Source: Oceanispirochaeta sp. (GTDB lineage: Bacteria > Spirochaetota > Spirochaetia > DSM-2461). Taken from it: 64,000 bases of DNA. The stretch covers positions 864,001 to 928,000 of the forward strand of contig CAXXOA010000001.1 in the NCBI GenBank assembly GCA_963666275.2, read 5' to 3'. The notes beneath the pieces were generated by a model, which was given only the letters and a program-made list of their open reading frames with translations, was not told the origin of the DNA and ran no database searches. This document shows positions 1-64,000 of this stretch, piece after piece. The translations under genes and the position numbers were made by a program. Within the stretch, counting starts at the first letter, position 1. Every line of letters begins with the position of its first letter.

Positions 1-99
1 CATCACAGAATAGCCGTCTCCTTCCAGGATCTCTTTCAGCAGTTCCAGGATCGGCTCATTATCATCGGCCAGGTATATCAGACCTTTCGCGTTACTCAA
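1..99 (-). CDS. Response regulator receiver domain protein, 5' part (runs off the window start)
   Basis: TTG start at 99 after GGAGG reads MSNAKGLIYLADDDEPILELLKEILEGDGYSVM, a REC-domain N-terminus. Overlaps the stop of the upstream gene. Confidence 0.75.
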   Translation of the reverse strand, partial: MSNAKGLIYLADDNEPILELLKEILEGDGYSVM

Positions 100-793
100 A
101 CCAGCCTCCCCGGGGAAGCAGGGGGATACCCGAAAGTTCAGTCAGGGCCTGATCCAGAGATTTATGGAAAGTCTGTAGATCCTCCGGGGAATAGGATATC
201 AGGGGGATCTCCCTTTCGCAGGTATTGTCAGTAAGGGTGACTGATATTTTCTCAGATTGTTCCAGGAAGAGGAGTTCCAAGAGACTGTCCCGGGTTAGGG
301 CAGGTTCATAATTCAGGAACTGGCATAGGAATAAACTGTTCTGAATCAGACACACCACATACTGTTTAATATCCAGGGGCTGCTGATGTTTCAGCCTGGG
401 CATCCGGAAGATGAGGTTCCTTTCTCCAATAGAGAAAATCCTGTCCTCTGTTTCAGAGGAATAGACCTCTTTCACCTGGAATTCCGGAATATAGCTGCCT
501 TTGGGAATGACGATTCTCAGGGGATCTTTTCTTCCGTCTGTTCTGTAGTATTCGTCCAGTTTCTGACGGAGCCGCCTGGCCTCAACCCTGACTCTGGGAT
601 CATTCTGGGGATTGAATGTAAAGTCCAGGCCGAAGGCATCGATCCCGATGGAGTACTCTTTTATCTGATCCTTGTCTCCCACCAGGGCTTTCCGGCAGAT
701 ATAATCGAGAAAACTCACAGAGCGCTTTGAATTCCGGAAGATGGAATTCTGCATGACCTTATCCAGATGTTGATAGACTATCCTTTCTTCCAT
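92..793 (-). CDS. Hypothetical regulator with conserved N-terminal wHTH-like domain
   Basis: 233 aa. The motifs IKEYSIGIDAFG, DPRVRVEARRLRQKLDEYY and IVIPKGSYIPEF resemble the N-terminal domain of adenylate cyclase/TolB-like regulators. Confidence 0.6.
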   Translation of the reverse strand: MEERIVYQHLDKVMQNSIFRNSKRSVSFLDYICRKALVGDKDQIKEYSIGIDAFGLDFTFNPQNDPRVRVEARRLRQKLDEYYRTDGRKDPLRIVIPKGSYIPEFQVKEVYSSETEDRIFSIGERNLIFRMPRLKHQQPLDIKQYVVCLIQNSLFLCQFLNYEPALTRDSLLELLFLEQSEKISVTLTDNTCEREIPLISYSPEDLQTFHKSLDQALTELSGIPLLPRGGWFE

Positions 794-1018
794 TATTAAA
801 AATCATAAGGCATAGAAAATAAAAAAACTACAATTTCCTTCTTCATCAGTTTATAAATACAGAGAGGGGTTCCGGAAACGGGGAGACATTCTTCACAGCC
901 CCTGCCTTTGTCTCTCTCTATTTCCCGGCTGGAAAGATCTGAAATCTATAGAGACGGTTCATATTCTGTTCAGTTCTGCCGCTTATCTTCAGGGTAATTG
1001 AAATGACGGAGGATTCTT

Positions 1019-1528
1019 ATGAATAAACGGATTTACCTTACAGTACTTTTGTCTGCTGCTTTAACTTTCACTTCCATGGCAGAGAATTTCGGTTCTGCCG
1101 GTGCATTGGACTCACAGGATTTTACACTGGAAGAGATGCTTCAGTATGCCTGGGAGGATGAGCACATGGCTCTGGCGGAATATGAGGCGATTATGAAAAA
1201 ATTCAATGTTTCCAGGCCCTATGCCAATATCGCCCGCTCGGAAACGACTCACATCGCCTATCTGAAAGACCTCTATGATACCAGAGGGATGGACTATCCC
1301 GAGGTGAGTACCGAGTCTCATCTCTATGTTCCGGCTACCCTCCAGGAAGCGGCGGATGTCGGAGTCGAAGCGGAAATCAAAAATATAGCCATGTACGAGA
1401 AGTTCCTGGAAGAAGACCTCCCTGAGGATGTGGAAAGGATTTTTACCATTCTGATGAAAGGCTCGGAAAATCATCTGGCTGCATTTCAGCGCCAGCAGGG
1501 AAGTGCTCCCGGTCAGAGAAGACAGTAG
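1019..1528 (+). CDS. Secreted ferritin-like (DUF2202-type) protein
   Basis: GGAGG RBS, signal peptide, ferritin-like ligands EDEHMA, SETTH, EIKNIAMY and SENH. Confidence 0.75.
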   Translation: MNKRIYLTVLLSAALTFTSMAENFGSAGALDSQDFTLEEMLQYAWEDEHMALAEYEAIMKKFNVSRPYANIARSETTHIAYLKDLYDTRGMDYPEVSTESHLYVPATLQEAADVGVEAEIKNIAMYEKFLEEDLPEDVERIFTILMKGSENHLAAFQRQQGSAPGQRRQ

Positions 1529-1564
1529 ATTTCCCATAGTAATGTCAGAAGGTTTCATCAATGG

Positions 1565-1586
1565 AAGGGGAGATGAATCTCCCCTT
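1565..1586. terminator. Probable bidirectional intrinsic terminator
   Basis: AAGGGGAGA-TGAA-TCTCCCCTT inverted repeat between convergent genes. Confidence 0.65.
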
Positions 1587-1624
1587 TAATGTGTCAGTAT
1601 TTTTAAGGGAAAAGAGAGAGCTTT

Positions 1625-1852
1625 CTATGAACAGCTTGCTGCTGTTGACAGTAAAGGCTCGAACTCCTCTTTCAGGATACGGAAATAGTCATCATTGACA
1701 TGCTCCAGTTCACCAAACTGATCTTTACTGAAGATTGCCTGAATCTTTCTATCCTTGTCTACCGAAAGGGTGTACTGGAATTCCCGGCCGCCTCTGTTGA
1801 GCAGGGTTCCCTTGTATCTTTGGGGTGCTTCTGGTTCCACAAAAATATTCAT
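1625..1852 (-). CDS. Small hypothetical protein
   Basis: 75-aa ORF preceded by TTGCGT-16-TATAAT-6-ATG. Confidence 0.6.
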   Translation of the reverse strand: MNIFVEPEAPQRYKGTLLNRGGREFQYTLSVDKDRKIQAIFSKDQFGELEHVNDDYFRILKEEFEPLLSTAASCS

Positions 1853-1960
1853 ACCTTAATTATATAGTAAACTGAAGATTACGCAAGTATTCTGTAGTAA
1901 ATTGAAGGTAATTTTTACAAATAGATCCGTATCGGAGGGAAATCCGGGGTCTGGTCTATT

Positions 1961-4138
1961 TTACGCTGTAAGAATCGGCAGAAGTATCCGGAAACAGCTT
2001 CCCCGGCCCATCCTGGTTTCCAGCTCCAGGAGTCCCTGATTGTCCTGAACTATGCCGAATACAGTAGATAATCCCAGACCGTTCCCTTTGCCTGTCTCTT
2101 TGGTTGAGAAAAAAGGATCGAATATCTTCTCTCTGATCTCTTCGGGGATTCCTGGACCTGAATCCTCCACTTCTATAACAGCAAAGAACCGGCTCTCCCT
2201 TTTTTCCTGAAAGGTTCTGATAGACAGGCTGCCCCGGTTGTTCATGGCATCCCTGGCATTGACTACCAGATTCATCAGGATCTGATCTATCTGGCTCCTG
2301 TGGGTGAAGATCCGGCAGTCCTCACACTGCAAGTCAATGGTCAGATCAATGGTACTTCCCGCGAGCCTCCGCAGCATTTCACTGGCGGCATTCACCACAT
2401 CATTGAGCATGAGCGGCTTTTTTTCTTTTTTCTCCATCCGGCAGAAGGAGAGGAGCTGGTTGACGAGCTCCTGGGCTTTTTCCGCTGTCTGATCGATCTT
2501 ATCAAGAAAAACAAGATCCGAATCATCTCTCCTTGTTTCACGGATCATGCTTGAGTACCCGAATATAATCTGGAGAATGTTGTTAAAATCGTGGGCGACA
2601 CCTCCGGCCAGTCTTCCCACCGCTTCCAGCCGTTCAGAGCGGTTCAGCCTCTCTTCTATCCTTATTTTCGAGGTAATATCACGGAGGGATATTATCAGGC
2701 CTTTGACAGTTCCGTCCTCTCCGGGAACAGGGATGGTTATATCTTCCAGAATCTTTTTTCCCATCTCAATGCGGCATATGCCCGCTTTCATACCCAGAAG
2801 AGATTCCATGATCAGTTTTTCCTGAACAGACCGTATTTTCTCCGGCAGAAGAGGAAGGATGTCTCTGCCTGTAAGGGATTCCCTGTCCGTATCGAGTTCC
2901 AGAATACGGCATCCTTTAGAACTGATCCTCAGAATCCTGTTCTCGCTGTCAAGGAAAATGATGCCGTCATAACTGCTTTCCATGACAAGTTTCAGCTCTT
3001 CTTCCTTTGCCTTTGTCTGATCATACTGGTCTTTCAGAAAACGGTTGAGTGTGATCAGCTGATTCTTGGACTCTGAAAGCTTCATAAAAGAGTCTTCGAT
3101 CGTCCGGGCCATGATGTTGAAACTCTCTGCCAGAATTTCAAGCTCCACAAAGAGGAAGTGTTCAACCTTCACATCGTAATCGCCATGACTCAGACGGGAG
3201 GACATCTGTATGAGCTGATCCATATCCAGCAGGAGATGGTGTATCAGGGTTCTGTTGAATATCGCAAGGGTCAGCATCAAACCGCCCAGAAGGAGGAGGA
3301 ACATCACAACCGTCACAATCAGGGGCATGTAGAGCATAAACAGTTCTTCATAGAGCACCACATAAAGACCGAATCCCTCCAGATAGCTCCATTTGACAAC
3401 ATGAAGTTTGTTTTTCTCCCGGATGATCTGCTGTTTCTCCCTGGTGAAATCGATGAGAAGATCCTGCCTCCTCTGGGTAACCACTTTGTAATCGGTCTGA
3501 GCCAGAAAAAACTGCTCCTCATTGATGACGGCAATTTTAACGGAACTCCTTTGGCTCAGCTGTTCCACCAGGAGCTGGAGATCTTTCAGGGAGTAGACAC
3601 AGACATAGGCATTCCCGTCTTTATCTTTCAGAGCCAGAGTATAGGACACGTCGGTTGTGGCCGAGGAAATATAGGTTTCGGCCCAGCGGCCGGAAGCTTT
3701 CTGCAGGTCTCTGAAAAAAGGGAATCCCGAATAGTCTTTCCCCAGAATAGACTGCTTGCTATTTGTCGTTCTGAGAACCTTTCCTTCCGGTGAAAGAATA
3801 AAAACATCAAGAAAATGGTCGTTTTCATCCACCATCAGATTGAGAAAGAGTTCCACACTGGTATCTCCCTTATTCTGATGCTGATAGATGGCTTTCAGGT
3901 ACTCCAGGGAGCTGAAGGGAATTTCAAGATTCTGGCGGATACTGTTTTCAATCTGAATGGTCAGATTCTCCTGGATCCTGGTGAGCTGTCCTCCGGATAT
4001 CCTCAGAAGCAGCAGGATCGTCAGCAGGCAGAAGAGAATCACAGGAATCACCACAATCAGAAGCAGTTTCTTCCCCAGCTCATTTTCAAGAGATTTTTTC
4101 GGTGTTGCTTTAATAGCGCGAGGTGTTTGCTTTTCCAT
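1961..4138 (-). CDS. Sensor histidine kinase (Cache-HAMP-PAS-HisKA-HATPase)
   Basis: Two TM segments, HAMP, H-box [10 protein letters not shown]-box [11 protein letters not shown]-boxes DSGPGI and GKGNGLGL. Confidence 0.92.
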
Positions 4139-4163
4139 ATTGCGTTAAACTAAACTATATAAC

Positions 4164-5564
4164 ATGCGGGATTTGAATGCGAAAAAATTGATAATCAGGT
4201 TTTTACTGATCCTCCCTTTTCTGTATTCGGTTTTGCTCTTCACATCCTGCAACCGCTGGAGCCCGGAGAGCCAGACCGGCGAGCCCTTCAGCTGGCAGAT
4301 GGCCCGGGGAGATTCGATCGATATTTTCTTCAGTCAGCACCCCTATACGGAAGCCATAATCAAAAAAATTGCAGACTTTGAAGAGCTCACAGGGATCGAT
4401 GTTGTCTACAGCGTATCCCAGGAGGATGAGTATTTCGATCTCCTCTACGGACGGCTGGCTTCCCGAAGAGATCAGCCTGACCTTTTCATGTCGGGTGCCT
4501 ATCAGCTGTGGGATCTGATGGACAAAGGGTTCGTGGAGAATCTTGATCCCTATCTGTCCTCTCCGGCCCTGACTGAGGAATCCTATAATCCCCGGGACTT
4601 CTTTCCCGCGGTGTACAATTCTCTGAGATGGAACCGGGATACCTATAAACTGGGGGAAGGCCCTCTTCTGGCACTGCCTCTGGGATTCGAACTGATAACC
4701 CTTGCCTATAATAGACGGATATTTGATGAAAAAGGATTAACCCCTCCCGCAACAATGGAGGAACTCTACAGGCTTTGCGGAATTCTGGATGAATTCGACG
4801 GTCCCGGATCATTTGCCATCTCCGTGAGAGGTGCGGATAACTGGGCAACCATCCATCCCGGCTATATGACCACATTCGGCAATTACGGGGCAGTTGATGC
4901 GGAGAATATATCGGGAAATCTTGTCAGCAGGGTCAATTCTCCCGAATCACTGGAAATGAACCGTCACTGGATCGATATGGTCAGAACCGGCGGCGCTGAA
5001 AACTGGGGTGAGTATAACTGGTATAAAACAGGTGCCGCTCTGGGAGACGGTCGGGCCGCCATGCTTTTTGATGCGGATATTGTGGGGTACTTTCAGAATA
5101 TTCCCGGATCCTCCCGGGAGGCGGGGAATATAGCCTGGGTCAAAGCTCCGGTTCCGGAAGCCCGTGCGGGAGATCCTGTCCGGTCTAATCTATGGATCTG
5201 GTCTCTTGCCATGAACAGCCGGTCCAGAGAGAAAAAGGCCGCCTGGCTCTTTCTGCAGTACTTCACCGGCCCGGAGTATCAGCTGTGGGCGGCGGTCAAT
5301 GAAAAAGCCGTGGATCCTCCCAGGCGTTCGGTTTTCAATGACCCCTCCCTGCAGGAGATCCTCTCCCTGGCAGAGGGCTATGAACAGGCTTTCAGAGATA
5401 CCATAGAGACGGCGGGGATTCTCTTTACCCCGCAGCCGCATTTTATTGAAACCACTTCCCTCTGGGCCAGTTCTCTCCGGCGTCTTGTGATGGAGGAAAA
5501 TCTGGATGTACAGCAGGAACTGGACTCTCTGAAAAACCGCATGGATCAGATATTTTCCCCGTAA
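4164..5564 (+). CDS. Carbohydrate-type extracellular solute-binding lipoprotein (no permease nearby)
   Basis: Lipobox-like LLFTSC; family-1 SBP motifs LAYNRRIF and [10 protein letters not shown]. Confidence 0.85.
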
Positions 5565-7489
5565 GTTTCACTGCTCATCTGTTCTGTTTCCTCCCGGATT
5601 CTGAAAAATCGGATCATATCCTTAAGAGAGCCCGCCTGACCGGAAAGTTCTTCAGAGATGGATGCCATCTCCTCCGAGGAAGAGGCATTCATCTGAATGA
5701 CCTGATCCAGCTGGGATACGGCTTTAAAAACCTGTTCTGTCCCATTGAGCTGTTCGGCAGTTGAATAATTGATCTCCTCCACCATGGTGGCTGTTCTTTT
5801 TATATCCGGAATAATCGCCGTAAAAAGTTCTCCCGCGGCTTCGGCTTTTACCATGCTCTGACCGGTCAATTCCCGTATCTCTCCCGCCGCTTTCTGGCTC
5901 CTTTCCGCCAGCTGCCTGACTTCCTGGGCTACCACGGCAAAACCTTTCCCGTGATCCCCGGCTCTGGCCGCTTCTATGGAGGCATTGAGGGCCAGAAGAT
6001 TGGTATTCCTGGCAATGTCCTCAATGACCGATATTTTTTCAGTGATGTCCTTCATGGCCTGAACTGTCTGGGCAACCGATTCTCCTCCCTGTTCTATCTC
6101 TGCCGCTGTCTTCCGGGCTATCGCTTCGGTTTCTCTGGCATTGCTGGCATTCTGGGTAATGTTGGATCCGATCTGTTCAAGCGAGGAAGAGACTTCCTGA
6201 ATGCTGGCGGCCTGTTCCGATGCCCCCTGAGAGAGCTGCTGGGCTGAAATCGTTACCTGCCGGCTCCCTTTATCCACATCCTGAGCGGACAGGTTTATCT
6301 CTTCTATAATATGGATCAGCTGTTCCTGCATCTTTCTCATGGACGCGGAGACTCCTATCTCTCCCTGTTCCTCCTTATTGAGGATCAGATTTCCCAGAGC
6401 TACATTTTCTGCGATCCTGGCAATCACGGCCGGATCCTTTCCCAGCTGCCTGAAAATATACCTGGTGATGGCGGCGGAGGCTCCGATGGCGCACAGTATT
6501 GTCAGAGCTACAATGACTGTATATGTAAATATGAGAGACTGAAGCCTCTGGATCAGAAGGGCCGACAGGCCCAGGGCTCTCTCCTGCTGGAGATTCCCCA
6601 GTATATCGATCCTCTCCCGCATGGAAGAGAAGTTCTGTTCATTCACTGCAGCTTCCCCTGTCATGATCATACGGGTTTCAAAAGTTTCCCGGATGACAGA
6701 AGCAATAAAAAGGCTGTCCTTTCTCCACTGTCCGTACTCATCCCTGAACTCGGCCATCAGAGAGGAGAGGGGACTGCCGGCCAGCTCGTAAGCCTGAGTG
6801 ATCCTCTGGTTTACCTGTTCAAGATTTTCCTCCTGTTCTGTCAGCCGGGCAGCCAGTTCTTCCTGTGAAGAGGCATGGTCTGATTCCAGAAGGGCTGTAT
6901 AGGCCTGATAGGCATCCCTGTCGGCATTCAGTATCAGCTGGACTGCTTCATTGAGGACTGCCCGGCGGTTCCGGGAACTGCTCTCAATCATCCCGGCTGT
7001 CCGGTCTGTCATGGTATCGATCAGATTCCGCATCTTCAGGAATGTCCCGTCAGCCCTTTCCCGGGCCCGGGTCTGATCTGCCGTTCTTCTGCTGATTTCC
7101 AGGGAGGAGGCCATAATCACACGGCTGGAGGCCGCCCAGTCCCTGTAGTCTGCTTCAAATAGGCTGAGCTGCTCCATCATTTCGGGGGTATAGGTGTCAG
7201 AAGGGCCTGTCACCCTCTCCCATACCTGAGTCATATTCTCTTCCAGATCCGCTTCCAGAGCTTTCAGCTGCTCTTTGTCAGATATCTTCAGAGCAAGATT
7301 TCCTGCCAGAAAGGCCTGGTAGGCATCTCTGTCCCCATTCAGAACGAGTGCCCGGTTTTCCTGTACCAGATTGATAACCGGCAATTCCTTTCTCAGTTTT
7401 CCGAAGCAGAACAGCCCCAGGGTGAATACAATGGAAAGTCCGAGGATAGGAATCAGCACCAGCACCGAAAGATTTTTCTTCAACGTCAT
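5546..7489 (-). CDS. Methyl-accepting chemotaxis protein
   Basis: Two TMs, helical periplasmic domain, MA signature [30 protein letters not shown]. Confidence 0.95.
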
Positions 7490-7662
7490 ACTGCCGCCTC
7501 CTTGAAAGACCTCTATGGGGAAGTATACGAGCGTTGATTAATCAATGCAAATTTATTTTTTGACTGCATAACACCTCTGATTATACAGATAAAAAAAATG
7601 AATCGGCCTCTCTTTTCAGGGGGTTTTTTTTTATCCTCTGATAGTTTATAACATAAAGTTAT

Positions 7663-8442
7663 ATGATCCAGGGAAAAGACTTTCTAGGTAAGAAAATTGT
7701 ATTTGTGTATCCTCCTGAAGTTGTACAGGGGGAGCTCCTTTCGGTTCTCTATAATGAAGAGCTGGAAGCCTATATTTTACAGGACCACCGCAAAATTCCC
7801 GAAATAGTTGAAAAGTACCCGGATACCCTGTTCTTTCTGAACATAGACGCTGTGCTTAACGATCTGGAGTGGCAGAATCTTGTCAGGGACCTGCACAGGC
7901 GGTATCCCTCTATCATGCTGGGAATCCTTACCTTTAAAATCGATGAGGATCTCCATGAAATGTACCTGATGGAACTGGGAGTCAAATGCGGCTATATTCA
8001 GTTGAAACTGGGGCTTCAGAAAGCAACGGATATGATGATCAAGATTCTGGAGGCTAATGAGGTCAGGGGGCGCAGACAGTATCTGAGATGCCAGTGTTCT
8101 GAAAACTGCCAGGCCTCACTGAATTTCAAGTTAGCCGATGACCTTCTGACAGGACGCGTTCTGGATATCAGTTCTGTCGCCATGTCCTGTCATCTCAGTG
8201 CCCATCAGGGGCTGACGAAAAATCAGCTGATCAGCAGAATGCAGATGCGCCTGAAAGGGGCTATAGTGATCACAGATGCAGTCCTTGTGGGAATGCGAAT
8301 TGTCAAGAACGAACAGACCATCTATGTGTTTCTCTTTAAAACCGATGCTCCGGAAAAAATCCGTCCCAAAATAAGAACTTTCATAAGCCAGAATCTTCAG
8401 ATGAATTTCAACAGGGAATTCGGCCTGTCCGGCCAGATCTGA
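7663..8442 (+). CDS. PilZ-domain protein (putative c-di-GMP receptor)
   Basis: C-terminal RRQYLR (RxxxR) and a DISSVA variant of the DxSxxG motif. Confidence 0.7.
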   Translation: MIQGKDFLGKKIVFVYPPEVVQGELLSVLYNEELEAYILQDHRKIPEIVEKYPDTLFFLNIDAVLNDLEWQNLVRDLHRRYPSIMLGILTFKIDEDLHEMYLMELGVKCGYIQLKLGLQKATDMMIKILEANEVRGRRQYLRCQCSENCQASLNFKLADDLLTGRVLDISSVAMSCHLSAHQGLTKNQLISRMQMRLKGAIVITDAVLVGMRIVKNEQTIYVFLFKTDAPEKIRPKIRTFISQNLQMNFNREFGLSGQI

Positions 8443-8536
8443 TCAGGCTCCTCCCGTATATTCTAAGAGAAAAAGCGCCTGGTCCATCTGTTTTTTTAAT
8501 GGCATTTTTTCCTTCTGATGCTTATGATTCTTTATA

Positions 8537-10162
8537 ATGAAAAAATCGGATCTTTTTTCTTCAGAGCTGAAAGCAGCAAGGCACATTCTCCTCTTTATCT
8601 CTATTGCCTTTGTCACTCTTATGATTCTGAGTCTCCTCCTGGGCTATTTTCTGTACATAAGAAAATTTATGGATCTTGAGAACCGCTATCTTCAATCACA
8701 GGAACAGAGCGTTGAACGGATCATTGAGGAAGAAATAGGCAATCTCATGAGCACCTGCCTCGACTGGTCTGTATGGGACGATTCCTGGAGTTTTATGAGG
8801 GGGACGAATCCCGGTTTTATCGAAAGCAATCTTTCAGAAGAAACTCTGACAACACTCAAGCTGAATCTTATGTCTTTTGTTCTGGATGAGGGCTCTGTTA
8901 CCTGGCAGATGGAAGTGGATCCTGAAACCGGAATGATCCGTCAGGATCCTCTTTTTCCCTCTGACCGCTTTCCTGCGGATATCATCTCCTCTCTTGTGGC
9001 ACATAGCAATAAAGGCATCATCCCGGTGGGAGGAACCCTTTTTTTTATGGTCCTGAATCCCATCACGAAAGGATCGGATAAAGAGAGTACCCAAGGCTAT
9101 TTAATCCTGGGAAAAGAATTCACATCCAGGGAGAACATGCGGCTTTCCCATATTACCAATGTGAATTTCCGCCTGATCGAAAAAAAGGCCTTGTCCTCTC
9201 TTCTGTCTCCCCCGGATATTGAACGGCTCGTTCTGGAAGAGAGAGTCCTTCTGCGTCTCCGGAACAGCATTACATCCTACATTCCTCTGAAAACACATTT
9301 TTCTGATGACAGAGATATTTTTCTGAATGTATGGAGGGACAGAAATCTGATGCAGCTGGGGCTGAAAAGCTTTTTCCAGTATCTCTTAATCTCTCTGGCC
9401 GGGGTTCTGGTAACAGCCCTGGGGGTACTGCGATATTTCAGAAAAGAGTATATGCAGCCGGTTATGCATCTCTATAGAAGCGTCCGCCGGATTAAAGAGG
9501 AAGGGGATCTCTCTTTCCGGATTTCCTATTCCGAAGACAATGAGTTCGGACGTTTGTGCGACGGATTCAACAGCCTTCTGGACGTGATCGAAGATCAGAC
9601 CCGGGAACTCAGTCAGAAAAACAAAATACTCCTGGAACAGGCTAATACGGATGAACTGACAGGTTTGCTGAACAAAAGGTATCTCAATACCTGGCTGGAT
9701 GAAAGGTCCTATAAGGGAGGACGGGAGGAACCGGATGGTTCCATCCTGATGCTGGATATCGATCACTTCAAGCTCTATAATGACAGGTACGGGCATATTG
9801 CCGGGGATCTCTGCCTGAGAAAAGTCGCCGAGGTACTGCATCGGATTGCCACAAGAAATACGGACTATTCCTTCCGTTACGGAGGAGAAGAGTTCCTGAT
9901 TATTCTGGGCGATACAGACTGCCATGGCGCCGGGAAGGTAGCAGAGAGGATTCTGGAGGAGATCGCGGCTCTGAAGATTGAGAATGCCGATGCTCCCACA
10001 TCTCCGTATATCACAGTCAGTATCGGTATTTCCTGCGGTCCCCTGACTTACTCCAGAGAATTTGCTGAACAGCTTATTGTTACGGCGGACGAGGCCCTCT
10101 ACAGGTCCAAAAAAGAGGGACGCAACAGACAGACTCTCAGTAACAGCTGCCCTTCCGAATAA
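8537..10162 (+). CDS. Diguanylate cyclase (CHASE4-HAMP-GGDEF)
   Basis: DWSVWDDSW CHASE4 motif, HAMP, DIDHFKLYND and RYGGEEF. Confidence 0.92.
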   Translation: MKKSDLFSSELKAARHILLFISIAFVTLMILSLLLGYFLYIRKFMDLENRYLQSQEQSVERIIEEEIGNLMSTCLDWSVWDDSWSFMRGTNPGFIESNLSEETLTTLKLNLMSFVLDEGSVTWQMEVDPETGMIRQDPLFPSDRFPADIISSLVAHSNKGIIPVGGTLFFMVLNPITKGSDKESTQGYLILGKEFTSRENMRLSHITNVNFRLIEKKALSSLLSPPDIERLVLEERVLLRLRNSITSYIPLKTHFSDDRDIFLNVWRDRNLMQLGLKSFFQYLLISLAGVLVTALGVLRYFRKEYMQPVMHLYRSVRRIKEEGDLSFRISYSEDNEFGRLCDGFNSLLDVIEDQTRELSQKNKILLEQANTDELTGLLNKRYLNTWLDERSYKGGREEPDGSILMLDIDHFKLYNDRYGHIAGDLCLRKVAEVLHRIATRNTDYSFRYGGEEFLIILGDTDCHGAGKVAERILEEIAALKIENADAPTSPYITVSIGISCGPLTYSREFAEQLIVTADEALYRSKKEGRNRQTLSNSCPSE

Positions 10163-10420
10163 AAAAATCCTTTTGCAGAAGAGTTTTTTCTCAGAAAAAT
10201 AACAACAATTATGTAGAAAATAAAAATCTTTATTTTTATCCTCAGAAGAGAAAAATTTTCTCTATGATAACCGGCAGAAAATTTTTATGCATTTTAAAAT
10301 GATACTCTGAAATAAAATAGAAATATCTGGCAGTCGTTTTTTTGTGAAGTAATAAAGGAATAATCATATATTAAACAGGGGCCGGCTGTTTTTTTCTTAT
10401 TCTACCGGCCTGGAAAGATA

Positions 10421-10450
10421 TTGTAATTTTTTTACTTCCTTGGTTAAAAT
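10421..10450 (+). promoter_or_regulatory. Putative sigma70 promoter of the mtmB-like/ECF operon
   Basis: TTGTAA-18 bp-TAAAAT downstream of an AT-rich tract. Confidence 0.5.
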
Positions 10451-10455
10451 CTAGC

Positions 10456-10674
10456 ATGTCTGACATCTTGCGGGACTGTCAGAAGAAATTCCATGTGCAG
10501 ACATTGAGGACGGGAAGCCTGTTCGTACCAAGAGTACCGGGGTCGCACTATACACTACAAAGATTTACCGGTTACGGGGTCTGGTGGCTGTTGCATGGAA
10601 GTTCCTTTATCTCAACCCACGACAGCAAACCTCTCTCTTCCGGTGAGTATTCAGTTGAAAACTGGAGGATGTGC
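10456..10674 (+). ncRNA. Candidate structured 5' leader / riboswitch-like element, class unknown
   Basis: Hairpin TCTGACA..TGTCAGA; long stem TTCCATGTGCAG/CTGTTGCATGGAA; anti-SD stem TCTTCCGGT (10636-44) pairing ACTGGAGGA (10661-69). Confidence 0.45.
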
Positions 10675-12042
10675 ATGGTAGAGAACTATCTGGAATTAAC
10701 AAAAAGAATACATCAGGGAGAAGCCCAGTCCAAAGAGGATTGGGACTTCCGTATCATTGAGACGGTTCAGTCTCTGGTGGAAAAATACAGCCTGAGCTGG
10801 AACCGGGAGGAGCTGTGCTCCGAAGACGATGATCTGGCCGACCGGGTGTTTCAGGCAGGAAGAGAACTGCTCCTGACAACCGGAGTCTACGCTCTTTCCG
10901 AGGGCAGAGTTCTGCTCCTGGGAGAAGAGGAAGTGGACAGGGCCATGAAAGGGATGAATAAAACCCTGGTTATGGGAGAAGGCAAAGACAGCTACTCACT
11001 GGCTCCCCGGAAGGTCTGCGATACCAGGCCGCCTGCTGTCTGGGCGGGAAACCCCGGTGTCCCCACACCGGAAAGGCTATTCAAAGCGACTGTAAAAAGC
11101 TGGGCCCGGGAGAGCGTGGTGGATCTGATCACCTGCGGATCTCTTGTGGATGTGGACGGCTATAAGGTCGAATCCGGAGAGGTGAGCGAACTGCTGGCTT
11201 CACGGCGGGAACTGGAGCTGCTGAAACAGGTCCGGGAAGAGGTAGGCCGACCCGGAATGGGAATGCTTGCCGCAGAGAGCAGTGTCACCGAAATCGGTGA
11301 CCTGGCTGCAACCCACCCGGATCTGCTGCGTCCCTGTGATTCCCATCTGGTAGCCATGTTCAATGAGCTTATGATTGACCGGGGGAATATGGTCCGGGCG
11401 GCCAACTCCCTTTTCTACGGTATGGCCAATGCCTCTCTGGCGACTGTTATGGTCGGGGGTCTCGCAGGAGATGCTCACGGTGCCGCCATTGCGCAGGTTG
11501 CCTCTTTTCTGGCGGCGAACATTATCTGTCTGGCCGATTATCATCTGTGCCATCCCATTCATATACAGCATGTGGCCACTTCCACCAGAGGATGCCTCTG
11601 GCTGGAGAGCATTGTCTGTCAGGCCTTTGCCAGGAACGCACCGGCTATCATTGTCTGCGATATCTATCCCAAGAGCGGGGCAGTGACAAAAGAGCTCCTT
11701 TATGAGGTGGCAGCCAATGCCCTGGCGGCCTCAGTCAGCGGGGGCCACCTGGAAGGGGTCGGTTCCGCTGATGGAAGCCTGCCTCACGGAACCGGTCTGG
11801 AAGTCAGGCTGATGGGAGAAGTCGGACATGCCGCTGCGGGACTCAGCCGCAGCAGGGCCAATGGGATCATTCTGGAACTCCTGAAAAAATATGAACATGT
11901 TTTTGATCTGCCCGGAGGAAATCCCGGACTTCCTTTCGATCAGGCTTACGACATGGATACCCTGACACCCTCCCCTGAGTGGGAAGCAATGTACAATTCC
12001 GTCAGAAAAGAACTTGTTTCTCTGGGTCTGCCCCTGAAGTAA
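10675..12042 (+). CDS. MtmB-family (monomethylamine:corrinoid methyltransferase-like) protein without pyrrolysine
   Basis: 455 aa from the GGAGG-preceded ATG at 10675. MtmB-like motifs GRPGMG, DSHLVAMFNELMID, TGLEVRLMGEVGHAAAG and YDMDTLTP. No in-frame amber codon. Confidence 0.85.
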   Translation: MVENYLELTKRIHQGEAQSKEDWDFRIIETVQSLVEKYSLSWNREELCSEDDDLADRVFQAGRELLLTTGVYALSEGRVLLLGEEEVDRAMKGMNKTLVMGEGKDSYSLAPRKVCDTRPPAVWAGNPGVPTPERLFKATVKSWARESVVDLITCGSLVDVDGYKVESGEVSELLASRRELELLKQVREEVGRPGMGMLAAESSVTEIGDLAATHPDLLRPCDSHLVAMFNELMIDRGNMVRAANSLFYGMANASLATVMVGGLAGDAHGAAIAQVASFLAANIICLADYHLCHPIHIQHVATSTRGCLWLESIVCQAFARNAPAIIVCDIYPKSGAVTKELLYEVAANALAASVSGGHLEGVGSADGSLPHGTGLEVRLMGEVGHAAAGLSRSRANGIILELLKKYEHVFDLPGGNPGLPFDQAYDMDTLTPSPEWEAMYNSVRKELVSLGLPLK

Positions 12043-12097
12043 AAGTGGAAACCCCGTCCCGGTGGGGACTGGATATAAAACGTATAGGAGAAAAGAA

Positions 12098-12736
12098 ATG
12101 GTTGTCTACACGATTTTCAATGTGGCGGTAGTTATCGTCCTCGGTCTGGTTGCCCGTTTCACCAGTAAAAATGTGGTGGAAAAAGAGAGTAAGGGATACA
12201 CAACCCAGAATCTGGTCATTGTGGCCGTACTGGCTGCGATCGCCGGTGTTATCAACACAGGGATGGGAAATATCTGGTATCTGGCCAACACCTCTCTGGG
12301 ACCTCTGGGGGGAGCCCTGATTCAGGGGATGTTCATGTGGGCCTATATTCTGGCGGCTTTTATGGTAAGAAAACCCGGCGTGGCTCTGGCTTTCGGTATT
12401 ATCGAGTCGGCTACCGAGGTTATTCTGGGAAATGCCGCGGGAATCGGAACTCTCGGATGGGGAATCTCCCAGGGACTGGCCATTGAAGCCATTCTTCTTA
12501 TCTGCTCCTATAGACGTTTCGGTCTGGTTGCGGCGCTGATGGCGGGTATCGCCTCCTCACAGTTCGGTACTCTCTGGAGTTCCGTCTTCTACGGATGGGA
12601 TCCCTCCTATTCAAAGGACGTCTGGATGGCCGTTCCCATCAACATGATCTCCGGTGCCGTTTTCAGCGGTGGTCTGGGATACTTCCTGGCAACGAAAATT
12701 GCCAGAACAGGCCTGGTCCGTTCGTCCAGAGCCTAA
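12098..12736 (+). CDS. ECF transporter S component, YkoE-like
   Basis: Multi-TM protein with RKPGVAL..E and QGLAIEA..YRRF motifs; AGGAG RBS before the ATG at 12098. Confidence 0.8.
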   Translation: MVVYTIFNVAVVIVLGLVARFTSKNVVEKESKGYTTQNLVIVAVLAAIAGVINTGMGNIWYLANTSLGPLGGALIQGMFMWAYILAAFMVRKPGVALAFGIIESATEVILGNAAGIGTLGWGISQGLAIEAILLICSYRRFGLVAALMAGIASSQFGTLWSSVFYGWDPSYSKDVWMAVPINMISGAVFSGGLGYFLATKIARTGLVRSSRA

Positions 12737-12755
12737 AAAATAGCATTTGAAATAG

Positions 12756-12775
12756 GCGGCAGGTTTTCCTGCCGC
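12756..12775 (+). other. Intercistronic GC-rich hairpin
   Basis: GCGGCAGG-TTTT-CCTGCCGC with no following U-tract. Confidence 0.6.
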
Positions 12776-12785
12776 AAGGCAAAGG

Positions 12786-14525
12786 ATGCAGAATATGTCT
12801 GATATAGTTCAGCTGAAAAATGTTTCATTTCGATTTCAGGATAAAGAAAATCCTGTTCTGAAGGATCTTACTTTCTCCCTGAAAAAAGGATCCTTCAATA
12901 TCCTTGTCGGTCCCGGCGGGAGCGGAAAATCCACTCTCTGCAAGGTTCTGGACGGCCGGATCCCCCATCTCATTCCCGGGACTCTGGAGGGGCAGGTCCT
13001 TCTGGAGGGACGATCCACATCAGAAATCGCAATGAAAGATATTTCCTGCTGTGTGGGGTCAGTGTTTCAGGACCCCGAAACCATGTTTGCCACCCTGTCC
13101 GTGGAAGATGAGATCGCCTTCGGGCCGGAAAATCTTCTCCATCATAGGGATAAGATTCTCAGGGATGTGGATGAACTGCTTGAAATGACAGGAATCGGTC
13201 TTTACAGGCACAATCTTGTATGGAATCTGTCGGGTGGTCAGATCCAGAAACTGGGACTCGCAGCGGTTCTGGCCATGGAGCCCCGGCTGATTATTCTGGA
13301 TGAACCCACAGCCAACCTGGACCCGGCTGCTACCCGGCAGGTGCATGAGCTGATCCTGACTCTGAGGGAGAAGGGCATGACAGTGCTTCTTGTGACCAGA
13401 GAACTGGATGATTTTATGGCAGAAGCCGACAGTGTGCTTGTTCTCAGAGAAGGATCTCTTGCTTATCAGGATGAGCCCTACAGCCTTCTGAAAGAGCATG
13501 GCTGTGATATGGAGAGCCTGGGGATCTGGCTGCCTGAAACTGTAGAGATCGGTCTGGGGCTCCTGAGGACAAACCATCCTCTTGAAAGGATCCCCATTAC
13601 CGTGGATGAAACTATTGCGCTTCTGGATTCTCTGAATCTCTGTCCTCCCGGTACGGAACTCACAGGACGGCCGGATGCAGAGACAAGCTCAGAGTCCGCC
13701 CTGATCCGGGGCCGTAACATCAAGTTCAGCTACGGAGGCGGACTGTATGCATTAAAGGGGATCGACCTTGAAATCCGGGAAGGAGAGATGCTTGCCATTG
13801 TGGGAAGAAACGGAGCCGGCAAGAGTACCATGGCCAGACTGCTTATCGGATTAAACAAGTGCCGGGAAGGGGAACTGACCCTTTTCGGCAAAGCTTCGGA
13901 GAAATGGAAAGTTCCCGATCTTGCCAATCATATCTCTCTGGTTTTTCAGAATCCGGAACACCAGTTTCTTACGGATACTGTTGCCGAAGAGATCGAATAC
14001 AGTCTCCAGTCCCAGGTGGTATTCGACACAGAGGAAATCTCCACCCGGAGAGATGAAATACTGGAAATGCTGAATCTTCAGAATGAGAAAGACAGTCATC
14101 CCTTTGCCCTGAGTGCTGGGAATAAACGGAGACTGGGGGTTGCTACCATGCTCGTGGGCGACCCCGGGGTTCTGATCGTGGATGAACCTACCTACGGGCA
14201 GGACAAGGAGATGACAAGCACCCTTATGAAGCTCATGACAGATATCCGGGCCAGAGGGATCGCGGTAGTCATGATCAGTCATGATATGCGGCTGGTTGCG
14301 GAATATGCCGACAGGGTCGTGGTTTTCAGCGAAGGAAAAAAGCATTTTGACGGATTACCCACGGAGCTTTTCAGTAAATCGGATATTCTCGACAAGGCCA
14401 GCCTCCAGCCAACCCTGCTGTTTCAGATCCTTCAGAAACTGTCCCGAAAAGGGGTCCTCTGTTCCGGAAATATCCCCGGCACCGATGCTCTTCTTAAAAT
14501 GCTCGTAGATCCGGTGGAGGTTTGA
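12786..14525 (+). CDS. ECF transporter duplicated ATPase, YkoD-like
   Basis: Two Walker A motifs (GPGGSGKS, GRNGAGKS), LSGGQ/LSAGN signatures and two DEPT motifs. Confidence 0.92.
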   Translation: MQNMSDIVQLKNVSFRFQDKENPVLKDLTFSLKKGSFNILVGPGGSGKSTLCKVLDGRIPHLIPGTLEGQVLLEGRSTSEIAMKDISCCVGSVFQDPETMFATLSVEDEIAFGPENLLHHRDKILRDVDELLEMTGIGLYRHNLVWNLSGGQIQKLGLAAVLAMEPRLIILDEPTANLDPAATRQVHELILTLREKGMTVLLVTRELDDFMAEADSVLVLREGSLAYQDEPYSLLKEHGCDMESLGIWLPETVEIGLGLLRTNHPLERIPITVDETIALLDSLNLCPPGTELTGRPDAETSSESALIRGRNIKFSYGGGLYALKGIDLEIREGEMLAIVGRNGAGKSTMARLLIGLNKCREGELTLFGKASEKWKVPDLANHISLVFQNPEHQFLTDTVAEEIEYSLQSQVVFDTEEISTRRDEILEMLNLQNEKDSHPFALSAGNKRRLGVATMLVGDPGVLIVDEPTYGQDKEMTSTLMKLMTDIRARGIAVVMISHDMRLVAEYADRVVVFSEGKKHFDGLPTELFSKSDILDKASLQPTLLFQILQKLSRKGVLCSGNIPGTDALLKMLVDPVEV

Positions 14526-14526
14526 T

Positions 14527-15303
14527 ATGGCTGAAAATTTTCTGAGTTTCAAAGAGAGACGTTCCTATCTCAACCGGGTTTATCCTCTTGTAAAACTAAT
14601 CTGGGTGTTCTGCGTGGCCGTAGGACTTTTTCTATTTAAAAGTTCTCTCCCCGGGGCGGTTATGTTCATATATATTCTGTTTCTGGCCCTGGCGGGAGGA
14701 AAAATCTCACTCCGGGAGATCCTGAGAAGCGGGATCGTGGTTTTCGGACTGGGGTTTCTTCTGATGCTGTTCCATTTTTTCATCGATCCCGGTCAGGTGG
14801 TCTGGTCTCTGGGATTCCTCACAGTTACCGATACGGGACTTCTCCAGGGGCCTGTCTTCTTTTTCCGGCTTTCTGTCATTGTTCTTGCCAGTTTCATACT
14901 GATCTGGTCCACTGATACCCGGGACCTGATGACCTCTCTTGTAAAGGCGGGTATGCCCTACAGATACGCCTATACGATCTTTCTGGCCCTGAGATTTCTA
15001 CCACTGATACAGAAAGAGGTGGAGTCCGTGAAAGCGGCCCATGCCATAAGAGGAAAAGCCGGGGGATCCAATATGGCTCACCGTTTCAAGCTATGGCAGA
15101 GGTATGTATTCACCATCCTGATCAACGGGATTCGCAAGGCCGAATCCACCGCAGATGCTCTGGAATGCCGGGCTTTCGGCTTCAGTGATAAAAGAACCTA
15201 TGTTAAGGATGTAAATTTCAGGAAACGGGATCTGATCCTGCTGCTGTTTACCCTGCTGCTTGAGATTCTTCTGGTCCTTTTAGACCGGGGGATAATCCTG
15301 TAA
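14527..15303 (+). CDS. ECF transporter T component (CbiQ/EcfT family)
   Basis: ALRFLPLI plus the two conserved Arg motifs AHAIRG and ALECRAF. Confidence 0.9.
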   Translation: MAENFLSFKERRSYLNRVYPLVKLIWVFCVAVGLFLFKSSLPGAVMFIYILFLALAGGKISLREILRSGIVVFGLGFLLMLFHFFIDPGQVVWSLGFLTVTDTGLLQGPVFFFRLSVIVLASFILIWSTDTRDLMTSLVKAGMPYRYAYTIFLALRFLPLIQKEVESVKAAHAIRGKAGGSNMAHRFKLWQRYVFTILINGIRKAESTADALECRAFGFSDKRTYVKDVNFRKRDLILLLFTLLLEILLVLLDRGIIL

Positions 15304-15388
15304 TTCCCCCTCCTCTCATAGATCTCAGAGAAGGGGAGATGATCCGGATCTGTATTTAATAAAGAGACAGAACCGGAGCTGTGTTCTG

Positions 15389-16558
15389 TTAAAGTGCCAG
15401 TTTGAGAATTTCCCGTACATCCTGTTTTTTCAGTTTTTTGAAATTTCCCAGCTGCACCGTATCACCGTAGGTGGCTTTTTCAGCCATATCTTCTATGGCT
15501 GACTGATCAATGTCAATTTCCGAGAGTCTGATGGGAAGACCCATTTCCCTATAGAACTTTTCCAGGGCTTCGATACCCGCCATTACCAGTTCGTCATCGT
15601 AATAGACATCCGGCTGAATATCAAAGACTCTGGTGGCAAACTGTCTGAAACGCCGGGGGTTATCCCGGCTGACATATTTCATCCAGGCGGGGAAGACAAT
15701 ACTCAAACCTGCACCGTGTGCCACATCGTTAAAGGCCGAGAGTTCATGCTCAATCTGGTGGGATCCCCAGTCGCCGGTCCGTCCGGTATGGAGGATATCT
15801 CCGTGGGCTATGGCCCCGCACCACATAATTTCTGCTCTCACATTGTAGTCTTTGGGATGCAGGCGGACCCGCAGTCCCTGGTTAATAATGGTTTTCATTG
15901 TGCCTTCGCATAAGCGGTCGGTCAGTTCCACATACTGGTCATTGGTAAAATACCTCTCCATTGTATGGGCCAGCATATCCGAGACACCGCAGGCGGTCTG
16001 ATAGTCCGGTAGGGTTATGGTTCTTTCGGGATTGAGAATACAGAAGTCCGGCCGTGTTACCATACTGGTCAGGCCGTTTTTCCGCATCCCTTCCTCATTG
16101 GTAATCACTGAAGAGGGGCTGGTTTCACTCCCGGCGGCGGGCAGGGTCAGGACCACTCCCAGGGGCATCATGGTTTCGGGCTCTTTTTTGCCCGCATAGA
16201 AATCCCAGACATTCCCGTCATAGGGTACACCTATACCAATGGCTTTCGCCGAATCTATCGCACTGCCGCCTCCGATAGCAAGGATACAATCCACTTTTTC
16301 CTTCCGGGCCAGGTCTATCCCCTCCTGAACCAGAGAGAGAACCGGATTGGGTTTGGCGCCACCGAATTCCACAATCTCTATATTGCAGGATTTCAGCTCT
16401 TCAATGACCTTATCATAGAGTCCGTATTTTTTTACACTGCCTCCGCCGTAGTGGAGGAGAACTTTTTTCCCCAGTTTTGCGGTTTCTTCACCTATATGAT
16501 CTTCGCTTTCTGTTCCGAAAAAGACTTTGGTTTCGTTCTGAAAAATAAAATTCTGCAT
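15389..16558 (-). CDS. Iron-containing alcohol dehydrogenase, Bdh/YqhD-like
   Basis: Start MQNFIFQNETK after AGGAG; GGGSAIDSAK, TLPAAGSE and HQIEHELSA..HGAGL motifs. Confidence 0.92.
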   Translation of the reverse strand: MQNFIFQNETKVFFGTESEDHIGEETAKLGKKVLLHYGGGSVKKYGLYDKVIEELKSCNIEIVEFGGAKPNPVLSLVQEGIDLARKEKVDCILAIGGGSAIDSAKAIGIGVPYDGNVWDFYAGKKEPETMMPLGVVLTLPAAGSETSPSSVITNEEGMRKNGLTSMVTRPDFCILNPERTITLPDYQTACGVSDMLAHTMERYFTNDQYVELTDRLCEGTMKTIINQGLRVRLHPKDYNVRAEIMWCGAIAHGDILHTGRTGDWGSHQIEHELSAFNDVAHGAGLSIVFPAWMKYVSRDNPRRFRQFATRVFDIQPDVYYDDELVMAGIEALEKFYREMGLPIRLSEIDIDQSAIEDMAEKATYGDTVQLGNFKKLKKQDVREILKLAL

Positions 16559-16858
16559 ATGAAACTCCTTCTTTGAATAGTTTACGCCAAAGGGGCTGTG
16601 ATTGGTCAAGGGAGTCATAGGATCTATCATTGAGAAAAACCTTCCATTCAAGATACCCGGGATCTTTCTTTTTAAACAAATATATAAAAAAATCTTGACA
16701 GCTGCAGATGGTGCAATTCTCTGCAATGCTGGTGCATAATTGATCAAAAAATACCGGTGGTTCTATTTTTAGAAACATCAGATATTTTTTATTTATATAC
16801 TGTAGAATGATATAGTTGTCTTTTGGCTATATGGTGCAGAAATTGATCAGTCATCCTT

Positions 16859-17578
16859 ATGGGGATTAAAACGGCCATCATTGCTGATGATTTTACAGGC
16901 GCCGGAGACTCGAGTATCTATTTCTCACTCCGGGGGTACGGACGGACCATGAGCAATATCCTCATAACAGGCGAAACCGGAACATGAAAGGAACTTCTGG
17001 CCCAGAGCATTCATAATGCCAGTCCTGTCAGAGAAGGCCATTTTGTAGTTGTCAACTGCAGCGCCCTGTCGGCTACTCCCCTGGAAAGCGAACTTTTCGG
17101 CTATGTGGGAGGCTCTTTTACAGAGGCTTCGAAAGGAGGAAAAACCGGCTTTTTTGAACTGGCCCATCAGGGGACCATCTTTCTGGATGAGATCATTCCT
17201 CTTTTTAAATATTTCGTATTTGCCATTGCCCGCAGATGGAAGCAGCTGGAGACTAAAATTACCCTGTCAAGAGAGTTCGAAACGGCCCTGCTGCGTTACT
17301 CCTGGCCGGGAAACGTGAGAGAGCTTGAAAACCTTGTGGAAAAATACATGACCCTCCTGCAGATCGACACAAAAGAGAATGTGGAGAATCTCCTGAAGGA
17401 AAAACTGAGAGAGACGGATAATTCCTGTGAGGATATTCTCTGGGAAGGGGCTCTCAAGGAGATCGAATCCAGAATCATAACTGATGCTCTGGAGCAGGAA
17501 GATCATAATATCTCCTGGACTGCCGCCAGGCTGCAGATAGACAGAAATACTCTGAAGCGGAAACTTTCGGAGAACTAG
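16859..17578 (+). pseudogene. Chimeric relic: four-carbon sugar-acid kinase (DUF1537/DtnK-like) N-terminus fused in frame to a broken sigma54 activator
   Basis: MGIKTAIIADDFTGAGD runs into ILITGETGT*KE (TGA at 16985 inside Walker A), then ESELFGY..GSFTEA and FLDEI, an apparent deletion near 17194, WPGNVREL and a Fis-type HTH. Confidence 0.8.
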
Positions 17579-17664
17579 GCCTCTTTTTTATCTTCCTTTT
17601 GAAGCAATGGAGAATTTTACTCTGTAATATCTCTTAGAAAATGTTAAAATATAAGGGAGATATT

Positions 17665-18114
17665 ATGGGAGAACCTCAAGTGGACCAGAACCAATTAGAT
17701 CAAATTGGAGATTTTGTAAAAAGTCATCTTGGACAGTGGATACAGGAACAGAATATTTCTCTTTTTCCAGTAAGAGATAAGTCCCTTGATAAGGAACTTC
17801 TGGAAAGAATGATCCGGGTGGAAGAAGGTTTGAAAAATCAGATGGAACTGACCCGTCAGGGATTTGAAAATATGGAGAAACGTTTTATTGAACGTTTTGA
17901 AGCTGTTGATAAAAGGTTCGAGGCCGTGGATAAACGCTTCGAGGCCGTGGATAAGCACTTTGAGGCCGTGGATAAGCACTTTGAGGCCGTGGATAAAAGG
18001 TTTGAAGATATGCAGCACTATATGGACAAGCGTTTTAATGTTCAAACATGGATTATCAGTGCAGGTTTCGCCATGATGACAATACTGATGTCTCTCTATC
18101 GGTTCTTTGGTTAA
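17665..18114 (+). CDS. Coiled-coil heptad-repeat protein with C-terminal TM helix
   Basis: GGAG RBS; (K)RFEAVD repeats; hydrophobic C-terminus. An alternative start exists at 17641. Confidence 0.75.
   Translation: MGEPQVDQNQLDQIGDFVKSHLGQWIQEQNISLFPVRDKSLDKELLERMIRVEEGLKNQMELTRQGFENMEKRFIERFEAVDKRFEAVDKRFEAVDKHFEAVDKHFEAVDKRFEDMQHYMDKRFNVQTWIISAGFAMMTILMSLYRFFG
17893..18006 (+). repeat. 21-bp in-frame tandem repeat, 5 copies plus a partial copy
   Basis: Unit like cactttgaggccgtggataag, encoding (R/H)FEAVDK. Confidence 0.9.
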
Positions 18115-18201
18115 GATAAGAAACAAACTGCCCATATATGAATAAGAACCAAGCCGGTTTACTGGAATGGTATCTCTTCTCATTTTTACAAGGTTCAGAT
18201 T

Positions 18202-19082
18202 ATGAAACAGAAAATTTCTGCCTCCCTTAACGAGGCATTCGGCTTCGACTCCTTCCGGAAGGGCCAGGAGGATGTGATAACAAAAATATTAAGCGGAGAC
18301 TCGGCGGCGGCTATTTTTCCCACCGGGGCGGGGAAGTCCCTCTGTTATCAGCTGCCGGCTCTGCTGCTGCCGGGAATGACTCTTGTTGTCTCTCCTCTCC
18401 TGTCCCTGATGAAGGACCAGCTGGATTTTCTGAGTTCCAGGAACATACCCGCCGCCAGGCTGGATTCGTCTCTGAGCAGTGAAGAGTACAGTTCCGTCAT
18501 AGCCAGGGCCTCCCGGGGGGATCTCAGAATCCTGATGATATCGGTGGAGCGTTTCCGTAATGAGAGGTTCAGGAATTATCTGAAAAATATGAGGATTTCG
18601 CTCCTCGCTGTTGATGAAGCTCACTGTATTTCCGAATGGGGGCACAACTTCCGCCCCGAGTATCTGCGTCTTCCCGAATACAGAGCGGAGTTCGCTATAG
18701 AGCAGGTACTCCTGCTGACTGCAACGGCAACACGGTCTGTGGCAGATGATATGTGCCGGAAATTCAGGGTAAAACCGGAAAACCTTGTGTCCACAGGTTT
18801 CTACAGGGCCAATCTTCATCTGGCAGTGATTCCCCTGGAAAGGTCGGAAAAAAGAGATAGACTTCTTCAGGATCTTTCAGAACAACCTGATGCGCCTTCG
18901 ATTGTCTATGTGACCCTTCAGAAAACAGCGGAAAATCTGGCCTTCTGGCTGAAAGAACAGGGTGTGGATGCTTCTTCCTATCACAGCGGTATGAAAAATG
19001 ATGAGAGGACGGCCATACAGAACCGTTTTATGCAGGGAGAACTGAACTGCGTTGTTGCCACCATCGCCTTCGGGATGGGGAT
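18202..19082 (+). pseudogene. recQ: RecQ-family helicase, 5' half, interrupted by the island
   Basis: PTGAGKSLCYQLP, VDEAHCISEWGHNFRPEY, LTATA and VVATIAFGMGI; the native continuation is at 35567. Confidence 0.9.
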
Positions 19083-19428
19083 AAACAAGCCCAATGTTAC
19101 GCATTGTAGTGCACTACGATCTGCCCAAAAATGTGGAAAATTATTACCAACAGATTGGCCGGGCCGGATGTAACGGACTGGATTTCCACTGCCTGCGGCT
19201 CTTCAATAACGGCGATAACTGCGGCAGCTGATCTCCTATCAGGAAGAATACGGGCTGCTGGATAAAGAAGCTCTGGAACGGGCCATGAATCTGGATGAGG
19301 AATTACGGAATAGGATCGCAAGACTCATCGAAATCCTGGGAGAAGGCCGTTTGAAGCAGATTCAGCAGGAACTGGGCGACCAGGTGAATATGAATCAGCT
19401 GAAGATGATGGTTCTTTGGAACACATAA
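19083..19428 (+). pseudogene. Degenerate 3' remnant of a second, different recQ
   Basis: After a frameshift it reads [23 protein letters not shown], then in another frame a C-terminal HTH-like tail LIEILGEGRLKQIQQELGDQVNMNQLKMMVLWNT*. Confidence 0.75.
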
Positions 19429-19530
19429 TTCCTCAGAATAGGTAGGGATTAACGACAGGCTTAAGACAACACTCGACATCATTCTGTAAATATAGTAAAA
19501 TAAAAGACCGATTTTTTATGGAGGCTGATA

Positions 19531-20268
19531 ATCAGCAAAGAGCAAAGAACCTTCCAATCAGGGGATCCCCGAAAAAACCGTTTACTATCCGTTTTGCCGG
19601 AAGCTGATTATAACCGGATTGCCCCTCACCTGGAATTGATAACCTTCTCTTTGGGAGACGTTCTCTACGAATCGGGCAGCCAATTCAATTATGTCTATTT
19701 TCCCACCACTGCCATTATCTCGCTGCTATCGTTGATGGAGAACGGTTCTTCTGCCGAAATATCCATTGTCGGGTTTGAAGGAATTGTCGGCATTGCCCTT
19801 TTTATGGGCGGAGAAACCATGGCTAATCGAGCTGTTGTGCAGAGCGCCGGGATGGCCTTCCGACTGAATGGTCGACTCCTGAAGCAGGAATTCAACCGCG
19901 CCGGACCCTTTCAGCATCTGCTGCTTCGCTATACCATGGCCTTTATCGCCCAGATGGCACAGACTGCCGTTTGTAATCGCCACCACTCGATAGACCAGCA
20001 ACTCTGCCGCTGGCTGCTGCTCAGTCTTGATCGTCTACCTTCGAACGAACTGAGCATGACCCAGGAACTCATAGCAAACATGCTTGGAGTGCGCCGTGAA
20101 GGTGTCACTGAAGCCGCAGGGAAACTACAGAACGCCGGTCTGATTGATTACCATAGGGGACGTATTACCGTATTGGACAGACCTGGGCTTGAAGCCCGGG
20201 TTTGTGAATGCTATGAAGTGGTTAGGAATGAGTTTGCCCGTTTACTTCCTGACTCTATTGCGGAATAA
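19531..20268 (+). CDS. Crp/Fnr-family transcriptional regulator (start uncertain: ATC/ATA near 19528-31, or TTG at 19594)
   Basis: cNMP-binding-like domain and HTH MTQELIANMLGVRREGVTEAAGKL. The family-typical N-terminus DPRKNRLLSVLP lies upstream of the TTG. Confidence 0.9.
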   Translation: MSKEQRTFQSGDPRKNRLLSVLPEADYNRIAPHLELITFSLGDVLYESGSQFNYVYFPTTAIISLLSLMENGSSAEISIVGFEGIVGIALFMGGETMANRAVVQSAGMAFRLNGRLLKQEFNRAGPFQHLLLRYTMAFIAQMAQTAVCNRHHSIDQQLCRWLLLSLDRLPSNELSMTQELIANMLGVRREGVTEAAGKLQNAGLIDYHRGRITVLDRPGLEARVCECYEVVRNEFARLLPDSIAE

Positions 20269-20449
20269 TCCTTCTCATCAAATTTTCCTTTAGTATATCG
20301 AAGGCTGCAGGCATGGTGAGACCGAAATCCGCCAAGCGGACATGAACCCGTCCGTCCACCGCCCAGACTCGTTCAAGTTCTTGCAAGGGAGTCAAAGCAA
20401 TTCCCCGTCACATTAACATCATTCAAATATATTCCTGCAAAGTTCATCG

Positions 20450-20495
20450 GTCTGTTCGCTTTCGAACAGACTGGAGCCAAAAAAAAGAATACCTT
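20450..20495 (+). promoter_or_regulatory. Palindromic operator 1 plus -10 box (class II Crp-like promoter)
   Basis: GTCTGTTCG-CTTT-CGAACAGAC (20450-71), then 18 bp, then TACCTT. Confidence 0.75.
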
Positions 20496-20528
20496 TAGAA
20501 GTATCAGTTAACAAAAAAGGAGATTGAT

Positions 20529-20795
20529 ATGGAAATCAATGAAGTAAGTAAAACGGCAAAAAGTAGTTTCGGGTCCTTCTTATCGAACAAACCCCTCTGG
20601 GCATTCTGGATCGCCTATACCCTTCTGTGCGCAATGCTATTCGGTATTTTTTATGGAGTTATCTATCTTATGGCACAGTTATGGTGGGTTCCTGTAATAG
20701 CCATCATTGTCATCGGGATGATTTGGGGAACTCTGGCATATACCCCGGAAAAAATTTTACCTGAAAAGAACGAAACGATGACGAATAATGTTTAA
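20529..20795 (+). CDS. Small two-TM membrane protein
   Basis: AGGAG RBS; 88 aa with two hydrophobic helices. Confidence 0.7.
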   Translation: MEINEVSKTAKSSFGSFLSNKPLWAFWIAYTLLCAMLFGIFYGVIYLMAQLWWVPVIAIIVIGMIWGTLAYTPEKILPEKNETMTNNV

Positions 20796-20849
20796 GAAGT
20801 CTTTTTGCAGCGAGTCCTTCGAAATATTCCAGGAGCAAAGGATTGATTT

Positions 20850-23399
20850 ATGAATGGAAAACACAATTTTGATGAAGTTCGCAAAATTGCTTATCCCACA
20901 ATTTCCCATGAACTGCTGGAGATAATATGTACAGGTAAAGAAGCAACGAATGAACAGAAAAAAGAAATTGCGGCTATTTCCCATGACTTGGGCAAAAATT
21001 ACTATCCCGAAATTCTGTTTCTGTTAACCTTCAATGAAATAGATAATCCGCAATTGGCCGAAAAGATCTGCCGTAAAATAGCCGTGCATAAAAAGAGCCT
21101 GGAAGAAAAAATCGGAAGACCTATTCTCCTGGAACTTGCGGCTAGAGACTATATTCAATGTAACCACCATGCAGACTCTTCCCTTATGAGAAATCAGGGG
21201 AAAATAATTACCCAAATAGCCAGACAGGCCATAAGAGACAATAATACCAACTGTTTTACTGCAGTACAGCTCCAAATCGATTTACAAAAAGAAATTGATC
21301 GATCTTATCGATATGGATCAACTTTTTCCATTATTATGATCGATTTAGACAATTTTAAAAGAATAAATGATTCCTTTGGCCACCAAAAGGGAGATCAGGT
21401 ATTACAATTTTTTGCTTCTCTCATAGAGGAGCATCTTCGGAAACCGGACAATCTCTATCGTTTCGGGGGAGACGAATTCCTCATTCTTCTTCCACAAACA
21501 AATATCAAAGGGACAGGTCAAATAGCCGATAAGCTGATTAAGCTTTTAAATACCACCACATGCGAAACCATTGATCAGACCATATCGATCAGTATGGGAA
21601 TCTCATCTTTTGAAAATAATCATGGTCACAGCCGCGAAGAAATAATAAAGAATGCAGACCAGGCTCTTTTCAAGGCAAAAAGTGAGGGGAAAAACCAAAT
21701 TGCTCTCTGGATAAATGGAAAATGTGAAATATTGGATTCTGGAAAAGATGCCTCACCCCAAAAACCGGCAGAAAGGAATATTAAAATCTCCTGCCATAAG
21801 ATTATACCTGGATGTGCTATCGGCCGTATATTTATTTTTGATGACAATTTCACCAGCCGAGTCAGGCAATACGATATAAAAGAGAACGAAAAAAAAGAGG
21901 AGCTGGAAAGAATAAAGAGGGCCATTAGCAGTGTTGCCGATGATCTATCAAAAATGGAGAGTAATGTAAATGAAGAATTAAATAAGGATCATGGGGCCAT
22001 TTTTCTTGTCCATAAAATGATTCTTCAGGATATTTCCATCATAAATGACATAGAAACGGAATTAGGCGACAGGTTACTGAATGGAGAGATAATCGTTAGA
22101 GATATTTTTCGGAGACTGGAAAAAAGGTTTCTCCTTTTTGAAGATGAGCAACGCCGGGAAAAGGCAAAAGATATAAGGGATATTGCCGGTAGACTAGTTA
22201 GAAAGCTTCAAGGGAAGGACCATAATATCCTTTCATCACTTCCGAAAAACACCATTCTCGTATCTCAAAGACTTCTCCCTTCTGATACGGTATTTATTGA
22301 TAAAAAACATGTAAAGGCGATCATCACTGGTGAAGGCAGCCGTGGTTCACATTCTGCTATACTGGCCCGTGCATTGGGCATTCCCTATGTAACCATCGAT
22401 AGGAAGATTGATATACTGCCCAATAAATCTCATGTGATTGTAGACAGTGATGGCAGAACCATATTCATTAACCCCGATGCGATTCTTTCAGATAAGTACA
22501 AAGAGCGGATAAAAGAGGAATCTAAAGAAAATCAGGAGCAGGATATTTCCTGGGAACCCATCGAATTCGGTGGAAGAAAGATATCGATATTAGCCAATGT
22601 TTCCTCTGAAGAGGAAGCCCTTGATGCCCTGTCATCCCATGCGGAGGGTGTGGGTCTATTACGGGTGGAAACCATATATTTATCCAGTCAGATTATGCCT
22701 GATGAGGATTTTCTTCTGTCCCGTTTCATGGAGATTCTAACTCCTCTCAAAGGAAAAGAGATAACCATCAGACTGCTGGATATAGGATCGGATAAAGTTC
22801 CTTCCTATCTGGATCTGGGGAATGAAATTAATCCGGCTCTGGGGCTCAGGGGAATCCGGCTTCTCCTGAAACATAAAAAACTTCTCAAGACTCAGCTATC
22901 CGCCTGCATCAGACTGAACAGAGAGATCCCTGTGAAAATTTTGCTACCCATGGTTTCACTCCCCTCGGAAGTACGGACCGTACGTCACTTAATGAAGGAA
23001 ATCGAGGGAGGGGGAAATATTCAAATAGGGGCGATGATAGAAACGCCAGCATCTTTGTTTCAATTGGATGAGATTATTGAAGTATCAGACTTTATCAGCG
23101 TGGGAACAAATGATCTGTTTCAGTACACCATGACTGCAGACAGGGAAAACAATGAAGTGGCAGAGTATTTTGACAAGGGCTTCCAGATCCTGGAAAATAC
23201 GATAGAGGAAATATTCAGGAAGTCCAGAGAAGCGGGTAAAGACTGTACCGTCTGCGGAGAAATAGCGGGAGACAGCGACCATATTTATGCCATGCTGAAA
23301 AAGGGTCTTACCCAGTTCAGTGTATTACCCAACCTTATTAAGAGGGTCAGGCGGGAAATCTTCGATTACGCTGAGAAAAGCAAGGAGACTACTTTGTAG
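20850..23399 (+). CDS. GGDEF domain-PTS Enzyme I (PtsI/PtsP-like) fusion
   Basis: RKPD..RFGGDEF followed by EI motifs GSHSAILARALGIP, NPALGLRGIR, MIETP, GTNDLFQY and VCGE. Confidence 0.9.
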   Translation: MNGKHNFDEVRKIAYPTISHELLEIICTGKEATNEQKKEIAAISHDLGKNYYPEILFLLTFNEIDNPQLAEKICRKIAVHKKSLEEKIGRPILLELAARDYIQCNHHADSSLMRNQGKIITQIARQAIRDNNTNCFTAVQLQIDLQKEIDRSYRYGSTFSIIMIDLDNFKRINDSFGHQKGDQVLQFFASLIEEHLRKPDNLYRFGGDEFLILLPQTNIKGTGQIADKLIKLLNTTTCETIDQTISISMGISSFENNHGHSREEIIKNADQALFKAKSEGKNQIALWINGKCEILDSGKDASPQKPAERNIKISCHKIIPGCAIGRIFIFDDNFTSRVRQYDIKENEKKEELERIKRAISSVADDLSKMESNVNEELNKDHGAIFLVHKMILQDISIINDIETELGDRLLNGEIIVRDIFRRLEKRFLLFEDEQRREKAKDIRDIAGRLVRKLQGKDHNILSSLPKNTILVSQRLLPSDTVFIDKKHVKAIITGEGSRGSHSAILARALGIPYVTIDRKIDILPNKSHVIVDSDGRTIFINPDAILSDKYKERIKEESKENQEQDISWEPIEFGGRKISILANVSSEEEALDALSSHAEGVGLLRVETIYLSSQIMPDEDFLLSRFMEILTPLKGKEITIRLLDIGSDKVPSYLDLGNEINPALGLRGIRLLLKHKKLLKTQLSACIRLNREIPVKILLPMVSLPSEVRTVRHLMKEIEGGGNIQIGAMIETPASLFQLDEIIEVSDFISVGTNDLFQYTMTADRENNEVAEYFDKGFQILENTIEEIFRKSREAGKDCTVCGEIAGDSDHIYAMLKKGLTQFSVLPNLIKRVRREIFDYAEKSKETTL

Positions 23400-24241
23400 T
23401 TTTATTCAACTCATTCCATAAATGGCTGCAATAGTAAATGGACATATGATCCTCAACGTCTCTATACGTACCAGTTTATTCAGACCAACAAAATAATGCT
23501 TCCATTCTGTAACGGAACGCCCGACATATCTTTTAAATATACTCATTTTAGACCAAAAGCCGGTATGGTTTTTCCGTCTTCTCATTTTGTTTAAAGTAGA
23601 AAAGGTTCTATTAATTTGCTTCAGGATAGTTTTCCCCATTATTTTCCTTTGACCGGCGAAATCAGGTTCTTCTTTATCCATAACGATGTGTCCCTCTTCT
23701 GATATATACACCAATGTTCCTAAATGGCTGAAATTAAAATCGATTTTAGGTAAATCAGGTGGAACAAGAGGAACTGGGTCATCATGATTCACAATTCTCC
23801 AACTTGTTTTAGCGGCTGAAAGAGCAATGAGTTCCTGGTCACCAAAGCGGGGAGCCCCAAAGGTATACAGACCAAAACTGGAGTCATGTTTGGTAAAGGC
23901 TAAACCAGCAAGGGCTCCGCCAAGACTATGCCCTGTAAACCATAAAAATCTCTTGGGGTTCTCTTCTATAAGCTGGTCCAGAAAGATCTTTACTCCCGTT
24001 GGATTTTCCCAAACACTATCTAAAGCCTTTGCAAATCCTTGGTGAACCTTACCGCCCTGTTCAAGATGACAATAGGCCAGGAAAGAACATTCAGAAAACC
24101 ACCATGCATTAACTGGTGAATAGTTTGTTTTTTGATTTGAAGAGGAAATTTTTCTCCATTTTCGAAATAAACATAATTCATATCAGGAGGTAATTCCGGA
24201 TTTTCAGGAACATCTTTATAACGGATTTTTGGCAATGTCAT
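23389..24241 (-). pseudogene. Class 3 lipase pseudogene
   Basis: KVHQGF, GHSLGG, YTFGAPR, VNHDDPVPLVP and DHMSIYY are spread over shifted frames (shifts near 24135 and 23465). Confidence 0.8.
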
Positions 24242-24395
24242 TTTAGTCAAACTTTTCTCCTGTAGAGTTTTACATCCCTTGGGCAAGAACATCTCAACTT
24301 CAGAATGCCCTGTTTGCTTTATCGCATTTCTCCTATAACTCTGACCAAAACTATTTGGATTGTTCCTATGGTCCCACCTTGTTTTTCATAAAGAC

Positions 24396-25142
24396 CTACC
24401 TGGATTTACCCTGATTTGCCACAGCCGCTTCTGCTTTGGCAATTTCTTCGGAGTTTCCGATGTAGTAATGCCTGATTGGTTTGAGATTGTTGTCCAGTTC
24501 GTATACCAGCGGAACACCGGTCGGAATGTTGAGCTCGACGACTTCCTCTTCAGAAAGCTTGTCCAGGTATTTGACCAGGGCCCGCAAACTGTTGCCATGA
24601 GCGACAATGACAACTCGTTTGCCCGACTTGACCACCGGGGCGATTTTTTGGTCCCAATAGGGCCACACACGGCCGAGGGTTAGTTTGAGCGATTCGGTCG
24701 CCGGTAGTTCGACGGGCGTCAGCCTATCATAACGGCGGTCAAATCGGGGATGTCTTTCATCATTCTCTCCCAGTCCAGGAGGTGTAATGCTAAAGCTGCG
24801 GCGCCAGATTAGGACCTGTTCATCGCCAAACCTGGCGGCTGTATCGGCTTTATTCAGCCCCTGGAGGGAACCGTAGTGGCGTTCATTTAATTCCCAGGCC
24901 CGGATCACGGGAATCCATTCCAGGTTGAGCTCAGACATCACCGACCATAAGGTTTTAATAGCGCGCTTCAGTACGGAAGTAAAGGCTGTGTCAAAAGTGT
25001 ATCCTCCACAGCGCAATACGTCTCCCGCCTTTTGGGCTTCCACGAGGCCCTGAGCGCTTAAGTCCACATCTGTCCAGCCGGTAAAGCGGTTTTCCAGGTT
25101 CCAGGTGCTTTGTCCATGACGAATCAATACGAGTTTATGCAT
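24396..25142 (-). CDS. gpmA: 2,3-bisphosphoglycerate-dependent phosphoglycerate mutase
   Basis: [37 protein letters not shown] and LNIPTGVP; 248 aa. Confidence 0.95.
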
Positions 25143-25155
25143 TTTAAGTTCTCTA

Positions 25156-25515
25156 CTAGTCTTCACGGGTCTGAAGCCCAAAGATTCGACAACCTTTTTT
25201 CATTCGTCCATACATGTTTCTTTTCTTCATCCGCGATGAGAAAAAAAAATGTATTTGTTCAGAATTTTCTAACGCCTTTGATTTCCCTGTATAAAAGCTG
25301 ATGCTCATTTTCTCAATATCCAGGTATTTTCTGTAAAGATCATCCTGAGAGATATCGATATTGAATATATTCTTATCCTTTTTCAAGTCAACAAAACACG
25401 TGATATCTGTTTTTTTTAATATAGTTTCAGGAACAGTTTCTACAAAACAATTAACCAGCCCTGCTTCTCCTGCCAATACACTGGATAGCTCTTTATTCCC
25501 TTGTACATTAGTCAC
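25156..25515 (-). CDS. Hypothetical protein (possibly a gene remnant)
   Basis: GTG start after AGGAGG; no family recognised. Confidence 0.45.
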
Positions 25516-25578
25516 GGTTACCTCCTAAATCATTTAATAATTAATCAATCCTATACAATCCGCTATCTGGATTAACTC

Positions 25579-25649
25579 AGTATATGGTCTTTCCACTGGA
25601 TAAGTCTGTGCGTTATCGAACAGACAGGAACAGCCATGAGGATTATCTT
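25579..25649. promoter_or_regulatory. Palindromic operator 2 between divergent operons
   Basis: GTCTGTGCG-TTAT-CGAACAGAC (25604-25). TATCTT lies 18 bp away on +; TATACT lies 19 bp away on -. Confidence 0.75.
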
Positions 25650-25689
25650 GAATACAGAAACAGTTATTGAATAAGAAACGGGAGCGGTT

Positions 25690-28479
25690 ATGTATATTTT
25701 GTTATTTTTAATAATATTTATTTTTGAAGGCTTGCTGATCATCGGCGGTTTCAGGAAAAAAAGAAAAATCTTAAAAATTTTAGGCACTGTACTTCTTACC
25801 ATCACTTGTATATTTTTGTGGTTCATGGGGTTTTGGGCCGATAAATTATGGTTTCAATCACTGGGGTTTATTGACAGATTCTGGACTGAATTTACAGTAA
25901 AACTAGGCTTTGGAATAGTTTCGTTCCTTATGGGCGGCATATTTATGTCCCTATTACTCATTCGTGTAAAAAAGCTCGGGACAGAAATAAAGACCTTTAT
26001 CACGGTCGGTACAGCGCTTATATCAGGATCAATTGGTACAGGTTTATGGGATGAGGCTCTTCTGTTCTTTAACAGAGTTCCTACAGGAACTATTGATCCG
26101 GTATTTGGCCTTGATGTTTCATTCTATATTTTTAGTCTTCCGTTTATTGCAGGCGTACATAAACTGTTAATGAACCTTTCTTTCATTTCCACAATAGTTG
26201 GATTATCGATCCTCGTTATAAGAACCAGAATTACTCTGACAAGTGGAATTATTCAACAAGAGCCTATTGATGATACAGAAAAGGAAACTTCCGGTCCTTT
26301 TTTAGTCGGATCAGCACTCTTGATTCTGTTTTCTGCTTTAGGATTGATAATTCGGCGTTTTCAGCTGTTATACAGCTCTGGAGGTACCGTAAACGGTCCC
26401 GGTTGGACTGAAGTTAATATTAGATTTCCGGCCATGATGGTCGCAGCACTAATAGTTGTTCTTGGGATGTTTTTTATTATCATACCAGGTTTAAGAAAAG
26501 TTAGTGCTTCTCCCTTGAAAAAGTTTAAAAAGTTAAATGAATCATTAAAATCTGTGGGTGTCGTTTTAATGCTGACCACTGTCCTTTGTATTCTGATTAT
26601 CGGAATTATTCCGGGAGTCATTCAGGCCCTGATTGTAGCACCCAACGAGATAACTTATGAACAGCCGTATATTGAAAGAAATATAGAATTCACAAGACGT
26701 GCCTTTAAGCTGAGCCATGTTCAGGAGAAAGAATATCCAATGGACTCAGTAGAATTCGACCGCAGCATTATTGAAGCGAATTCCGCGATAATCAACAATA
26801 CAAGGTTATGGGACTGGCATGCATTGAGTTCAGTGTATCAACAATTTCAGGAAATAAGACTGTATTATAAGTTCGGCGATATTGATATGGATCGCTATGA
26901 GATAAATGGTGAAAAAAGAGCCGTAATGGTTTCCGCCAGAGAAATGGAGTTGTCCAATTTAACGGCCCAGAGTCAGAACTTTGTCAATGAACGCTTTAAA
27001 TACACACATGGTTACGGTATAGCTATGAATACCGTAAATGAATTTACTGCCTCCGGGCTACCCCACCTTCTTATAAAGGACATTCCACCGGTAAGTGAAA
27101 CTTCAGGTCTCGAGGTTACCAGGCCAGAGATTTATTATGGAGAAAGAACGAATTCCTATGTTATTGCCAACAGCAGCGAAAAGGAGTTTGATTTTCCCCA
27201 GGGCGACAAGAATAGCTATGTTAACTACGCAGGCAAAGGCGGAGTCGAGATCAGTAACTTCTTTAGAAAATTCATTTACGGCTTTAAATATAGCAGCACA
27301 AAACTTCTCTTCTCAAATTATCCTCAAAATGACAGCAGGATACTTATGAACAGAAATATAATGAAACGTGTTCAACTTGCCGCTCCATTTCTTAAATTCG
27401 ACAGCGATCCCTATATTGTTTTAATCAATGGTGAGCTCCTATGGTTTATAGATGCCTATACCACCTCAACCAATTATCCTTACAGTGAGCACTTTTCAGG
27501 AACCCTTGACGGTGGAACTATAAGCACACAGGGCCTTTCAAGAGGCATCAACTATGTGAGGAATTCCGTTAAGGCTGTAGTGAATCCATACGATGGGAAA
27601 ATGGATTTCTACATCTATGATGAAGAAGATCCTGTAATAGACGTATGGAACAAAATATACCCAGGTTTGTTTAAACCCAAAGCAAGCATGCCCGATGAAC
27701 TAAAAGAGCATGTAAGATACCCTGCAGATTTCTTACTGATACAGGGTGAAATTTATGCAAAATATCACATGACTGTTCCGGAGGTCTTCTATAACCAGGA
27801 AGATATCTGGGTCCGTGCGACTGAAAAATATTACAGTGAAGTACAGCCTGTAGAGCCCTATTATATTATGTGGGAACGTCAGGGTGAAGATAAGCCTGAA
27901 TTTATTATTATGCTTCCCTACACACCTAAAAACAAGCAGGTTTTGATAGGTTGGATTGCCGGTATGAGCGATCCCGAGCACTACGGCGAGTTAATCGTCT
28001 ATAAGTTTCCAAAAGATAAGAGAGTTTTAGGCCCTCAGCAGGTTGAAACGAAAATAGATCAGGACAGTTTTCTGTCGGGACAGCTATCCCTTTGGGATCA
28101 GAGGGGGTCGAATGTGATCAGAGGGAATATCCTTGCTCTACCGCTTGGAGGAACATTGCTTTATGTTGAGCCCATTTATCTACAGTCGGAGACTGCGGCT
28201 TATCCTGAATTGAGGCTGGTAGTACTCATGCACAATGACAAAATATCCTATGCCGAAACACTTGAGAAAGCCCTCACCGGTCTATATAAAGATTCTGTAC
28301 CTATGGTTCAATATGTAAATACCGGAAATGATAATACCGGAGGCGAGACACAAACCCTGTTAAAGCAGGCCGATGAAGCATTCAGAAACTACCTGGAGGC
28401 AACCGGTGAAGGGAATTTGAGAAAAGCAGGTGAAGAGCTCCAACGATTAAAAGATCTTTTTGAGAATATGCCGGAATAA
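25690..28479 (+). CDS. UPF0182 family membrane protein
   Basis: DKLWFQSLGF, DPVFGLDVSFYIF, RLWD, FQEIRLYYKF, YTHGYG and NYVRNSVKAVV motifs; 929 aa. Confidence 0.93.
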   Translation: MYILLFLIIFIFEGLLIIGGFRKKRKILKILGTVLLTITCIFLWFMGFWADKLWFQSLGFIDRFWTEFTVKLGFGIVSFLMGGIFMSLLLIRVKKLGTEIKTFITVGTALISGSIGTGLWDEALLFFNRVPTGTIDPVFGLDVSFYIFSLPFIAGVHKLLMNLSFISTIVGLSILVIRTRITLTSGIIQQEPIDDTEKETSGPFLVGSALLILFSALGLIIRRFQLLYSSGGTVNGPGWTEVNIRFPAMMVAALIVVLGMFFIIIPGLRKVSASPLKKFKKLNESLKSVGVVLMLTTVLCILIIGIIPGVIQALIVAPNEITYEQPYIERNIEFTRRAFKLSHVQEKEYPMDSVEFDRSIIEANSAIINNTRLWDWHALSSVYQQFQEIRLYYKFGDIDMDRYEINGEKRAVMVSAREMELSNLTAQSQNFVNERFKYTHGYGIAMNTVNEFTASGLPHLLIKDIPPVSETSGLEVTRPEIYYGERTNSYVIANSSEKEFDFPQGDKNSYVNYAGKGGVEISNFFRKFIYGFKYSSTKLLFSNYPQNDSRILMNRNIMKRVQLAAPFLKFDSDPYIVLINGELLWFIDAYTTSTNYPYSEHFSGTLDGGTISTQGLSRGINYVRNSVKAVVNPYDGKMDFYIYDEEDPVIDVWNKIYPGLFKPKASMPDELKEHVRYPADFLLIQGEIYAKYHMTVPEVFYNQEDIWVRATEKYYSEVQPVEPYYIMWERQGEDKPEFIIMLPYTPKNKQVLIGWIAGMSDPEHYGELIVYKFPKDKRVLGPQQVETKIDQDSFLSGQLSLWDQRGSNVIRGNILALPLGGTLLYVEPIYLQSETAAYPELRLVVLMHNDKISYAETLEKALTGLYKDSVPMVQYVNTGNDNTGGETQTLLKQADEAFRNYLEATGEGNLRKAGEELQRLKDLFENMPE

Positions 28480-28488
28480 AAGGGGAGA

Positions 28489-30441
28489 ATGATCATGTAT
28501 AGGAAAAAGAGCAATAAAGATTCCCTGGAATACGCAGAGAATATTCTCAATACTATTCGTGAACCCCTCATTGTTCTGGATCAGAATTTGAGGGTGATTT
28601 CAGCAAACAGTTCTTTTTTTAAAGTTTTCAGGGAAGAGCCTGATGAAACCCTGGGGCAGCTGATTTATAACCTGGGCAATCATCAATGGGATATTCCTCA
28701 ACTGCGGGAGTTACTGGAGAGGATTCTTCCTTTAGAGCAATCCTTTGATAATTATAAGGTTGAACATCATTTCAATACACTCGGCCGTCGTATTATGTCA
28801 TTAAATGCACGGAAGATTGAACGTAAAAAGGGAAAAGAGGAAATCATTCTTCTGGCGATTGAGGATATCACAGAGAAGGAAATGGCCCAACTCGCCCTTG
28901 AAGACTCAGAAGAACGATTTAGGCGATTATTTGAAACGGCGAAAGATGGTCTTTTTCTTTTAGATAAGAAAAACGGTCAAATCGTTAATGCGAATCCGGC
29001 GATTTGCAAGTTGTTGGGTTATACACAAAAAAAAATCATCGGTAAGTCACTTCACGACTTTCATTTTTCTATGGTCCTTGATGATTTTTACATCCTGTTG
29101 GAACATTTAATTATTCATGGCTTTATTTCCTATAATGACATTTTTGTACAAAATAAGCTAGGGACGCCAGTTAGCATCGATCTTCAAATCATTGACAGGT
29201 CGAGGTTTATTCAATGTAATTTCCGCGATATCACTGCTCGCAAGATTGCCGATAAAGAAAAGGCAATCCTTACAGATCAACTCAATCAGGCGCAGCGCAT
29301 GAAAACCGTTGGGGTTTTGGCGGGTGGGATTGCCCATGATTTTAACAATATTCTGTCCATTATTATTGGCAATGCAGAACTAGCCCTCAATGATATTTCT
29401 CCTGAAAACCCGGTCAAAGAAAATATGGAAACAGTACTGGCCGCTTCCATACGGGCAAAAGACCTGGTCAGCCAGATACTCACCTTCAGTCGGAAGGATA
29501 AAGCAATGCTTATTCCACTGTGGCCCCAGCCTCTCATTAATGAAACCTTAAAGCTCTTACGTTCGGCAACACCTGCCACCATTTCCATCATTCAGAATAT
29601 ATCAAAGGATTGCGGAATGATTATGACAGATATAACCCAATTCCATCAGATAATAATGAACCTTTTTGGGAATGCCGTCCAATCTATGAATGAGAAAGGT
29701 GAAGTGATAGTCAGTTTACAAGAAGTGAATTTGAATAATAAGGATTTTAGTCATTTTTCAAAAATGTCGCCCCTAACAATAAAAGCCCCGGGAGCTTTTG
29801 CCCGATTCTCCGTGGCTGATTCTGGAAATGGAATCGGACCGCACATAATGAAACATATCTTTGAACCTTTTTTCACCACCAAGAAGGTGGGAGAAGGAAC
29901 AGGCATGGGTTTGTCAGTGGTTCATGGCATTATTCAAAGCCAGGAAGGATTCATTACCGTTGAAAGCGAAGAAGATAAAGGAAGTACCTTCAGTGTGTTC
30001 CTCCCGATTACACACAACGAAGAAACGCATCATGTTGAAGTAAAAAAAACTATTCTTACCGGTACGGAACGAATACTTCTTGTAGATGATGAAGAACTTC
30101 TTCTGAATATGACGGAACAATTACTGGAACAAATGGGATATACAGTGACTAGTGAAGAAAGGAGTATAAAGGCTCTTAAAATTTTCAAGACAAACCCGGA
30201 AAACTTTGATCTTGTAATCACTGACCAGTCCATGCCAGAGATGTCCGGGGGAGAACTAGCATCCCAAATATTGAAAGTGAGACCGGAGATGCCCATTATT
30301 CTGTGTAGCGGATACAGCTCAAAAGTATCTGAAGAAAACTATAGAGACACTGGAATCGCTATGTATCTGAATAAACCCTATAACAGAAAAGCATTATCCG
30401 GAACGGTCAGGAAAGTATTGGACGGAAAAGGTTCAAAATAA
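28489..30441 (+). CDS. Cytoplasmic PAS-PAS hybrid histidine kinase
   Basis: Two PAS domains, GGIAHDFNN, HATPase and a C-terminal REC domain (LVDDE, TDQSMP). Confidence 0.92.
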   Translation: MIMYRKKSNKDSLEYAENILNTIREPLIVLDQNLRVISANSSFFKVFREEPDETLGQLIYNLGNHQWDIPQLRELLERILPLEQSFDNYKVEHHFNTLGRRIMSLNARKIERKKGKEEIILLAIEDITEKEMAQLALEDSEERFRRLFETAKDGLFLLDKKNGQIVNANPAICKLLGYTQKKIIGKSLHDFHFSMVLDDFYILLEHLIIHGFISYNDIFVQNKLGTPVSIDLQIIDRSRFIQCNFRDITARKIADKEKAILTDQLNQAQRMKTVGVLAGGIAHDFNNILSIIIGNAELALNDISPENPVKENMETVLAASIRAKDLVSQILTFSRKDKAMLIPLWPQPLINETLKLLRSATPATISIIQNISKDCGMIMTDITQFHQIIMNLFGNAVQSMNEKGEVIVSLQEVNLNNKDFSHFSKMSPLTIKAPGAFARFSVADSGNGIGPHIMKHIFEPFFTTKKVGEGTGMGLSVVHGIIQSQEGFITVESEEDKGSTFSVFLPITHNEETHHVEVKKTILTGTERILLVDDEELLLNMTEQLLEQMGYTVTSEERSIKALKIFKTNPENFDLVITDQSMPEMSGGELASQILKVRPEMPIILCSGYSSKVSEENYRDTGIAMYLNKPYNRKALSGTVRKVLDGKGSK

Positions 30442-30573
30442 TATTTCTTTCCTTCCAATCTGCCCTCCATTGGTATGAGGCTTAGAGCCCATTCTTCGCT
30501 CTCTATACTTCATTAACTGTATAAAGCCTTGATATCCGGTGAATATTTCCAAAGGTTTGCGATGGTCATCTTC

Positions 30574-32088
30574 CTAAGGGACGGACGCTGATATCATCGC
30601 GTTCAAACATTCATGTACATTTACAGTGGCAAAACTGGTTGAATAATCGCTCATTGCATAGGGGATAATCAATTCTCCATTATGTATGATGCTGCCGCAG
30701 GAATAGATAACATTGGGAACATATCCCTCCCTTTCTGTTTCGTTGGGTGACAACAAGGGGCTCGTCAAGCGGCCAATCACCTTGGATGGGTCCTTAAGAT
30801 CCAGTAAAAAGGCACCCAGGCAGTATTTCCGCATAGCTCCCACACCATGACTCAATACCAGCCAACCCGCTTCAGTCTCTATGGGGGATCCACAGGTTCC
30901 GATTTTAAACAGCTCCCAGTCCATAAAGGGCTTTAGCAGTATTTTGGGCGTTTGCCAGAAATGGATATTATCTGAAAACATCAGTGATATATTCTCATCA
31001 TCCTGACGGGACAGCATGGCGAATTGATGGTTTATTTTTTTGGGGAACAGGGCCATTCCTTTATTTTGAACGGCTGGACCGTTCAGTGTTATGAATTTAA
31101 ATTGGAGAAAATCCTTGGTCTCCAGTAATTGAGGAATGGTTAATTTTCCATCATAGGCCGTATAGGTTGCATAATAGGTACAGCTGAGGTCTTCATCTTG
31201 AAACCGGACAAAACGGGCATCTTCGATCCCATTGTGTTCTGTAGGACCTCTGGGAAAGAGAATCCTCTGCGAAAAGGGGCTTTCGGAGTCAAAACATACT
31301 TCATAATTGGATTTGGCCAGTAACAGAATACCATGGAGACTTCTATCGGCTATGGTATCCATGGGGTTCATTTTCTTTCTTTCTGTTTTAAGCAGAATAC
31401 AAAGTTCATCCATGGTGAAATATTCGGGAAGAGAATCCATCACTTTTCGGCAGAAATGATTGTGCAGTCCCGCTTCCCCTAGTTTTCTGAAGAAGAGATC
31501 TTTTTTATACTTGAAATGAGGTAAATACTCGGGTTCGCAAATATAAGGGCCATGAGGTATGAGTGTTATTTCTTTTTTTGCGTTTATCCGGCCTTCCCGA
31601 AAGGTGATTGAAGATATATGCCCCTCTCCTATGGCTCTTAAGCTGAGAATGAAGCGGATTGAATCCTCAGGTAAATCGGTCTGATCCGGATGAATGACCA
31701 GGGATGGATTCAGTAAGGCTGCTGACTCCGGTGAATATTCATGGCAAAAATAAGCTCCTATAAGAGTTTTACGCTTATCAGAGATGTGAAGATCATCATG
31801 TATATAGTCCATTATTTCTTTATAGCGATTATCGAATGACTTCTTTATATCCAGATGTCTGTCTTTGAATTCCTTAATCACCTCGGTCAGTTTTGTGGAA
31901 ACCTCTGACTCCGAAAGAGACTGAATCCTAGAGATAATATGACGTGTAATGGATTTATTTCCAGCGGAAAAGGCTCTGATCAGCACATGTGATCTTTCCG
32001 GGATAAGTGTGGGGCCAATCCTTCTGGCATTCACTACAGGTCTATTCTCCACATCATTTAGATTCCTTGGTAAGGCCGTTTTTTTCAT
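30574..32088 (-). CDS. GH130-like glycosidase/phosphorylase
   Basis: LSLRAIGEGHISSI, NGIEDARFV, NKGMALFP and EREGYVPNVIYSCG. Confidence 0.85.
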   Translation of the reverse strand: MKKTALPRNLNDVENRPVVNARRIGPTLIPERSHVLIRAFSAGNKSITRHIISRIQSLSESEVSTKLTEVIKEFKDRHLDIKKSFDNRYKEIMDYIHDDLHISDKRKTLIGAYFCHEYSPESAALLNPSLVIHPDQTDLPEDSIRFILSLRAIGEGHISSITFREGRINAKKEITLIPHGPYICEPEYLPHFKYKKDLFFRKLGEAGLHNHFCRKVMDSLPEYFTMDELCILLKTERKKMNPMDTIADRSLHGILLLAKSNYEVCFDSESPFSQRILFPRGPTEHNGIEDARFVRFQDEDLSCTYYATYTAYDGKLTIPQLLETKDFLQFKFITLNGPAVQNKGMALFPKKINHQFAMLSRQDDENISLMFSDNIHFWQTPKILLKPFMDWELFKIGTCGSPIETEAGWLVLSHGVGAMRKYCLGAFLLDLKDPSKVIGRLTSPLLSPNETEREGYVPNVIYSCGSIIHNGELIIPYAMSDYSTSFATVNVHECLNAMISASVP

Positions 32089-32101
32089 ATTCCTGACTTC
32101 C

Positions 32102-34378
32102 CTAAGATTTCAGTTTAAAACTGATAAGTTTGCTTTTTAAAAGATACATTTCTTCCTGAGAGAGGAGAAACGCCAAGGTCGATTCAGCCCCCTGATTCTG
32201 GCTAAGTCTGTCTATGTGAAGCCCGTCTCTGCAGCCTCCGCTTTCAGGATCGTACATGGGCTGTTCCAGATCGTTCCTTCCTAAAAACCATTCAAAAACC
32301 ATCCGGGCTTCTTCTGCCCAATAAATTTCTCCGGTTGTATTGAAAGCCTCAATACATGCTGAAATCGTAGCCTGGGCTTCAATAGGTTGCTGGTCGAAAA
32401 GAGCTTTGTCCTTGCCCTTTGGATAGAATCCGTTTGATCCGATTGCATGAAAAACCCCATTATCGGATTTCTGTATGGACAGAAGCCAGGAAAGTGTTTC
32501 TATTCCTTTATCTACGGCCTCCTTATTATTCATCTCTCTTCCGCTGCTGATCAGTGCGTGAGATAATTTTGCATTGACATAAGTGACCCCGTCCTCAAAC
32601 CAGGGCCAGTCAGGGGATGCGGCATCATTCAGCCTCTGCATCAGCTTCTCCACCAGTTCAACCCTTATCAATTCCGCTCTGCGGTCTCCGCTGAATTGGT
32701 GCAGATATTCATTTATACCAATAAGGGTAAAGGCCCAGGCCCGGGGTGATGTAAAACTGGTAACCACGGGTAAAGCGATTTCAAATAGACTGGCCGCCAG
32801 GAGCTGAAAGCGCTTATGCCTTCTGTGGCCCATGGACATTCCCAATGCCCAAAGAGCCTGGCCGTGGCAGTCTTCTGAGCCTGGCTGGTCTATCCAATTT
32901 CTATTGAAGTTCATGAAATTGCGGAATCGTTTGTTCGCGTGATCAAAGGCATGATTCAGAAAGGCTGCATAGACCACTGCCAGCTGATTGCTTTTATAAG
33001 TGCAGCGGCCTGTCCGTTGCAGAAGCAGTGTATATAGAAAGGCCCTGGCGTTGTCATCGGTACAATAGCCATGTTCAAAATTGGGAACTGTAAAGGATGC
33101 ATGCTGAAATATCCCTGTGGAATCACTTAAATTATAAAGATGATCAAGATTTAAAAGAGGCAATAAAGTAGGAAACTTATCCAGAGAAATTATGACCGAA
33201 GGTTGCCTGTTTTTTGAAGGATAGATGGAACAGGCTTCATCAAAGGTTTTCATATATTGCCTGGCAACAGAACTCCACGTCATGGTCCGTCCCAGTATAA
33301 AGGCGTCTTTTCTCATTTTATGCCGTTGGGATGAATGGGATAATAATTCAATGGCTGCATCCGAAATGGCCTTATAATCACAAAATGGCACCAGTAGTCC
33401 TCTGCCCTCGGCCAATAATTCACTGGCATGCCAGTAGGGCGTGGAAATAACAGCATTACCTGTACCAAAGGCGTATGCCAGGGTTCCTGAGGTGATTTGC
33501 GCTTCTGTCAGATAGGGTGTTAGGTATATATCGCTGGAACCGATAAAGCGTAGCAATTCATCCAATTCCACAAAGCGATTGATAAAAACAACGTTTTTTT
33601 GAATCTCAAGGTTTTTTGCCAACAATTCCAAACTGAGTCGGTAAAGCTCTCCGTCCTTCTTTAATAAATGGGGATGTGTCTGCCCTACTACAATGAATAC
33701 CGTATTGGGAAATTTCTCAAGAATCTGTGGCATGGCCTGCAGGCCGTATTCGATCCCCTTGTTGGGAGAGAGCAGGCCAAAGGTAAGAATAACCTGTTTC
33801 CCCGCCACGCCGAACTCATCCTTGAAATAATTGGGATCGGCAAAGGGAATATCGGGAATTCCGTGGGGGATCAGACTAATCATATCCTCCGATGCACCAT
33901 AGACGTTTTTCAGTATTTCCTTTCCCTTTAAGGTCATAACAATGAGCCGGGAGGATAATTGAATGATTTCAAGCATGACTTTCATCTGGTCGGGATTGGG
34001 AGATTCAAGCAGAGTATGGAGAGTGGTGGCTATAGGCATCTTCAATATATGCATAAGAGCCAGAATATGGCTTCCCGCATCACCGCCATAAATACCGAAT
34101 TCATGCTCTATGCAGACCATATCGACATTGGCCATATTCAGGAAATCAGCTGCCCTGAGATAGGAATTCAAATCCTGTTCCATGATTTCAAACCTTACTT
34201 CTTCAGGATAATCATAACCATCAGGAATATCGTTCACAGGAACGACAAGACATTTTTTTTCTGGGAACTCCTGTGATAGGGATGTACATAAATCCTTTGT
34301 GAAAGTTGCTATTCCGCACTTTCTCGGTAGATAATTGCCGATAACGGCGATTTTTTTAATCTCGGTATTTTGCTGCAA
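32102..34378 (-). CDS. GT4 glycosyltransferase with C-terminal six-hairpin-like domain
   Basis: PRKCGIATFT, HEFGIYGG and SGTLAYA; C-terminal GYCTDDNARA and NQGAESTLA. Confidence 0.88.
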   Translation of the reverse strand: MQQNTEIKKIAVIGNYLPRKCGIATFTKDLCTSLSQEFPEKKCLVVPVNDIPDGYDYPEEVRFEIMEQDLNSYLRAADFLNMANVDMVCIEHEFGIYGGDAGSHILALMHILKMPIATTLHTLLESPNPDQMKVMLEIIQLSSRLIVMTLKGKEILKNVYGASEDMISLIPHGIPDIPFADPNYFKDEFGVAGKQVILTFGLLSPNKGIEYGLQAMPQILEKFPNTVFIVVGQTHPHLLKKDGELYRLSLELLAKNLEIQKNVVFINRFVELDELLRFIGSSDIYLTPYLTEAQITSGTLAYAFGTGNAVISTPYWHASELLAEGRGLLVPFCDYKAISDAAIELLSHSSQRHKMRKDAFILGRTMTWSSVARQYMKTFDEACSIYPSKNRQPSVIISLDKFPTLLPLLNLDHLYNLSDSTGIFQHASFTVPNFEHGYCTDDNARAFLYTLLLQRTGRCTYKSNQLAVVYAAFLNHAFDHANKRFRNFMNFNRNWIDQPGSEDCHGQALWALGMSMGHRRHKRFQLLAASLFEIALPVVTSFTSPRAWAFTLIGINEYLHQFSGDRRAELIRVELVEKLMQRLNDAASPDWPWFEDGVTYVNAKLSHALISSGREMNNKEAVDKGIETLSWLLSIQKSDNGVFHAIGSNGFYPKGKDKALFDQQPIEAQATISACIEAFNTTGEIYWAEEARMVFEWFLGRNDLEQPMYDPESGGCRDGLHIDRLSQNQGAESTLAFLLSQEEMYLLKSKLISFKLKS

Positions 34379-34548
34379 TGTTCACTCGATATGTGTCTGA
34401 GTTTCAGCAGAAACTCGCATAATATAAAGCAGGGCATATGAAAGGTTTAAGCATGTAGTTAATACTTACCTCTAAAATCAAGCGCAAGATAAGGATTATC
34501 TTTCTGTTTGAAGGATAATCATTTCTTGTCTTCTTAATGTAAATATAC

Positions 34549-34650
34549 TCATTTAATCCTTAATGAACAAATCTTTCCTCCTATCCCAATGACCTCAATA
34601 ACGTTTCCACATATTTCACATCTGTAAATCTGTTTTTTTTCAGTAGTCAT
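34549..34650 (-). pseudogene. Truncated desulfoferrodoxin/desulforedoxin-like N-terminal fragment
   Basis: GGAGG RBS; MTTEKKQIYRCEICGNVIEVIGIGGKICSLRIK* has the first CxxC but lacks the CC pair. Confidence 0.6.
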
Positions 34651-34701
34651 TTTAATCCTCCAGGATTTTTATCATTGATTCCAGCCTGATCGGGAGCGAA
34701 A

Positions 34702-35454
34702 TCAGGTTGTTACTTTCTCGACCCAGTAACCCACGCGATTGTAATGACCATGCAGTTTCCCCTCATAATCCCGTGAAAGCATCTTTTTCCCGGTGTATTC
34801 AGGCGACTCTTTAACGGTCTCACGGTTAAGATTAACAATAACCTTCATTTCATCCCAACTGACCCGTTCTATCCATTTTGGAGAAATCAGCACTTTCCTA
34901 CCGGGCAACCAATTTCGTGTATCCACTACCAGATAACGGATTTTCCAGGTCTCATCATGTAGAATGTAGTCTTCCACATGACCTATTTCTCCGTCCTTAG
35001 CCTGAATGTGATATCCCTGTACCGCGTAGTAACTGCGTAAATGTGGGTTCCAGGATTTTCCCGCCCTATTTTTTGACCCTATTTCTGGGTGAGGAACCAT
35101 GAAAGACTCATTACCCCAGGTGTATGATCCGTACCAATATACAGGCCATCCGTAGTACTCGTAGTAGGATTCTTCGAATTGCTGTGAGACCGGCTTATCG
35201 TTCTCCAACGAGGGACTGCCCTCAATTTGTTTCTTCGTCAAATCGACGGCTACCTGACGCTTGTCCTCATTCATGGACAGCAATGCATAGGGTGAGATTA
35301 ATACACGTCTTTCCTTCAGCCAGTTTCCGGTATCTACCACCAAATAACGGACGGCCCAGTGCCGGTCATCAAAATAGAACTCCTTAACCTTTCCTATTTC
35401 TCCATCTCGGCTTTGTAATGTGTAACCTGTCAAATCTTTTACAGTTGTCAACAT
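34702..35454 (-). CDS. Tandem PRC-barrel domain protein
   Basis: Two repeats of DGEIG.V..F..DD..W..RYLVVDT.NWL..R.VLISP; ATG at 35454 after GGAGG. Confidence 0.9.
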   Translation of the reverse strand: MLTTVKDLTGYTLQSRDGEIGKVKEFYFDDRHWAVRYLVVDTGNWLKERRVLISPYALLSMNEDKRQVAVDLTKKQIEGSPSLENDKPVSQQFEESYYEYYGWPVYWYGSYTWGNESFMVPHPEIGSKNRAGKSWNPHLRSYYAVQGYHIQAKDGEIGHVEDYILHDETWKIRYLVVDTRNWLPGRKVLISPKWIERVSWDEMKVIVNLNRETVKESPEYTGKKMLSRDYEGKLHGHYNRVGYWVEKVTT

Positions 35455-35482
35455 AAAGCGATACCTCCAATTAGTTAGTATT

Positions 35483-35528
35483 ACGATAATGAATATCAGA
35501 GGGTTCGTCTGTTCGATAGCGCACACTG
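35483..35528 (-). promoter_or_regulatory. Palindromic operator 3 plus -10 box
   Basis: On the minus strand: CAGTGTGCG-CTAT-CGAACAGAC (35528-35507), then 18 bp, then TATCGT. Confidence 0.75.
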
Positions 35529-35558
35529 AAGGATGTTTTACATAAGAAAATGTCCGGC

Positions 35559-36068
35559 ATGGGGATCGATAAAAAAAATATCCGCCGGGTCATACACTTT
35601 GATCTGCCGAAATCCATTGAAAACTACAGTCAGGAGATCGGCCGGGCCGGACGGGACGGGCAGAAGTCTCTCTGCCGGGTTTACAGTGATATAAGCAATC
35701 TTTCTGTGCTGGAAAATTTTGTCTATGGGGATACTCCCGACAGACAGGCCGTCCGGAGGATCCTTTCTAGGATCAGAGAGTGTGACAAACTATGGGAAGT
35801 CAAACTCTCCGAGTTAAGTCGGGATTCCAATATACGGACTCTGCCTCGGCTGGATGAAAAAGGAGTGGCCGGACTGCTTGAACAGTTCCTGCCCCTGTCC
35901 GGGCAGGAGAGAACCTCTGCCAATCTGGCTAAATTCCTCTGCGGCATCAATATGCCCTTTTTTACCTCTATCAGAGCAAAAACTCTGGGAGGTTTCGGGA
36001 GTCTTGAGAAATATCCCTTCGCACAGGTCCGGGATTTTCTGGAGGAGACTCCCTTCTGGAAGGAGTGA
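35559..36068 (+). pseudogene. recQ: RecQ-family helicase, displaced 3' half, probably with an internal deletion
   Basis: [34 protein letters not shown] (motifs V-VI). The sequence after SNIRTLP (~35846) seems short for the family. Confidence 0.85.
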
Positions 36069-36075
36069 TGGAGAG

Positions 36076-36594
36076 TTACAGATACCTGACGATCTGATCC
36101 AGATCTTTTCTTCTGCTGTTGCCTGCAGGTTTCCCCGAATCGGCAGGATACCCCAGGGGGGTGATGGCAAAGACTCTCTCGTCTTCAGAAAGATCCAGAG
36201 CCTCTGTCAGCTTGAAAGGATCGAAGGCGGCAATCCAGCAGGTTCCAATGCCCTGTTCTGCCGCTGCCAGAATCATATGATCCATGGCTATGGTCAGATC
36301 GGTTTCCAGGGAACGGTAACCGTCGGCCTGCCTCTGCCAGCAGTGGCTGTAGGATCCTTTCACAACAAGCACTGCCGGAGCCTGGGCAAGCCAGTTTCTG
36401 GGATAGGACTCTTGGACTTTTGCCAGATACTCCCGGGATTCTATGATCAGAAATTCCCAGGGCTGCTGATTGTTGGCAGAAGGGGCGGCCTGTCCCGCCT
36501 GGAGAATATATTCTATCACTTCCCGTGGAATCTTCCGTTCTGAGTCAAAAGCTCTTATGCTTCGTCTGTTTTTTACTAAATCAAGAAATTTCAT
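36076..36594 (-). CDS. Nitroreductase family protein
   Basis: RRSIRAF, APSANNQQPWEF, LAAAEQGIGTCWI and PLGYP. Confidence 0.92.
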   Translation of the reverse strand: MKFLDLVKNRRSIRAFDSERKIPREVIEYILQAGQAAPSANNQQPWEFLIIESREYLAKVQESYPRNWLAQAPAVLVVKGSYSHCWQRQADGYRSLETDLTIAMDHMILAAAEQGIGTCWIAAFDPFKLTEALDLSEDERVFAITPLGYPADSGKPAGNSRRKDLDQIVRYL

Positions 36595-36686
36595 AGCTCT
36601 TACTCCCGTGATGTCTATTATTTACCACCCCTATTGTAACAGGTTCTGTTTTTACGATGCAATTGCCGGCTGTTTCCGGGGCTGTC

Positions 36687-39158
36687 TCAGTATTCCAGAA
36701 ACTTCCCGTATTCGGACAGTTCCTCCGGAACAGAACGGCTCTTTTTCTCAAACTTGATGAGCCGGGATTTCAGTTTCAGTATTTCCTTCTGCTGCCTGTT
36801 CTGATAGCGGTTCTCCAGAATTTTAAAATCCGGTTTCAGGGCCATTTCATTCCGTTTTTTCAGAGGGAAGGGGCAGAACCTGTAGAAAATCTCCCGGGCA
36901 AAGCTGTTCAGACGGATTTTCCCCTCATATTCAAACTGAACCCAGGAGATGTAGTCCCTGGCAAAGCGGTCGTCATCGGATTTTGTTTTTTTGATAAACT
37001 CTTCCAGCCGCTTTTTGGCTTCAAGGGTAATATTGGGATTTTTTCTATAGTAGCGTATATAGTCGTAATACACCCCCACCAGTCCTCCCTCTACAGGGTC
37101 GGTCCAGTTGTAACCGGCAATGGTTTTCTGAAGCTCCCATCTGTATTTAGCCAGCTGGTAAAGAAGATTCTCCTCGATTTTCTCTGCAAAGAGGCAGGGA
37201 AAAAAGAGGCGTCCCGGGGTCTGCTTGCTGTTTCCCTCCATCTCCTGCCACATCACGGATCTTGTTCCGAAAACAGGGTATAAAATGAAATTGGGAATGA
37301 TCTCTTTTTTAATAAAATCCGCACCCAGATCATGTTTGAAAAGGACCTCCCTGTAGAAAAGGGAGAAGTCTCTGGACTTGCAGAACAGAACCGACTGGGC
37401 GATCCTGTCGGGATCCAGGAAGAGCCGGGAGATGCTTCCCGAAAGGATCTGGCTGCACAGGAAGGGAAGGGTTTTCACCCTGTTTCCATTCAGTACCGTA
37501 GATATATCGCCGGCAATCTTTCTCAATTCAAAGCGGACCCGGTCTTCGGGGGTATCTTCATAGATATAGGCTGCCTTTTTCTCCCGGGGAGTGAGCTTTT
37601 TCTGGGCCTGGAGCAAAGTGGAAAAAAGATCGCCCATACCGGTCATACTGGGAGAGACCTCACCTTTGTAGATTTTCTCAAGAAAGTAGGGCAGGGTCAT
37701 GACAGGTATTTCGTAATCCACAAAAAGAGTGCCCGCATAGAGCCTGTCAATCTCCAGGAGCTCCTTTTCGGTCAGAAGCCTTTCGTCCACAACGCCGAAA
37801 TGGAGCATGATTCCGGGAATAAAACCCTTAAGATCTGAATCGATGACCTTAAGAAAGCAGCTTTCATAGAGCTGCCAGTACATCTTGCCAAGCTTCTCCC
37901 GCAGGGCGTTCAATTCGGGAATATTTTCAAACTGATTCTCCCTGGCCAGGAAGATCTCCATTGATTCTGTAAACTCATTCCTGAACGAATCATCGAGGGG
38001 GGAGAAGTCCAGGATCCTCCGGAGAAGGCCTTTGTACTTCTTCAGCCGTTTGGCCTTCTCTTCCGACTCGGCAGAAGGAGCGGCTGCCCCAGAGACACTG
38101 TCTTCCCTTGGCTCCTGAAAGCTTGTGTATTTTTTCAAGACAGAAAATATTTTGTAGTCCCTGAAGATATCTCTGCCCAGCAGTATCTGTGTATCCTTCC
38201 GGCATCTCCAGCTGAATTTGGAAAGGAAATGCATGAAATTGTTTTTTCTCAGTTCCTCCCTGTCGGGAATCCTGAGGGCGGATACGGCCCATCCCTCATC
38301 GGAGAAGACTTTTTCTATAAGATCATGAATGCTGCCGCTGATGGCAATCGATGCTTCTGTTATGGTGGCTATAGTCTGTTTCAGAAAGGTGAAGATGTAG
38401 TTATTGGTTGGTTCATCTTTTTCAAAAAGGGCATTCAGGATTTTATCGGGTTTACTGAGAATCCTTTTTATAAACAGAAACTGTTTATAGTCGAAAAGAT
38501 CCTCCAGGCGGATCCTGTCCTGTTCTTCATAGAGATTCAGCTGATCCTGGATCGTTCCCAGAAAGAGATTGTACTCCCACGGAGCGGGACGCCTGTCTTC
38601 TTCAAGTTCTGATTTCAGAAATCCCGAATACTCGAACAGGCTGCCCGATTCCCTTGTAATTCTCTGTTCCGAATAGATCGTATCCGATGGGATCCCCAGG
38701 GCAATCGTATCAGCGATGGAGGCATACTTGTGCCAGAGGTATTTGTAGTTGGTATAGAGATAGAGGGCTGACTCGATACGGCTGCACATGGACCTGAGAA
38801 CCCTCAGGTTCAGGGCCTTATTCTCCTGCAGATAGACCTGCATGGAGGCTTCATCCTGAGGGAGGGCGGTGACGAGGCATTCCGAAACTGTCCGGAAAGA
38901 TCTCAAACTGACCGAGTCTTCATTGAAAAGCCCTCCCAGTCCGATAACCGCATCGCCCTTTATCAGTCCGAAACGAAGACTTTTTCCGAGTATCTCTTCG
39001 TCAGAATCTCCATCCGAAAGCTGTGATGTATGAAGAGCTTCTACCATTCCCGATTCAATAATGATCAGAGACCGGCATGTCTCTCCCTGTATAAGAATTG
39101 TCGTTCCCGGGGGAATGGCACTCTTGCTGTGTTTTTCAGATAAATCCAGTTTTTTCAT
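36687..39158 (-). CDS. Large cyclic-nucleotide-binding domain protein of unknown function
   Basis: N-terminal ILIQGETCRSLIIIESGMVE..RSFRTVSEC is cNMP-like; followed by a long helical C-terminal region; 823 aa. Confidence 0.7.
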   Translation of the reverse strand: MKKLDLSEKHSKSAIPPGTTILIQGETCRSLIIIESGMVEALHTSQLSDGDSDEEILGKSLRFGLIKGDAVIGLGGLFNEDSVSLRSFRTVSECLVTALPQDEASMQVYLQENKALNLRVLRSMCSRIESALYLYTNYKYLWHKYASIADTIALGIPSDTIYSEQRITRESGSLFEYSGFLKSELEEDRRPAPWEYNLFLGTIQDQLNLYEEQDRIRLEDLFDYKQFLFIKRILSKPDKILNALFEKDEPTNNYIFTFLKQTIATITEASIAISGSIHDLIEKVFSDEGWAVSALRIPDREELRKNNFMHFLSKFSWRCRKDTQILLGRDIFRDYKIFSVLKKYTSFQEPREDSVSGAAAPSAESEEKAKRLKKYKGLLRRILDFSPLDDSFRNEFTESMEIFLARENQFENIPELNALREKLGKMYWQLYESCFLKVIDSDLKGFIPGIMLHFGVVDERLLTEKELLEIDRLYAGTLFVDYEIPVMTLPYFLEKIYKGEVSPSMTGMGDLFSTLLQAQKKLTPREKKAAYIYEDTPEDRVRFELRKIAGDISTVLNGNRVKTLPFLCSQILSGSISRLFLDPDRIAQSVLFCKSRDFSLFYREVLFKHDLGADFIKKEIIPNFILYPVFGTRSVMWQEMEGNSKQTPGRLFFPCLFAEKIEENLLYQLAKYRWELQKTIAGYNWTDPVEGGLVGVYYDYIRYYRKNPNITLEAKKRLEEFIKKTKSDDDRFARDYISWVQFEYEGKIRLNSFAREIFYRFCPFPLKKRNEMALKPDFKILENRYQNRQQKEILKLKSRLIKFEKKSRSVPEELSEYGKFLEY

Positions 39159-39310
39159 ATTGGTACGCCTGTATTATAGTTCATTCCACTCTTTTTTTGA
39201 AGTTGCCGGGAAAACATCCGTCAGCTGCACAGATGAAAAAGTTCCCCCCATAAAGGATCCGCCGGGGATTGTTGAACAGTGAAACAGTCAGGGATCCGAG
39301 TCCTTTTTCC

Positions 39311-39372
39311 CTGTGTCAGATTTACACAGTCGGATCTCATCTTTTACAGAAAACTGTGTCTTCATTCCACAG
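39311..39372. promoter_or_regulatory. Two putative enhancer (UAS) palindromes
   Basis: CTGTGTCAGATTTACACAG (39311-29) and CTGTGTCTTCATTCCACAG (39354-72). Confidence 0.55.
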
Positions 39373-39480
39373 CTTTTAGCGGATTTTTGTGCGAAGATGA
39401 TCTCCTTTTTCAGCTTTTAGTATTTTTTAAATTGTTTATACATAACAAGATAATGCATTTGTTTTGTTTGTTTTTGAATT

Positions 39481-39496
39481 TGGCACAGAATCTGCA
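39481..39496 (+). promoter_or_regulatory. Sigma54 -24/-12 promoter of the hsp20 pair
   Basis: TGGCACAGAATCTGCA has exact GG-N10-GC spacing, about 40 bp before the ATG. Confidence 0.8.
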
Positions 39497-39535
39497 TATA
39501 TATTTTCAGATAACAATACAATCGGAGGTGTTGAT

Positions 39536-39994
39536 ATGGCTATTGTTAAATGGAAAAACAGGGATGTCTATGACCCCTGGCAGCAGTTTAAGAGCTTGCA
39601 GGATGAAATCAACGATCTGTTCGACTTGAACCGTACTTCTCCTTCAACAGGGTTGTTTGACAGAAATATTTCTCCTGCCATGGATGTCATTGAGGGGGAA
39701 GGGAATTTTACCCTTCGCTGTGAACTGCCCGGACTGTCGGAAAAAGATGTGGATGTTTCCTATGCCGCAGGAGTGCTGACGATCCGGGGCGAAAAGAAAG
39801 ACTCCAGAGAAGCAGAAAAAGAGAACTACTATAAAAAAGAGTCCTGGAGCGGAAGTTTTCAGAGAACCCTTTCTGTGCCCGGTTCCGTGGATCCTTCTGA
39901 AATATCAGCTGTCATGAAAGATGGCATTCTGACTGTGGTTCTTCCCAAAAAAGAAGAGGCGAAAACAAAGTCCATTCAGGTAAAGGTCCAGTAG
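39536..39994 (+). CDS. Hsp20 small heat shock protein
   Basis: GGAGG RBS; ELPGL, GVLTIRGEK and DGILTVVLPK. Confidence 0.93.
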   Translation: MAIVKWKNRDVYDPWQQFKSLQDEINDLFDLNRTSPSTGLFDRNISPAMDVIEGEGNFTLRCELPGLSEKDVDVSYAAGVLTIRGEKKDSREAEKENYYKKESWSGSFQRTLSVPGSVDPSEISAVMKDGILTVVLPKKEEAKTKSIQVKVQ

Positions 39995-40001
39995 GAGGTG
40001 T

Positions 40002-40352
40002 GTGATGAACAGCAAAGGAAATGAAAGGAAACTTCTGGCGCCCTGTGATATCTACAAGGACGAGGAAAAGATTGTTTTGCGGATGGAGATGCCCGGTGTG
40101 ACCAGAGAGGGACTGTCCATTCAGGTGGAAGGAAATCTGCTGATTGTGGAGGGACAGAAAGAGAACCCTCATACTGAAGGGGAGTATCGGGTCAGGGAAA
40201 TCCTGCAGGGAAATTACTATCATGAGATAACCCTGGATAACACGATCGACCGCAACAGCATCGATGCAAAACTGGAGAAAGGGATACTGATCCTTGAAAT
40301 GAAACTACAGGAATCACAAAAACCCCGAAAAATCACAGTAAAAGCCAGCTAG
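40002..40352 (+). CDS. Hsp20 small heat shock protein (short partner)
   Basis: EMPGV, LEKGILIL and PRKITV motifs; AGGAGG RBS. Confidence 0.9.
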   Translation: MMNSKGNERKLLAPCDIYKDEEKIVLRMEMPGVTREGLSIQVEGNLLIVEGQKENPHTEGEYRVREILQGNYYHEITLDNTIDRNSIDAKLEKGILILEMKLQESQKPRKITVKAS

Positions 40353-40359
40353 CGTCAAT

Positions 40360-40380
40360 GGCCGGGTTCTCCCGGCCTTT
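40360..40380 (+). terminator. Intrinsic terminator
   Basis: GGCCGGG-TTCT-CCCGGCC-TTT. Confidence 0.7.
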
Positions 40381-40506
40381 AATTTAGAAATAATTGGTTA
40401 TTTCAGAAAAAAATAATTTCATACTTTGATAAAAGTGGAAAAAAATAGGGTAACCTAGCCCCGGGAACGTTTGTTTTATAATTAAATATGAATCATGAGG
40501 TGAGTC

Positions 40507-42027
40507 ATGAATAGAAAATTACCATTTTTACTGCTTATTACAGCATTTTCAGCCGTTCTGTTTTTAACAGGACAGGGGAGCACCGAAACAGCTCCTGCAT
40601 CTCAGACACAATCATCTGTATCGACACAGAATTCTTTCTCTTCAGAACCACTTGATCTGGAGGAACTGAATGAAACTGGTATTTACTCCCTGCAGAAAGC
40701 ATTTCAGCAGGTTGCCGCCAGTTCCCTGCCCTCTGTGGTGGAAATTAACGTTGTCGAAGTCGTGCAGCAGACCCTTTCTCCCTACAGAAATCCGTCAGAC
40801 CTGTTCGGACAGCTCTTTCCCTTTATGCAGCCCCAGACTCCCGATGAACCCAGGGAGCAGGAGTATAAAAAGCAGGGCCTCGGGTCAGGTGTTATTATCA
40901 GACGGGACGGCAATACCTATTATGCGGTTACCAATAACCATGTGGCGGGAGAGGCCGATGAGATTAATATCCGGCTGTATGACGGCCGAACCTTCGAGGG
41001 GAAACTGACGGGAAATGATCCCCGTACGGATCTGGCTCTTGTCGAGTTTGAAACAAGAGAGGACCTTCCTGTTATGGATATGGGCGACTCGGACTCTCTG
41101 ACTGTGGGCGATATTGTCTTTGCTGTGGGAAACCCCCTGGGTTTTGAATCCACAGTGACCCAGGGCATCATAAGCGCTCTGAAAAGGAAAGCCCAGGCGG
41201 GAAGCGATATCGCGGATTTTACCGATTACATTCAGACCGATGCGGCTATCAACCCGGGAAATTCCGGAGGTGCCCTTGTCAATCTGAGAGGGGAACTTAT
41301 TGGACTCAATACCTGGATAGCCTCCAACAGCGGCGGCAGTAACGGACTGGGTTTTGCCGTCCCTGTGAATACGGTAAAGCGGGCGGTTAATGATTTTATA
41401 GAACACGGAAAGATCCGTTACGGCTGGCTGGGTGTTTCGATTTCCGATATCAGCGAGAGGAACAGCGAGGACCTGCGGGATGACCTGGGGCTGGGGGACA
41501 GGCCGGGAAGTCTTGTTCTTCAGGTTTTTGAAGGATCTCCTGCAGATAAGTCCGGTGTTCTTCCCGGGGATTTTATCTACCAGGTGGAGGGCATGGACGT
41601 TACGGACAGCGATAACCTGACACAGATTGTGGGAATCCATGATCCTGATTCCACTCTGAACTTTAAAGTCATACGGCAGGGCCGGTCTCTCGATCTGGCA
41701 GTGAAGCTGGAAACCAGAGACGAGGAATCTGTGCAGGGCGCTACAGCGCTCTGGCCCGGACTGGTGGTTCAGCCGCTGAATAAAGAGATCAGAGATCAGC
41801 TTGATCTGAAAGCTCTGCAGAAAGGGCTTGTGATTACCAACGTTCTGCAAGGGGCGAAAGCCGCTGACGCCGGTCTGGCTCCGGGGGATATCATCACCGA
41901 AGTGAACGACAATGCGGTTTCAGATCTGAGGGATTTTTACAGAGCACTGAACTCCACTGAGGACGGACAGGTTCTGTTTACTGTTCTCAGAAACGGAAGG
42001 GAAATCCTCCTGGGTATGAAACGCTAG
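40507..42027 (+). CDS. htrA: HtrA/DegP serine protease with two PDZ domains
   Basis: GLGSGVII, TNNHV, DLAL and QTDAAINPGNSGG; two PDZ domains. Confidence 0.95.
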   Translation: MNRKLPFLLLITAFSAVLFLTGQGSTETAPASQTQSSVSTQNSFSSEPLDLEELNETGIYSLQKAFQQVAASSLPSVVEINVVEVVQQTLSPYRNPSDLFGQLFPFMQPQTPDEPREQEYKKQGLGSGVIIRRDGNTYYAVTNNHVAGEADEINIRLYDGRTFEGKLTGNDPRTDLALVEFETREDLPVMDMGDSDSLTVGDIVFAVGNPLGFESTVTQGIISALKRKAQAGSDIADFTDYIQTDAAINPGNSGGALVNLRGELIGLNTWIASNSGGSNGLGFAVPVNTVKRAVNDFIEHGKIRYGWLGVSISDISERNSEDLRDDLGLGDRPGSLVLQVFEGSPADKSGVLPGDFIYQVEGMDVTDSDNLTQIVGIHDPDSTLNFKVIRQGRSLDLAVKLETRDEESVQGATALWPGLVVQPLNKEIRDQLDLKALQKGLVITNVLQGAKAADAGLAPGDIITEVNDNAVSDLRDFYRALNSTEDGQVLFTVLRNGREILLGMKR

Positions 42028-42044
42028 GGCATTTCCCTTCAGGG

Positions 42045-42073
42045 ACGGCAGGGCTGTTTACTGTCCCTGCCGT
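42045..42073 (+). terminator. Probable terminator hairpin
   Basis: ACGGCAGGG-11 nt-CCCTGCCGT immediately after htrA. Confidence 0.55.
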
Positions 42074-42256
42074 TCTGATCCTGCCATATTATGACATTTG
42101 AATCTTTGTCAGGTCCTACAGATTTCGGGTCCTGCCAACTTAATCCTCTTTTCATCCTGTAAATCGATAAAAAAAGATAAATATTACTGAAATAATCACT
42201 TTTGCATTTCTCCCTGTTTTAAATGATAATTTTATTTATGAAAATAAGGGGGTCCT

Positions 42257-44422
42257 ATGCAATTCAAATCATTAAAGACCAAAATTGTCATGATGGCAGG
42301 TATTTGTTTGATTTTTACAGTTGCCATTCTGCTGGGTAACCAGATTATTTCCCAGAGAAGCACTCAGGAAACTGTTAACAACCGTGTGGATGAGTTGATC
42401 GATAAGCAGACCAATGATGTGTTGCTTTTTACAGCTGAGAGCAAGGCGGAGTTTATCAATTCCAAACTGGAAGCAAACCTTCATATTGCCAGGACAATAG
42501 CAAACTCCTTTATCGCCATAAGAAGCGATGAGGATCAGTATAGAAATTCCAATTTGAGAAAAAATTTTATCGAGCTCCTCTATACGGTGCTTGAGAACAA
42601 TCCCACTTTTCTTGGGGCCTACAGCGCCTGGGAACCCAATGCTCTGGATGGGAAAGACGAACTCCACAAAAATGATGCCGATCGAAGTCATGATGAAACC
42701 GGCCGGTTTGTTCCCTATTGGAACAGAGACCTAAACGGGAACATCGCCCTGCAGGCACTGGTGGAATTCGAGGATGCCTCTCTTCATCCCAATGGCATTA
42801 AGAAAGGCGGCTGGTACCTGAATCCGAGAGAGACAGGACGGGAAAATATCCTTGATCCCTTTCCCTACATCATTCAGGGGAATACCGAATGGCTGACAAC
42901 CATGTCTATCCCCATTGTGATAGACGGCAAATTCATGGGTGTAGGGGGAACAGACCTGAGGATCGATTTTATTCAGCAGTTGAGTGAGGAAGTCGCCTCC
43001 GGTTTGTACGACGGACAGGCTACGGTTGAAGTTATCAGTTACCTGGGCATTGTTGTTGCCAACAGCACAGATCCCGATGCCATCGGTAAACCCCTAAAGG
43101 ATGTCTCCTCCGATGACTGGCGTGAGACCGTAGATATGATTCAGGCAAGCGAAACATATGTCGATATGGGCAATGATACAGGGATTGTGAAAGTCCAGGC
43201 ACCCATCCGTCTGGGTAGGACAGGAACACCCTGGTCCATAATTATCAAAGTCGACAGGGATATTGTTTTTTCAGAAGCCATTCAGCTCTCTGCTGACATG
43301 CAGTCTGATTCCAACAGAACCATTGTCTCTGGAATCATTGTGGGACTGGTTATATTCTTTATAGCCTCAGCCCTGTTGTGGATTCTGGCTTCCCGTATAG
43401 TTCTTCCCATACAGAAAGCCCTTGCCTTTACAGAAAAAGTCTCCCAGGGAGATCTGACCAGCGAAATAGAGATCAATCAAAAAGATGAAATCGGCACACT
43501 GGTTAATGCACTGAAAGAGATGCAGCAGAAACTGAGAGAGTCGATCATCACCATTATGCACTCTTCCGATCAGGTACTGAAGGGTAGTAATGATATCGCT
43601 CTCAGTTCTGCGGCCATTTCCTCCGGAACAAATGAACAGGCCTCTAATATGGAAGAAGTCTCAGCCTCAATGGAGGAATTGACATCCAATATTCAGCAGA
43701 ATACAAATAATTCCCAGCAGTCCAATGTGATGGCCCAGAAAGTGACGGAAGACTCCGTAAAAGGCGGGACAGCTGTGGATGAAACCGTTGAAGCCATGAA
43801 AAATATTGCTGAAAAAATCACAGTCATAGAGGAAATCGCCCGGAATACCAATCTTCTGGCATTGAACGCCGCCATAGAAGCCGCAAGGGCCGGTGACGCA
43901 GGAAAAGGTTTTGCTGTGGTTGCCTCGGAAGTCAGGAAACTGGCCGAATCCAGCGGAGCCGCAGCGAAAGAAATCACCGAGATTACACGGACCAGTGTTT
44001 CCAGAGCCATCGAAGCGAAAGACCTGATTGATCAGATAGTGCCTGCAATGAAAAAAACAGCCGATCTGGTAGAAGAGATCACCATGGCCAGCCAGGAACA
44101 GAATAAAGGATCTGAACAGATTAACAGTGCCCTTGTACAATTGGATTCGGTAGTACAGCAAAATGCCTCAGCTTCCTCAGAGATGGCGACTATGTCGGAA
44201 AAAATGAAATCAGAAGCGGAAGCCATGAAAAAAGCAGTCACCTATTTCAGGATAGGAAAGGATACCGGCAGGAATCTTCAGATAGAGAATAAGAGTCATA
44301 CCGTTAAAAAAACTCCCATTGTCCGCAAGAATGAGAGTGTGATGAGAGAGTTGCCCGAACCGGAAATGGTAAATGAAGACACAAGCTCATACAGGGAAGA
44401 CTCTGATTTTGAGGAATTTTAA
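42257..44422 (+). CDS. Methyl-accepting chemotaxis protein with Cache sensor
   Basis: [21 protein letters not shown] signature and a C-terminal DFEEF pentapeptide. Confidence 0.95.
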
Positions 44423-44440
44423 AAAAGGGTTTACCGTAAA

Positions 44441-45604
44441 ATGATCAATCCTCTGGAATTAAGGAAATTCGTCGCCCCCGAAGTCATATCAGGAAAAGGG
44501 AGTCTTGAACTGGTAGGTCAATATGCCAATATGTTCGGGGGGGCTCATATCTTTCTTGTAACGGATCGAAATATTCAGAAATGCGATTGGTTTAGAAAAA
44601 TTCTTCTATCCTTTGAACAGAACGGGATTCGGGTTTCACTTTTTGATGATGTATCGGAGAATCCCAGAGATTTTCAAATAATGGAGGGCGCATCGGAATA
44701 TAGGGATAACAGCTGTGACATTATCGTTGCTGTCGGCGGAGGGAGCGTCATCGACGCTGCCAAGGGAATTGGAATTGTGGCAACCAACCATGGTCATATC
44801 AATTCTTTTGAAGGGGTGGATCAAATAGAGAATCCCATTCCTCCCCTCATCTGTATTCCTACTACCTGCGGCAGCTCTGCTGATGTCAGCCAGTTCTCCA
44901 TAATTAATAATACAGGGGAACAAAGGAAAATAGCCATCATTTCAAAGGCTTTGGTTCCGGATATTTCCCTTGTTGACCCCGTCCCTCTTTTAACCCTCAA
45001 TAAGGAAGTCCTCGTGTCTGTATCCCTGGATACTCTGACTCATGGGATTGAGGCTTTTGTTTCTACGGCCAGTTCAATCTTGACAGACCGTCATGCGGTG
45101 GGAGCCATTGAGCTGATAGCGCAAAACCTGATACCCGCCCTTTCGGATGTATCCAATCTGGAGCTTTTAACAAATCTCATGTATGCCTCGCTTGAAGCGG
45201 GGTTGGCTTTTTCCAACGCCAGCCTGGGACTTGTACATGCTATGGCCCATGTTTTAGGAGGCTTCAAGGATTTTCCTCATGGCGTCTGTAACGGCCTGCT
45301 GCTGAAAAGTATCTGTGAATACAATTACGACTCCTGTCCGGATAAATTTGACCGTATCACAAGCGTATTGGCCACGGCCCGGGGCGTAAAAGCGCAACCA
45401 GGTCTTGATAGTCTGAACCGGGAGCTGGGAGCAATCATAGAGAAAACCGGAATAACCGGGAATCTGAGTCAATTCCATTTAACAAAATCTGAGTGCCGTA
45501 AACTGGCCGGGTTTTCTCTACAGGATGTCTGTAATGCCACAAACCCCAAAATGCCAACATTAGAAGATATTGTAGAACTGTATGAAAGAACATTTTATAG
45601 ATGA
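44441..45604 (+). CDS. Iron-ADH-like protein, ErcA-type
   Basis: LRKFVAPEV N-terminus, GGGSVIDAAKGIG, PTTCGSSADVSQF and FSNASLGLVHAMAH; overlaps the downstream kinase. Confidence 0.85.
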   Translation: MINPLELRKFVAPEVISGKGSLELVGQYANMFGGAHIFLVTDRNIQKCDWFRKILLSFEQNGIRVSLFDDVSENPRDFQIMEGASEYRDNSCDIIVAVGGGSVIDAAKGIGIVATNHGHINSFEGVDQIENPIPPLICIPTTCGSSADVSQFSIINNTGEQRKIAIISKALVPDISLVDPVPLLTLNKEVLVSVSLDTLTHGIEAFVSTASSILTDRHAVGAIELIAQNLIPALSDVSNLELLTNLMYASLEAGLAFSNASLGLVHAMAHVLGGFKDFPHGVCNGLLLKSICEYNYDSCPDKFDRITSVLATARGVKAQPGLDSLNRELGAIIEKTGITGNLSQFHLTKSECRKLAGFSLQDVCNATNPKMPTLEDIVELYERTFYR

Positions 45605-47189
45605 TGAACACAGAAATGAAATCCGTAAAAGGGTCATTGGATTAGGCGATAAGAGTTTTCATAAAAACTACTATAGTACTCTTAAGCATTCCGTTGCAGA
45701 ATTGGAACTGTTCCGATCGGTTCTGGAAGAAATTTCAGATATTATCCTCATCATAGATGAAAATGAGAGCATCATTGATCTGAATCAATCCGCTATCGAT
45801 TTTCTGGATAGTCAATACAGTCAGATTAAAGGAAAATCCATTGCCTCATTTGAGAAACTGCCATACAGGCGCTTGAACAGCAGCTCCGGAAAGTCCATTC
45901 AGATAGAGGACCCGGGAGTATATAAAGAGAAGAAGCACTTTTTGTTCTCCATAAAAAAGGTCATAATTTCCGGGGCAAATTATAATGTAATCATTGGAAA
46001 GGACATCACCCTTTTAATCCAGTCTCAGGAAGAACAGGAACGTGCGATGGAACAGCTTCATCAGATTCAGAAAATTGAATCAGTCGGACAGTTAGCCGGG
46101 GGGATCGCCCATGACTTTAACAATATCCTGACCAGTATAATAGGCGCCGCCTCCCTTTTGAAGCTGAACGAAAACGACACGGCTTCCCTGAATCATAAAT
46201 ATATTGAGATGATTCTGGAATCTTCCAGTAATGCCGCTGATCTTATTTCAAAACTTATGTCTATAAGCCGTCGGGGTGCTTCAAAATATGAGTTTTCCCT
46301 CAGTGCATTGATCCGGGAAACCCTGGACATCCTGGAGCATACGATCGATAAAAAAATCCGTCTGGTTTTTGATGACTTATCGACAACTCCTGATATTGTG
46401 GGTGACAGATCGCGTTTTCACAGTATACTGCTCAATCTGGGCGTTAATGCCAGTCATGCCATTCATGAATCAGGTGAGATCCGTTTTGAGCTGACCAATG
46501 TACATCTGCGAAAGGAGTACTGTACAAAAAGCCCGTTTCCTATCCAGCAGGGGGAGTATCTGAAACTGATTGTTCAGGACACGGGAAAAGGTATCCCTGA
46601 GGAAATCCTGCCCAGGATCTTTGATATTTTTTTTACCACAAAAGAGGCGGGGAAAGGAACTGGACTGGGTCTGTCATCGGTAATGAAAACTGTCCGGGAT
46701 CATGAGGGGGAGATCCGTGTAGACAGTAAAGTGGGAGAAGGCACCACATTTACCATTCTTATTCCGGCAGCTAAGGCTCACAGGGACAGGAATTTTTTAG
46801 ATTTAAGATTGGAGTCCGGTACAGAAACGATACTTTTAGTTGATGATGAAGATTTCAACAGAGATCTGGGATATGAAATACTCCATTCCCTGGGGTATAC
46901 AGTCCTTCTTGCAACTAACGGTCTTGAAGCGGTAAATGCCTTTGCGAAGGCTCAGGATGAAGTAGAACTTGTAATCCTGGACATGAATATGCCTGTTATG
47001 GACGGCAGTGAGGCATATAAAAAGTTGAAAAAACTAAACCCGGCAGTAAAAATCCTTATAGCCACCGGATTTGTTGATAATGAAAAACTTCAGTTATTAA
47101 GTGAAGATGGAATGGCTGATATCATTGTAAAACCCTATAAAATCGAGGAGATCAGCACAAAAGTACGAGAACTTCTTGATAATTCCTGA
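45582..47189 (+). CDS. PAS hybrid histidine kinase, ErcS-type N-terminus
   Basis: [17 protein letters not shown] motif, PAS, AHDFNN, HATPase and REC. Confidence 0.88.
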
Positions 47190-47203
47190 TAATGAAATCT
47201 ATC

Positions 47204-48937
47204 TCAGTTCGGAGGAGCCGATATCCTGTCTCTGCCATTTTTTTTCGCCTGATATAGATAAGAATCAGCCCTTTCTATCAGGTCTTCCAGGGATTCTCCT
47301 TTTTCCCTGATAGCCAGGCCACCGCTGATGGTTTGTTTTTGATTTCCCATCTCCCGGGAAAAATCGATATCGCGGATTCCTGTTGCCATCCTGTCGGTTA
47401 GCCCCCTTAAATCACAGTTCTCTTCGAGGATCAGGAAAATAGCAAACTCTTCGCCGCCTATTCTTACGGCAATATCACCGGTTCTGAGTTTCTGAAGAAT
47501 GGATTCGGCGGTTTTTTTCAATACCTGATCCCCAACAGGATGACCGTAGGTATCGTTGACTTTTTTAAAGTGATCCAGGTCGAGCATTAAAAGAGCCAGG
47601 CCATTGAAAACCCCTCTGTCATGATGGGAGAGGAGCCGGGGGATCGTTTCATTCATAAAGGTTCTGTTGTAGAGACCAGTCAGATTGTCTTTGATGGACA
47701 TTTCATAAAACGTCTGTTTTTCCGCATCCAGCTGCTGCTGTATCAGCTCTCGTTCAATGGCTATACTCAGAGGGAAGGTCACTTGATCCAGAACAGATCT
47801 GGTTTCTTCATCCAGTTCGACGCTTTCTTCCAGTTTCAAAAGAGCGCAGCAGGAGAAATCTCCCGACTCAGGATTGGTCAGGGGAAGAACAATGGTATTA
47901 TCAAAAATCCGGTATTTTCCGGAACACATTTTATCGCTGGCAACCATCTCTTCTTCCCATTTTTTTTCCGGTTGAAAGAGGGTTCCTCTATAGCGGTTCT
48001 TCTGTTCCAGAATCCTCCAGGGTGCATTTTCCCTATGCACCAGAAAACGGAGTTCACTGGCAGGAATAATTTCCCTGATATGCTCAAGAAGGTGTACCGC
48101 AATAGTATCAAAATATTTATATATGACCAGGGTTTCCATGAAATTGTTCATAAACCGGTTCAGCTGGGACAGTTTTTTCACTTCAGAACTTGTCTGTGTC
48201 AGGAGATAGATGCCGCAGTCCATATCTTTCATCTGATCCAGAATAAAGGGAATCAGATCCTTCCGAATGATTGAACCATGCTGGGGGAGAATTCTTTCCA
48301 GAGACAGGGTTTCAAATTTTCTGATCGTTGTAGCCAGTATCTCCCTGGAAGGCATATAGTGTTCATGAAAGAGTCTGATGGATTCGAGATAGGATCTATC
48401 CTCAGCGAACAGAGAAAAACCTTCTGTAAATCCACCCATCAGGTCGCTGGAAAAAAGAGACTGTGATAGCGGATCGTAGGTACAGAAGGCTCCCGGGAAG
48501 TGAAGATAGGGGGTGAAGATAAAATCCAGTTCTCTCTCCCCGGCTTTCAGCTTCCAGTTAAGCTCCTCCACGCACTTCAGGGGCATCTTCAGATCCAGAT
48601 GCTTCAGCAGGGCAATTGCTCTCCAGTGGCTGAGAATCACCGCATCATCCCTGCAGTTCAGCTGGTCAATGATCTCCAGGGCACCTGTTATATCAGGGTC
48701 CTGATGATGGACAACAAAATAGCGAATATGTGAAAAGGGAAGGATCTCTTCTATTTTCGAGAAACTCTGTCTGAATGTCAGCCTGGACCCCGGATCAAAG
48801 AGAATGGAATCTCTTCCATTTTCTATCAGGTATGTGTGGCATTGAAAGGGATCCCCTTCTATATAGTGACCAACCCACCAAATCCGGTCGGCCAGTTTAC
48901 AGGGCTTGGAATAGTCCACAGGTTCAGTAATTTTCAT
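47204..48937 (-). CDS. MBL-fold (ODP-like di-iron) sensor fused to GAF-like and GGDEF domains
   Basis: HHQDPD, HFPG, SSD and PQHG metal ligands; RTGD..RIGGEEF. Confidence 0.85.
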   Translation of the reverse strand: MKITEPVDYSKPCKLADRIWWVGHYIEGDPFQCHTYLIENGRDSILFDPGSRLTFRQSFSKIEEILPFSHIRYFVVHHQDPDITGALEIIDQLNCRDDAVILSHWRAIALLKHLDLKMPLKCVEELNWKLKAGERELDFIFTPYLHFPGAFCTYDPLSQSLFSSDLMGGFTEGFSLFAEDRSYLESIRLFHEHYMPSREILATTIRKFETLSLERILPQHGSIIRKDLIPFILDQMKDMDCGIYLLTQTSSEVKKLSQLNRFMNNFMETLVIYKYFDTIAVHLLEHIREIIPASELRFLVHRENAPWRILEQKNRYRGTLFQPEKKWEEEMVASDKMCSGKYRIFDNTIVLPLTNPESGDFSCCALLKLEESVELDEETRSVLDQVTFPLSIAIERELIQQQLDAEKQTFYEMSIKDNLTGLYNRTFMNETIPRLLSHHDRGVFNGLALLMLDLDHFKKVNDTYGHPVGDQVLKKTAESILQKLRTGDIAVRIGGEEFAIFLILEENCDLRGLTDRMATGIRDIDFSREMGNQKQTISGGLAIREKGESLEDLIERADSYLYQAKKNGRDRISAPPN

Positions 48938-49079
48938 ATAGATTACTATAATACATTACCGGCCCGACTGCCTTAAAATTGAAGAAGTCCTTCACGAGAA
49001 CTTCAGATTCAGTTATGGAAAGAAGCTCTAATCTATATTATAAAAAAAGAAGGAATACATTTGTCTATTTAGGAGCCCT

Positions 49080-51785
49080 ATGCATTTTTCTCCCTTTGAC
49101 GCTGTCAGATACACCTATAAAATCGTTCTGAAAAGATTTGTTCTCTTTGCCCTTCCTGTTCTTATGCTTTGTGGTCTGGGGCTGAGTCTTGTCTACAGAA
49201 ATCAGTATAATGCCATAATATTCGATATAGAAAAGGAGCAGGAGAGCATTGTCCGTCTCAGTAATCTTCAGCTTCGCTCCCTGATTGACGGGATCTACGA
49301 TGATCTCAATATTGTGCGCAATTCAGATGAGTTTTCTGTATTCCTGGAATCACCCGGTTCGGGAACACGGGAGGAAATCAATGGTATGTTTACCCGTTTC
49401 CTCAGAAGTAAGCCTTCCTATACCAAATTGCTCTACCTCAGTACTGAAGGAGGGGAAATCCTCAGAGTTCACAGAGCCGGTGAAAGTATCGTTACTGTAG
49501 ATGAGGAGTCTCTTCAGAGAGAAAACCATCAGTACTATATAGAGAGCCTCAGGAGCGTAGAACCCGGAGAGCTCTATGTTTCCGATCTGGACCTGAACTA
49601 TGAGAATGATCGTCCGGTCCGTCCCTATGAAATAACAGTCCGTTTTGCCATACCCGTTGTATATCAGGATGAGCGCAAAGGGTCTCTTATGGTGAATTTC
49701 AACGGTCAGAAACTTCTGGAAATTCTGACGGAATTCGAGAAAACCAACCGGGACAGGATCACTATGGGGCTTCTCAGCAGGCAGGGATTGATCAGTTTCT
49801 CTCTCCTTGAGGACAGAGAATCCCTGGGAGATGCCGTCCTCCGTGGGAAAAGTGACTCTTCGGCGGAGCTTTTTGAGCAATTTGAACAATCAGATACAGG
49901 GCATCTGGAATGGGAGGGCGTCAATTATTTCTTCAAAACCATCGAAACCGGGATCAAATTTCCTGCCCGGTTCGATAAACTGAGTGGAAACTGGTATCTG
50001 GTCAGCTCCTACAGACAGGGACTGATCCGCACCGAATCCGAGAACTTTCTGGTCCGGAACCGCTGGGTGAATCCTGTGATTCTTGCAGTACTGGGAGTTC
50101 TGCTTCTGTTGTTCATCTTTTTCTATTCCATCAGAGAATCCGAGCATTTTTATCTTGTCGCCACAGGGTATATTTCAGATTTTTCCCATGACGGGATCAT
50201 TATTACCGATGCCAATATGAATCTTATCTACTGCAACAGGGTTTTTGAAAAGACCTTCGGGTTTACTTTTGATCAGATCAGGGGCAAAAAACCACAAAAT
50301 TTCCTGAGGGGTGAGTCACAGATAAAACTCTCTGAGAAAAGCTCCGGAACCAGTATATGGGAAGGCAATGTATGGGATATGACATCCGAGGATGTGCATA
50401 TTCAGAAATTCCTCCGGGTTAAAACGGTGACCTCACCTCAGAAAGGGATCATCTTTTACATCGGGATCTATTCCGAGCCCAAAACTATTCTCAACAGCAC
50501 AGACCTGGACGAGAATCCAGGCTCTTTTATCAATGTGAATAATGATTCTCTCTCCTGTGTCTGTCCGGACTTTGATTTCATAAGCAGAAAAGATGATTCA
50601 GGGGTGGTGATCATTCTCCGCATTGTCAATGTGGGGGAAATCATCTCCTATCTCTGCGAGGAGGATGAATCCTCCTTTGTGCACCGTTTTTCGACTCTCC
50701 TCGGCACTGTCCTTTCCGGCAGGGGCCATGTAGTGGCTCCCATGGCGGGGCTTTTTGTTCTCACCGACTATATGGAGAATCCTTCCGATATTGATTCTCT
50801 TATGCTGCGGATCGAAAACTGCATCTCATCATTTCATTTCCTTCAGTCTGAACCGCCCCTGATCGAGTATGTCTCAGGAATTTCCTTTTCTCCCGATCAT
50901 GGCCGGGACGGGCATGAACTGATCAATAATGCCTTTGTCGCCCTGGAAGCTCTCACCCGTATGAAGAGTGTCAAATATCTGATTTTCAACCGGAATATAT
51001 TTGAAGAGGTCAAACAGGTCAGAATGATCCGGAACGAAGTGGACCAGGCCTTTGCCGGGGATGAGTTCCATGTGGTCTATCAGATGCAGAATGATGTGCA
51101 TACAAAAGAGCCTGTGGGGATGGAAGCTCTTGTCCGCTGGAACAGCGCCAGACTCGGACCGGTTTCCCCGGGGCTATTTGTTCCTGTGATGGAGGAGAAT
51201 CCGCAGATGATAAAGAGACTGGGAAGGCATATTCTTCAGAAAGTCCTGGATGAGTGCCGCCTGATTCTCCCTTCTGCACCAAAGGACTTTAAAATCTCCG
51301 TAAACCTTTCCTCCCAGGAGTTCAACGACTCTCAGCTTGTTGCCGAACTGGTACAGATGGTCAACGACAGTTCTGTCCCGGCAGGAAGCCTCTGTTTTGA
51401 GATTACTGAAACGATCCTTTCGGAAAATCTGAAGCATACAGGCGCCACTATAGAGTTCCTTCATAGAAACGGACTGACCGTGGCAATCGATGATTTCGGG
51501 ACGGGATACTCTTCTCTGAGCTATCTCAAGCACCTGCAGTCGGATAAGCTTAAAATAGACCGGGCCTTTATTATGGATTACCCGGAGAGGGATGACGGAT
51601 CCATACTGAAAGCCATATCCGACCTGGCTCATCAGATGGGGGTTCGGGTCATTGTCGAAGGGGTTGAAACTCCCGAGCAGCTTGCATATGTGAGGACATT
51701 ACACTGTGAGGAGTTCCAGGGGTTTCTGGAAGCCAGGCCGGTGGGGATTGATCAGATCCTCACCACTCTGGAAGCTGACCGCTGA
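49080..51785 (+). CDS. c-di-GMP phosphodiesterase (Cache-PAS-degenerate GGDEF-EAL)
   Basis: EALVRW, EITE, DDFGTGYSS, KIDRAF and EGVET; no GGDEF motif in the central domain. Confidence 0.9.
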   Translation: MHFSPFDAVRYTYKIVLKRFVLFALPVLMLCGLGLSLVYRNQYNAIIFDIEKEQESIVRLSNLQLRSLIDGIYDDLNIVRNSDEFSVFLESPGSGTREEINGMFTRFLRSKPSYTKLLYLSTEGGEILRVHRAGESIVTVDEESLQRENHQYYIESLRSVEPGELYVSDLDLNYENDRPVRPYEITVRFAIPVVYQDERKGSLMVNFNGQKLLEILTEFEKTNRDRITMGLLSRQGLISFSLLEDRESLGDAVLRGKSDSSAELFEQFEQSDTGHLEWEGVNYFFKTIETGIKFPARFDKLSGNWYLVSSYRQGLIRTESENFLVRNRWVNPVILAVLGVLLLLFIFFYSIRESEHFYLVATGYISDFSHDGIIITDANMNLIYCNRVFEKTFGFTFDQIRGKKPQNFLRGESQIKLSEKSSGTSIWEGNVWDMTSEDVHIQKFLRVKTVTSPQKGIIFYIGIYSEPKTILNSTDLDENPGSFINVNNDSLSCVCPDFDFISRKDDSGVVIILRIVNVGEIISYLCEEDESSFVHRFSTLLGTVLSGRGHVVAPMAGLFVLTDYMENPSDIDSLMLRIENCISSFHFLQSEPPLIEYVSGISFSPDHGRDGHELINNAFVALEALTRMKSVKYLIFNRNIFEEVKQVRMIRNEVDQAFAGDEFHVVYQMQNDVHTKEPVGMEALVRWNSARLGPVSPGLFVPVMEENPQMIKRLGRHILQKVLDECRLILPSAPKDFKISVNLSSQEFNDSQLVAELVQMVNDSSVPAGSLCFEITETILSENLKHTGATIEFLHRNGLTVAIDDFGTGYSSLSYLKHLQSDKLKIDRAFIMDYPERDDGSILKAISDLAHQMGVRVIVEGVETPEQLAYVRTLHCEEFQGFLEARPVGIDQILTTLEADR

Positions 51786-51786
51786 T

Positions 51787-52656
51787 CTAGGATAAAGACT
51801 GTACACCTTCCCGGCTGGAAAGGTAGTTTACATGAGTTCTGATGCCTTCCGCTTCCAGTTCCATTATCAGGTTTTTCCTGATATCCGCTTCCAGTTCCCA
51901 GGCATCACTGGGTGAGGCTGCCCAGGCGGCGATCCAGCAGGTTACCGATTTTTCTTCTGTTTTCATGACCCAGAAGGAGGGGGGTTCCACTCCCAGGTAT
52001 TTAGGGGAATTATTGGTAACTCTGAGTGCAATCTCCTCCAGTTTATCCATATCCGTTCCATAGGCTACGGAAAACTCGACATGACCCCAGATCCATTTAT
52101 CAAAAAGACTGTAGTTCAGAAAATCCGAGTAGATCATTTCGCTGTTGGGTATGACATACCTTTTCCAGTTCCAGAGCTTCACGACCGTATGGGTGGGGGA
52201 GATATCTTCTATGGTTCCGTAATTGCTGTTGATCAGAATCGTATCTCCGATGTTGACCATTTTTGAAGCAGTTATGGCAATTCCGGCCAGAAAATTTTCA
52301 ATGAACGGTTTGGCCGCCATACCTGTTATGATAGCCGCCGCACCTACCAGTATGGAAATATAGGCCTGGGGAAGCCTGTCGACAAAAGGAAAAGCAATGG
52401 CCAGGATGAAAAGGACAAGCAGAGTTGTCACTGTGACATTCTTTATTATAGTGAACCTGGCGGTAACCTTGTTTTTCGCCTGGGATTTAAATGTTCTGTT
52501 GGGATGATTCAGCGGTGTGGATGTGGAAATGGGACTTGTACTTTTCAGATCGTCGATCTTGTCTTTTCTTTTTTTAAGAGCTCTTTTAAATACAAGTTGG
52601 AGTGAAATCAGCAGAATCAGGGCAATGGATGAAAAAATAATAATCTGTGTATACAT
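51787..52656 (-). CDS. MscS-family mechanosensitive channel
   Basis: ENFLAG, IGDTI, GTIEDI, IPNS and VAYGTD. Confidence 0.9.
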   Translation of the reverse strand: MYTQIIIFSSIALILLISLQLVFKRALKKRKDKIDDLKSTSPISTSTPLNHPNRTFKSQAKNKVTARFTIIKNVTVTTLLVLFILAIAFPFVDRLPQAYISILVGAAAIITGMAAKPFIENFLAGIAITASKMVNIGDTILINSNYGTIEDISPTHTVVKLWNWKRYVIPNSEMIYSDFLNYSLFDKWIWGHVEFSVAYGTDMDKLEEIALRVTNNSPKYLGVEPPSFWVMKTEEKSVTCWIAAWAASPSDAWELEADIRKNLIMELEAEGIRTHVNYLSSREGVQSLS

Positions 52657-52796
52657 ATATCTATTCTAATAGGCTGATATTATTTGTCTATAGGATAGCT
52701 TCCTTCTCGGCAAAGCTCACGGGATAAAATCGTAAAATTCAGGAAGAAAAGCCGCAGGGAGACCCCGGATCCGGAGCCTCCCTGAAAGGTATATGT

Positions 52797-53777
52797 CTAT
52801 TCGGTGATCACTGTCTGAGCCATTGCCAGGGCTTCCGGTGTAAACGTGATACCCACTTTTTCTGCAACCGCAGTGTTCAGTATCAGGTTCATATTGGCTG
52901 TCTCACTGATAATATCAGTGGGCATTTCACTTGTATCAGCTCCCTTCAGGACCTTATCCATAACTCTCGCCGTTCTCTGTCCCACATAGTACCAGTCAAA
53001 TCCCCAGGCCGCCAGAACGGGATTTTCCATAGCCGAAGAGGGATCTGCCGAAAGCACGGGGATACCATGTTCCATGGCTGTTACAGTCAGACTGCTCAGG
53101 GCCGATACAACCGTGTTATCTGTAGAAACATAGATGGCATCCACCCGGCCCATCAGGGACTGGGTGGCGGATTTCACCTCTGCAGAGGAGTTGACGGCAG
53201 TGGCAATATATTCAAGACCCAGTTCCTGACAGGCCAGTTCTGTCTGTCTGGCCTGATACATGGCGCTGTCATCATTTCCGGAATATACCTGCCCCAGAGC
53301 CTTTACGTCTGTCAGATCCATCAAAAACTGCAGCTGCTCTACAACAGGGGTCTGGTGAGAGGTTCCGGCGATTCCCGGCTCTCCCTTTTCAAGAGAATCA
53401 ACCATTCCGGCAGAAACAGGATCCGATATGGCTGCGTAGATAATGGGAACATCTTTGATGGCCATCTGCAAAGCCTGTGTCGTAGGAGTCGCTATACCCA
53501 CGACCATATCCATCTTCTTTGATTTGAATAGGCTGGCAATCTGTGTCGCTGTGCTTGCATCGGCATTGGCATTCTGATAATCAAACTCAATATTGTCATA
53601 ACCGAGAACAGCCATTTCATCCATAATCCCCTGTGCCACCGCATCCAGGGCAGGGTGCTGTACAAACTGGGATATGCCGATTTTCAGAGTTTCATTCTCT
53701 GTGTCTTTCTGTCCTTCTCCGGATACTCCTGCAGATATCACCAGGAAAGCTATTAACAGCATTGCTGCCTTTTTCAT
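52797..53777 (-). CDS. ABC substrate-binding protein (COG2984-like, aromatic amino acid type)
   Basis: QFVQHPALD, NANAD, IATP and TDNTVVS; signal peptide. Confidence 0.88.
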   Translation of the reverse strand: MKKAAMLLIAFLVISAGVSGEGQKDTENETLKIGISQFVQHPALDAVAQGIMDEMAVLGYDNIEFDYQNANADASTATQIASLFKSKKMDMVVGIATPTTQALQMAIKDVPIIYAAISDPVSAGMVDSLEKGEPGIAGTSHQTPVVEQLQFLMDLTDVKALGQVYSGNDDSAMYQARQTELACQELGLEYIATAVNSSAEVKSATQSLMGRVDAIYVSTDNTVVSALSSLTVTAMEHGIPVLSADPSSAMENPVLAAWGFDWYYVGQRTARVMDKVLKGADTSEMPTDIISETANMNLILNTAVAEKVGITFTPEALAMAQTVITE

Positions 53778-53903
53778 GATTTTTCTCCCTATTTTAAAAA
53801 AATCTATGTTTCTTTGTGTAGAAACGTTTCTTCCTAAAAGTACAGTCTACACGGGTTTTGGTCAAGACTGTGGAAGAAAAAAAATATTTCAGGAGCAATG
53901 AAA

Positions 53904-53932
53904 TTGACACGTCAGGTCGGACTTTCTACCAT
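53904..53932 (+). promoter_or_regulatory. Sigma70 promoter giving a probable leaderless transcript
   Basis: TTGACA-17-TACCAT-7-ATG(53940), with no SD. Confidence 0.75.
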
Positions 53933-53939
53933 AGGCCCC

Positions 53940-55229
53940 ATGAAAAGCATCACTCTTCCCTATGGAGAAACCATTCAGACAAGCTCTCTTCCCGATAACT
54001 GGGAGGGGACAATGATCGAGTCGTCCTATCAAAGTGAGGAAAAATCCTTTGAGACAATGGCAGAAGAAGCCCTGGCGTCTCCCATCGCTTCTAAGCGTCT
54101 GAAGGACCTTGTGAATAAAGGGGAGACTGTCTGCCTGGTTTTTTCCGATATTACCCGTTCCTGGCAGCAGACCCACCGGTATCTCCCTCTTCTGACGGCA
54201 GAACTGGAGAAGGGGGGAGTTCGCAGTGATGATATTACACTTCTCTGTGCCCTGGGCACTCACAGGCCCCACAGTGAAGAAGAGAAGAAGACGCTGGTGG
54301 GACCTCTCTACGGTAAATACCGATTTGTCGACCATAACTGTGATGACAGGGAAAACCTTGTGTACCTGGGAACAACCACCCGGGGGACAGAGGTCGAAAT
54401 CAACAGGATAGCCGCAGAAGCGGATCATCTGATTCTGACCGGAGGAATTGTATTCCATCTGATGGCCGGTTACAGCGGCGGGAGAAAATCCCTTCTTCCG
54501 GGAATCAGCAGCAGAAAAACCATAATGCAGAACCACTCTCTCAGCCTTCATCCCGAAAAGGGAAAAGGGTCTCATCCTGATATCGGCTGCGATAAAATAG
54601 AGGGAAACCATCTCCATGAAGATCTGGAAGAGGCTTCGGATTTTATCAGACCTTCCTTCCTTGTGAATATTGTGCCCGGTAAAAGCGGACCGGGAGCGGT
54701 TGTGGCCGGTCACTACCGGGAGGCCCATAAAGCCGGCTGTGCCAGACTCAGAGATTTTTTCCGCATCGGCATACCCGAAAAAAGGGACCTGGTCATTGCT
54801 TCGGCCGGGGGATTCCCCGGTGATATCAACTTCTATCAAACTGTGAAATCCCTCATAAACAGCTGTGAGGCTCTCAACCCGGGGGGACGTCTGATCCTGA
54901 CAGCACGCTGCCATGAAGGGCTGGGGAATCCGCTGATGGAGGAGATGATCCGGGATTATCCGGATATGCAGTCCCGGGAAAGTTTTCTCAGGGAGAATTA
55001 CACAATCGGCAGATTCATAGCCTATTACGGTTGTGAGGTGGCCTCCCGGTTCAAAGTCTATTTTGTTTCCGACATGAATCCGGAAGATCTTGTTCCCGCG
55101 GGAATCCGCTGCTTTACGACTCTGGAAGGGGCTGTTGATGCCTGCCGTGAGGATACGGACGGGAAGGATCTGAAGTTCTATCTGATCCCGGACAGCTCCC
55201 ACAGTTTTCCCTCTTTCGAAACTGTATAA
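53940..55229 (+). CDS. LarA-family nickel-pincer-dependent racemase/epimerase
   Basis: SDITR, ALGTHRP, HLMAGYSGGRKSLLPG and GGFPGDINFYQTVK. Confidence 0.88.
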   Translation: MKSITLPYGETIQTSSLPDNWEGTMIESSYQSEEKSFETMAEEALASPIASKRLKDLVNKGETVCLVFSDITRSWQQTHRYLPLLTAELEKGGVRSDDITLLCALGTHRPHSEEEKKTLVGPLYGKYRFVDHNCDDRENLVYLGTTTRGTEVEINRIAAEADHLILTGGIVFHLMAGYSGGRKSLLPGISSRKTIMQNHSLSLHPEKGKGSHPDIGCDKIEGNHLHEDLEEASDFIRPSFLVNIVPGKSGPGAVVAGHYREAHKAGCARLRDFFRIGIPEKRDLVIASAGGFPGDINFYQTVKSLINSCEALNPGGRLILTARCHEGLGNPLMEEMIRDYPDMQSRESFLRENYTIGRFIAYYGCEVASRFKVYFVSDMNPEDLVPAGIRCFTTLEGAVDACREDTDGKDLKFYLIPDSSHSFPSFETV

Positions 55230-55413
55230 ACAGTTTAAGCACAGGGAGGATAGCAAAACTCCTCTGATGACTTTATGAAATTCCAGTTTTCCCGGCGGTA
55301 AAAACCATACAAAAATGTCGGAGAAACCCGTTTTTTCCTAAAATAGCGGGAGGCCAGGGGCGAAATCTTTCCAGGCGGTAACAGAGAATCTCTGTTCTGT
55401 TATAATAGTCTGC

Positions 55414-57759
55414 ATGAACAAAAAGTTGGTTATTCTGATTTTAGTATTGAGCCTTTACCCTCTTGCTTCCCAATCACTCAGCGACAGTGAAATCTTCCGG
55501 GAGTACGATAAGAGGATAGACAGGATTCAGACGGATCTGGATTATGTCTGGGTTCTTATTTCCGCTGCCCTTGTCTTTTTTATGCAGCCCGGTTTTATGG
55601 CACTCGAAGCGGGTATGGCCCGATCCAAAAACTCCATCAATGTTTCCATTAAAAATCTGACAGATTTTGTTCTGGGAGTCATCGGTTTCTGGATTATCGG
55701 ATTCGGCCTGATGTTTGGTAAATCCCATGGCGGCCTTTTCGGGACAAGCGATTTTCTTATCTCCATTGAAGATCCCTGGATCGCTGTATTTTTCATGTTT
55801 CAGTCCGTTTTTGTCGGTACAGCTGCCACCATCGATTCAGGAGCTATCTGCGAAAGGGCCAAGCTGAAGCAGTATATTCTTCTGTCTTTCCTCCTCTCCA
55901 TTTTCATCTATCCCGTTTTCGGTCACTGGGTCTGGGGAAGTTTTCTTCATGGAACAGATCCCTCTACCGGAGGCATGGGTTGGCTGGAAGCCCTGGGGTT
56001 CAAGGATTTTGCCGGGTCCTCAGTCGTTCACAGTCTGGGAGGATGGATGGCTCTGGCGGGGACTATTGTTGTGGGCCCCAGACTTGGCAAATTTCAGACC
56101 GATCCGGTTACGGGAAAACCCGGGGCATCCAATACCATTTATCCCGGTGACATGCGCTTTGTATTCCTGGGGACATTTATCCTGTTCTTCGGATGGTTCG
56201 GATTCAACTGCGGCTCCACACTGACGGCAACGCCCGATATAGCCTCGATTGCACTGAATACCACCCTGGCTGCCTGTTTCGGCTGTGTCGTTTCATCCGG
56301 TCTGAGTTGGATTTTTCATCCTGAAAAGAAAATTGAAGGGACTATGATTGCCAATGGGATTCTGGGAGGTCTGGTGGCCATCACAGCGGGATGTGCCTTT
56401 GTGGATACTTTTTCCTCCGCCCTGATCGGTGCCGTGGCGGGGATCGTTGTCTACGGATCGTCTATTCTTCTGGAAAGGGTATTCAAGCTGGATGATGTGG
56501 TCGGAGCTGTGCCTGTGCATGGATTCTGCGGAGTCTGGGGCACTCTGGCCGTAGGTTTTTTTATCCGTCCGGAACTTCTTGAAGAGATGACACGTTTTGA
56601 TCAGATAAAAGTACAGGCACTGGGAGTTCTTGTCTGTTTCGGATGGGCTTTCGGTCTGGGGCTTCTGCTCTACAAACTGGTAGACAGGTTTGCCGGGGGT
56701 GTGAGAGTTTCCATGGAAGACGAGATCTGCGGTCTCAATGTGGCGGAGCACGGAGCAAAATCCACCCTTCTGGAACTGGCCAACAGCATGAACGAACTGA
56801 CAAACCGCGGCAATTTTGAAGATCACAGGGGAATTGATGTTGAGACAGGAACCGAGGTAGGGGATCTGGCTGAAATTTTCAATAAACTTATTTCAAAAAT
56901 CAGTGAAGCCCTCAAAGAGAGCCGGCAGCAGCAGGATCTGGCAGAAAAGATGCTGAGGGAATCAAGAAAACAGCAGTCCCTGGCGGAAAAAGCCCAGTCA
57001 GATCTGAAAGACAATAAACAGGCGGCAGACCTGCTCCGGAAAGAGTACATCAGGAATACAGGAGAGATGGTGGGATCCGTCATCTCACGGAATGAAGAGA
57101 TCCGGAAGATGATGGAGGATACCTCGGCCGTAACGGAGCAGATGTTTTCCTCCTCCAGCACCCTCACGGAAACTCTGAACCGCATGCTGGAGTCTCTGAC
57201 AGGGGGATTTTCAAAAATCCATGAGGTCAATTCCATGTCAAAATCCGCTTCCGGCTATGCTGTCAGAACAAGGGATGTAATCTATGAGTTGCGGGAAATC
57301 TCCAGTGAAATACGTGAGATGATCCAGTTTATCAATGATATTGCGGAAAAAACCCACGTCCTGTCCATCAATTCCGCCATTGAAGCCGCCAGAACCGGCT
57401 CCAGGGGGCATGGATTCACTGTCATTTCCAAAGAGGTTCAGCAGCTTTCGGGACAGACGACAGAGACAGCCCAGAGCATCGGGAAAAAAGTAGAGGGGAT
57501 ATCGTCCACAATTTCTACAGTGGTGGAATCCATGGACAATATTACAAATATCATCGGGCAGGTTGATCTTATGAATAATGAGATCCTTACAATTATAGAG
57601 GAGAACGAAAACTTTACCAAACTTCTAGAAAATCAGTCCCATGAGACTCTCAGCGCCGTTGAGCATGTCAGTTCGGATGTAAAAACCATGGCGGAACAGG
57701 TTTCTGAAGTGTCAGGTATCGGTCAGAAGGTACTTGGAAAACTGAAAGAGATGGGATAA
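55414..57759 (+). CDS. Ammonium transporter (Amt) fused to a methyl-accepting chemotaxis signalling domain
   Basis: FFMQPGFMALEAG, DFAGSSVVH, GWFGFN and DDVVGAVPVHG, then IAEKTHVLSINSAIEAARTGSRGHGFTVISKEV. Confidence 0.9.
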   Translation: MNKKLVILILVLSLYPLASQSLSDSEIFREYDKRIDRIQTDLDYVWVLISAALVFFMQPGFMALEAGMARSKNSINVSIKNLTDFVLGVIGFWIIGFGLMFGKSHGGLFGTSDFLISIEDPWIAVFFMFQSVFVGTAATIDSGAICERAKLKQYILLSFLLSIFIYPVFGHWVWGSFLHGTDPSTGGMGWLEALGFKDFAGSSVVHSLGGWMALAGTIVVGPRLGKFQTDPVTGKPGASNTIYPGDMRFVFLGTFILFFGWFGFNCGSTLTATPDIASIALNTTLAACFGCVVSSGLSWIFHPEKKIEGTMIANGILGGLVAITAGCAFVDTFSSALIGAVAGIVVYGSSILLERVFKLDDVVGAVPVHGFCGVWGTLAVGFFIRPELLEEMTRFDQIKVQALGVLVCFGWAFGLGLLLYKLVDRFAGGVRVSMEDEICGLNVAEHGAKSTLLELANSMNELTNRGNFEDHRGIDVETGTEVGDLAEIFNKLISKISEALKESRQQQDLAEKMLRESRKQQSLAEKAQSDLKDNKQAADLLRKEYIRNTGEMVGSVISRNEEIRKMMEDTSAVTEQMFSSSSTLTETLNRMLESLTGGFSKIHEVNSMSKSASGYAVRTRDVIYELREISSEIREMIQFINDIAEKTHVLSINSAIEAARTGSRGHGFTVISKEVQQLSGQTTETAQSIGKKVEGISSTISTVVESMDNITNIIGQVDLMNNEILTIIEENENFTKLLENQSHETLSAVEHVSSDVKTMAEQVSEVSGIGQKVLGKLKEMG

Positions 57760-57887
57760 CAGAGGGACTATGCCTCGGGACGTAAATCTGTACAGCCTCA
57801 CGGGAAAAATCCCTCCCTCCTATTGCATTCTCTCCGGGGTAAATTATACTTTATAGTAAACACCCTATTGAGAGAGACGGTTTATCA

Positions 57888-60005
57888 TTGAAACGCATTT
57901 TTCTGATACTTGTATGCCTGTTTTCAGCTGTCCTCCAGGCTGAACAGGCGTATTCAGTACTGTATATATCATCCTACGATTCCTCTTTTCCCACTTATCC
58001 CCTTCAGTCTGAAGGATTAAACGATGTATTCAGTCAAAGCGACTACACCATCGAAATGCATACGGAGTTCCTGGATTCAAAACGTTACTCCTATGAGGAA
58101 ATGAAGCGGATCCTGTACGGTAAACTCTCATTCAAGACCCGTATAACCGGTTCGTATGATTATGTTATTACCGCAGATGACAATGCTCTCATTTTTGCCC
58201 TGGAATATCAGGAAGAGCTCTTTCCCGGCATTCCCATTGTTTTTTTCGGAGTGAATAACCAGGATCTGGCCAGGCAGCAGAATTCCAATCCCCATGTAAC
58301 GGGATTCCCCGAAAAAATCTCCTTTAAGGAAACTGTTGACCTTATAAAAACGCTCATACCGGATCTCCGGAATATCCATATCATTTATGACGAAACCAGC
58401 AGCGGGTCCGCAGATTTTTTTGCCGCCCGGGAGTATCAGAGACAGATCCGGTCCATACCACTGGAGTATATCTCTCTGGGTAACCTTTCATTTGATGAGT
58501 TCGCGGCGGAACTGGAAAATCTGCAGCCGGATCAGCCTCTCATCCTCCTTTCAGCCTACAGAGACCGTCTGGACAGGACTCTGAGTTTTAATGAAAGTGT
58601 CAAACTGATAAGCAGTCACAGCAACGCCCCTGTATTCCATCTCTGGAGGCATGGGATCGGTAAAGGCCTTCTTGGCGGTTATGTGGTGGATCACAGATTT
58701 TATGCCGAACTGAGCGCCCGTCTGGTTCTGGATCTTATTCAGGGCGCGGATATTGCCGGAATACCTGTGTCCGAGGTCTCCCGGAACAGACCTCTCATCG
58801 ATTACAGGGTCCTGCAGAAATTCAACCTGGACAGAAGGCGTCTTCCCGAAGAGACGGTTCTTCTGAACCATGCTCCCCTGATTGATGAGAAATCACTTTC
58901 TATTATTATTATCCTGCTTGCCATTATCCTGGCTCTGACAGCTCTGATCCTCGTTATCCTGAGGTACCAGAAACTTCTTAAGAGCACGGAAAAGCGCTAT
59001 AGAGCCCTTTTCAATGAAAACAGAGTTCCCATCATCATTACAGATCCCCGGAACAGCAGTATCCTCTCCTGCAATGAGGCGGCAGAGGAACTGTACCGGG
59101 TCTCCCGGTACAGAAGTCTGGAAGAGATGAACCTGGACAATCATCCTGTGATCAATTACGACAGGGGAGATAAAAGCTATACGGTTATGACATTCTGTGA
59201 TGCCTCTGAGCAGCTCCGGTCGGTGGAAGTCATCTCCAATGAGTTTGAGCAGGAAACAGTCAGTTATCAGATTAATATGATTCACGACATTTCCGACAAG
59301 GAAGATCTTCTGAATCAGCTGAACAGGGCTGTTAAAATGGAAGCTATCGGCAAGGTGGCCAGCAGCTTCGCCCATGACTTCAATAACTACCTTCAGGGAA
59401 TTATCGGGTATATGGAACTTGTTCTGCAGAATCTGGATCCCGGGGATGAAAAAATCCGAGGGTATATGAATAAGAGTCTCTCTCTGGCTGCTTCATCATC
59501 GGAACTGGCAGGGAAACTTCTGTCCATTTCCCGTCAGAAGGAGATGGTTTTTGCCCCTGTAAATGTCAATCACATCCTGAAAGATGTTGTGGATTTCCTT
59601 TCCCATTCGGTCCGTAAAACAATTCCAGTTGTCTTTTCAACCCCCGAAGTGGAGTACTTCGCCCATGGCAACGAGGGAGATCTTCAGAATGCTCTGATCA
59701 ATCTGGGTCTGAATGCTGCAGATGCCATTGACGAGAGAGGGACCATCGAGTACAGGGTTAAATCGGATCCCGTATCGGATAAGGTGGAAATCGATATCAT
59801 CGATACGGGAAAGGGGATACCTGAAGGAGATCTGAACCGTATTTTTGATCCCTTTTACACGACCAAACCAAAAGGCGAAGGGACCGGACTGGGACTGCCT
59901 ACGGTCTACCAGATCATAGAACAGCATAGAGGCGATGTCCAGGTTCTCAGCAAAGTGGGCGAGGGGACCACTTTCAGAATATTCCTGCCCGCCATGAAGA
60001 ACTGA
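57888..60005 (+). CDS. Sensor histidine kinase with periplasmic ABC-SBP-like domain
   Basis: Signal peptide, EFLDSKR, PIVFFGVN, TM, PAS, AHDFNN and G-boxes; TTG start. Confidence 0.9.
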   Translation: MKRIFLILVCLFSAVLQAEQAYSVLYISSYDSSFPTYPLQSEGLNDVFSQSDYTIEMHTEFLDSKRYSYEEMKRILYGKLSFKTRITGSYDYVITADDNALIFALEYQEELFPGIPIVFFGVNNQDLARQQNSNPHVTGFPEKISFKETVDLIKTLIPDLRNIHIIYDETSSGSADFFAAREYQRQIRSIPLEYISLGNLSFDEFAAELENLQPDQPLILLSAYRDRLDRTLSFNESVKLISSHSNAPVFHLWRHGIGKGLLGGYVVDHRFYAELSARLVLDLIQGADIAGIPVSEVSRNRPLIDYRVLQKFNLDRRRLPEETVLLNHAPLIDEKSLSIIIILLAIILALTALILVILRYQKLLKSTEKRYRALFNENRVPIIITDPRNSSILSCNEAAEELYRVSRYRSLEEMNLDNHPVINYDRGDKSYTVMTFCDASEQLRSVEVISNEFEQETVSYQINMIHDISDKEDLLNQLNRAVKMEAIGKVASSFAHDFNNYLQGIIGYMELVLQNLDPGDEKIRGYMNKSLSLAASSSELAGKLLSISRQKEMVFAPVNVNHILKDVVDFLSHSVRKTIPVVFSTPEVEYFAHGNEGDLQNALINLGLNAADAIDERGTIEYRVKSDPVSDKVEIDIIDTGKGIPEGDLNRIFDPFYTTKPKGEGTGLGLPTVYQIIEQHRGDVQVLSKVGEGTTFRIFLPAMKN

Positions 60006-60103
60006 TAAAAGGGAAAAATCACTGGCTATCGGTCTCTTTTTTGTTCTAGAATAAAATAAGGATAGACAGAGTCGCTGGAATCTGAAACTGAAACAGGAAA
60101 CAT

Positions 60104-62377
60104 ATGGGTATTATTAGTATTATTACTCTTATCCTATACTGGGTATTGAGTATACTCTGGGCTTTTATTTTCGCATTTTACATCACGCGCCTGAGAAAGA
60201 AAAATATCCGGAATTCCATGTTTGTCATCCTTTTTACAGTTTTGAGCTTTGATGCGTTCCGGACCCTTTTCGAAAGCGTTTATTTCGGTCTCACTCAGGC
60301 CTCTCTCCGGGGAGTCATAGAAGAAAAATATTTCAGAGTCCTATATTCTTCCTGGGCCACTCTGATTCCCAAGGGGCTCAACCTTGCCGTTGCGATTACC
60401 GTCATTGTGATCCTTCTGAAAAAATGGGTTCCCCGTGAAAGTGAACGTCTCTGGCAGTACCGCAGTACCATTTCCTCTAATGATTTTCTTCTCAATCAGC
60501 TGCCTGTTTCTGTTATCATTACAGATCTGAACGGGAAGATTGAGTACGTAAACAGATACTGTACGGAGCTTACCGGGTATTCGGAGGAGGAACTTCTCGG
60601 CGCTTCGCCCGGGATCCTCAAAAACAGCCGGAGCAGAAGTACCGATTACAAAGAACTCTGGGAAACCATCTCTGCCGGGAAGGTCTGGAAAGGGCGCTTT
60701 CTCAATCAGAAAAAAGACGGGACTCTCTACTACGAAGATGCTGTGATTTCTCCTGTGTTCAATGATAACGGTGAAGCAACCAACTATCTGGGCATAAAAG
60801 AGGACATTACAGACTCTGTAGAGATGCAGAACTCCTATGAGAAAGTTCATACTGTGGTTGAGCAGACCTATGATTCGGTGGAGATCCTGGACCGGCAGGG
60901 AAATATAGAATATGTGAACAGAGCTTTTGTGAATACCACAGGCTATACAAAAGAGGAGGCTCTGGGAAAAAATCCGCTGGAGCTGTTCTGGGATGGAAAT
61001 ATGGAGAATAAAACCCTTCAGGAGGATCTTTGGAAAACAGTGAATCAGGGCATTCCCTGGACAGGCCGGTTTACCAACAGGATCAAGGACGGGAGTTATA
61101 TAACTGAAGAGCTGAGCACCTCTCCGGTGTTCAACAAAAGTGGAGAAATTATCAATTTTGCCACAGTGAAAAGGAATATTACAGAACAGATCAGAGCCGA
61201 AGAGGAGCAGAAACTGATCAAGGATCAGCTTTTCCATGCCCAGAAGGTGGAATCTGTGGGGCAGCTGGCAGGAGGTGTGGCCCATGACTTCAACAATATT
61301 CTCAGCAGCATAATTACGGCAGCCTCTCTCCTGGAGGATCCTTCACGAAACCTGGATGAGAAGAGCCGGAAATATGTGGATATGATCATGAAGTCGTCCT
61401 ATCGGGCTGCAGATCTCACAGGACGGCTGCTCAGTATCAGCCGGAGGGGAAGGTCAGAGGAAAAGCCTTTTTCCCTGCAGGACGTGGTAAAGGAAACGAT
61501 TAATCTTCTCCATTTTTCCATTGATAAGAAAATAAGCATCACTTCGGAAGTTAACATCAAAGATGATATTGTCTTCGGAGACCAGTCTGTCCTTCAGAGC
61601 TCTCTGCTGAATCTTGGGATCAATGCCAGTCATGCCGTGGGGGGGGATGGGAAGATTCATTTTACTCTGACCGGCCAGTATCTGGACTCCAAATACTGTA
61701 AAGCCAGTCCTTTTGCCATCTCTCCCGGAGAGTACTGCCGGCTTTCTGTCTCGGATAACGGCGAGGGCATTCCGGAGGAAAACATCTCTCAGATTTTCGA
61801 TCCCTTTTTTACGACTAAAGAGAGCGGCAAGGGAACAGGTCTGGGACTCTTTTCCGCCATAAATGCTGTGAAAGAGTTCAAAGGAGAGATTTCGGTTAAG
61901 AGCAGGGTCGGAGAGGGGACTGTTTTTACTATTTTCATTCCCCTTGCCCAATCTATCGAAAAGGGAGAGGCTCCCACTCCTGACTCCCTCAGGGGGAGTG
62001 AAACGATCCTGATTGTGGATGATGAGGAGTTCAACAGGAGCCTGGGAAAAGAGATTCTGGAATCTCTGGGATATACGGTGCTGCTGGCGGAGAACGGAGC
62101 GGAAGCTCTCACTCTATACGAAAAGTCTCATGATTCTATAGATCTGATAATTCTTGATATGAACATGCCTGTTATGGATGGCCGTGACGCCTATATAAAA
62201 ATTCATGAAATCAATGAAAACGCCAGAATCATTCTGGCTTCGGGTTATGCGGATGATAATAAACTGAAGGATCTGTTTGACCTGGGGCTGCAGGATTTCC
62301 TATCAAAGCCCTACAGGATTTCTGATTTCAGTTCTCTGATAAGAAAGGTTCTGGACCGGTCCATTATAACGGACTAA
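60104..62377 (+). CDS. Membrane PAS-PAS hybrid histidine kinase
   Basis: 3 TMs, two PAS/PAC domains, AHDFNN, HATPase and REC. Confidence 0.92.
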   Translation: MGIISIITLILYWVLSILWAFIFAFYITRLRKKNIRNSMFVILFTVLSFDAFRTLFESVYFGLTQASLRGVIEEKYFRVLYSSWATLIPKGLNLAVAITVIVILLKKWVPRESERLWQYRSTISSNDFLLNQLPVSVIITDLNGKIEYVNRYCTELTGYSEEELLGASPGILKNSRSRSTDYKELWETISAGKVWKGRFLNQKKDGTLYYEDAVISPVFNDNGEATNYLGIKEDITDSVEMQNSYEKVHTVVEQTYDSVEILDRQGNIEYVNRAFVNTTGYTKEEALGKNPLELFWDGNMENKTLQEDLWKTVNQGIPWTGRFTNRIKDGSYITEELSTSPVFNKSGEIINFATVKRNITEQIRAEEEQKLIKDQLFHAQKVESVGQLAGGVAHDFNNILSSIITAASLLEDPSRNLDEKSRKYVDMIMKSSYRAADLTGRLLSISRRGRSEEKPFSLQDVVKETINLLHFSIDKKISITSEVNIKDDIVFGDQSVLQSSLLNLGINASHAVGGDGKIHFTLTGQYLDSKYCKASPFAISPGEYCRLSVSDNGEGIPEENISQIFDPFFTTKESGKGTGLGLFSAINAVKEFKGEISVKSRVGEGTVFTIFIPLAQSIEKGEAPTPDSLRGSETILIVDDEEFNRSLGKEILESLGYTVLLAENGAEALTLYEKSHDSIDLIILDMNMPVMDGRDAYIKIHEINENARIILASGYADDNKLKDLFDLGLQDFLSKPYRISDFSSLIRKVLDRSIITD

Positions 62378-62946
62378 TACCCGGTTTCGGGTTTCAGCTT
62401 TTTATATAAGGGAAAGAGCAGAAGGACTGCAATACCCTTGTCTGCAATGTTAATCAGGATCCGTCCCAGAAAAGCTGCAGTAAAGAAATTCTGGCCGGCA
62501 ACAATAACAGCCCGGATTACCGAGTCAATCCGTTCGTCGGTAACTCCTCCGAAAAGGATATACACAATGACCGCACCGGAAAATGAGTTGACAAGAGTCA
62601 GCGTTAATATCAGCCAGAGTGCTCCAGAGGCTTTTGAAAGGGTCCCGTACCGGACATGGAGCCAGGTAACCAGAGCGGAAAGCATATTCACAAGGGCAAA
62701 GGGATAGAGGTAGCCGGGAAAGCCCCGCAGCACCTCAAGAGTCAGGTTTGTGAGCAATCCTGTCAGCAGCCCCGGGATCAGTCCCAGTAATCCCGCATTG
62801 AGGATCGTGAAAACCGAGTCTAGAAAAAAGGGAATTTTCAGCACAGTTGCAAGCCAGTTCAAAAAGCAGTTCATTAAAACTCCCAGGATCACTGCTGCTG
62901 CCTGAAAGGGAAGACTTCTGGTCTTTTGTAATATTTGGGCAAACAT
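62374..62946 (-). CDS. ECF S-component-like integral membrane protein
   Basis: IPFFLDSVFTI..GL..GLLTGLLTN and NIADK motifs; about 5-6 TMs. Confidence 0.65.
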   Translation of the reverse strand: MFAQILQKTRSLPFQAAAVILGVLMNCFLNWLATVLKIPFFLDSVFTILNAGLLGLIPGLLTGLLTNLTLEVLRGFPGYLYPFALVNMLSALVTWLHVRYGTLSKASGALWLILTLTLVNSFSGAVIVYILFGGVTDERIDSVIRAVIVAGQNFFTAAFLGRILINIADKGIAVLLLFPLYKKLKPETGY

Positions 62947-63003
62947 ACTTTTTTAAATCTTAATGGCACAGCCCGGAAAAATCCATAAATTTTTACTGAT
63001 AAA

Positions 63004-63999
63004 TTAGGAGCTTTCCAACATCTTCTCCAAACCTGTCCAGCCATACAGGGCACAGCCGCAGGCGGCTTCCTCCTGAAGATCCGATATAATCAGCTCAGAT
63101 TCAAAAAGCTTTTCTATCAGATGGCGTACCAGAGGGTTCTGTCTTATTCCGTTTCCCGACCCGACGATTCTTTTATTATAAAAGTCCCTATCAAGACCAT
63201 TCCGGGTCAGAAGGCTTTTCAGTTCATTCACCATGGCCTCTGCAAAACCATGCATCAGATTGTAGGGTGTCAGGTTATCAAGATCAATATTTTCTATGGC
63301 TCCCCTGATCTCGGGGTTCTCTCTGGTTCCGTTAAAATAGGGGAGTACCTTCAAAGGAGTAGGGGGAGGGGTGATCCTCTGAGAATCTATGATCCTGTAC
63401 ATCTCTTTCCTGGAAGGGTTAAATCCGAAGTAGCTGAGTACCTGGCTGAAAAAATCCACAAGCAGATCAAAGGATTTTCCTCCTGCCAGAGTGGAGCCTA
63501 CCACAAGGTTGCCATCCGGATAGGGACGTACTTCCAGACCCTTCAGTGAAGAAGGGATTTCCTGCATCAGGAGCGAGACCTGACCGCCTGTTCCCAGATT
63601 GACAAGAAGAGTTTCTTCCCTGTCCTTCATGGTACCATAAAAGCTGGCCTGGTTATCTCCCAGTGACTGAAAGACCGGGACTCCTTCCGGGTCTTTCCCC
63701 ATGGGGGAATAGAAGGGCACTCTATCCGGGAGGAAATCGGCATTTCCCCAGAGAGTTTGAAGGGCATCCAGTCTGAACTCTCTGGTGCTGATATCGTACA
63801 GCCCGAAAGAGGCGGCTTCACTGGGATCTATGGTGGCCCTGGAGCTGCCGCACATTTCCATTCCCAGATAGGTTCCGATGCTTACAATTTTCTCGGCCTG
63901 CTCCGGCACAAGGCTGTTCCGTGTATTGTAGTAGTGTGTGCAAAGGGCATAACCGGCAAAGATGGAGTACCCTGTTTTTTCCGATATTATATCTCTGGC
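63004..63999 (-). CDS. FGGY carbohydrate kinase, sedoheptulokinase-like (5' end outside the window)
   Basis: Frame open to the window edge; DPSEAASFG, LGDNQASF, VNLGTGGQ and GSGNGIRQN. Confidence 0.88.
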   Translation of the reverse strand, partial: ARDIISEKTGYSIFAGYALCTHYYNTRNSLVPEQAEKIVSIGTYLGMEMCGSSRATIDPSEAASFGLYDISTREFRLDALQTLWGNADFLPDRVPFYSPMGKDPEGVPVFQSLGDNQASFYGTMKDREETLLVNLGTGGQVSLLMQEIPSSLKGLEVRPYPDGNLVVGSTLAGGKSFDLLVDFFSQVLSYFGFNPSRKEMYRIIDSQRITPPPTPLKVLPYFNGTRENPEIRGAIENIDLDNLTPYNLMHGFAEAMVNELKSLLTRNGLDRDFYNKRIVGSGNGIRQNPLVRHLIEKLFESELIISDLQEEAACGCALYGWTGLEKMLESS

Positions 64000-64000
64000 G

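Follow-up and report, generated by a model that had tools for sequence, protein, structure and literature searches.

The Purine riboswitch (RF00167) has conserved kissing loops, L2 and L3. The TPP riboswitch (RF00059) and an HMP-PP switch occur before ykoE-type ECF operons. Orphan riboswitch candidates have also been collected in GC-IGR surveys (PMC8632094, PMC11109978). Among the corrinoid methyltransferases, the reference structure is MtmB of Methanosarcina barkeri (PDB 1L2Q/1NTH), and the first function given to a pyrrolysine-free MtmB, according to PMC13044021, concerns tetramethylammonium and choline.

Here, we analyzed the leader of an operon that encodes a pyrrolysine-free MtmB-family protein followed by an ECF transporter, found in a 64,000-nucleotide stretch of an Oceanispirochaeta sp. 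genome (hereafter, the window; its genome is G000). From the sequence alone, this leader had been proposed to be a new riboswitch or attenuator. Our results suggest that it works like a translational riboswitch, yet it belongs to no Rfam family.

Organization of the mtmB leader

The promoter consensus in the window predicts an mRNA start site near 10456-57, and the start codon of mtmB lies at 10675 (Table 1). The orthologous leaders have comparable promoter-like hexamer pairs ahead of P1, with 6 nt between the end of the pair and P1 in L016, L020, and L124. An N-terminal extension of MtmB starting from an ATG at 10456 was rejected since it is not conserved among orthologs. Likewise, the reading frame continuous with mtmB is open over the core in only 1 of 14 orthologs, indicating that the core is not coding. 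A terminator scan of the window's leader found no intrinsic terminator, so that an attenuator in the transcriptional sense is unsupported. Elsewhere, the window carries an ORF of 157 aa with tandem seven-residue repeats (17641-18114) and an apparently truncated sigma-54-type activator fragment comprising the C-terminal part only (16925-17578).

Table 1. Features of the mtmB leader and operon (window coordinates)
Feature	Position	Strand	Basis or remark
Sigma-70-like promoter	10421..10450	+	-35 at 10421-26, -10 at 10445-50; consensus match only
Palindromic operator-like box	10453..10469 (core 10457-65)	.	purL-derived weight matrix, 17.8 bits
Degenerate second box copy	10477..10485	.	Sequence; forms the 5' hairpin with the first box; putative role
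P1 5' strand	10487..10494	+	Pairs with 10595-10601; A-U/G-C switch between clades
Conserved core, putative aptamer	10495..10548	+	P2-P3-P4; alignment and covariance model R1
P2	10495-10506 with 10538-10548	+	Core helix
J2/3	10507-10	+	
P3	10511-21	+	
J3/4	10522-24	+	
P4	10525-37	+	
P5, variable-sequence stem-loop	10553..10586	+	Single-sequence folds of orthologs; not alignable, hence no covariation count
J5/1 switching strand and P1 3' strand	10587..10601	+	J5/1 10587-94; P1 3' strand 10595-10601
Expression platform	10620..10669	+	Putative; linker 10620-26, anti-SD 10636-44, SD 10664-68
Pyrrolysine-free MtmB-family corrinoid methyltransferase, 455 aa	10675..12042	+	PF05369, E 7.6e-93
ECF S component, YkoE-like	12098..12736	+	PF09819; 5EDL, E 5.9e-16
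ECF duplicated ATPase (A-A')	12786..14525	+	PF00005 twice
ECF T component	14527..15303	+	PF02361

Conservation and range of the motif

A protein search of 101 related genomes identified mtmB orthologs of at least 70% identity in 13 of them, G000 included, and the same core was present in the leaders of all 13. With the addition of L110 and L124, the core alignment comprised 15 distinct leaders, in which 36 of 83 columns are invariant and a 17-nt run (10505-10521) is identical throughout. By comparison, the mtmB gene itself, aligned for 14 orthologs, has a single invariant position among its 110 four-fold sites (mean pairwise identity, 0.38) and no invariant run longer than 6 nt. The invariance of the core is thus far above that of the saturated synonymous sites of mtmB, indicating that the core is under strong selection. 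The core alone measures ~55 nt, and the motif reaches about 115 nt when P1 is counted. Folding of single sequences was less informative: neither the full 225-nt leader (z, -0.68), the 120-nt motif alone (z, -1.09), nor the SD hairpin region alone (z, +0.87) folded better than shuffles, the sole part to do so being the 5' inverted repeat (z, -2.83). Single-sequence evidence is therefore weak, and it is the orthologs that supply the proof.

The covariance model built from the motif (R1) finds one copy in G000 and gives strong matches (79-90 bits) in exactly the 13 genomes with a close ortholog. This coincidence is built into the comparison; what is informative is that none of the other 88 of the 101 related genomes gives a strong match. 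Two weak matches (about 22 bits) in relatives lack the core. A family-wide R1 scan returned the same genomes (12 of 38), and BLAST of the leader against its own genome matched only itself. Searching the genome collection with an exact pattern, which can miss diverged variants of the motif, retrieved 65 stretches. Seven fit R1 and are all spirochaete records upstream of mtmB; the remaining 58 do not fit the model and were discarded as chance matches. A phylum-level pattern scan of 401 genomes allowing up to 3 mismatches gave 24 matches in 23 genomes, compared to 8 for the reversed control. All 23 of those found outside G000 were rejected, as they scored at most 21.5 bits with R1 and the best one lies inside a gene resembling D-Ala-D-Ala ligase (by eye). 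Viral contigs contained 20 exact matches to the 17-mer, which were also dismissed because the best reached 23.8 bits against about 80 for true members. Of 37 metagenome loci that encode the enzyme, the motif was present in 4 (71-73% identity), compared with none of the 26 more distant homologs (53-69%) having at least 200 nt of upstream sequence; the other 7 loci are too short upstream. Named homologs of mtmB at 71-72% identity are from Oceanispirochaeta, and every true instance of the motif lies directly upstream of the same mtmB ortholog.

Two other loci (L137 and L138) show the same pairing of mtmB with a YkoE-like ECF transporter (about 60% identity) without the RNA motif. In addition, the leader of a distant MtmB paralog (about 30%) contains another conserved motif, which has a short hairpin, in four of the 101 relatives (L198 to L201: G043:C108:40978, G008:C2:2826081, G082:C1:4307075, and G046:C1:526650). 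No Rfam family matched these four loci at gathering level, and this second motif is possibly another orphan regulatory RNA.

Secondary structure and covariation

RNAalifold predicted a P2-P3-P4 three-way junction from the ortholog alignment. In the 15-row alignment, 97.8% of the 270 cells assigned to pairs are paired, compared to 93.7% in shuffles (none of 500 reached the real value) and 31-43% in slid controls. Two-sided changes occur in 5 of the 18 core pairs, and parsimony on the protein tree places about 5 independent two-sided changes in the core, although the relatedness of the ~15 leaders inflates such counts. The compensatory changes, which represent few independent events, are found in helices P1, P2, and P4, while P3 never varies and consequently receives no support from covariation. 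Pair 20-73 fails in 4 of 15 leaders, and both this pair and pair 45-66 are partly broken. In 15/15 leaders, about 100-116 nt are enclosed by an outer P1 of 6-9 pairs, inside which lies P5, a hairpin of free sequence; the core is nested within an outer P1/P5 junction.

That the leader is conserved and covaries among orthologs, as the sequence-only reading would require, was borne out by the 15 leaders and their changes in P1, P2, and P4. Of its two small hairpins, the second is P4 and covaries; the first keeps its inner 4 pairs, but the outer three fail in 6 of the 15 leaders. The long stem it described competes with the junction core. That core went unnoticed because the long stem uses the same 5' strand as P2, so that P3, P4, and P1 were seen and P2 was missed. 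Altogether, it is very probable that the leader holds a real conserved structured RNA at about 10487-10601.

Comparison with known RNA families

No Rfam 15 model reached its gathering threshold in the window. At E<=10, no riboswitch or other cis-regulatory leader family matched over the motif in the window, and nothing matched at the motif in the 13 orthologous loci. Between 10200 and 10900, four chance-level matches were obtained, one of which, a miRNA model scoring 17 bits against a cutoff of 49, overlaps the 3' end of the motif. The Rfam models for TPP, SAM-I, cobalamin, THF, ZTP, lysine, T-box, and PyrR were not matched at the motif, whereas the positive control recovered RF00167 in 7 of 10 purL loci. 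A match to a known Rfam class, which would have refuted the sequence-only reading, was thus not obtained. The hammerhead ribozyme, whose core consists of CUGANGA followed by GAAA after stem II, was considered and rejected: the first-position C occurs in only 2 of 15 leaders, the site corresponding to GAAA is a varying G-W-W-C, and no Rfam match was found.

A palindromic box shared with the purL operon

The 5' hairpin had been taken for part of the RNA structure. However, its first arm is itself palindromic, and a hairpin arises automatically wherever a palindrome occurs in two inverted copies, for which reason we read the 5' part of the leader as DNA operators. The same box precedes the purL operon in all 10 genus genomes with a purL match (purL encodes FGAM synthase; the downstream pur genes were read by eye), and in 7 of these 10 leaders the box is followed by the Rfam Purine riboswitch. 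No RF00167 match was obtained in the three other purL leaders (L183, L184, and L189), nor anywhere in the G000 genome, whose own purL leader is L183 (G000:C1:1905700-1906110). When the 4459 upstream regions of G000 were scanned with a weight matrix derived from purL sites only, the window's box came 6th among the distinct sites. Of the 16 leader rows examined (two rows being the same sequence), 10 have a box near the promoter. The box scores at least 10 bits in 8/8 leaders of genus g1 and below 10 in the 7/7 others; tandem boxes were also seen in L012, L013, L019, and L189. Other high-scoring boxes precede genes for a binding protein beside adenine deaminase, an NCS2 uracil-type permease, an AGCS symporter, and an 8-oxoguanine deaminase, as well as genes read by eye as purC, gcvT, and lplA. 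Plain genome-wide counts of the short box gave no intergenic excess (22 sites, several of them in a repeated element); the case is made by the box footprint and the set of genes. Judging from these sequence comparisons, what was read as a 5' hairpin probably represents two DNA operator boxes that the leader has in common with the purL operon.

The apparent purine/one-carbon regulon marked by the box (G000:C1:1906052 and L184 to L192) also includes nucleoside and nucleobase transporters. A Rex-like protein with a box at its start (L196, G000:C2:374914-375594), which has no Pfam match, is a candidate regulator of the box. The box resembles FadR-type operators, and G000 has 30 matches to the GntR domain.

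The methyltransferase and its genomic context

MtmB of the window matches PF05369 with 312 bits (cutoff, 25) and aligns over its full length to 1L2Q, with Leu198 at the pyrrolysine position and no in-frame stop. A true monomethylamine methyltransferase, with pyrrolysine encoded by an in-frame amber codon, was rejected on these grounds. In 121/121 homologs, leucine occupies the pyrrolysine position as well as the one aligned with Glu229. We infer that a ring-carbon methylamino group, as in N6-methyladenine, may mimic the methylamine-pyrrolysine adduct. PMC13044021 keeps the mimic idea and describes other pyrrolysine-free MtmB proteins, apart from the MtqB branch, as being of unknown function. 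There is no corrinoid gene in the mtmB operon. G000 encodes a corrinoid protein, a RACo activator, and an adenine deaminase. The corrinoid protein, the only non-MetH B12-binding_2 match in G000, stands alone in a cluster with a PocR-AraC regulator and a RACo activator (L197, G000:C2:2265534-2269705).

In the genomes G003 and G008, a 509-aa permease takes the place of the ECF genes behind the motif and mtmB, and a query with the S component, run without a positive control, had no match in either genome. The motif therefore follows the methyltransferase and not the ECF transporter, to which it had originally been linked. The G003 permease is 55% identical to that of L133, a locus where mtmB is divergent from an adjoining adenine deaminase. 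The 509-aa permease family has no Pfam match, PF00860 included; by language-model features, the L133 permease homolog is Xan_ur_permease-like, with a 0.90 match to PF00860 clusters. A predicted structure for the family is of mediocre quality (pLDDT, 63.7) and shows a 7+7 fold common to SLC26/SLC4. Foldseek with this model gave the best E-values for SLC26 anion transporters and the best TM-score (0.54) for the xanthine transporter UapA. Other mtmB homologs lie beside an adenine-deaminase-like gene (L130, below cutoff), a nucleoside phosphorylase-like gene (L132), and a purF-like gene (L128). ABC permeases near further homologs, which we take to be of the nucleoside type, have as their best NCBIfam match a "putative B6" model, below its cutoff. 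The sole solved relative of the S component is the thiamine/HMP protein YkoE. Given that the context points to purines, thiamine/HMP, methylamines, and corrinoids, which are among the compounds listed for probing in the sequence-only reading, are not our first choice of ligand.

Putative expression platform and polarity

The strings that had been quoted as pairing partners around the SD were found at 10636-44, 10661-69, 10563-71, and 10640-48, as described, and the SD-occluding and SD-freeing pairings predicted for G000 are those that the sequence-only reading named. Segment 10563-71 lies within P5 and can pair with the anti-SD segment. According to the folding model, opening the SD in the 15 leaders costs a mean of 9.1 kcal/mol when only the linker is free and 4.9 kcal/mol when P5 and the P1 3' strand are also free, the cost being lower in 14 of 15 leaders, in agreement with the alternative folds initially proposed. 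With shuffled upstream sequences, the mean was 7.9 kcal/mol; a lower cost was again seen for 14 of the 15 real leaders, with 7 of the 15 reaching p<=0.05 singly. The anti-SD hairpin was better than with shuffled linkers in 12 of 15 leaders, although with p<=0.05 in only 2. The J5/1 strand has two possible partners, either the P2 5' strand, with which it forms the long stem of the sequence-only reading, or the linker at 10620-26. Extension of P1 into the P2 5' strand beat shuffled J5/1 in 13 of 15 leaders (-7.5 versus -5.4) with none of the 15 singly at p<0.05, while the J5/1-linker pairing passed in 1 of 15. This competition for P2 suggests that J5/1 would be released, and the SD exposed, by a ligand that keeps P2 in place.

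The direction of the predicted switch depends on how the bound fold is modeled. When P2 received a bonus of 6 kcal/mol with a span limit of 140 nt, SD opening was eased in 9 of 15 leaders and hindered in 1. The same bonus without the span limit gave 8 versus 5, and there was no trend if P1 shared it. Enforcing P1 together with the core raised the cost of opening the RBS above that for the core alone in 13 of 15 leaders, the result expected of an OFF switch. Consequently, polarity hinges on whether P1 belongs to the bound fold, and these models incline us slightly toward ON. The P1 5' strand was also considered as a dedicated anti-SD element but was rejected, since it beat 400 background RBS regions in only 1 of 15 leaders.

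Proposed mechanism and alternatives

We consider it fairly likely, from sequence comparisons, that the motif is a small-molecule riboswitch of some kind. More tentatively, and with somewhat less than an even chance, it may be an undescribed translational riboswitch turned ON by an N-methylated purine, e.g., N6-methyladenine or its nucleoside. Behind this proposal stand the directly computed conservation, the covariation of P1, P2, and P4, the position in the leader, the common box, and the transporter swap; the substrate of the enzyme and the purine type of the ligand would follow from genomic context. The P2-P3-P4 core would be transcribed first. If the ligand is absent, J5/1 would extend P1 into the P2 5' strand and break the core, leaving the anti-SD segment free to cover the SD (OFF). 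If the ligand is bound, P2 would hold, J5/1 and the P5 region would pair with the linker and the anti-SD segment, and the SD would open (ON). The upstream DNA operator, common to the purine biosynthesis operon, may act as a second gate, and with two such gates production of the salvage enzyme would require both a shortage of purines and the presence of a methylated purine. The N-methyl group would then be transferred by the enzyme to the stand-alone corrinoid protein, leaving the base to be salvaged. The fullest form of this proposal, a methylated-nucleobase riboswitch acting as an AND gate with the purine-regulon operator to control an oxygen-free, corrinoid-dependent purine demethylase and either importer, is more doubtful. 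There, N6-methyladenine released by DNA or RNA turnover would be an example of the ligand, and the ECF S component would be an importer with a new specificity for the methylated purine.

The motif could instead be the structured target of a regulatory RNA-binding protein comparable to PyrR, TRAP, or CsrA; the protein would sense any ligand and act on the same expression platform. The conserved part is small and centered on one purine-rich invariant run with GGA words, its range is narrow (essentially one family plus two outliers), and the alternative folds would fit control by a protein equally well. Nevertheless, we regard this as rather unlikely, since no gene for an RNA-binding regulator adjoins the operon in the loci inspected, the Rfam PyrR model was not matched, and the invariant nucleotides lie on both strands of a multi-helix junction, as is typical of ligand pockets.

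Unlikely too is an OFF riboswitch responding to a purine end product (adenine, hypoxanthine, or a purine nucleotide), in which P1 would stack on P2 and the anti-SD segment would close on the SD. Although P1 covaries, enforcing it with the core made the RBS costlier to open in 13 of 15 leaders, and genes for uptake and salvage are usually governed by feedback OFF switches, the extension of P1 that competes with P2 in 13 of 15 leaders would have no use in such a device. Feedback would also be redundant in a genus that has canonical purine riboswitches, at a locus that already carries the purine-regulon box.

We find it improbable that the ligand is a non-purine, i.e., SAM or another methyl/one-carbon signal (with the methyl group passing to methionine or folate), a compound related to thiamine/HMP, or a methylated amine. 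The motif persists where a nucleobase-permease-like protein replaces the ECF transporter, the wider enzyme clade adjoins adenine deaminase and nucleoside phosphorylase-like genes, and the SAM, TPP, cobalamin, and THF models were not matched. In favor of a non-purine ligand are the YkoE-like S component in the operon and the presence of the box before the AGCS symporter, gcvT, and lplA (the last two by eye), which are glycine/one-carbon genes. So is the precedent of the only characterized pyrrolysine-free MtmB, which uses tetramethylammonium and choline (PMC13044021).

Finally, the structure might be conserved without acting as a switch, whether as a 5' stability element or as a processed small RNA, with the alternative folds being incidental. 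This reading would agree with single-sequence folding that does not exceed shuffles and with per-leader p-values that are mostly not significant for the switching helices. It is very improbable because the cross-leader tests agree in direction (14/15 and 13/15), a stability hairpin would not need 17 invariant nucleotides, and the window has no terminator behind the motif.

New riboswitch classes are rare, and our literature search gave no natural one for a methylated nucleobase. The motif that we propose to be switched by an N-methylated purine is short enough for direct testing. Its ligand would name the substrate of a large pyrrolysine-free MtmB clade (1091 proteins at E<=1e-100) and also that of a YkoE-like ECF subfamily that would be annotated for thiamine or cobalt transport. 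Even if the motif is bound by a protein, the analysis has exposed an apparent purine regulon in these spirochaetes. The narrow range of the motif limits its general impact.

Relation to described systems

The enzyme belongs to the PF05369 fold family and can be aligned over its full length with M. barkeri MtmB, but it differs from the latter in being bacterial, in its Leu at the pyrrolysine position, and in its nucleobase-type neighbors. MtqB of Methanococcoides methylutens Q3c, to which the window's enzyme is related by family, shows that pyrrolysine-free members are active demethylases (PMC13044021).

As for the RNA, the motif shares with the TPP riboswitch or HMP-PP switch of ykoE-type ECF operons its place in the leader of an operon with a YkoE-like S component and a UGAG word near a junction. 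In contrast to these switches, it has no Rfam match, the pyrophosphate-helix consensus is not seen, and the motif persists without the ECF transporter. With the Purine riboswitch it has in common a three-way-junction core in a leader under apparent purine control, and the Purine riboswitch likewise follows the same operator box before purL in this genus. However, the RF00167 model is not matched here, the junction sequences differ, and the core of our motif is nested in an outer P1/P5 junction. In addition, since the P4 loop is free in length and sequence, a conserved kissing loop is not possible in the motif. Searches of passages in the main texts of PMC8632094 and PMC11109978 and of one supplement file of the former gave no ECF- or MtmB-linked motif, and searches of the open literature gave no match for the motif sequence or for an MtmB-linked motif. 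The motif is similar to the orphan riboswitch candidates of those GC-IGR surveys in its conserved structure, its 5' position, its putative expression platform, and its consistent gene link (PMC8632094, PMC11109978).

What the first reader, a model, noticed from the sequence alone, without database searches (positions are those of the whole stretch)
10675..15303. Pyrrolysine-free MtmB homolog coupled to a dedicated YkoEDC-like ECF importer, with no corrinoid partner nearby
Seen: a full-length MtmB-like ORF reading RPGMGMLAAE, followed by S, AA and T ECF genes. No corrinoid protein, activase or pyl genes occur in the window. Established: methanogen MtmB carries pyrrolysine in the RPGMGV-O-GPE motif; non-Pyl members of the MttB family act on other methylated amines; YkoE-type S components bind thiamine-related micronutrients. 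Inference: Leu replaces Pyl, so the substrate is not methylamine. Linkage to a micronutrient-type transporter suggests import and (de)methylation of an unknown cofactor or precursor rather than bulk methylotrophy.
Basis: partly seen in the sequence, partly recalled or inferred. Interest (0 to 1): 0.75.

Follow-up and report, generated by a model that had tools for sequence, protein, structure and literature searches.

The report
Pyrrolysine-free demethylase operon with riboswitch candidate
A spirochaete operon joins a pyrrolysine-free relative of the methanogens' methylamine enzyme to its own high-affinity importer, behind a conserved structured RNA leader that matches no catalogued family; gene neighbours in relatives suggest it likely strips methyl groups from imported methylated adenine-type bases without oxygen.

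Summary
Confirmed: an intact MtmB homologue (Leu at Pyl202) followed by ECF S, AA and T genes, with no corrinoid gene in the window. It belongs to a conserved non-Pyl clade with its own active-site signature. In 43 of 54 loci an importer lies within 1 kb (17 ECF, 22 NCS2-like, 4 BMP-ABC); adenine deaminase is adjacent in 6. The missing partner is only a local absence: the genome has one stand-alone corrinoid protein and one activase elsewhere, and 10 Anaerolineales members have a corrinoid gene next door. The S component keeps YkoE's ring-binding Glu and Gln but not its thiazole contacts or TPP riboswitch. Best reading (0.5): corrinoid-dependent N-demethylation of an imported methylated adenine-type base; the substrate is inferred from context only. 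The scan noted this clade six times before on other DNA, once with the leader. New variant of a known kind.

The parts
10421..10450 (+). sigma-70-like promoter candidate (9 of 12 matches)
   Evidence: 5 sites found against 4.3 expected in shuffles, so only its position supports it
10486..10551 (+). conserved structured leader RNA, three helices around an almost invariant 20-nt core (10502-10521); riboswitch candidate
   Evidence: no Rfam match over the motif
10552..10674 (+). variable rest of the leader, with a segment (10587-10600) complementary to the 5' end of the motif and the Shine-Dalgarno sequence at 10664-10668; possible expression platform
   Evidence: switching test inconclusive
10675..12042 (+). 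non-pyrrolysine MtmB homologue, 455 aa; clade signature C154, L198, L225, L255, H293, D329, E360
11266..11268 (+). CTT (Leu198) at the position of Pyl202 of M. barkeri MtmB
12098..12736 (+). ECF S component, YkoE-related subfamily (PF09819), 212 aa; keeps E77 and Q95 equivalents, has W49F and Y46Q
12786..14525 (+). ECF ATPase with two fused ABC domains (YkoD-like)
14527..15303 (+). ECF T component (PF02361)

Best explanation
The operon encodes an intact pyrrolysine-free MtmB-fold protein and a dedicated ECF importer, which together likely take up a scarce N-methylated adenine-type base and likely move its methyl group onto a corrinoid protein encoded elsewhere in the genome. Shown: genes, fold, residue changes, conserved linkage, the remote corrinoid and activase genes, the conserved leader. 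Inferred: (1) the S component binds an aminopyrimidine-edged base; (2) the enzyme methylates cob(I)alamin on the single stand-alone corrinoid protein (G000 C2, 2265.5-2266.2 kb), kept reduced by the neighbouring activase; (3) the freed adenine is salvaged or deaminated by the genome's own adenine deaminase; (4) the methyl group goes to homocysteine or to one of the scattered UroD-type methyltransferases, not to acetogenesis; (5) the leader RNA senses the substrate or a product. Which methyl-adenine (N6-, N6,N6-, 1-, 3- or 7-) is not resolved.
For: Importer within 1 kb in 43 of 54 loci: 22 NCS2-like, 17 ECF, 4 BMP-ABC. The permease's nearest Pfam-bearing cluster is Xan_ur_permease (0.90, 174 shared features) and its model falls in the UraA/SLC26 fold. 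The BMP is PnrA-like. Adenine deaminase is adjacent in 6 of 54 loci on three separate branches, and in the sister pair L149/L150 and in L151; L012, L026 and L149 pass the TIGR01178 cut-off. E. coli AdeC does not deaminate N6-methyl- or N6,N6-dimethyladenine (PMC13296781, section 3.4), so an upstream demethylase makes sense. Other neighbours are nucleoside or purine catabolic: 5'-deoxyadenosine deaminase and Xdh-like genes (L147), phosphorylase, MtnA-like isomerase and aldolase (L143). G408 and G409 have the same leader and enzyme but the permease in place of the ECF. S subfamily: E77 and Q95 equivalents 120 of 120, Y46Q and W49F 120 of 120, D131 lost; four canonical YkoE controls keep Y and W and all have a TPP riboswitch. 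Corrinoid dependence: corrinoid gene within 1 kb in 10 of 54 loci, homocysteine methyltransferase nearby in 2; activase in 34 of 36 clade genomes, and within the family in 7 of 7 carriers against 7 of 16 non-carriers.
Against: No activity, ligand or expression data. 48 of 54 loci have no adjacent adenine deaminase, and 4 of the 6 that do are near-identical Robinsoniella-like genomes. The permease has no Pfam or NCBIfam hit, its model is poor (pLDDT 56) and its top fold hits are SLC26 anion transporters; comparison with the genome's own AzgA-like protein was not significant (probability 1.5%). The BMP's only NCBIfam hit is a putative B6 binding protein, below cut-off. L147 has a cytosine-deaminase-like gene two genes upstream, and L142/L143 have MtnA-like genes, which fit other substrates. 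Neutral N-methyl purines are poor methyl donors and activation by D329, E360 and H293 is conjecture. Binding to the remote corrinoid protein was not tested. Related genomes are not independent.
Confidence: 0.5

Rival explanations
1. Same corrinoid chemistry, but the donor is another methylated base or nucleoside: methyl-cytosine, methyl-guanine or methylxanthine, or an S-methyl adenine nucleoside such as methylthioadenosine.
For: Cytosine-deaminase-like, 5'-deoxyadenosine deaminase and Xdh-like genes in L147/L148; MtnA-like, aldolase and phosphorylase genes in L142/L143. E77 and Q95 would fit any 4-aminopyrimidine edge. Some S homologues also hit the Trep_Strep family. Invariant C154, H293, D329 and E360 could hold a metal.
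Against: Adenine deaminase is the only catabolic neighbour that recurs on separate branches; NCS2-type permeases carry bases rather than nucleosides (own knowledge).
Confidence: 0.2
2. It is not a substrate demethylase: the barrel either runs in reverse, methylating an imported base, or has become a corrinoid-independent hydrolase or lyase for a purine.
For: No corrinoid gene within 1 kb in 44 of 54 loci; all three MtmB active-site positions became Leu and a new Cys/His/Asp/Glu set is invariant.
Against: Members with the same signature sit beside corrinoid, activase and second-methyltransferase genes; activase in 34 of 36 genomes; this genome keeps 11-12 UroD-family genes away from its single corrinoid gene, so remote partners are its norm.
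Confidence: 0.12
3. It is an amine demethylase like MtqB (choline, tetramethylammonium) or takes methylamine released from N6-methyladenine by a deaminase.
For: The only characterised non-Pyl MtmB demethylates choline and tetramethylammonium and has low MMA activity (PMC13044021).
Against: No amine or betaine transporter family among the neighbours scanned; positions of Glu229 and Glu259 are Leu in 156 of 156 rows (their role in amine binding is recalled); the tested deaminase L012 is closest to the AdeC-type Atu4426 structure, and AdeC rejects N6-methyladenine (PMC13296781).
Confidence: 0.1
4. One reading: the ECF imports a thiamine-related or other cofactor precursor that the enzyme (de)methylates.
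For: YkoE is the only PDB relative of the S component, and the pyrimidine-binding Glu and Gln are kept.
Against: No TPP riboswitch in the window or in eight related leaders, against 4 of 4 canonical YkoE controls; thiazole contacts lost; no thiamine pathway gene recurs among the neighbours scanned; the ECF is replaced by nucleobase-type importers in most loci.
Confidence: 0.08

Closest known systems
MtmB, monomethylamine:corrinoid methyltransferase of Methanosarcina barkeri (PDB 1L2Q, 1NTH; PF05369)
   Same: Full-length fold (TM 0.95, rmsd 1.5, 31% identity), RPGMG motif, family membership by Pfam.
   Different: Leu at Pyl202, Glu229 and about Glu259; new invariant C154, H293, D329, E360; bacterial host with no PylB over cut-off and no MttB; no adjacent corrinoid gene.
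MtqB of Methanococcoides methylutens Q3c (PMC13044021; parts 1, 3 and 4 of 6 read, supplements not seen)
   Same: Non-Pyl MtmB homologue that methylates cob(I)alamin; precedent for new substrates in this family.
   Different: MtqB has an adjacent cognate corrinoid gene and serves methanogenesis from choline or tetramethylammonium; the paper leaves the other non-Pyl clades without function. Its sequence was not compared here.
YkoEDC group I ECF transporter of Bacillus subtilis (PDB 5EDL; PMC5037267, passages read)
   Same: S, fused double ATPase and T in one operon; ring-binding Glu77 and Gln95 kept.
   Different: Trp49 to Phe, Tyr46 to Gln, Asp131 to Ser/Thr; extra N-terminal segment; no TPP riboswitch, a different leader RNA instead.
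MtgBCDE split methionine synthase and betaine demethylase of Ruegeria pomeroyi (PMC12478193, passages read)
   Same: One shared corrinoid protein links a substrate methyltransferase to methionine synthesis; Anaerolineales loci L142 and L144 have that layout with this clade.
   Different: MttB-family enzyme and glycine betaine there; in this genome the link to methionine is inferred only.
N6-methyladenine deaminases Bh0637 and Bsu06560, and AlkB-type dioxygenases (as described in PMC13296781)
   Same: Remove methyl groups from modified adenines.
   Different: They release methylamine hydrolytically or need oxygen; the proposed route would keep the methyl group on cobalamin.

Membership tests
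MtmB family (PF05369) | full-length sequence and TIM-barrel fold match | tested here: met
Pyl-dependent monomethylamine methyltransferase | in-frame amber codon / pyrrolysine at position 202 | tested here: not met
   Leu in 156 of 156 rows
Pyl-dependent monomethylamine methyltransferase | Glu229 and Glu259 in the active site (role recalled, not from a call) | tested here: not met
   Leu225 and Leu255 invariant; the 259 register rests on closing a 2-residue gap
Pyl-dependent monomethylamine methyltransferase | pyl biosynthesis genes in the genome | tested here: not met
   no PylB over cut-off; PylS, PylC and PylD not searched; genome 97% complete
Corrinoid-dependent three-component methyltransferase systems | corrinoid protein and reductive activase available | tested here: met
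   both on contig C2; activase in 34 of 36 clade genomes
Corrinoid-dependent three-component methyltransferase systems | stand-alone methyl-THF or CoM second methyltransferase | tested here: inconclusive
   pterin-binding hits are FolP and MetH only; 12 UroD-family hits of unknown role
Corrinoid-dependent three-component methyltransferase systems | substrate-dependent methylation of cob(I)alamin | not testable with these tools
   needs an anaerobic assay
MtqB clade (choline / tetramethylammonium) | branching with MtqB and its aromatic and sulfur residue pocket | not tested
Group I ECF transporter | S, A and T genes in one dedicated operon | tested here: met
   S subfamily in 7 of 14 clade genomes and 0 of 66 others
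YkoE thiamine transporter | Trp49, Glu77, Gln95, Tyr46, Asp131 | tested here: not met
   only Glu77 and Gln95 kept; Phe, Gln and Ser/Thr at the others
YkoE thiamine transporter | TPP riboswitch upstream | tested here: not met
   4 of 4 canonical controls have one
Riboswitch | conserved structured RNA in the 5' leader with compensatory changes | tested here: met
   5 of 18 pairs with two-sided changes, 98% of cells paired; 14 related sequences
Riboswitch | expression platform that switches with aptamer folding | tested here: inconclusive
   alternative long-range pairing appears in several leaders, but SD access did not change consistently in the 9 of 14 leaders folded
Riboswitch | direct, selective ligand binding | not testable with these tools
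   needs in-line probing
Any Rfam 15 family | match to a covariance model | tested here: not met
   only chance-level eukaryotic or sRNA hits far below gathering scores

The most novel reading that the evidence does not exclude
This is an oxygen-independent, cobalamin-dependent N-demethylation pathway for methylated adenine, spread across gut and sediment anaerobes of at least five phyla, and in these spirochaetes it is controlled by an undescribed riboswitch class that senses a methylated purine.
Probability: 0.25. Interest if true: 0.85.

Novelty: new variant of a known kind. Interest (0 to 1): 0.62.

Why it matters
Only one non-Pyl MtmB has a demonstrated function, and the 2026 paper leaves the rest of its 1,061-sequence tree unassigned. 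This clade has a fixed active-site signature and a short substrate list, so it is directly testable with a cob(I)alamin assay. If right, it gives anaerobes a way to recycle modified bases from RNA and DNA turnover while keeping the methyl group, adds nucleobases to the donors of corrinoid methyltransferases, and assigns a ligand class to an ECF S subfamily and an unclassified permease family. The leader RNA is a compact riboswitch candidate whose ligand would name the substrate independently.

Tried and rejected
Upstream ATG at 10456 as the start: rejected; homologues begin at 10675 and motif-to-ATG distances (175-225 nt in 9 leaders) are not in one frame. Leader peptide: a four-codon ORF overlaps the motif in some copies but is absent in others. 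Known RNA families: none. Motif elsewhere: 8 further two-mismatch pattern hits in a 401-genome phylum sample, 5 in the order and 2 of 6 metagenome hits had no MtmB gene or no motif structure; model R1 gave only weak hits (about 20 bits, not followed up) outside the family, so no second regulated gene was found to name the ligand. SD-switch folding: inconclusive; 5 of 14 leaders dropped because no start was located. The phosphoribosyltransferase beside L025 is PyrE-type and was dropped as purine evidence. Profile comparison of the permease with the genome's AzgA-like protein: not significant (one search used too short a fragment). No PDB sequence relative of the permease. Samples of 200, 180 and 200 genomes from three other orders or classes gave no further clade member. 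No RNA holder listed for this stretch. Complex prediction with the corrinoid protein was not available. The tree is the quick IQ-TREE search only. Literature: no paper holds MtmB, adenine deaminase and corrinoid together; searches listed none on this clade or this RNA; the library lacks most subscription journals.
Full report
Observation. The first encodes 455 aa from the ATG at 10675, matches PF05369 at E 7.6e-93 and aligns end to end with M. barkeri MtmB, with Leu198 on Pyl202. The AlphaFold model (pLDDT 92.8) superposes on 1L2Q/1NTH at TM 0.95. S, double-ATPase and T genes follow at short spacing; the database protein for S starts at 12098. The host is a member of Spirochaetota (tree labels); named close homologues are from Oceanispirochaeta. 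The genome (97% complete) has one MtmB, no MttB and no PylB over cut-off.

The clade. The word search returned 1,273 homologues among 8,000 scored candidates. In an alignment of 156 close rows (some duplicated between two searches) Leu198, Leu225 (at Glu229) and Leu255 (at about Glu259) are invariant, as are Cys154, His293, Asp329 and Glu360; 33 more distant MtmB-family rows do not share this set. That Glu229 and Glu259 bind the amine in MtmB is recalled, not read here. A quick tree of 69 rows groups 51 rows with this signature (support 94), with L149/L150 as sister (support 99). The clade is patchy: 12 of 38 genomes of the host's order, 12 of 201 Anaerolineales at the chosen threshold, one of them the more distant L151 protein, and none beyond the centre genome in three other samples.

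The corrinoid partner. It is absent from the window but not from the genome. Contig C2 carries a 211-aa stand-alone corrinoid protein, an AraC-type regulator and a 609-aa activase. Twelve UroD-family hits are scattered elsewhere, away from that corrinoid gene, so remote partners are normal here. The activase is present in 34 of 36 genomes behind loci L001-L036, and within the family in 7 of 7 carriers against 7 of 16 non-carriers. Ten Anaerolineales members with the same signature have a corrinoid gene within 1 kb, four an activase and two a homocysteine methyltransferase nearby. The genome has no stand-alone methyl-THF methyltransferase: its two pterin-binding hits are FolP and MetH. This fits salvage rather than growth on methyl groups. 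Direct binding was not tested.

What is imported. Of 54 loci, 43 have an importer within 1 kb: 22 an unclassified 510-530-aa permease, 17 this ECF, 4 a BMP-family ABC system; several of the other 11 end at a contig edge, and one of them (G406) has the S gene next door. The permease has no Pfam or NCBIfam hit; its nearest annotated cluster is the xanthine/uracil permease family and its low-confidence model falls in the UraA/SLC26 fold, with SLC26 ranked first. Two genomes of the host's own genus have the same leader and enzyme followed by this permease instead of the ECF, which suggests that both carry the same solute. Adenine deaminase is adjacent in 6 of 54 loci on three branches, four of them near-identical genomes, and again in the sister pair and L151. 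Other neighbours are a 5'-deoxyadenosine deaminase, Xdh-like genes, a cytosine-deaminase-like gene, a nucleoside phosphorylase, MtnA-like isomerases and a class II aldolase. E. coli AdeC accepts only unmethylated adenine (PMC13296781, abstract and section 3.4 read), and the L012 deaminase is closest to the AdeC-type structure 3NQB, so a demethylase upstream of it is logical.

The S component. In YkoE, Trp49, Glu77 and Gln95 hold the pyrimidine ring and Tyr46 and Asp131 the thiazole (PMC5037267, passages). In 120 of 120 close homologues Glu and Gln are kept, Trp is Phe, Tyr is Gln and Asp is Thr or Ser. Four canonical YkoE genes found as controls keep Tyr and Trp and all have a TPP riboswitch; the window and eight related leaders have none. 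Five Anaerolineae loci also had none, but those stretches may not reach the operon leader. The subfamily was found in 7 of 14 clade genomes and 0 of 66 others, so it is dedicated. An aminopyrimidine edge without a thiazole fits adenine, but also cytosine or HMP.

The leader RNA. Comparing upstream regions showed a conserved element 175-225 nt before the start codon, at 10486-10551 here. All 12 order genomes with the gene have it directly upstream, and no non-carrier has a real copy; one further genome and four metagenome contigs agree. Fourteen copies fold into three helices; 98% of cells pair, 5 of 18 pairs have two-sided changes (11 of 500 shuffles reach that count, 0 of 500 reach the covariation score), and slid controls fall to 31-43%. 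The sequences are related and one helix never varies, so this is support, not proof. Rfam has no match. A model built from the copies finds strong hits only at these leaders among 80 and 19 genomes and none in the other phyla; those strong hits are its own training set. A downstream segment can pair with the motif's 5' end, but ribosome-site access did not switch consistently. I put the chance that it is a ligand-binding riboswitch at about one half.

Mechanism. Most likely the ECF imports a scarce N-methylated adenine-type base; the MtmB-fold enzyme transfers the methyl group to Co(I) on the shared corrinoid protein; adenine is salvaged or deaminated by the genome's own deaminase, which lies in a purine-transport cluster; the methyl group passes to homocysteine or a UroD-type enzyme. 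The homocysteine domain of MetH is a separate ORF here, which would allow that. Every chemical step is inferred. Confidence 0.5; rivals are another methylated base or nucleoside (0.2), reverse or corrinoid-free chemistry (0.12), amines (0.1) and a thiamine-like precursor (0.08).

Comparison and novelty. The protein is a member of the MtmB family but fails the tests for a Pyl-dependent MMA methyltransferase. MtqB is the only non-Pyl MtmB with a shown function, and it has low MMA activity (PMC13044021, parts 1, 3 and 4 of 6; supplements unseen and may list this clade). The mlp clusters (PMC10418091; abstract, first half of Results, passages) do not mention MtmB. Seven literature searches listed nothing on this clade or RNA, within the limits of an open-access library. 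Earlier notes of this scan reached the same methyl-adenine idea on other DNA, one with the leader; I recorded my reading before seeing them, and they are not independent evidence. Verdict: real, conserved, a new variant of a known kind, with an untested substrate and a testable RNA candidate. Interest 0.62.

Noticed in passing
window 20850-23399 (+): 849-aa ORF with a GGDEF domain fused to a complete PTS enzyme I (N-terminal, mobile and PEP-binding domains).
   Followed up: no
window 55414-57759 (+): Ammonium transporter (Amt) fused to a methyl-accepting chemotaxis signalling domain, 781 aa.
   Followed up: no
window 17641-18114 (+): 157-aa ORF with a run of 7-residue repeats and a C-terminal hydrophobic segment; no Pfam hit.
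   Followed up: no
window 17105-17578 (+) and 18202-19173 (+): A short sigma-54 activator fragment and a RecQ-like helicase ORF that looks truncated.
   Followed up: no
G000 C1:438299-441678 (-): Methionine synthase in two overlapping ORFs: a 311-aa homocysteine part and an 816-aa folate, B12 and reactivation part.
   Followed up: partly
G000, several places: Twelve UroD/MtaA-like hits, several beside sugar ABC or TRAP transporters, with only one stand-alone corrinoid protein and one activase in the genome.
   Followed up: partly
L137 (G408 C2, about 2.82 Mb) and L138: A second, distant non-Pyl MtmB (28-29% identity) in an operon with BMP-ABC, activase, corrinoid protein, DUF1638 and xanthine-dehydrogenase-like genes; possibly another purine demethylase.
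   Followed up: partly
L149, L150: Anaerolineales island with five MtmB paralogues, corrinoid proteins, adenine deaminase, BMP-ABC and (L149) an MttB gene.
   Followed up: partly
loci L050-L078: 16 of 17 sampled genomes of one Spirochaetota family carry one to four MtmB-family genes of other clades, some in tandem.
   Followed up: no
L012:9435-10985 and relatives: A 510-530-aa permease family with no Pfam or NCBIfam model and a predicted UraA/SLC26-type fold.
   Followed up: partly

Follow-up and report, generated by a model that had tools for sequence, protein, structure and literature searches.

Large serine recombinase (LSR) elements split conserved coding genes, among them Mg-chelatase/comM and prolyl isomerase genes, and the accessible text of Durrant et al. 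2022 (PMC10083194) gives Helicase_C genes as 13/1069 of the LSR targets versus 3/908 background clusters (FDR 0.076). RecQ appears neither in the main text of that study nor in the eight supplement files searched, and the literature searched, which left out the TIGER paper and database, contained no account of recQ serving as an att site. Here, we analysed a stretch of 64,000 nucleotides (the window) in which recQ, a DNA-repair helicase gene, is interrupted by 16.5 kb of foreign genes with regulatory and metabolic functions. As with the elements in the accessible parts of the Durrant study, a single conserved coding-sequence site and a probable core dinucleotide are used, and in two related spirochaete genomes (G071 and G046) a Resolvase+Recombinase protein sits beside the att site. 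Unlike those elements, many of the recQ derivatives lack an integrase and bring a replacement recQ, whole or half, and the window retains a putative attR only.

The arrangement also resembles the tRNA/tmRNA islands in the accessible description of Islander (PMC4383910): one end restores the gene, the opposite end holds the displaced 3' fragment, and G009 has tandem fragments. The window has an element-supplied recQ 3' replacement, now decayed, and the displaced fragment at the far end. In contrast to the islands in that description, the target is protein-coding, the replacement amounts to ~0.9-1.3 kb or a whole paralog, and the enzyme of the relatives is a serine rather than a tyrosine integrase; no tyrosine integrase is found at the island end. 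According to the available text on SPbeta in spsM (PMC4191935) and gin in gerE (PMC5595907), these serine recombinase elements likewise lie in coding sequence with the halves in frame. The window differs from both in that its 3' half is internally deleted and the enzyme is absent, so gene restoration is impossible.

The original prediction described an island bounded by a direct repeat, whose removal would rejoin recQ with no host bases lost. The 12-bp repeat CGG(G/C)ATGGGGAT is present at both ends (19071-19082 and 35555-35566; 11/12 identical) and the two recQ parts do join in frame across the island. As the element's own direct repeat it did not hold up, being neither a duplicated target, since each copy represents the conserved GMGI codons of a separate recQ gene, nor the att core. 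Two of the four copies of the 12-mer in the 5.27-Mb genome (G000) lie elsewhere, which makes it a weak marker alone. The junction itself costs the host no bases. Within the 3' half, however, ~184 codons are deleted in frame at 35846/35847, the zinc-binding domain among them, and excision would therefore not restore a full helicase. Comparison with relatives identified a congener (G004) whose 638-aa recQ is intact and has the same neighbours (the upstream ORF and the Hsp20/DegP genes), so that both window halves derive from one gene and not from different recQ genes. Identity to the G004 recQ is 75% for the 5' half and 78% and 55% for the 3' pieces (82% over motifs V-VI). Logan contigs span the left junction in three of four runs (X1, X2, X3) and the right junction in two of four (X1, X2); in X3 the contig ends at the right junction, where depth is 3-5, and X4 contributes nothing at either. 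This support is not independent because X1-X3 are one sample, possibly the source of the window. No RNA data set was listed as containing the island. GC content is 42.0% in the island compared with 48.8% and 46.8% in the flanks.

Different recQ genes meet at the left end. The last 51 residues of the host 5' half are 73% identical to G004 versus 35% to protein P0001, and the remnant beyond the junction matches P0001 at residues 292-340 (69%) and 648-710 (84%). This foreign remnant carries two frame changes and a ~307-codon internal deletion, with no indel listed there in Logan contigs, and its end matches Pfam HTH_40 (E 3e-5). Judged by these alignments, two recQ paralogs are fused at the left junction, which is not a plain attL; the two ends are not both host/element hybrids, as the left one joins host recQ to foreign recQ. 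The closest relative of the remnant is absent from G000 (3 contigs, 97% complete), where three other recQ genes exist besides the split one. The best full-length match to the foreign recQ is 57%, its HTH piece had no match in 300 other genomes of the class, and the search for its donor context yielded one weak locus in a metagenome scan. The best reading is that the right junction would be an attR relic, with a cargo recQ fused to the host 5' half.

Table 1. Features of the split recQ gene and the island (window positions).
Feature	Position	Strand	Remark
Host recQ (638-aa type), 5' half	18202..19076	+	Ends at AT of motif V Met codon; 75% to G004
Left 12-bp repeat copy	19071..19082	+	In-frame fusion point, host 5' half / foreign recQ 3' half
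Decayed 3' half of foreign 712-aa-type recQ	19072..19428	+	Motifs V-VI, HTH_40 end
Crp-family transcription regulator	19594..20268	+	Pfam cNMP_binding + HTH_Crp_2
Palindrome TGTNCG-N4-CGNACA, copy 1	20453..20468	.	3/4 genome copies in island
Small membrane protein	20529..20795	+	
GGDEF-PtsI (PTS enzyme I) fusion	20850..23399	+	Pfam + NCBIfam
Lipase-like gene	23406..24292	-	GHSLGG motif; split in window
2,3-BPG-dependent phosphoglycerate mutase	24396..25181	-	NCBIfam above cut-off
Palindrome, copy 2	25607..25622	.	
UPF0182 membrane protein	25690..28479	+	Pfam E 3e-251
PAS hybrid histidine kinase / response regulator	28489..30441	+	
GH130-family glycosidase/phosphorylase	30574..32088	-	
GT4-family glycosyltransferase	32102..34378	-	
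PRC-barrel protein	34702..35454	-	Position is that of integrase gene in G071
Palindrome, copy 3	35510..35525	.	Upstream of PRC gene
att-like arm TTATGTAAAACAT (outward reading)	35533..35545	-	13 nt from core
Probable 2-bp crossover core (AT of Met codon); putative attR	35559..35560	+	Junction table; G071 inverted repeat around AT
Displaced host recQ 3' half	35559..36068	+	In-frame deletion from alignment

The cargo (Table 1) includes a Crp-family regulator, and the palindromes are probably its sites. The palindrome also occurs near homologous cargo genes in G015, G044, G005 and G190, and the att-like arm of the right junction lies near one of nine palindrome contexts. A literature search found nothing on such a Crp module. 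A 66% homolog of the GGDEF-PtsI fusion is present in recQ-linked units of G003 and G008. The lipase-like gene is probably split by a one-base assembly error: all three covering runs have one extra base after 24127, and the gene so read encodes ~295 aa.

At the right junction, the real marker is the 13-bp arm ahead of the Met-codon AT, a single exact copy in G000, and the same arm is found 11 nt past the core at left junctions of G009, G012, G224 and G008. Counted from the core, the TTAT within the arm begins at +13/-15 in G071 and G046, at -15 in G013, at +12 in five genomes and at -14 in the window. Both spacing types (window group and G071/G046) share a left-right offset of 2 nt; the window subtype is spaced 1 nt shorter than that of G071/G046 and differs in sequence. 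Two arms in G009 (contig C165) fall off the spacing, and in place of AT the core has CT in G008 and TT at one of the C165 junctions. From the junction comparison, the Met-codon AT (2 bp), and not the 12-bp repeat, is the probable crossover core. In the G071 element an inverted repeat surrounds an AT core, and the full arrangement of core and inverted arms over ~50 bp is found there; the window keeps the right arm alone and has no left arm. The 11-mer arm has six copies in G000, giving ~2e-6 for one of four offsets, a figure that is only indicative because the motif was derived from comparing these same junctions. No excision joint was present among 15 of 19 joints listed in Logan contigs, which drop rare forms. 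Xer/dif-like and integron readings were rejected since the junctions have no consistent dif geometry, as was a single-strand hairpin, whose folds were no better than shuffles in 7/7 cases (z -1.44 to +0.97).

It had been suggested that other recQ genes split at GMGI, possibly alongside an integrase, should be sought. Eight other genomes from three families are broken at the same Met codon (G003, G008, G009, G012, G224, G013, G071, G046), the break is shared across three recQ paralog types, and LSRs accompany it in G071 and G046. Within the genus, 4/11 genomes are broken at this codon, G000 included, and G009 has three such junctions. A whole recQ lies just inside attL in G009, G012 and G224, while a recQ 3' half is already attached to the att site in G013 and on contig C165 of G009; the displaced 3' half is absent from the assemblies of G012 and G224. 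Among the 120 best short RecQ proteins, four stop precisely at AFGMG; one of them is that of G224 and one is marked partial. A scan of 185,579 species genomes for a codon other than F/Y/L ahead of GMG gave 37 matches (33 intact variants, 2 internal deletions, 1 frameshift and 1 intron-like case), none an insertion-split recQ, and says little about the family because the pattern needs the Gly codon, which is missing from attR junctions of G009, G013, G071 and G046. No recQ resembling the element-borne copy was split in 11 further regions, and a recQ-adjacent restriction island in G059 had no recQ 3' half within its contig.

Candidate enzymes come from two of these genomes. On one contig of G071, a 26,941-bp element at the recQ Met codon encodes a 607-aa Resolvase+Recombinase protein starting 45 bp inside attR, with an adjoining HTH_17 gene; it also holds an internal tyrosine recombinase. 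The XisF family is a weak NCBIfam match to the 607-aa protein, far below cut-off. In G046, a homologous LSR (37-38% identity over 217 aa, cut by the contig end) lies 63 bp inside attL, and phage genes (terminase-like ORFs, read by eye) precede the recQ 3' half. For the island itself, the absence of integrase and transposase was borne out among 19 scanned proteins (12 of them island ORFs), by eye in the intergenic translations for recombinases, and with a serine-integrase profile. Further, no LSR was found in G000, G009, G012, G224, G003 or the G013 chromosome, and the two LSRs of G008 lie at a distance of 2.5 Mb and show no match to the G071 protein. No integrase could thus be tied to the TTATGTAAAAC arm subtype of the window among the genomes examined, as G000 and the arm-sharing genomes hold no cognate LSR. 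In the profile comparison, 64 clusters (50% identity) of spirochaete LSRs score E <= 4e-99. Neither a motif V junction nor a homolog of the G071 LSR turned up in the viral contigs scanned, and the 10 matches listed of 41 in annotated phages were distant LSRs only (23-31% identity). A composite transposon or IS derivative was rejected, as there is no transposase and the repeat is explained by two recQ genes; no end-to-end inverted pair occurred among the 25 longest of 425.

We put the probability at roughly 70% that the island is an integrase-less relic which an LSR inserted into recQ motif V, using the AT of the Met codon. Most probably it represents, in decayed form, a group of mobile elements with recQ as their target, many of which import a spare recQ, because related spirochaetes carry serine-integrase elements at the same codon. 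Of the two routes originally proposed, site-specific integration at motif V with later recombinase loss fits these data, and mobilisation in trans is unsupported because no serine recombinase was found in the 97%-complete genome. An LSR would join attP (arm, ~13 nt, AT, ~11 nt, arm) to attB in recQ, and the element would come with a recQ that compensates for the one it breaks. A whole recQ may have lain just inside attL, the arrangement of G009, G012 and G224, in which case a later deletion between the two stretches of motif V would have taken away the left arm and produced a chimeric helicase; or else a recQ 3' half may already have been joined to the att site, as in G013 and on C165. Loss of the LSR gene would then have fixed the Crp-regulated cargo, and the decay seen in both recQ 3' halves would have taken place alongside three other recQ genes in the genome.

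An unlikely alternative is that the island never encoded an integrase and that non-autonomous cassettes, each with one att arm and one recQ half, were moved by an LSR in trans or by homologous recombination via that recQ half. Nine junction-adjacent genes in seven genomes (G000, G003, G008, G009, G012, G013, G224), none recognised as a recombinase, would fit this, as would the tandem 3' halves on C165, a 97% duplicate in G013 of its own recQ 3' half, and the G003 and G008 units, which are 86-100% alike compared with ~72% for their recQ halves. However, these genomes have no cognate LSR, recQ-by-recQ crossovers trimming a full element would give the same structures, and the window remnant, from a different paralog, is too distant from host recQ for easy homologous entry. 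One-off illegitimate capture, in which a donor recQ paired at motif V with microhomology on the other side and the arm is a coincidence, appears improbable and is already largely refuted. In its favour, paralogs share a strongly conserved motif V, two further copies of the 12-mer exist in the genome, and the two internal recQ deletions in the genome scan end at GMG (L057, L068); yet the arm is unique in G000 and recurs at a fixed distance in four other genomes, and the same codon is broken in eight more, two of them with LSR elements. We regard as very improbable that the window arm subtype stems from another enzyme (a tyrosine recombinase or an IS-type transposase) which arrived at this codon by convergence. 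The arm spacing does differ from G071/G046, and the G003 arm resembles ends at positions 664343 and 646279 of G000 contig C1, which presumably adjoin IS-like remnants. Against this, no recQ or arm motif was seen beside 30 loci of 43 tyrosine recombinase matches, there is no target duplication, and the 2-nt offset is as in LSR sites; PF00589 has 10 matches in G000 and none in the window. Misassembly between recQ paralogs is conceivable in a 3-contig assembly with several recQ genes and covering runs from one sample, but is negligible given that each junction lies within single contigs with 0 mismatches and that the remnant's closest relative is not in G000.

In conclusion, under the LSR-relic reading motif V of recQ becomes an additional integration hotspot that spans three paralog types and three spirochaete families, with a candidate enzyme and a rebuildable attP/attB pair that is directly assayable. 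An integrase that reads a conserved helicase motif may serve as a broad-host insertion tool. Island finders that require an integrase, as TIGER/Islander do in the accessible text of PMC12424338, would miss the window and most of its relatives. The window's own copy is a dead relic. More broadly, and tentatively, a spirochaete LSR clade might recognise as its attB the motif V Met codon in whichever recQ paralog, and have seeded integrase-free cassettes with whole or half recQ genes, which would form tandem arrays, exchange N- and C-terminal helicase halves among paralogs, and bring in defence and regulatory cargo. Integrase loss would leave such cargo fixed, including CBASS, type III and ISP restriction systems and the Crp regulon, and elements that break a repair helicase while carrying a spare would offer a route to chimeric helicases.

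The host recQ gene (638-aa type) is interrupted at the Met codon of motif V (GMGI) by an island of 16.5 kb with a GC content of 42%, compared with 47.8% for the genome. The window corresponds to C1:864001-928000 of the source genome, and the names attached to close homologs of a congener protein point to a spirochaete host. In the original prediction, an integrase-free island was proposed to lie between near-identical 12-bp direct repeats and in-frame recQ halves. The 12-bp near-match was indeed present at both ends, the two halves join in frame, and in a congener (G004) the same context holds an uninterrupted recQ of 638 aa, which both halves match. The repeat is not a duplicated target. Because recQ sequence of another type begins directly inside the left junction, a feature overlooked at first reading, the repeat represents the conserved GMGI codons of two separate recQ genes. 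The same 12-mer is found two further times elsewhere in the source genome (G000). The 3′ half of the host recQ lacks ca. 184 codons, including the zinc-binding domain.

The remnant at the left junction aligns with two stretches of a RecQ protein of 712 aa (P0001), residues 292-340 and 648-710, with two frame changes and ca. 307 codons deleted. The segment preceding this junction is G004-like (73% vs. 35% to P0001), the segment following it is P0001-like (78%) and the right-hand recQ half is again G004-like (82%). No close P0001 ortholog was found among 300 genomes of the class, the best showing 57%, and the remnant is therefore foreign.

Coordinates of the island and of related features (L, loci; C, contigs)
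Source	Position	Feature	Observation
Window	19071-35566	Island	
Window	35533-35545	13-mer arm	Occurs once in G000
Window	24127	Single base	One base more than the window in 3 of 3 covering runs
Window	23406-24292	Two short ORFs	Probably one lipase-like gene, broken by assembly error
Window	34550-34650 (-)	Short frame with CEICG motif	Presumably resembles a desulforedoxin-type metal-binding remnant
Window	17641-18114	ORF upstream of recQ	21-bp tandem repeat; shorter in G004; several further partial copies elsewhere in G000
G000	C1:626717-664743 (outside window)	515-aa-type recQ 5′ fragment, 38 kb upstream of intact copy	Cut near codon 114-125, not motif V; adjoins G003-arm-like sequence; interval contains recurring remnants of 70-130 bp as well as IS genes and a disrupted tyrosine recombinase
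G000	C1:1064057	418-aa tyrosine recombinase	Looks by eye like an integron integrase
G003	L088:290-1742; L112:17625-20000	Part of recQ-linked unit	Duplicated ca. 12 kb away; second copy adjoins another short recQ 5′ fragment
G008	L090:14918-14945	Internal site, 170 bp inside left junction	Arms on both sides of AT, apparently resembling an intact attP or tandem junction
G009	C76 L110:6829-10322	Two short 515-aa-type recQ 3′ fragments	Downstream of intact copy
G044	L079:8000-19661	Crp/PtsI/GH130/GT4 module	Same palindrome as island
IMG/VR contig	L226:1-3693	Serine recombinase gene	Convergent with a whole recQ, whose 3′ end (rather than motif V) it overlaps

Tracing of cargo genes led to the spirochaete genomes G003 and G008, where a third type of recQ is present as a 5′ copy that breaks off at motif V, followed by a unit carrying a 66% homolog of the island GGDEF-PtsI gene and then by a whole recQ. 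In G009, a recQ 5′ half precedes a whole second recQ, and two tandem recQ 3′ halves lie on another contig behind a CBASS/type III restriction island. G012 and G224 show the same 5′-half-plus-whole-recQ layout, the extra RecQ proteins sharing 97% identity across two families, and the displaced 3′ half is absent from both assemblies. In G013, a whole recQ is followed by a unit of 7.8 kb, behind which lies a recQ 3′ half with 97% identity. Two further genomes, G071 and G046, were found via a pattern search of 401 genomes, three of which matched. Overall, motif V breaks were found in eight other genomes of ca. 400 examined at uneven search sensitivity and, within the genus, in 4 of 11 genomes including G000. 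Of the 120 best short RecQ proteins, four terminate exactly at AFGMG. Elsewhere, the RecQ protein P0058 is cut after AFGM and joined to a PF01610 transposase-type domain, internal recQ deletions in a deltaproteobacterial MAG (L057) and in Cupriavidus (L068) have their right end at the motif V GMG, and Trp replaces Phe/Tyr before GMG in most treponemal recQ paralogs matched by the scan (L038-L074).

A candidate integrase is found in G071, where a 26,941-bp element, contained on one contig, interrupts recQ within the Met codon, at the AT, its two ends forming an inverted repeat around this dinucleotide. A 607-aa Resolvase and Recombinase domain gene begins 45 bp inside the right junction, beside a small HTH_17 gene. 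In G046, a homologous recombinase starts 63 bp inside the left junction and phage genes lie upstream of the recQ 3′ half. At E ≤ 1e-20, 37 homologs of the G071 recombinase were found, two of which carry spirochaete names, and a profile search yielded 64 clusters at E ≤ 4e-99.

Att sites of serine integrases consist of a 2-bp core with arms over ca. 50 bp. We read the right junction of the island as a putative attR. The 13-mer located there is the inverse of an arm that follows the core at a distance of 11 nt in G009, G012, G224 and G008; G003 shows TTATGT at this position. In the window, the TTAT of the arm starts at -14, compared with +12 in these five genomes, and at -15 and +13 in G071 and G046, thus with the same offset and one base longer. 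What ties the window arm subtype to the large serine recombinase (LSR) clade is geometry rather than an enzyme in common. Several observations count against an LSR origin: two arms on G009:C165 are off this spacing, two junction cores differ from AT, the displaced 3′ half is missing in G012 and G224, and the G071 element also has an internal tyrosine recombinase. Searches for a serine recombinase came up empty in G000, G009, G012, G224, G003 and the G013 chromosome; the two in G008 are both remote and unrelated. The arm lies near just one of nine contexts of a 16-bp palindrome and is therefore not part of a Crp promoter. The size of serine integrase att sites is described in PMC12286644 and their core dinucleotides in PMC10083194.

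We consider it most likely (probability ca. 0.7) that an LSR element with its own recQ aboard integrated at the AT of the recQ Met codon. The in-frame chimera would then stem either from a deletion running from host to cargo motif V or from an att site that already carried a recQ 3′ half. The integrase would have been lost and both recQ 3′ halves would have decayed, three other recQ genes being present in G000. In the way it works, the island resembles LSR elements that insert site-specifically into coding genes, and its replacement recQ fragment is similar to those of tDNA islands; it does not qualify as an intact LSR element.

A standing class of integrase-free cassettes is a less likely explanation. 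One-off illegitimate capture seems improbable, given breaks at the same codon in eight other genomes. Slightly less probable still is an enzyme of another class. Misassembly is very hard to credit given Logan contigs, all from one sample, crossing the left junction in three of four runs and the right in two of four.

No report of a recQ att site was found in the literature searched, and the TIGER database or preprint supplements could already include it. RecQ is not named in the covered portions of text and supplement of Durrant 2022 (PMC10083194), where Helicase_C accounts for 13 of 1069 target clusters that could include recQ in part. The comparison also took in parts of PMC13626063, the Integrase-On-Demand preprint, PMC12424338 and the hitcher-island preprint, which reports recombinase traces to be absent from 6% of att-bounded islands.

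The island encodes a Crp regulator, GGDEF-PtsI, a lipase-like gene, phosphoglycerate mutase, UPF0182, a hybrid kinase, GH130, GT4 and a PRC-barrel gene. Three of the four G000 copies of the 16-bp palindrome lie inside the island, and the palindrome is also found near homologous genes of other spirochaetes. We infer that the cargo constitutes a self-contained Crp regulon. In genome G044, a few kb separate the related module from a tyrosine integrase, and the cargo module may therefore also move with elements of other types.

Follow-up and report, generated by a model that had tools for sequence, protein, structure and literature searches.

How did a block of foreign genes come to lie inside a recQ-family helicase gene, and how did half of another recQ gene come with it? 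The block is 16.5 kb long and interrupts a recQ-family gene of Oceanispirochaeta sp. (genome G000) within the 64,000-nt stretch of DNA analysed here, which we call the window (Table 1). Ahead of the block, the host reading frame carries a DEAD domain and the first part of Helicase_C, is free of internal stops and shows 75.9% identity over 294 aa to L002, the intact ortholog (638 aa) of genome G004. Judged by domain content and alignment, positions 18202-19076 and 35561-36068 belong to a single recQ-family gene. In a quick tree, on which the placement of the 5' half rests, this half pairs as sister with the G004 ortholog and not with the foreign piece behind it (SH-aLRT 98); the piece from 35568 onwards is also sister to the G004 ortholog (94/89). 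Excluded from the trees were L047 (a duplicate of L024), duplicates, and proteins below 450 aa or above 800 aa. In G004 the upstream gene is the same as in the window and no island lies inside recQ; the nitroreductase and 823-aa genes downstream in the window do not adjoin the G004 ortholog. The 157-aa gene upstream of recQ contains six copies of a 21-nt-period repeat (17875-18026), and its G004 homologue measures 148 aa. G000 retains three further recQ-family genes.

An assembly artefact is ruled out by public contigs of one sample, probably the source, which span both junctions and the frameshift described below with zero differing letters. Among them, X1 record 2 (17967-29347) and record 6 (29634-36600) contain no differing letter and one gap, at 24127. 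At that position the public contigs of three runs show one extra T, possibly an assembly slip, in a short ORF (24020-24292). A joint 18926 -> 35578 in the public contigs was considered as a trace of excision and not accepted (22-letter side, 80% likeness).

Directly behind the host 5' half lies a foreign recQ remnant in three pieces. The preliminary description had taken it for a replacement 3' end from a different RecQ lineage, distinct from the host 3' half, and residue comparison bears this out. Over the 44 residues after GMGI, the remnant is identical to P0061 at 36, to P0062 at 35 and to L024 at 32, against only 20 to 24 for ten orthologs of the host gene. For the piece from 35568 the pattern is reversed, with 26-35/44 to host orthologs and 21-22/44 to the P0061/P0062/L024 type. 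The tree places the remnant with P0061, P0062 and the G015 gene, all canonical RecQs with an HTH_40 tail (100/98); forcing it into the host clade gives p 0.19 in an AU test on 44 columns, which is no rejection. A search with the remnant tail retrieved P0061 and P0062, two 712-aa proteins with 53 and 49 of 63 residues identical, respectively; in representatives, the one match was a 47-aa piece with the same sequence as the query. The HTH-like tail noted earlier ends in a stop at 19426-19428 and is matched by PF14493 (HTH_40) at E 3.2e-5 and 24.6 bits, below the 27-bit cut-off. Full-length relatives of the remnant carry RecQ_Zn, RQC and HRDC domains; P0061 and L064 score 772.9 and 761.3 bits against a TIGR01389 cut-off of 640.2, compared to 416.9 for the host ortholog. 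As far as sequence can tell, the source of the remnant is a canonical RecQ with an HTH_40 tail. No locus was found for P0061 in viral contigs.

The replacement is in frame at the junction for GMGI-NKPNV and frameshifted beyond. The frame opened at 18202 continues to 19098, an extra base sits at 19097-19099 (the 1-nt shift already noticed near 19098), and the foreign recQ frame resumes at 19100. Past NKPNV, today's chimeric ORF (18202-19173, 323 aa) no longer follows the RecQ frame, and it has no QxxGRAG motif; in the first piece of the remnant an R-to-C change lies just past GRAG. Further on, the NGDNCGS scrap would imply two deletions by protein alignment, one removing about 52 codons and another, accompanied by a change of frame, removing about 250. 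With this +1 frameshift and these deletions the restored gene is not intact, in agreement with the decay of the predicted chimera proposed in the preliminary description. The host 3' half in turn has lost about 552 nt near 35847-35850 without a change of frame. Its ORF begins at 35556 with host-type sequence after the crossover from 35568, and a search for a promoter-like site upstream of this orphan half found none.

Table 1. Features of the interrupted recQ gene and its island (positions in the window).
Feature	Position	Strand	Basis
Host recQ 5' half, non-canonical paralog, TIGR00614 subfamily	18202..19076	+	Pfam, NCBIfam, tree
Inferred left crossover, AT of the Met codon in G-M-G	19075..19076	+	Junctions of G252, G048, G008, G025
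Remnant piece 1, end of Helicase_C (~P0061 residues 294-339)	19077..19216	+	Residue comparison, tree
Remnant piece 2, NGDNCGS, scrap of RecQ zinc-binding region (P0061 389-395)	19208..19230	+	
Remnant piece 3, HTH_40-type C-terminal tail of canonical RecQ (P0061 648-710)	19231..19428	+	
Crp/Fnr-type regulator	19594..20268	+	
88-aa membrane gene	20529-20795		
849-aa GGDEF + PEP-utilising (enzyme I-like) fusion	20850..23399	+	
Phosphoglycerate-mutase-like	24396-25181	-	
UPF0182	25690-28479	+	
PAS hybrid kinase	28489-30441	+	
GH130	30574-32088	-	
Glycosyltransferase	32102-34378	-	
PRC-barrel	34702-35526	-	
Attachment-site arm, P arm of an attR	35534..35558	-	Motif comparison
Right crossover core, AT of the Met codon	35559..35560	+	
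Host recQ 3' half, in frame with 5' half	35561..36068	+	78.4% over 97 aa and 54.7% over 75 aa to L002

The island has a GC content of 42.0% (genome 47.8%). Its Crp/Fnr gene and 88-aa membrane gene show 76-77% DNA identity to G015:C355. In a search of five genomes, G015 has counterparts of the Crp pair and of the glycosyltransferase pair at 71-77%, and no match to the cargo was found in G004 and G013. G015 also carries the recQ lineage of the remnant; cargo and remnant lineage both match G015, not G004. The 849-aa fusion gene is also cargo in the recQ-docked cassettes of G003 and G008 (68-69% DNA identity) and is mobile cargo of such cassettes in three genomes. Related palindromic sites at 20450-20475, 25604-25625 and 35507-35525, in intergenic or gene-start positions, are candidate binding sites for the Crp/Fnr-type regulator of the island, and one of them is also present in G015:C355.

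None of the nine island ORFs scanned matched a recombinase family. Profile searches of G000 gave no PF07508 or PF00239 match (controls matched in 2 and 12 of 14), and none of its 10 matches to PF00589 (tyrosine recombinase) lies inside the window. Elsewhere in the genome, a 407-aa PF00589 tyrosine recombinase (G000:C1:1063487-1064707, L072) looks integron-integrase-like by eye. A second probable recQ-docked island, also outside the window, occupies G000:C1:626300-669800 (partly L061-L063). Here relic starts of a short recQ paralog with upstream DNA, 84-88% identical, occur at 664342-664695, 667030-667084 and 669486-669812, about 38 kb upstream of the intact gene.

Seen in the window alone, the switch from host to foreign sequence falls somewhere in the VATIAFGMGI codons (~19051-19083). 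Comparison with relatives places the crossover at the AT within the Met codon: in G252 the element-specific bases reach the AT, and host bases in G048 and G008 end after it. Both window junctions have this same core dinucleotide. The left repeat of the preliminary description is indeed shared sequence, but it measures only 8 bp (19075-19082 and 35559-35566) and is no target duplication, as it equals the M-G-I codons common to both genes. Between the two 3' halves 78 of 132 bases are shared and the longest run is 8, which makes entry by homologous recombination unlikely. The DNA before the right junction is non-recQ, as had been stated, yet it proves to hold a conserved attachment-site arm. The 12-base motif of this arm, TTATGTAAAACA (read outward, 35534-35545), lies 13 nt from the right core and occurs twice in the 5.27-Mb genome of G000. 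An attP-type arm is present at the right junction only; the left arm is absent from the window, and neither a P' arm nor a complete attachment site was found in the island. Elements that exploit Xer have their binding arm directly beside a 6-8 bp spacer. A Xer/dif-like site was rejected here, since the motif sits 11-14 nt from the crossover core.

According to protein searches and locus reading, 9 of 38 family genomes, many of the 38 being fragmented, have a recQ interrupted at the G-M-G codons (G000, G003, G008, G009, G012, G013, G018, G045 and G048; the G045 junction is decayed and its arm weak). The cut is also found in G025, G252 and the metagenome contig L115, and three recQ paralog types are affected. 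Beyond the cut stands the conserved motif, whose distance from the AT is 11-12 nt at junctions on the left and 13-14 nt at those on the right. Allowing up to one mismatch, it is present at 17 of 18 recQ junctions (13 perfect) and on neither side in any of 36 intact recQ genes, where it should be kept in mind that the motif was derived from those same junctions and that intact genes are constrained by coding. The core is AT in 15 of 17 recQ junctions, CT in G008 and TT in one G009 copy. By these observations, recQ is a hotspot at which integration recurs in one spirochaete family. They also bear on illegitimate recombination at the conserved motif, in which no site-specific enzyme would take part. 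Conservation of the motif among paralogs and the lack of a serine recombinase in G000 would suit such an event, but the conserved arm at a fixed offset largely refutes it; the repeated cutting of one codon in three paralog types and the mere 8 shared bases also argue against it, and we regard it as extremely improbable.

Scans with strict junction patterns yielded 21 matches in genome contigs with no clear junction, 2 and 6 matches in viral contigs with no recQ, 4 matches in metagenome contigs of which one is real (L115), and matches in 6 of 401 genomes of the phylum with no junction. The patterns are too strict, so the empty scans say little: the right-junction pattern found only G000 and missed the attR sites of G009, G013, G045 and G048. 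Among the genome-contig matches, L099 is ambiguous; its first 220 nt (L099:1-220), the start of an Eggerthellaceae MAG contig, possibly hold an arm and a recQ-like 3' part.

Which enzyme makes this cut? In G025 the 561-aa P0003, with PF00239 (Resolvase) and PF07508 (Recombinase) domains, starts 51 bp from the right junction (attR). In G252, which has a 26.9-kb insert, a homologue of P0003 begins 45 bp away from the right junction; in G048 one begins about 63 bp behind the left junction. A gene of this large serine recombinase class is thus present in all three elements and absent from the window's island. PF07508 occurs in only 3 of the 38 family genomes, and among the nine junction-bearing ones only G048 has the P0003 recombinase clade; the recombinases of G008 and G052 show no match or only a weak match to P0003. 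An alignment of the clade matched 16 of 401 class genomes. Three of the five best matches adjoin recQ and two (G663, G692) do not; overall, recQ stands beside 3 of 100 recombinase loci examined, all three from G025, G252 and G048. In viral contigs a single query found no P0003 relatives and the alignment only distant ones, and no GenBank phage protein covered 80% of P0003. Cut, core and arm are shared, and through them the P0003 clade can be linked provisionally to the island in the window. Because relatives are cut at the same codon, in some cases beside a serine recombinase gene, the island likely rode in on the enzyme of another element. Our preferred reading, drawn from sequence comparison, is that an integrase-less island probably entered recQ at the G-M-G AT by means of the large serine recombinase of a helper, which has since likely gone. 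Observations that count against it are the finding of this recombinase clade in G048 only among the nine, the position of G663 and G692 away from recQ, and the lack of a serine recombinase in G000 and of a P' arm or complete site in the island; because of the latter the helper is unseen. The earlier reading of a chimeric recQ is supported in substance, and an island without its own recombinase is a refinement of it.

An autonomous element whose attP contained a recQ 3' half could instead have inserted itself into the host gene while this was intact, and have lost the integrase afterwards. This needs a single step and fits the layout, with a precedent in tyrosine-integrase islands that supply dusA with a new 5' end, according to the available text of PMC8409611. 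Nevertheless, no integrase family was matched among the island ORFs scanned, and the recombinase-bearing elements with both ends readable (G025, G252) split recQ with no replacement at either junction. In addition, phiC31 attB x attR gives little or no product in the accessible part of PMC2475636. We consider this route improbable.

Three cassette layouts recur in genomes that lack the P0003 recombinase clade. In layout (a) a left arm is followed by a whole recQ (G009, G012, L115). Layout (b) consists of a 5' half, arm, cargo and a second 5' half fused to the host 3' half (G003, G008, G018); its 5' copies are 98.5% identical over 926 bp in G003 and 99.7% over 890 bp in G008, a near-identity to the host copy that points to gene conversion at a later time or to circulation among close kin. 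In layout (c) a complete gene is followed by cargo, arm and a second 3' half, with 97.0% identity over 867 bp in G013 and 86% over 121 bp in G045. The window island has layout (c), but its 3' half comes from another paralog, whereas the halves in G013 and G045 are of their own lineage. G009 carries two attR in tandem (93.4% over 949 bp). In G008 a complete symmetric site lies 190 bp inside attL, between attL and cargo, which is the product expected from attL x attR; the stretch from attL to this site forms a 190-bp mini-element (L039:5745-5945).

Other features of G009 lie at or near these sites. Directly before a recQ attR (L163:2727-15813, on G009:C165) we observe a DncV-like cyclase with a SAVED-HNH effector, a type III restriction-like cluster (by eye) and an SNF2 helicase. 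Two intact copies of the host-type recQ paralog are found on separate contigs of the same genome (L032:9508-11562, L033:8644-10680).

Layout (a) raises the question whether a whole canonical recQ inside the left arm was inserted in the window as well. A later deletion between the two G-M-G motifs, through microhomology or a recombinase, would then have joined the carried 3' part onto the 5' half of the host, with loss of the left arm and the carried 5' half. The arm speaks for this course: letter for letter, TTATGTAAAACA in the window is also the arm that G009, G012 and L115, the very elements with whole genes, have at their left junctions, 11 nt from the core, and on this ground the course keeps some weight. 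Furthermore, G012 shows a nested insertion into the carried recQ, and the remnant itself has already undergone two deletions. The carried genes, however, encode about 607 aa with no HTH_40 tail, and agree with the remnant in no more than 25-26 of 44 residues. Among relatives of the remnant that are placed in a genome, the nearest (G015, L064) follows a divergent intergenic region of ordinary kind in which no arm was seen by eye, and the precise half-gene copies in G013, G009 and G045 indicate that the 3'-half layout arises repeatedly. On balance, we find this course unlikely.

Entry by means of a helper's recombinase, the reading we prefer, could have run as follows. Large serine recombinase elements insert at the AT and split recQ, as is seen in relatives. 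In a G015-related donor such an insertion would leave an attR (arm plus recQ 3' half), which might then have been circularised together with cargo. With a helper residing in the host paralog, the circle could dock at the helper's attR (attR x attR), giving the two-attR state that is seen in G009. Excision of the helper by attL x attR would next join the host 5' half to the 3' half of the cassette and leave the cassette in place, in a layout as in G013 and G045; any function of the resulting chimera would belong to this stage. Both 3' halves then decayed. Mirror reactions would yield layout (b) and the symmetric site of G008. The supposition of a recQ-restoring element that jumped into a paralog gains support from the relatives, which hold recQ-targeting insertions with half- or whole-gene replacements. 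It is possible, though we hold it with some doubt, that integrase-less half-gene cassettes of spirochaetes, with hybrid attL/attR ends, generally parasitise helper excision in this way, stay in recQ, restore the gene and can swap halves between paralogs. According to the available text of PMC2475636, wild-type phiC31 integrase alone acts on attP x attB only, and reactions of the attR x attR or attL x attL type are described only for mutant enzymes in assays; these data concern mutants of a family other than that of P0003.

Compared to large serine recombinase elements as described in the accessible parts of PMC10083194 and PMC2475636, likenesses are the Resolvase + Recombinase enzyme adjoining the junction in relatives, the inverted arms around a 2-bp core and the insertion in a conserved coding motif. 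Different from these elements, the island in the window has no recombinase and carries half of its target gene, and different from the elements of Durrant et al., as far as the available text of PMC10083194 goes, it is the G-M-G codons in several paralogs of recQ that are targeted. In that study (PMC10083194) neither the main text nor any of 8 supplements contains 'recQ', the supplements do not contain 'Spirochaet', and six F-G-M-G codon variants are absent on both strands from file 3. Helicase domains are found among its targets (Helicase_C 13 target against 3 background, FDR 0.076; DEAD 7 against 2), so a recQ target in the full database is possible. Elements at dusA such as IMEVchUSA3 (PMC8409611, available text) likewise disrupt a protein gene and provide a divergent replacement in frame at the junction. 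They carry a tyrosine integrase and replace about 35 N-terminal residues, whereas here about 400 C-terminal residues of another paralog are concerned, no integrase is carried and the product is now broken.

The comM islands of Acinetobacter baumannii (PMC11472951) resemble the present case in that a recombination helicase gene is repeatedly targeted by unrelated cargo, including CBASS; the DncV-like and SAVED-HNH pair of the G009 recQ element is comparable. In the accessible part of that paper the islands are Tn7-like or IS-mediated, replacement is not described, and recQ is mentioned once, for an association with transformation. SEs, GInts and Tn554 (available text of PMC10214605 and PMC5385486) share imperfect terminal inverted repeats, a short variable spacer and target specificity, but need tyrosine recombinase operons, whereas the enzyme linked here is a serine recombinase with a 2-bp crossover. 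Their mechanism was rejected, since no tyrosine recombinase operon is found at the island end and a serine recombinase adjoins the junction in relatives. No recQ-targeting serine integrase was found in the literature searched, which was mostly without subscription journals. The recQ-targeting system of spirochaetes, for which no earlier description was found in that literature, is a variant of serine-integrase and target-restoring islands.

Spirochaetes have few genetic tools, and P0003 with its defined sites is a testable candidate for a site-specific integrase in this group. The locus in the window is a decayed relic, yet the divergence between its two 3' halves is too great for homologous entry, which makes it an informative case. 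It may be an example from nature of reactions of the attR x attR or attL x attL type, and it suggests how integrase-less islands flanked by half-gene copies of about 900 bp arise and persist.

Follow-up and report, generated by a model that had tools for sequence, protein, structure and literature searches.

The window analysed here, that is the whole stretch of 64,000 nt from Oceanispirochaeta sp. (GCA_963666275.2, contig CAXXOA010000001.1, positions 864,001-928,000 of the forward strand), contains a 16-kb block which, judging by its flanks and contents, is inserted in the host recQ gene and decaying. On the left it is bordered by the 5' part of recQ (18202..19082, + strand; residues 1 to about 293), which shares 75% identity with residues 1-299 of RecQ from a congener (G004), where the 638-aa protein is intact, and on the right by the 3' part (35553..36068, +), which resumes from the GMGI motif and has an internal deletion of about residues 388-570. 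The left junction, ATGGGGAT (19075..19082, +), lies at this motif and is repeated at the right junction (copy at 35559-66), leaving a direct repeat of 8 bp at the block ends. G004 has an intact recQ with syntenic flanks at the insertion site, and the GC content of the block is about 42% versus 48%; together with the repeat, these features identify the block as an island. Just inside the left junction a different, second recQ-type gene survives as a broken remnant (19083..19428, +), with a frameshift at about 19098 and a C-terminal HTH_40 piece. Short-read contigs span the left junction and, in run X1, the right one, and they also contain the frameshift; they lend no support to the idea that junctions or frameshift come from assembly error. 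Several genes in the block are broken, with the regulator gene (crp) and the large cargo genes intact. No tRNA was found in the window. The earlier note had called the island self-contained, and this holds for its regulation but not for its mobility, as no integrase, transposase or relaxase was recognised among the block ORFs scanned; crp itself also has no box of the kind described below.

The crp gene (19531..20268, +) encodes a 245-aa protein with the recognition helix RREGVTE, placed in the CRP/FNR superfamily by Pfam matches above cut-off (cNMP_binding and HTH_Crp_2; PF00027 and PF13545), and its structure model (pLDDT 75) matches GlxR, CRP, NtcA and Clr at E values of about 1e-10, consistent with the CRP fold. 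It is the only family match above a weak level in the source genome and belongs to a very large branch (at least 7,993 clusters at E<=1e-60), for which we found no published operator in the literature. The protein differs from the CAP/GlxR type in both helix and site (REGVTE and TGTGCG-N4-CGCACA versus RETVGR and TGTGA-N6-TCACA). Regulators of the FNR (Fe-S) type have an N-terminal cysteine cluster and the site TTGAT-N4-ATCAA; here the N-terminal region has no cysteine, the conserved cysteines lie in AVCNRHH, LCRW and a C-terminal CECY, and the box is different. The cAMP phosphate-binding signature described for the family, E72 with R82-S83 (PMC10187061), is also absent, with GELS..PRTS of GlxR aligned to G-IAL..TMPN, and cyclic mononucleotides are therefore unlikely effectors.

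The start codon of crp is probably ATC, placed 6 nt past a GGAGG (19520-24); there is no ATG, GTG or TTG between this ribosome site and the conserved N-terminal motif. Strain-specific damage to the start codon was considered and rejected: ATC, ATA or ATT stands at the same codon, with the same ribosome-site spacing, in five related loci (L012, L013, L014, L015 and L131), so the unusual start appears to be inherited and not a fresh lesion. Upstream is a sigma70-like promoter candidate (TCGACA-17-TAAAAT, 19473..19501, +; 10/12 match), although matches of this quality number 37 in the region, exactly as many as expected. The best box score upstream of crp is 2.2 bits. Among related loci, a box lies upstream of crp in 12 of 30 from spirochaetes and 37 of 46 from other bacteria.

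Three 22-bp palindromes, likely the operators of this regulator by the sequence comparisons below, head the gene groups of the block. Box 1, GTCTGTTCGCTTTCGAACAGAC (20450..20471), precedes a gene for an 88-aa hydrophobic protein (20529..20795, +), which has a box upstream in all four other crp loci where it occurs and also in L125. A fusion of GGDEF with PTS enzyme I (20850..23399, +), in which GGDEF, the RxxD site and the phospho-His motif are all intact, follows after a 54-nt gap and is likely co-transcribed from box 1. Box 2, GTCTGTGCGTTATCGAACAGAC (25604..25625), lies between divergent groups. To its right are a UPF0182 membrane protein (25690..28479, +; Pfam) and, 9 nt further on, a PAS-PAS hybrid histidine kinase (28489..30441, +); to its left are a 119-aa ORF of no family with GGAGG and GTG (25156..25515, -), gpmA for a 2,3-BPG-dependent phosphoglycerate mutase (24396..25181, -; above the curated NCBIfam cut-off) and a class 3 lipase (23406..24292, -). 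The lipase is internally shortened relative to its L013 homolog, and its break at about 24127 is likely an assembly error, one base being different in the short-read contigs. Box 3, GTCTGTTCGATAGCGCACACTG (35507..35528), about 25 nt inside the right junction, is followed leftward by a double PRC-barrel protein (34702..35454, -; ATG at 35454 after GGAGG), a truncated N-terminal desulfoferrodoxin remnant of 33 codons (34552..34650, -), a GT4-type glycosyltransferase (32102..34378, -) and a GH130 phosphorylase-like protein (30574..32088, -), the last two belonging to the regulon only if read-through occurs. The gene labels proposed earlier (Crp, GGDEF-EI, gpmA, UPF0182, hybrid kinase, PRC-barrel, GT4-type and GH130) match Pfam or NCBIfam; the label 'stress-type' for the regulon was taken from gene names.

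All three palindromes were present where the earlier note had placed them, and they are identical, letter for letter, in the short-read contigs, whose reads are probably from the assembly's own sample. The promoter spacing it described was likewise confirmed: candidate -10 hexamers lie 18 nt from box 1 (TACCTT, 20490..20495, +), box 2 (TATCTT, 25644..25649, +) and box 3 (TATCGT, 35483..35488, -), and 19 nt to the left of box 2 (TATACT, 25579..25584, -). A second opposite-strand hexamer, overlooked before, is TATATT (20426..20431, -), 18 nt left of box 1 and facing the 3' end of crp. This divergent arrangement recurs in L011, L125 and a further three loci from spirochaetes, but not in any locus from other bacteria that has a box immediately 3' of crp. 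TATATT could mean that box 1 exerts antisense control over crp, but a relic divergent promoter would explain it equally well. With the hexamer set at -12 to -7, each box centre falls at -41.5, and the 22 bp from the core to the second -10 base equal the value described for class II promoters (PMC10187061). A symmetric site at a fixed distance from the -10 element, centred near -41.5 without a consensus -35, is what characterises class II promoters, and the boxed promoters show this pattern. An extended -10 (TG) was rejected as a promoter feature (7/65 and 2/87).

A regulator bound at the boxes could instead repress, masking the -35 region of otherwise active promoters; the box does overlap the -35 position, and CRP/FNR members can act as repressors. 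However, the list of sigma70-like promoters that have a usable -35 (37, as expected in the region, where the consensus promoter and terminator scan was overall at chance level) includes none of the five boxed -10 elements, the 18/19-nt spacing is fixed across two phyla as a requirement for activator contact would have it, and the closest studied relative, BerA, is described as an activator. Repression thus seems very improbable, and activation is the reading that we follow.

Within the window, the core TGTKCG-N4-CGMACA occurs three times with at most one mismatch, whereas shuffled sequences contain 0.11 copies on average and none of 100 has three; the test is circular because the pattern was derived from the same sites. 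Genome-wide (5.27 Mb) there are exactly three perfect copies, all in the block, and 13 more with one mismatch. We also used a matrix (consensus GTCTGTGCGCTAGCGCACAGAC) to which only other genomes contributed, so that the test is not circular. By this matrix box 2 (26.4 bits), box 1 (23.9 bits) and box 3 (21.7 bits) rank first to third in the genome; the fourth-ranked site (20.5 bits) has no TAnnnT at 17-20 nt. The block has three sites of at least 20 bits, versus none in 100 shuffles.

When comparing 81 crp-neighbour loci (33 from spirochaetes and 48 from other bacteria), de novo search ranked the box motif first or next to first in each set. In the spirochaete loci there are 66 sites in 28 of 33 loci, with TAnnnT at 18 nt in 38 cases, at 19 nt in 22 and at any other offset in at most 8, and the box with this spacing recurs beside relatives of the regulator in other spirochaetes and in proteobacteria. 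The form TGT(T/G)CG-N4-CG(A/C)ACA given in the earlier note is narrower than the consensus of the family, TGT(G>T>A)CG-N4-CG(C>A>T)ACA. The portable regulon of named cargo that the note proposed is not borne out by these 81 loci, in which UPF0182, GT4 and GH130 are absent, full-length GGDEF-EI and gpmA occur once each, and PRC matches occur three times. The travelling unit is the regulator with its box, and there is no fixed cargo cassette.

At the genome level, box-plus-TAnnnT was present in 29 of 37 Crp-positive spirochaete genomes and missing from 8, with 3 of 37 for the reversed control; 33 of these 37 had supplied loci used to learn motif and spacing, and among the four held out it was found in three. 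Crp-negative relatives had it in 2 of 39 (control, 7). A strict 18-bp palindrome scan of 401 genomes of the phylum proved too narrow, matching 17, with two copies only in the source genome, and recovering one of the four other Crp-positive genomes. An ORF mask intended to prove that the boxes are intergenic assigned 44 of 66 and 130 of 189 sites to an open frame of at least 100 codons; it is uninformative because shadow frames on either strand were counted. Only two pieces of cargo, GGDEF-EI and a UPF0182 fragment, allowed a comparison with and without Crp: no box precedes GGDEF-EI in any of the three Crp-negative relatives that carry it, and the congener G005, in which no Crp of this type was found (95% complete, 360 contigs), retains a boxed promoter similar to box 2 before a truncated UPF0182. 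A search of 37 other genomes of the order gave no match to the PRC protein.

The orphan box of G005 bears on two other explanations. One is that the boxes are true operators by descent in a circuit that is now a silent relic, with the ATC-start crp barely translated in a decaying block. The broken recQ pieces, the truncated desulfoferrodoxin, the shortened lipase, the missing standard start codon and the lack of an autoregulatory box fit this as well, but neither crp nor the large cargo genes are broken, the three boxes are near-consensus with exact spacing, and the non-standard start is shared by relatives, making this explanation improbable. The other is that the boxes are read by another island-borne factor or a host regulator, for which a second paralog type with the helix RRVG, seen in about two dozen of the loci, could also be cited. 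This we consider most unlikely, given that the crp of the block is the only match to this family above a weak level in the genome, that perfect boxes are confined to the block and that the box base tracks the helix residue of Crp.

This last relationship, the strongest evidence that the Crp is the reader, is seen at box position 7. Of 320 half-sites from loci whose Crp helix has E (the CRP E181-type glutamate), 199 have G there, compared with 2 of 84 for helices with S, P or A; a contact of this type is described for CRP E181 (PMC10187061). The non-E proteins form one clade, so the covariation counts as one evolutionary event. By analogy with R180/E181 in CRP, helix positions 1-2 (R and E) would read G2 and G4 of the half-site TGTGCG.

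We therefore return to the island's own Crp, whose role as likely reader with class II geometry, put forward in the earlier note, is supported by motif recurrence, the 18/19-nt spacing and helix-box covariation. On these comparisons, the boxes are probably operators of the Crp/Fnr protein at 19531-20268, which is predicted to sit on them as a dimer at -41.5 and to activate the adjacent sigma70 promoters in class II fashion. Box 1 would drive the 88-aa gene and GGDEF-EI; box 2 UPF0182-kinase rightward and orf119-gpmA-lipase leftward; and box 3 the PRC-barrel gene and, less surely, GT4-GH130. Supply of the regulator would be low and constant, from its own box-free promoter and AUC start, and a ligand other than cAMP would switch it. 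The textbook part of this scheme is that a dimer of CRP fold activates in class II mode, and what is new is the box specificity and its spread, and possibly the ligand. Our best single guess for the latter, offered tentatively and by analogy, is c-di-GMP, which the boxed GGDEF-EI would supply in a positive loop; such feedback is possible because the closest studied protein is the c-di-GMP-responsive BerA. A broader and more speculative reading, doubtful as a whole, is that the branch including BerA and the pKLC102 regulator shares the code GT(G/A)CG-N4-CG(C/T)AC, set by one helix residue, and forms a plug-in c-di-GMP-responsive activator that captures genes behind a box; here the positive loop would pass by way of the fused diguanylate cyclase and PTS enzyme I and so couple the switch to PEP status, and the inherited non-AUG start would limit the regulator. 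For one of the commonest CRP/FNR branches without a mapped site, the result is a design of operator and promoter that can be tested, together with a predicted rule linking helix residue to box base. Regulons of the branch should therefore be readable from spirochaete and proteobacterial genomes, the cargo region of pKLC102 among them.

Among known systems, NtcA of cyanobacteria activates from -41.5 with a bare TAnnnT -10, at the site GTA-N8-TAC and with 2-oxoglutarate as effector. It is the only NCBIfam match of the block regulator (E 9.5e-5, far below cut-off), but identity is about 20% and box and effector are different. E. coli CRP, in its class II mode, shares the fold, the 22-bp site with a 16-bp core, the TGTG register and the centre at -41.5, and its R180/E181 equivalents are retained. 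In contrast, the block regulator has the half-site TGTGCG and a 4-bp spacer instead of TGTGA-N6-TCACA, E at the CRP R185 position, no E72/R82 cAMP contacts (by alignment to GlxR) and a local regulon of three sites where that of CRP is global. Clr of Sinorhizobium meliloti, with the described site HGTYHC-N4-GRWACA (PMC10187061), is similar in having six-base half-sites around a 4-bp spacer and a conserved sixth position, though that base is C in Clr and G here, the helix is RPKVNR and not REGVTE, identity is 16-17%, and Clr binds cAMP/cGMP.

Among proteins that have been studied, BerA (Bcam1349) of Burkholderia cenocepacia is the closest. It is described as a DNA-binding activator enhanced by c-di-GMP (PMC3584217) and activates the bep exopolysaccharide genes; it is 51% identical over 218 aa and has the RREGVTE helix, but sits on a long separate branch in the tree. 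The literature passages on BerA give no operator sequence. Transcription of berA is described as RpoN/BerB-driven (PMC5552954), unlike that of the block crp, which has a sigma70-like promoter candidate and neighbours other than the berB/bep cluster. The ortholog used for comparison was picked by the published RpoN site and synteny, the cluster being arranged differently in the B. cenocepacia strain compared. The bcam1330/1331 region, to which BerA binds, has a counterpart in B. multivorans whose only box scores 12-14 bits and does not fall at -41.5 when the published start offsets are applied, and the berA-adjacent boxes, unlike those of the block, are without TAnnnT at 18-19 nt. Nevertheless, the surroundings of berA contain three boxes of at least 17 bits in 38 kb, against none in 100 shuffles, and the box motif is a candidate for the BerA operator.

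All three 22-bp palindromes described in the earlier note (boxes 1-3, predicted operators) were recovered on re-reading the window, at 20450-20471, 25604-25625 and 35507-35528, each with the claimed 18-nt spacing to a -10-type TAnnnT hexamer in the direction of the next gene, and the second hexamer reported for box 2 does lie 19 nt to its left. An extra hexamer 18 nt to the left of box 1 (20426-20431, minus strand) was overlooked in the first reading; it is directed antisense into the island Crp/Fnr gene (crp, 19531-20268, plus strand), an arrangement shared by the loci of two relatives (L011 and L125), and may represent either antisense control or the leftover of a lost divergent gene. Using a pattern taken from the three sites themselves, we counted three copies of the box core in the window versus 0.11 expected, and only these three perfect copies in the 5.27-Mb genome, where a further 13 copies differ from the core by one mismatch. 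Contigs from short-read runs X1 and X3, which probably derive from the assembly's own sample, are identical to the assembly across all three boxes.

An independent motif was obtained from 80 loci around Crp relatives and one contig of a family member, excluding the window; spaced palindromes were searched separately in 33 spirochaete and 48 other loci, with two shuffles per set. The top two palindromes of the spirochaete set were TCTGT-N10-ACAGA (17 copies in 15 loci; 0 in shuffles) and GTGCG-N4-CGCAC (19 copies in 16 loci; 1.0 in shuffles), and the latter also ranked first in the other loci, with 48 copies in 31 loci (3.5 in shuffles). The consensus common to both sets, GTCTGTGCGCTAGCGCACAGAC, has 66 sites in 28 of the 33 spirochaete loci and 189 sites in 44 of the 48 others, and the TAnnnT offsets peak at 18 and 19 nt (38 and 22 in spirochaete loci, with at most 8 at other offsets; 77 and 22 in the others, with at most 11). 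Matrices derived from either set place the three window boxes at genome ranks 1-3. The rest of the inserted block scores at most 5.8 bits and the region upstream of crp at most 2.2 bits; a box upstream of crp, absent from the window, is present in 12 of the 30 spirochaete loci and 37 of the 46 others that were compared. The boxes are a real feature, and we consider it quite probable that they mark a class II activator regulon (predicted site centre at -41.5) whose regulator belongs to a BerA-related CRP/FNR specificity group, BerA being the c-di-GMP-responsive activator of Burkholderia.

The island-type Crp was found in none of 10 congeners, 3 of 37 further genomes from the order and 4 of 400 genomes sampled from the phylum. 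A box-plus-TAnnnT match occurs in 29 of 37 Crp-positive spirochaete genomes (reversed control, 3 of 37), 33 of which had supplied training loci; three of the four held-out genomes matched. Among Crp-negative relatives, 2 of 39 matched (control, 7 of 39), one being the congener G005, where a genuine boxed promoter resembling that of box 2 precedes a small ORF of 59 aa together with a truncated UPF0182 gene (orphan box region, 2886-3883 of L121, G005:C53); a search of this 95% complete assembly found no such Crp. The same small ORF is present in another relative's locus (L013), boxed and divergent from crp. As a marker of Crp-positive genomes, a strict 18-bp palindrome performed poorly.

The proposal of a portable regulon holds for the regulator and box, which travel, and fails for the gene list: among 81 loci, UPF0182, GT4 and GH130 are each absent, full-length GGDEF-EI occurs once and PRC hits number three. 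The 88-aa gene is boxed in all four other loci that contain it. A scan of 28 of the 44 first genes behind boxed promoters in other spirochaetes found, among others, GH94 cyclic-glucan-synthase-type proteins, DUF5670, DUF3185, glutathione peroxidase, fatty acid desaturase, phosphoketolase and an OmpA protein. In G015, a Crp-positive family member, a box also heads an ATP synthase cluster with the beta-subunit gene first and a baeRF3 gene (346-8184 of L122, G015:C428); remnants of this cluster lie downstream of crp in L013. Within the island, GT4-GH130 are set off by a 324-nt gap and would belong to the box 3 regulon only via read-through. GGDEF-EI (20850-23399, plus strand) joins a diguanylate cyclase to a complete PTS enzyme I, and since its GGDEF, RxxD and phospho-His motifs are all intact, a c-di-GMP feedback loop through it is plausible. 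This family is small (13 proteins at E<=1e-100 over the fusion region, one from Spirochaeta isovalerica, with catalytic motifs conserved); of 37 further genomes from the order, three contain the fusion, and the upstream box is absent in all three Crp-negative relatives that carry it.

In the congener G004, recQ is uninterrupted and encodes a 638-aa protein; the genes on either side match those of the window, and the locus contains no box. The window recQ is split, with residues 1-299 at 18202-19098 and residues 291-387 at 35556-35846, and ATGGGGAT is found at both the left and right junctions, inside the GMGI motif; we therefore conclude that about 16.5 kb of lower-GC DNA (about 42% versus 48%) entered at recQ. 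At the left edge (19075-19428, the right edge being 35553-36068) the sequence continues into the remains of a second, distinct recQ, which makes entry through recombination between recQ homologs appear likely; no integrase or transposase was recognised among the scanned ORFs of the block. Short-read contigs span both junctions. Signs of decay include a desulfoferrodoxin remnant, a shortened lipase and a deletion within the 3' part of recQ. The X1 and X3 contigs both contain one additional T at 24127, and the lipase frameshift there is probably an assembly error. Outside the block, a 157-aa ORF (17641-18114, plus strand) contains six in-frame 21-nt repeats (FEAVDKR heptads) and is conserved in G004.

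The island Crp adopts a CRP fold in a structure model (pLDDT 75), with no solved-structure relative above about 21% identity among the matches listed, and, aligned to GlxR, it lacks both cAMP contacts (E72 and R82). Its family is large, with at least 7,993 members, the number reaching E 1e-60 among 8,000 candidates scored. The called TTG start truncates the conserved PRxNxLL motif. A GGAGG followed six bases on by ATC at 19531 (19520-19533) offers another start, and this ATC aligns with a codon that is ATG, GTG or TTG in many relatives. In five close spirochaete relatives the codon is ATC (L012 and L014), ATA (L013 and L131) or ATT (L015); an in-frame standard start lies nearby in L012, L013, L014 and L131, with none in the window or L015. 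Non-AUG codons such as these initiate weakly, and it is at ATC that crp probably begins. A sigma70-like promoter match (10/12) lies 30 nt upstream, from a scan that as a whole was at chance level.

In CRP, R180 touches G2 and E181 the cytosine opposite G4 of TGTGA, according to passages of PMC10187061; the island helix, REGVTE, retains the R and E and has R185 replaced. Crps of a Burkholderia plasmid locus have S or A instead of the helix E, and their boxes have A or C at the corresponding base. The sample was enlarged with 78 metagenome loci around the Burkholderia-plasmid Crp, using a site pattern neutral at the tested base. With all loci retained, G occupies this base in 199 of 320 half-sites of helix-E loci (160 sites, 80 of 113 loci) and in 2 of 84 half-sites of S/P/A-only loci, where A accounts for 65 (42 sites, 25 of 46 loci; two labels mis-parsed). 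The 18/19-nt TAnnnT spacing is present in both groups alike. The base that shifts with the helix residue is the one predicted from CRP structure. The covariation represents one evolutionary event because the non-E proteins form a single clade (50 rows, SH-aLRT 96) in a quickly built tree that retained the helix columns and took one in three of the first 81 loci; the P value of the association is therefore unreliable.

In listings and passages of openly accessible papers, no description of this operator was found. According to PMC3584217, c-di-GMP strengthens the binding of BerA to the promoters of bcam1330 and bcam1331. The berA ortholog, located in a B. cenocepacia record via the RpoN site printed in PMC5552954, encodes a protein with 51% identity to the island Crp and an identical recognition helix. 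The surrounding 38 kb contain three boxes of at least 17 bits (0 in 100 shuffles), all of which, unlike the window boxes, are without TAnnnT at 18-19 nt. The B. multivorans counterpart of the BerA-bound region has only one box of 12-14 bits, mismatched to the published start offsets. Two Burkholderia species carry box-like sites close to berB and berA (24150, 32864 and 34120 on the reverse complement of L130; 9350, 9414 and 18209 in L127), which are candidate BerA operators. In pKLC102, the Crp is 72% identical to that of the island, and five boxes reach at least 14 bits (shuffle mean 0.05), with five to six around crp and its GH94 and desaturase cargo (11057-17311 of L126).
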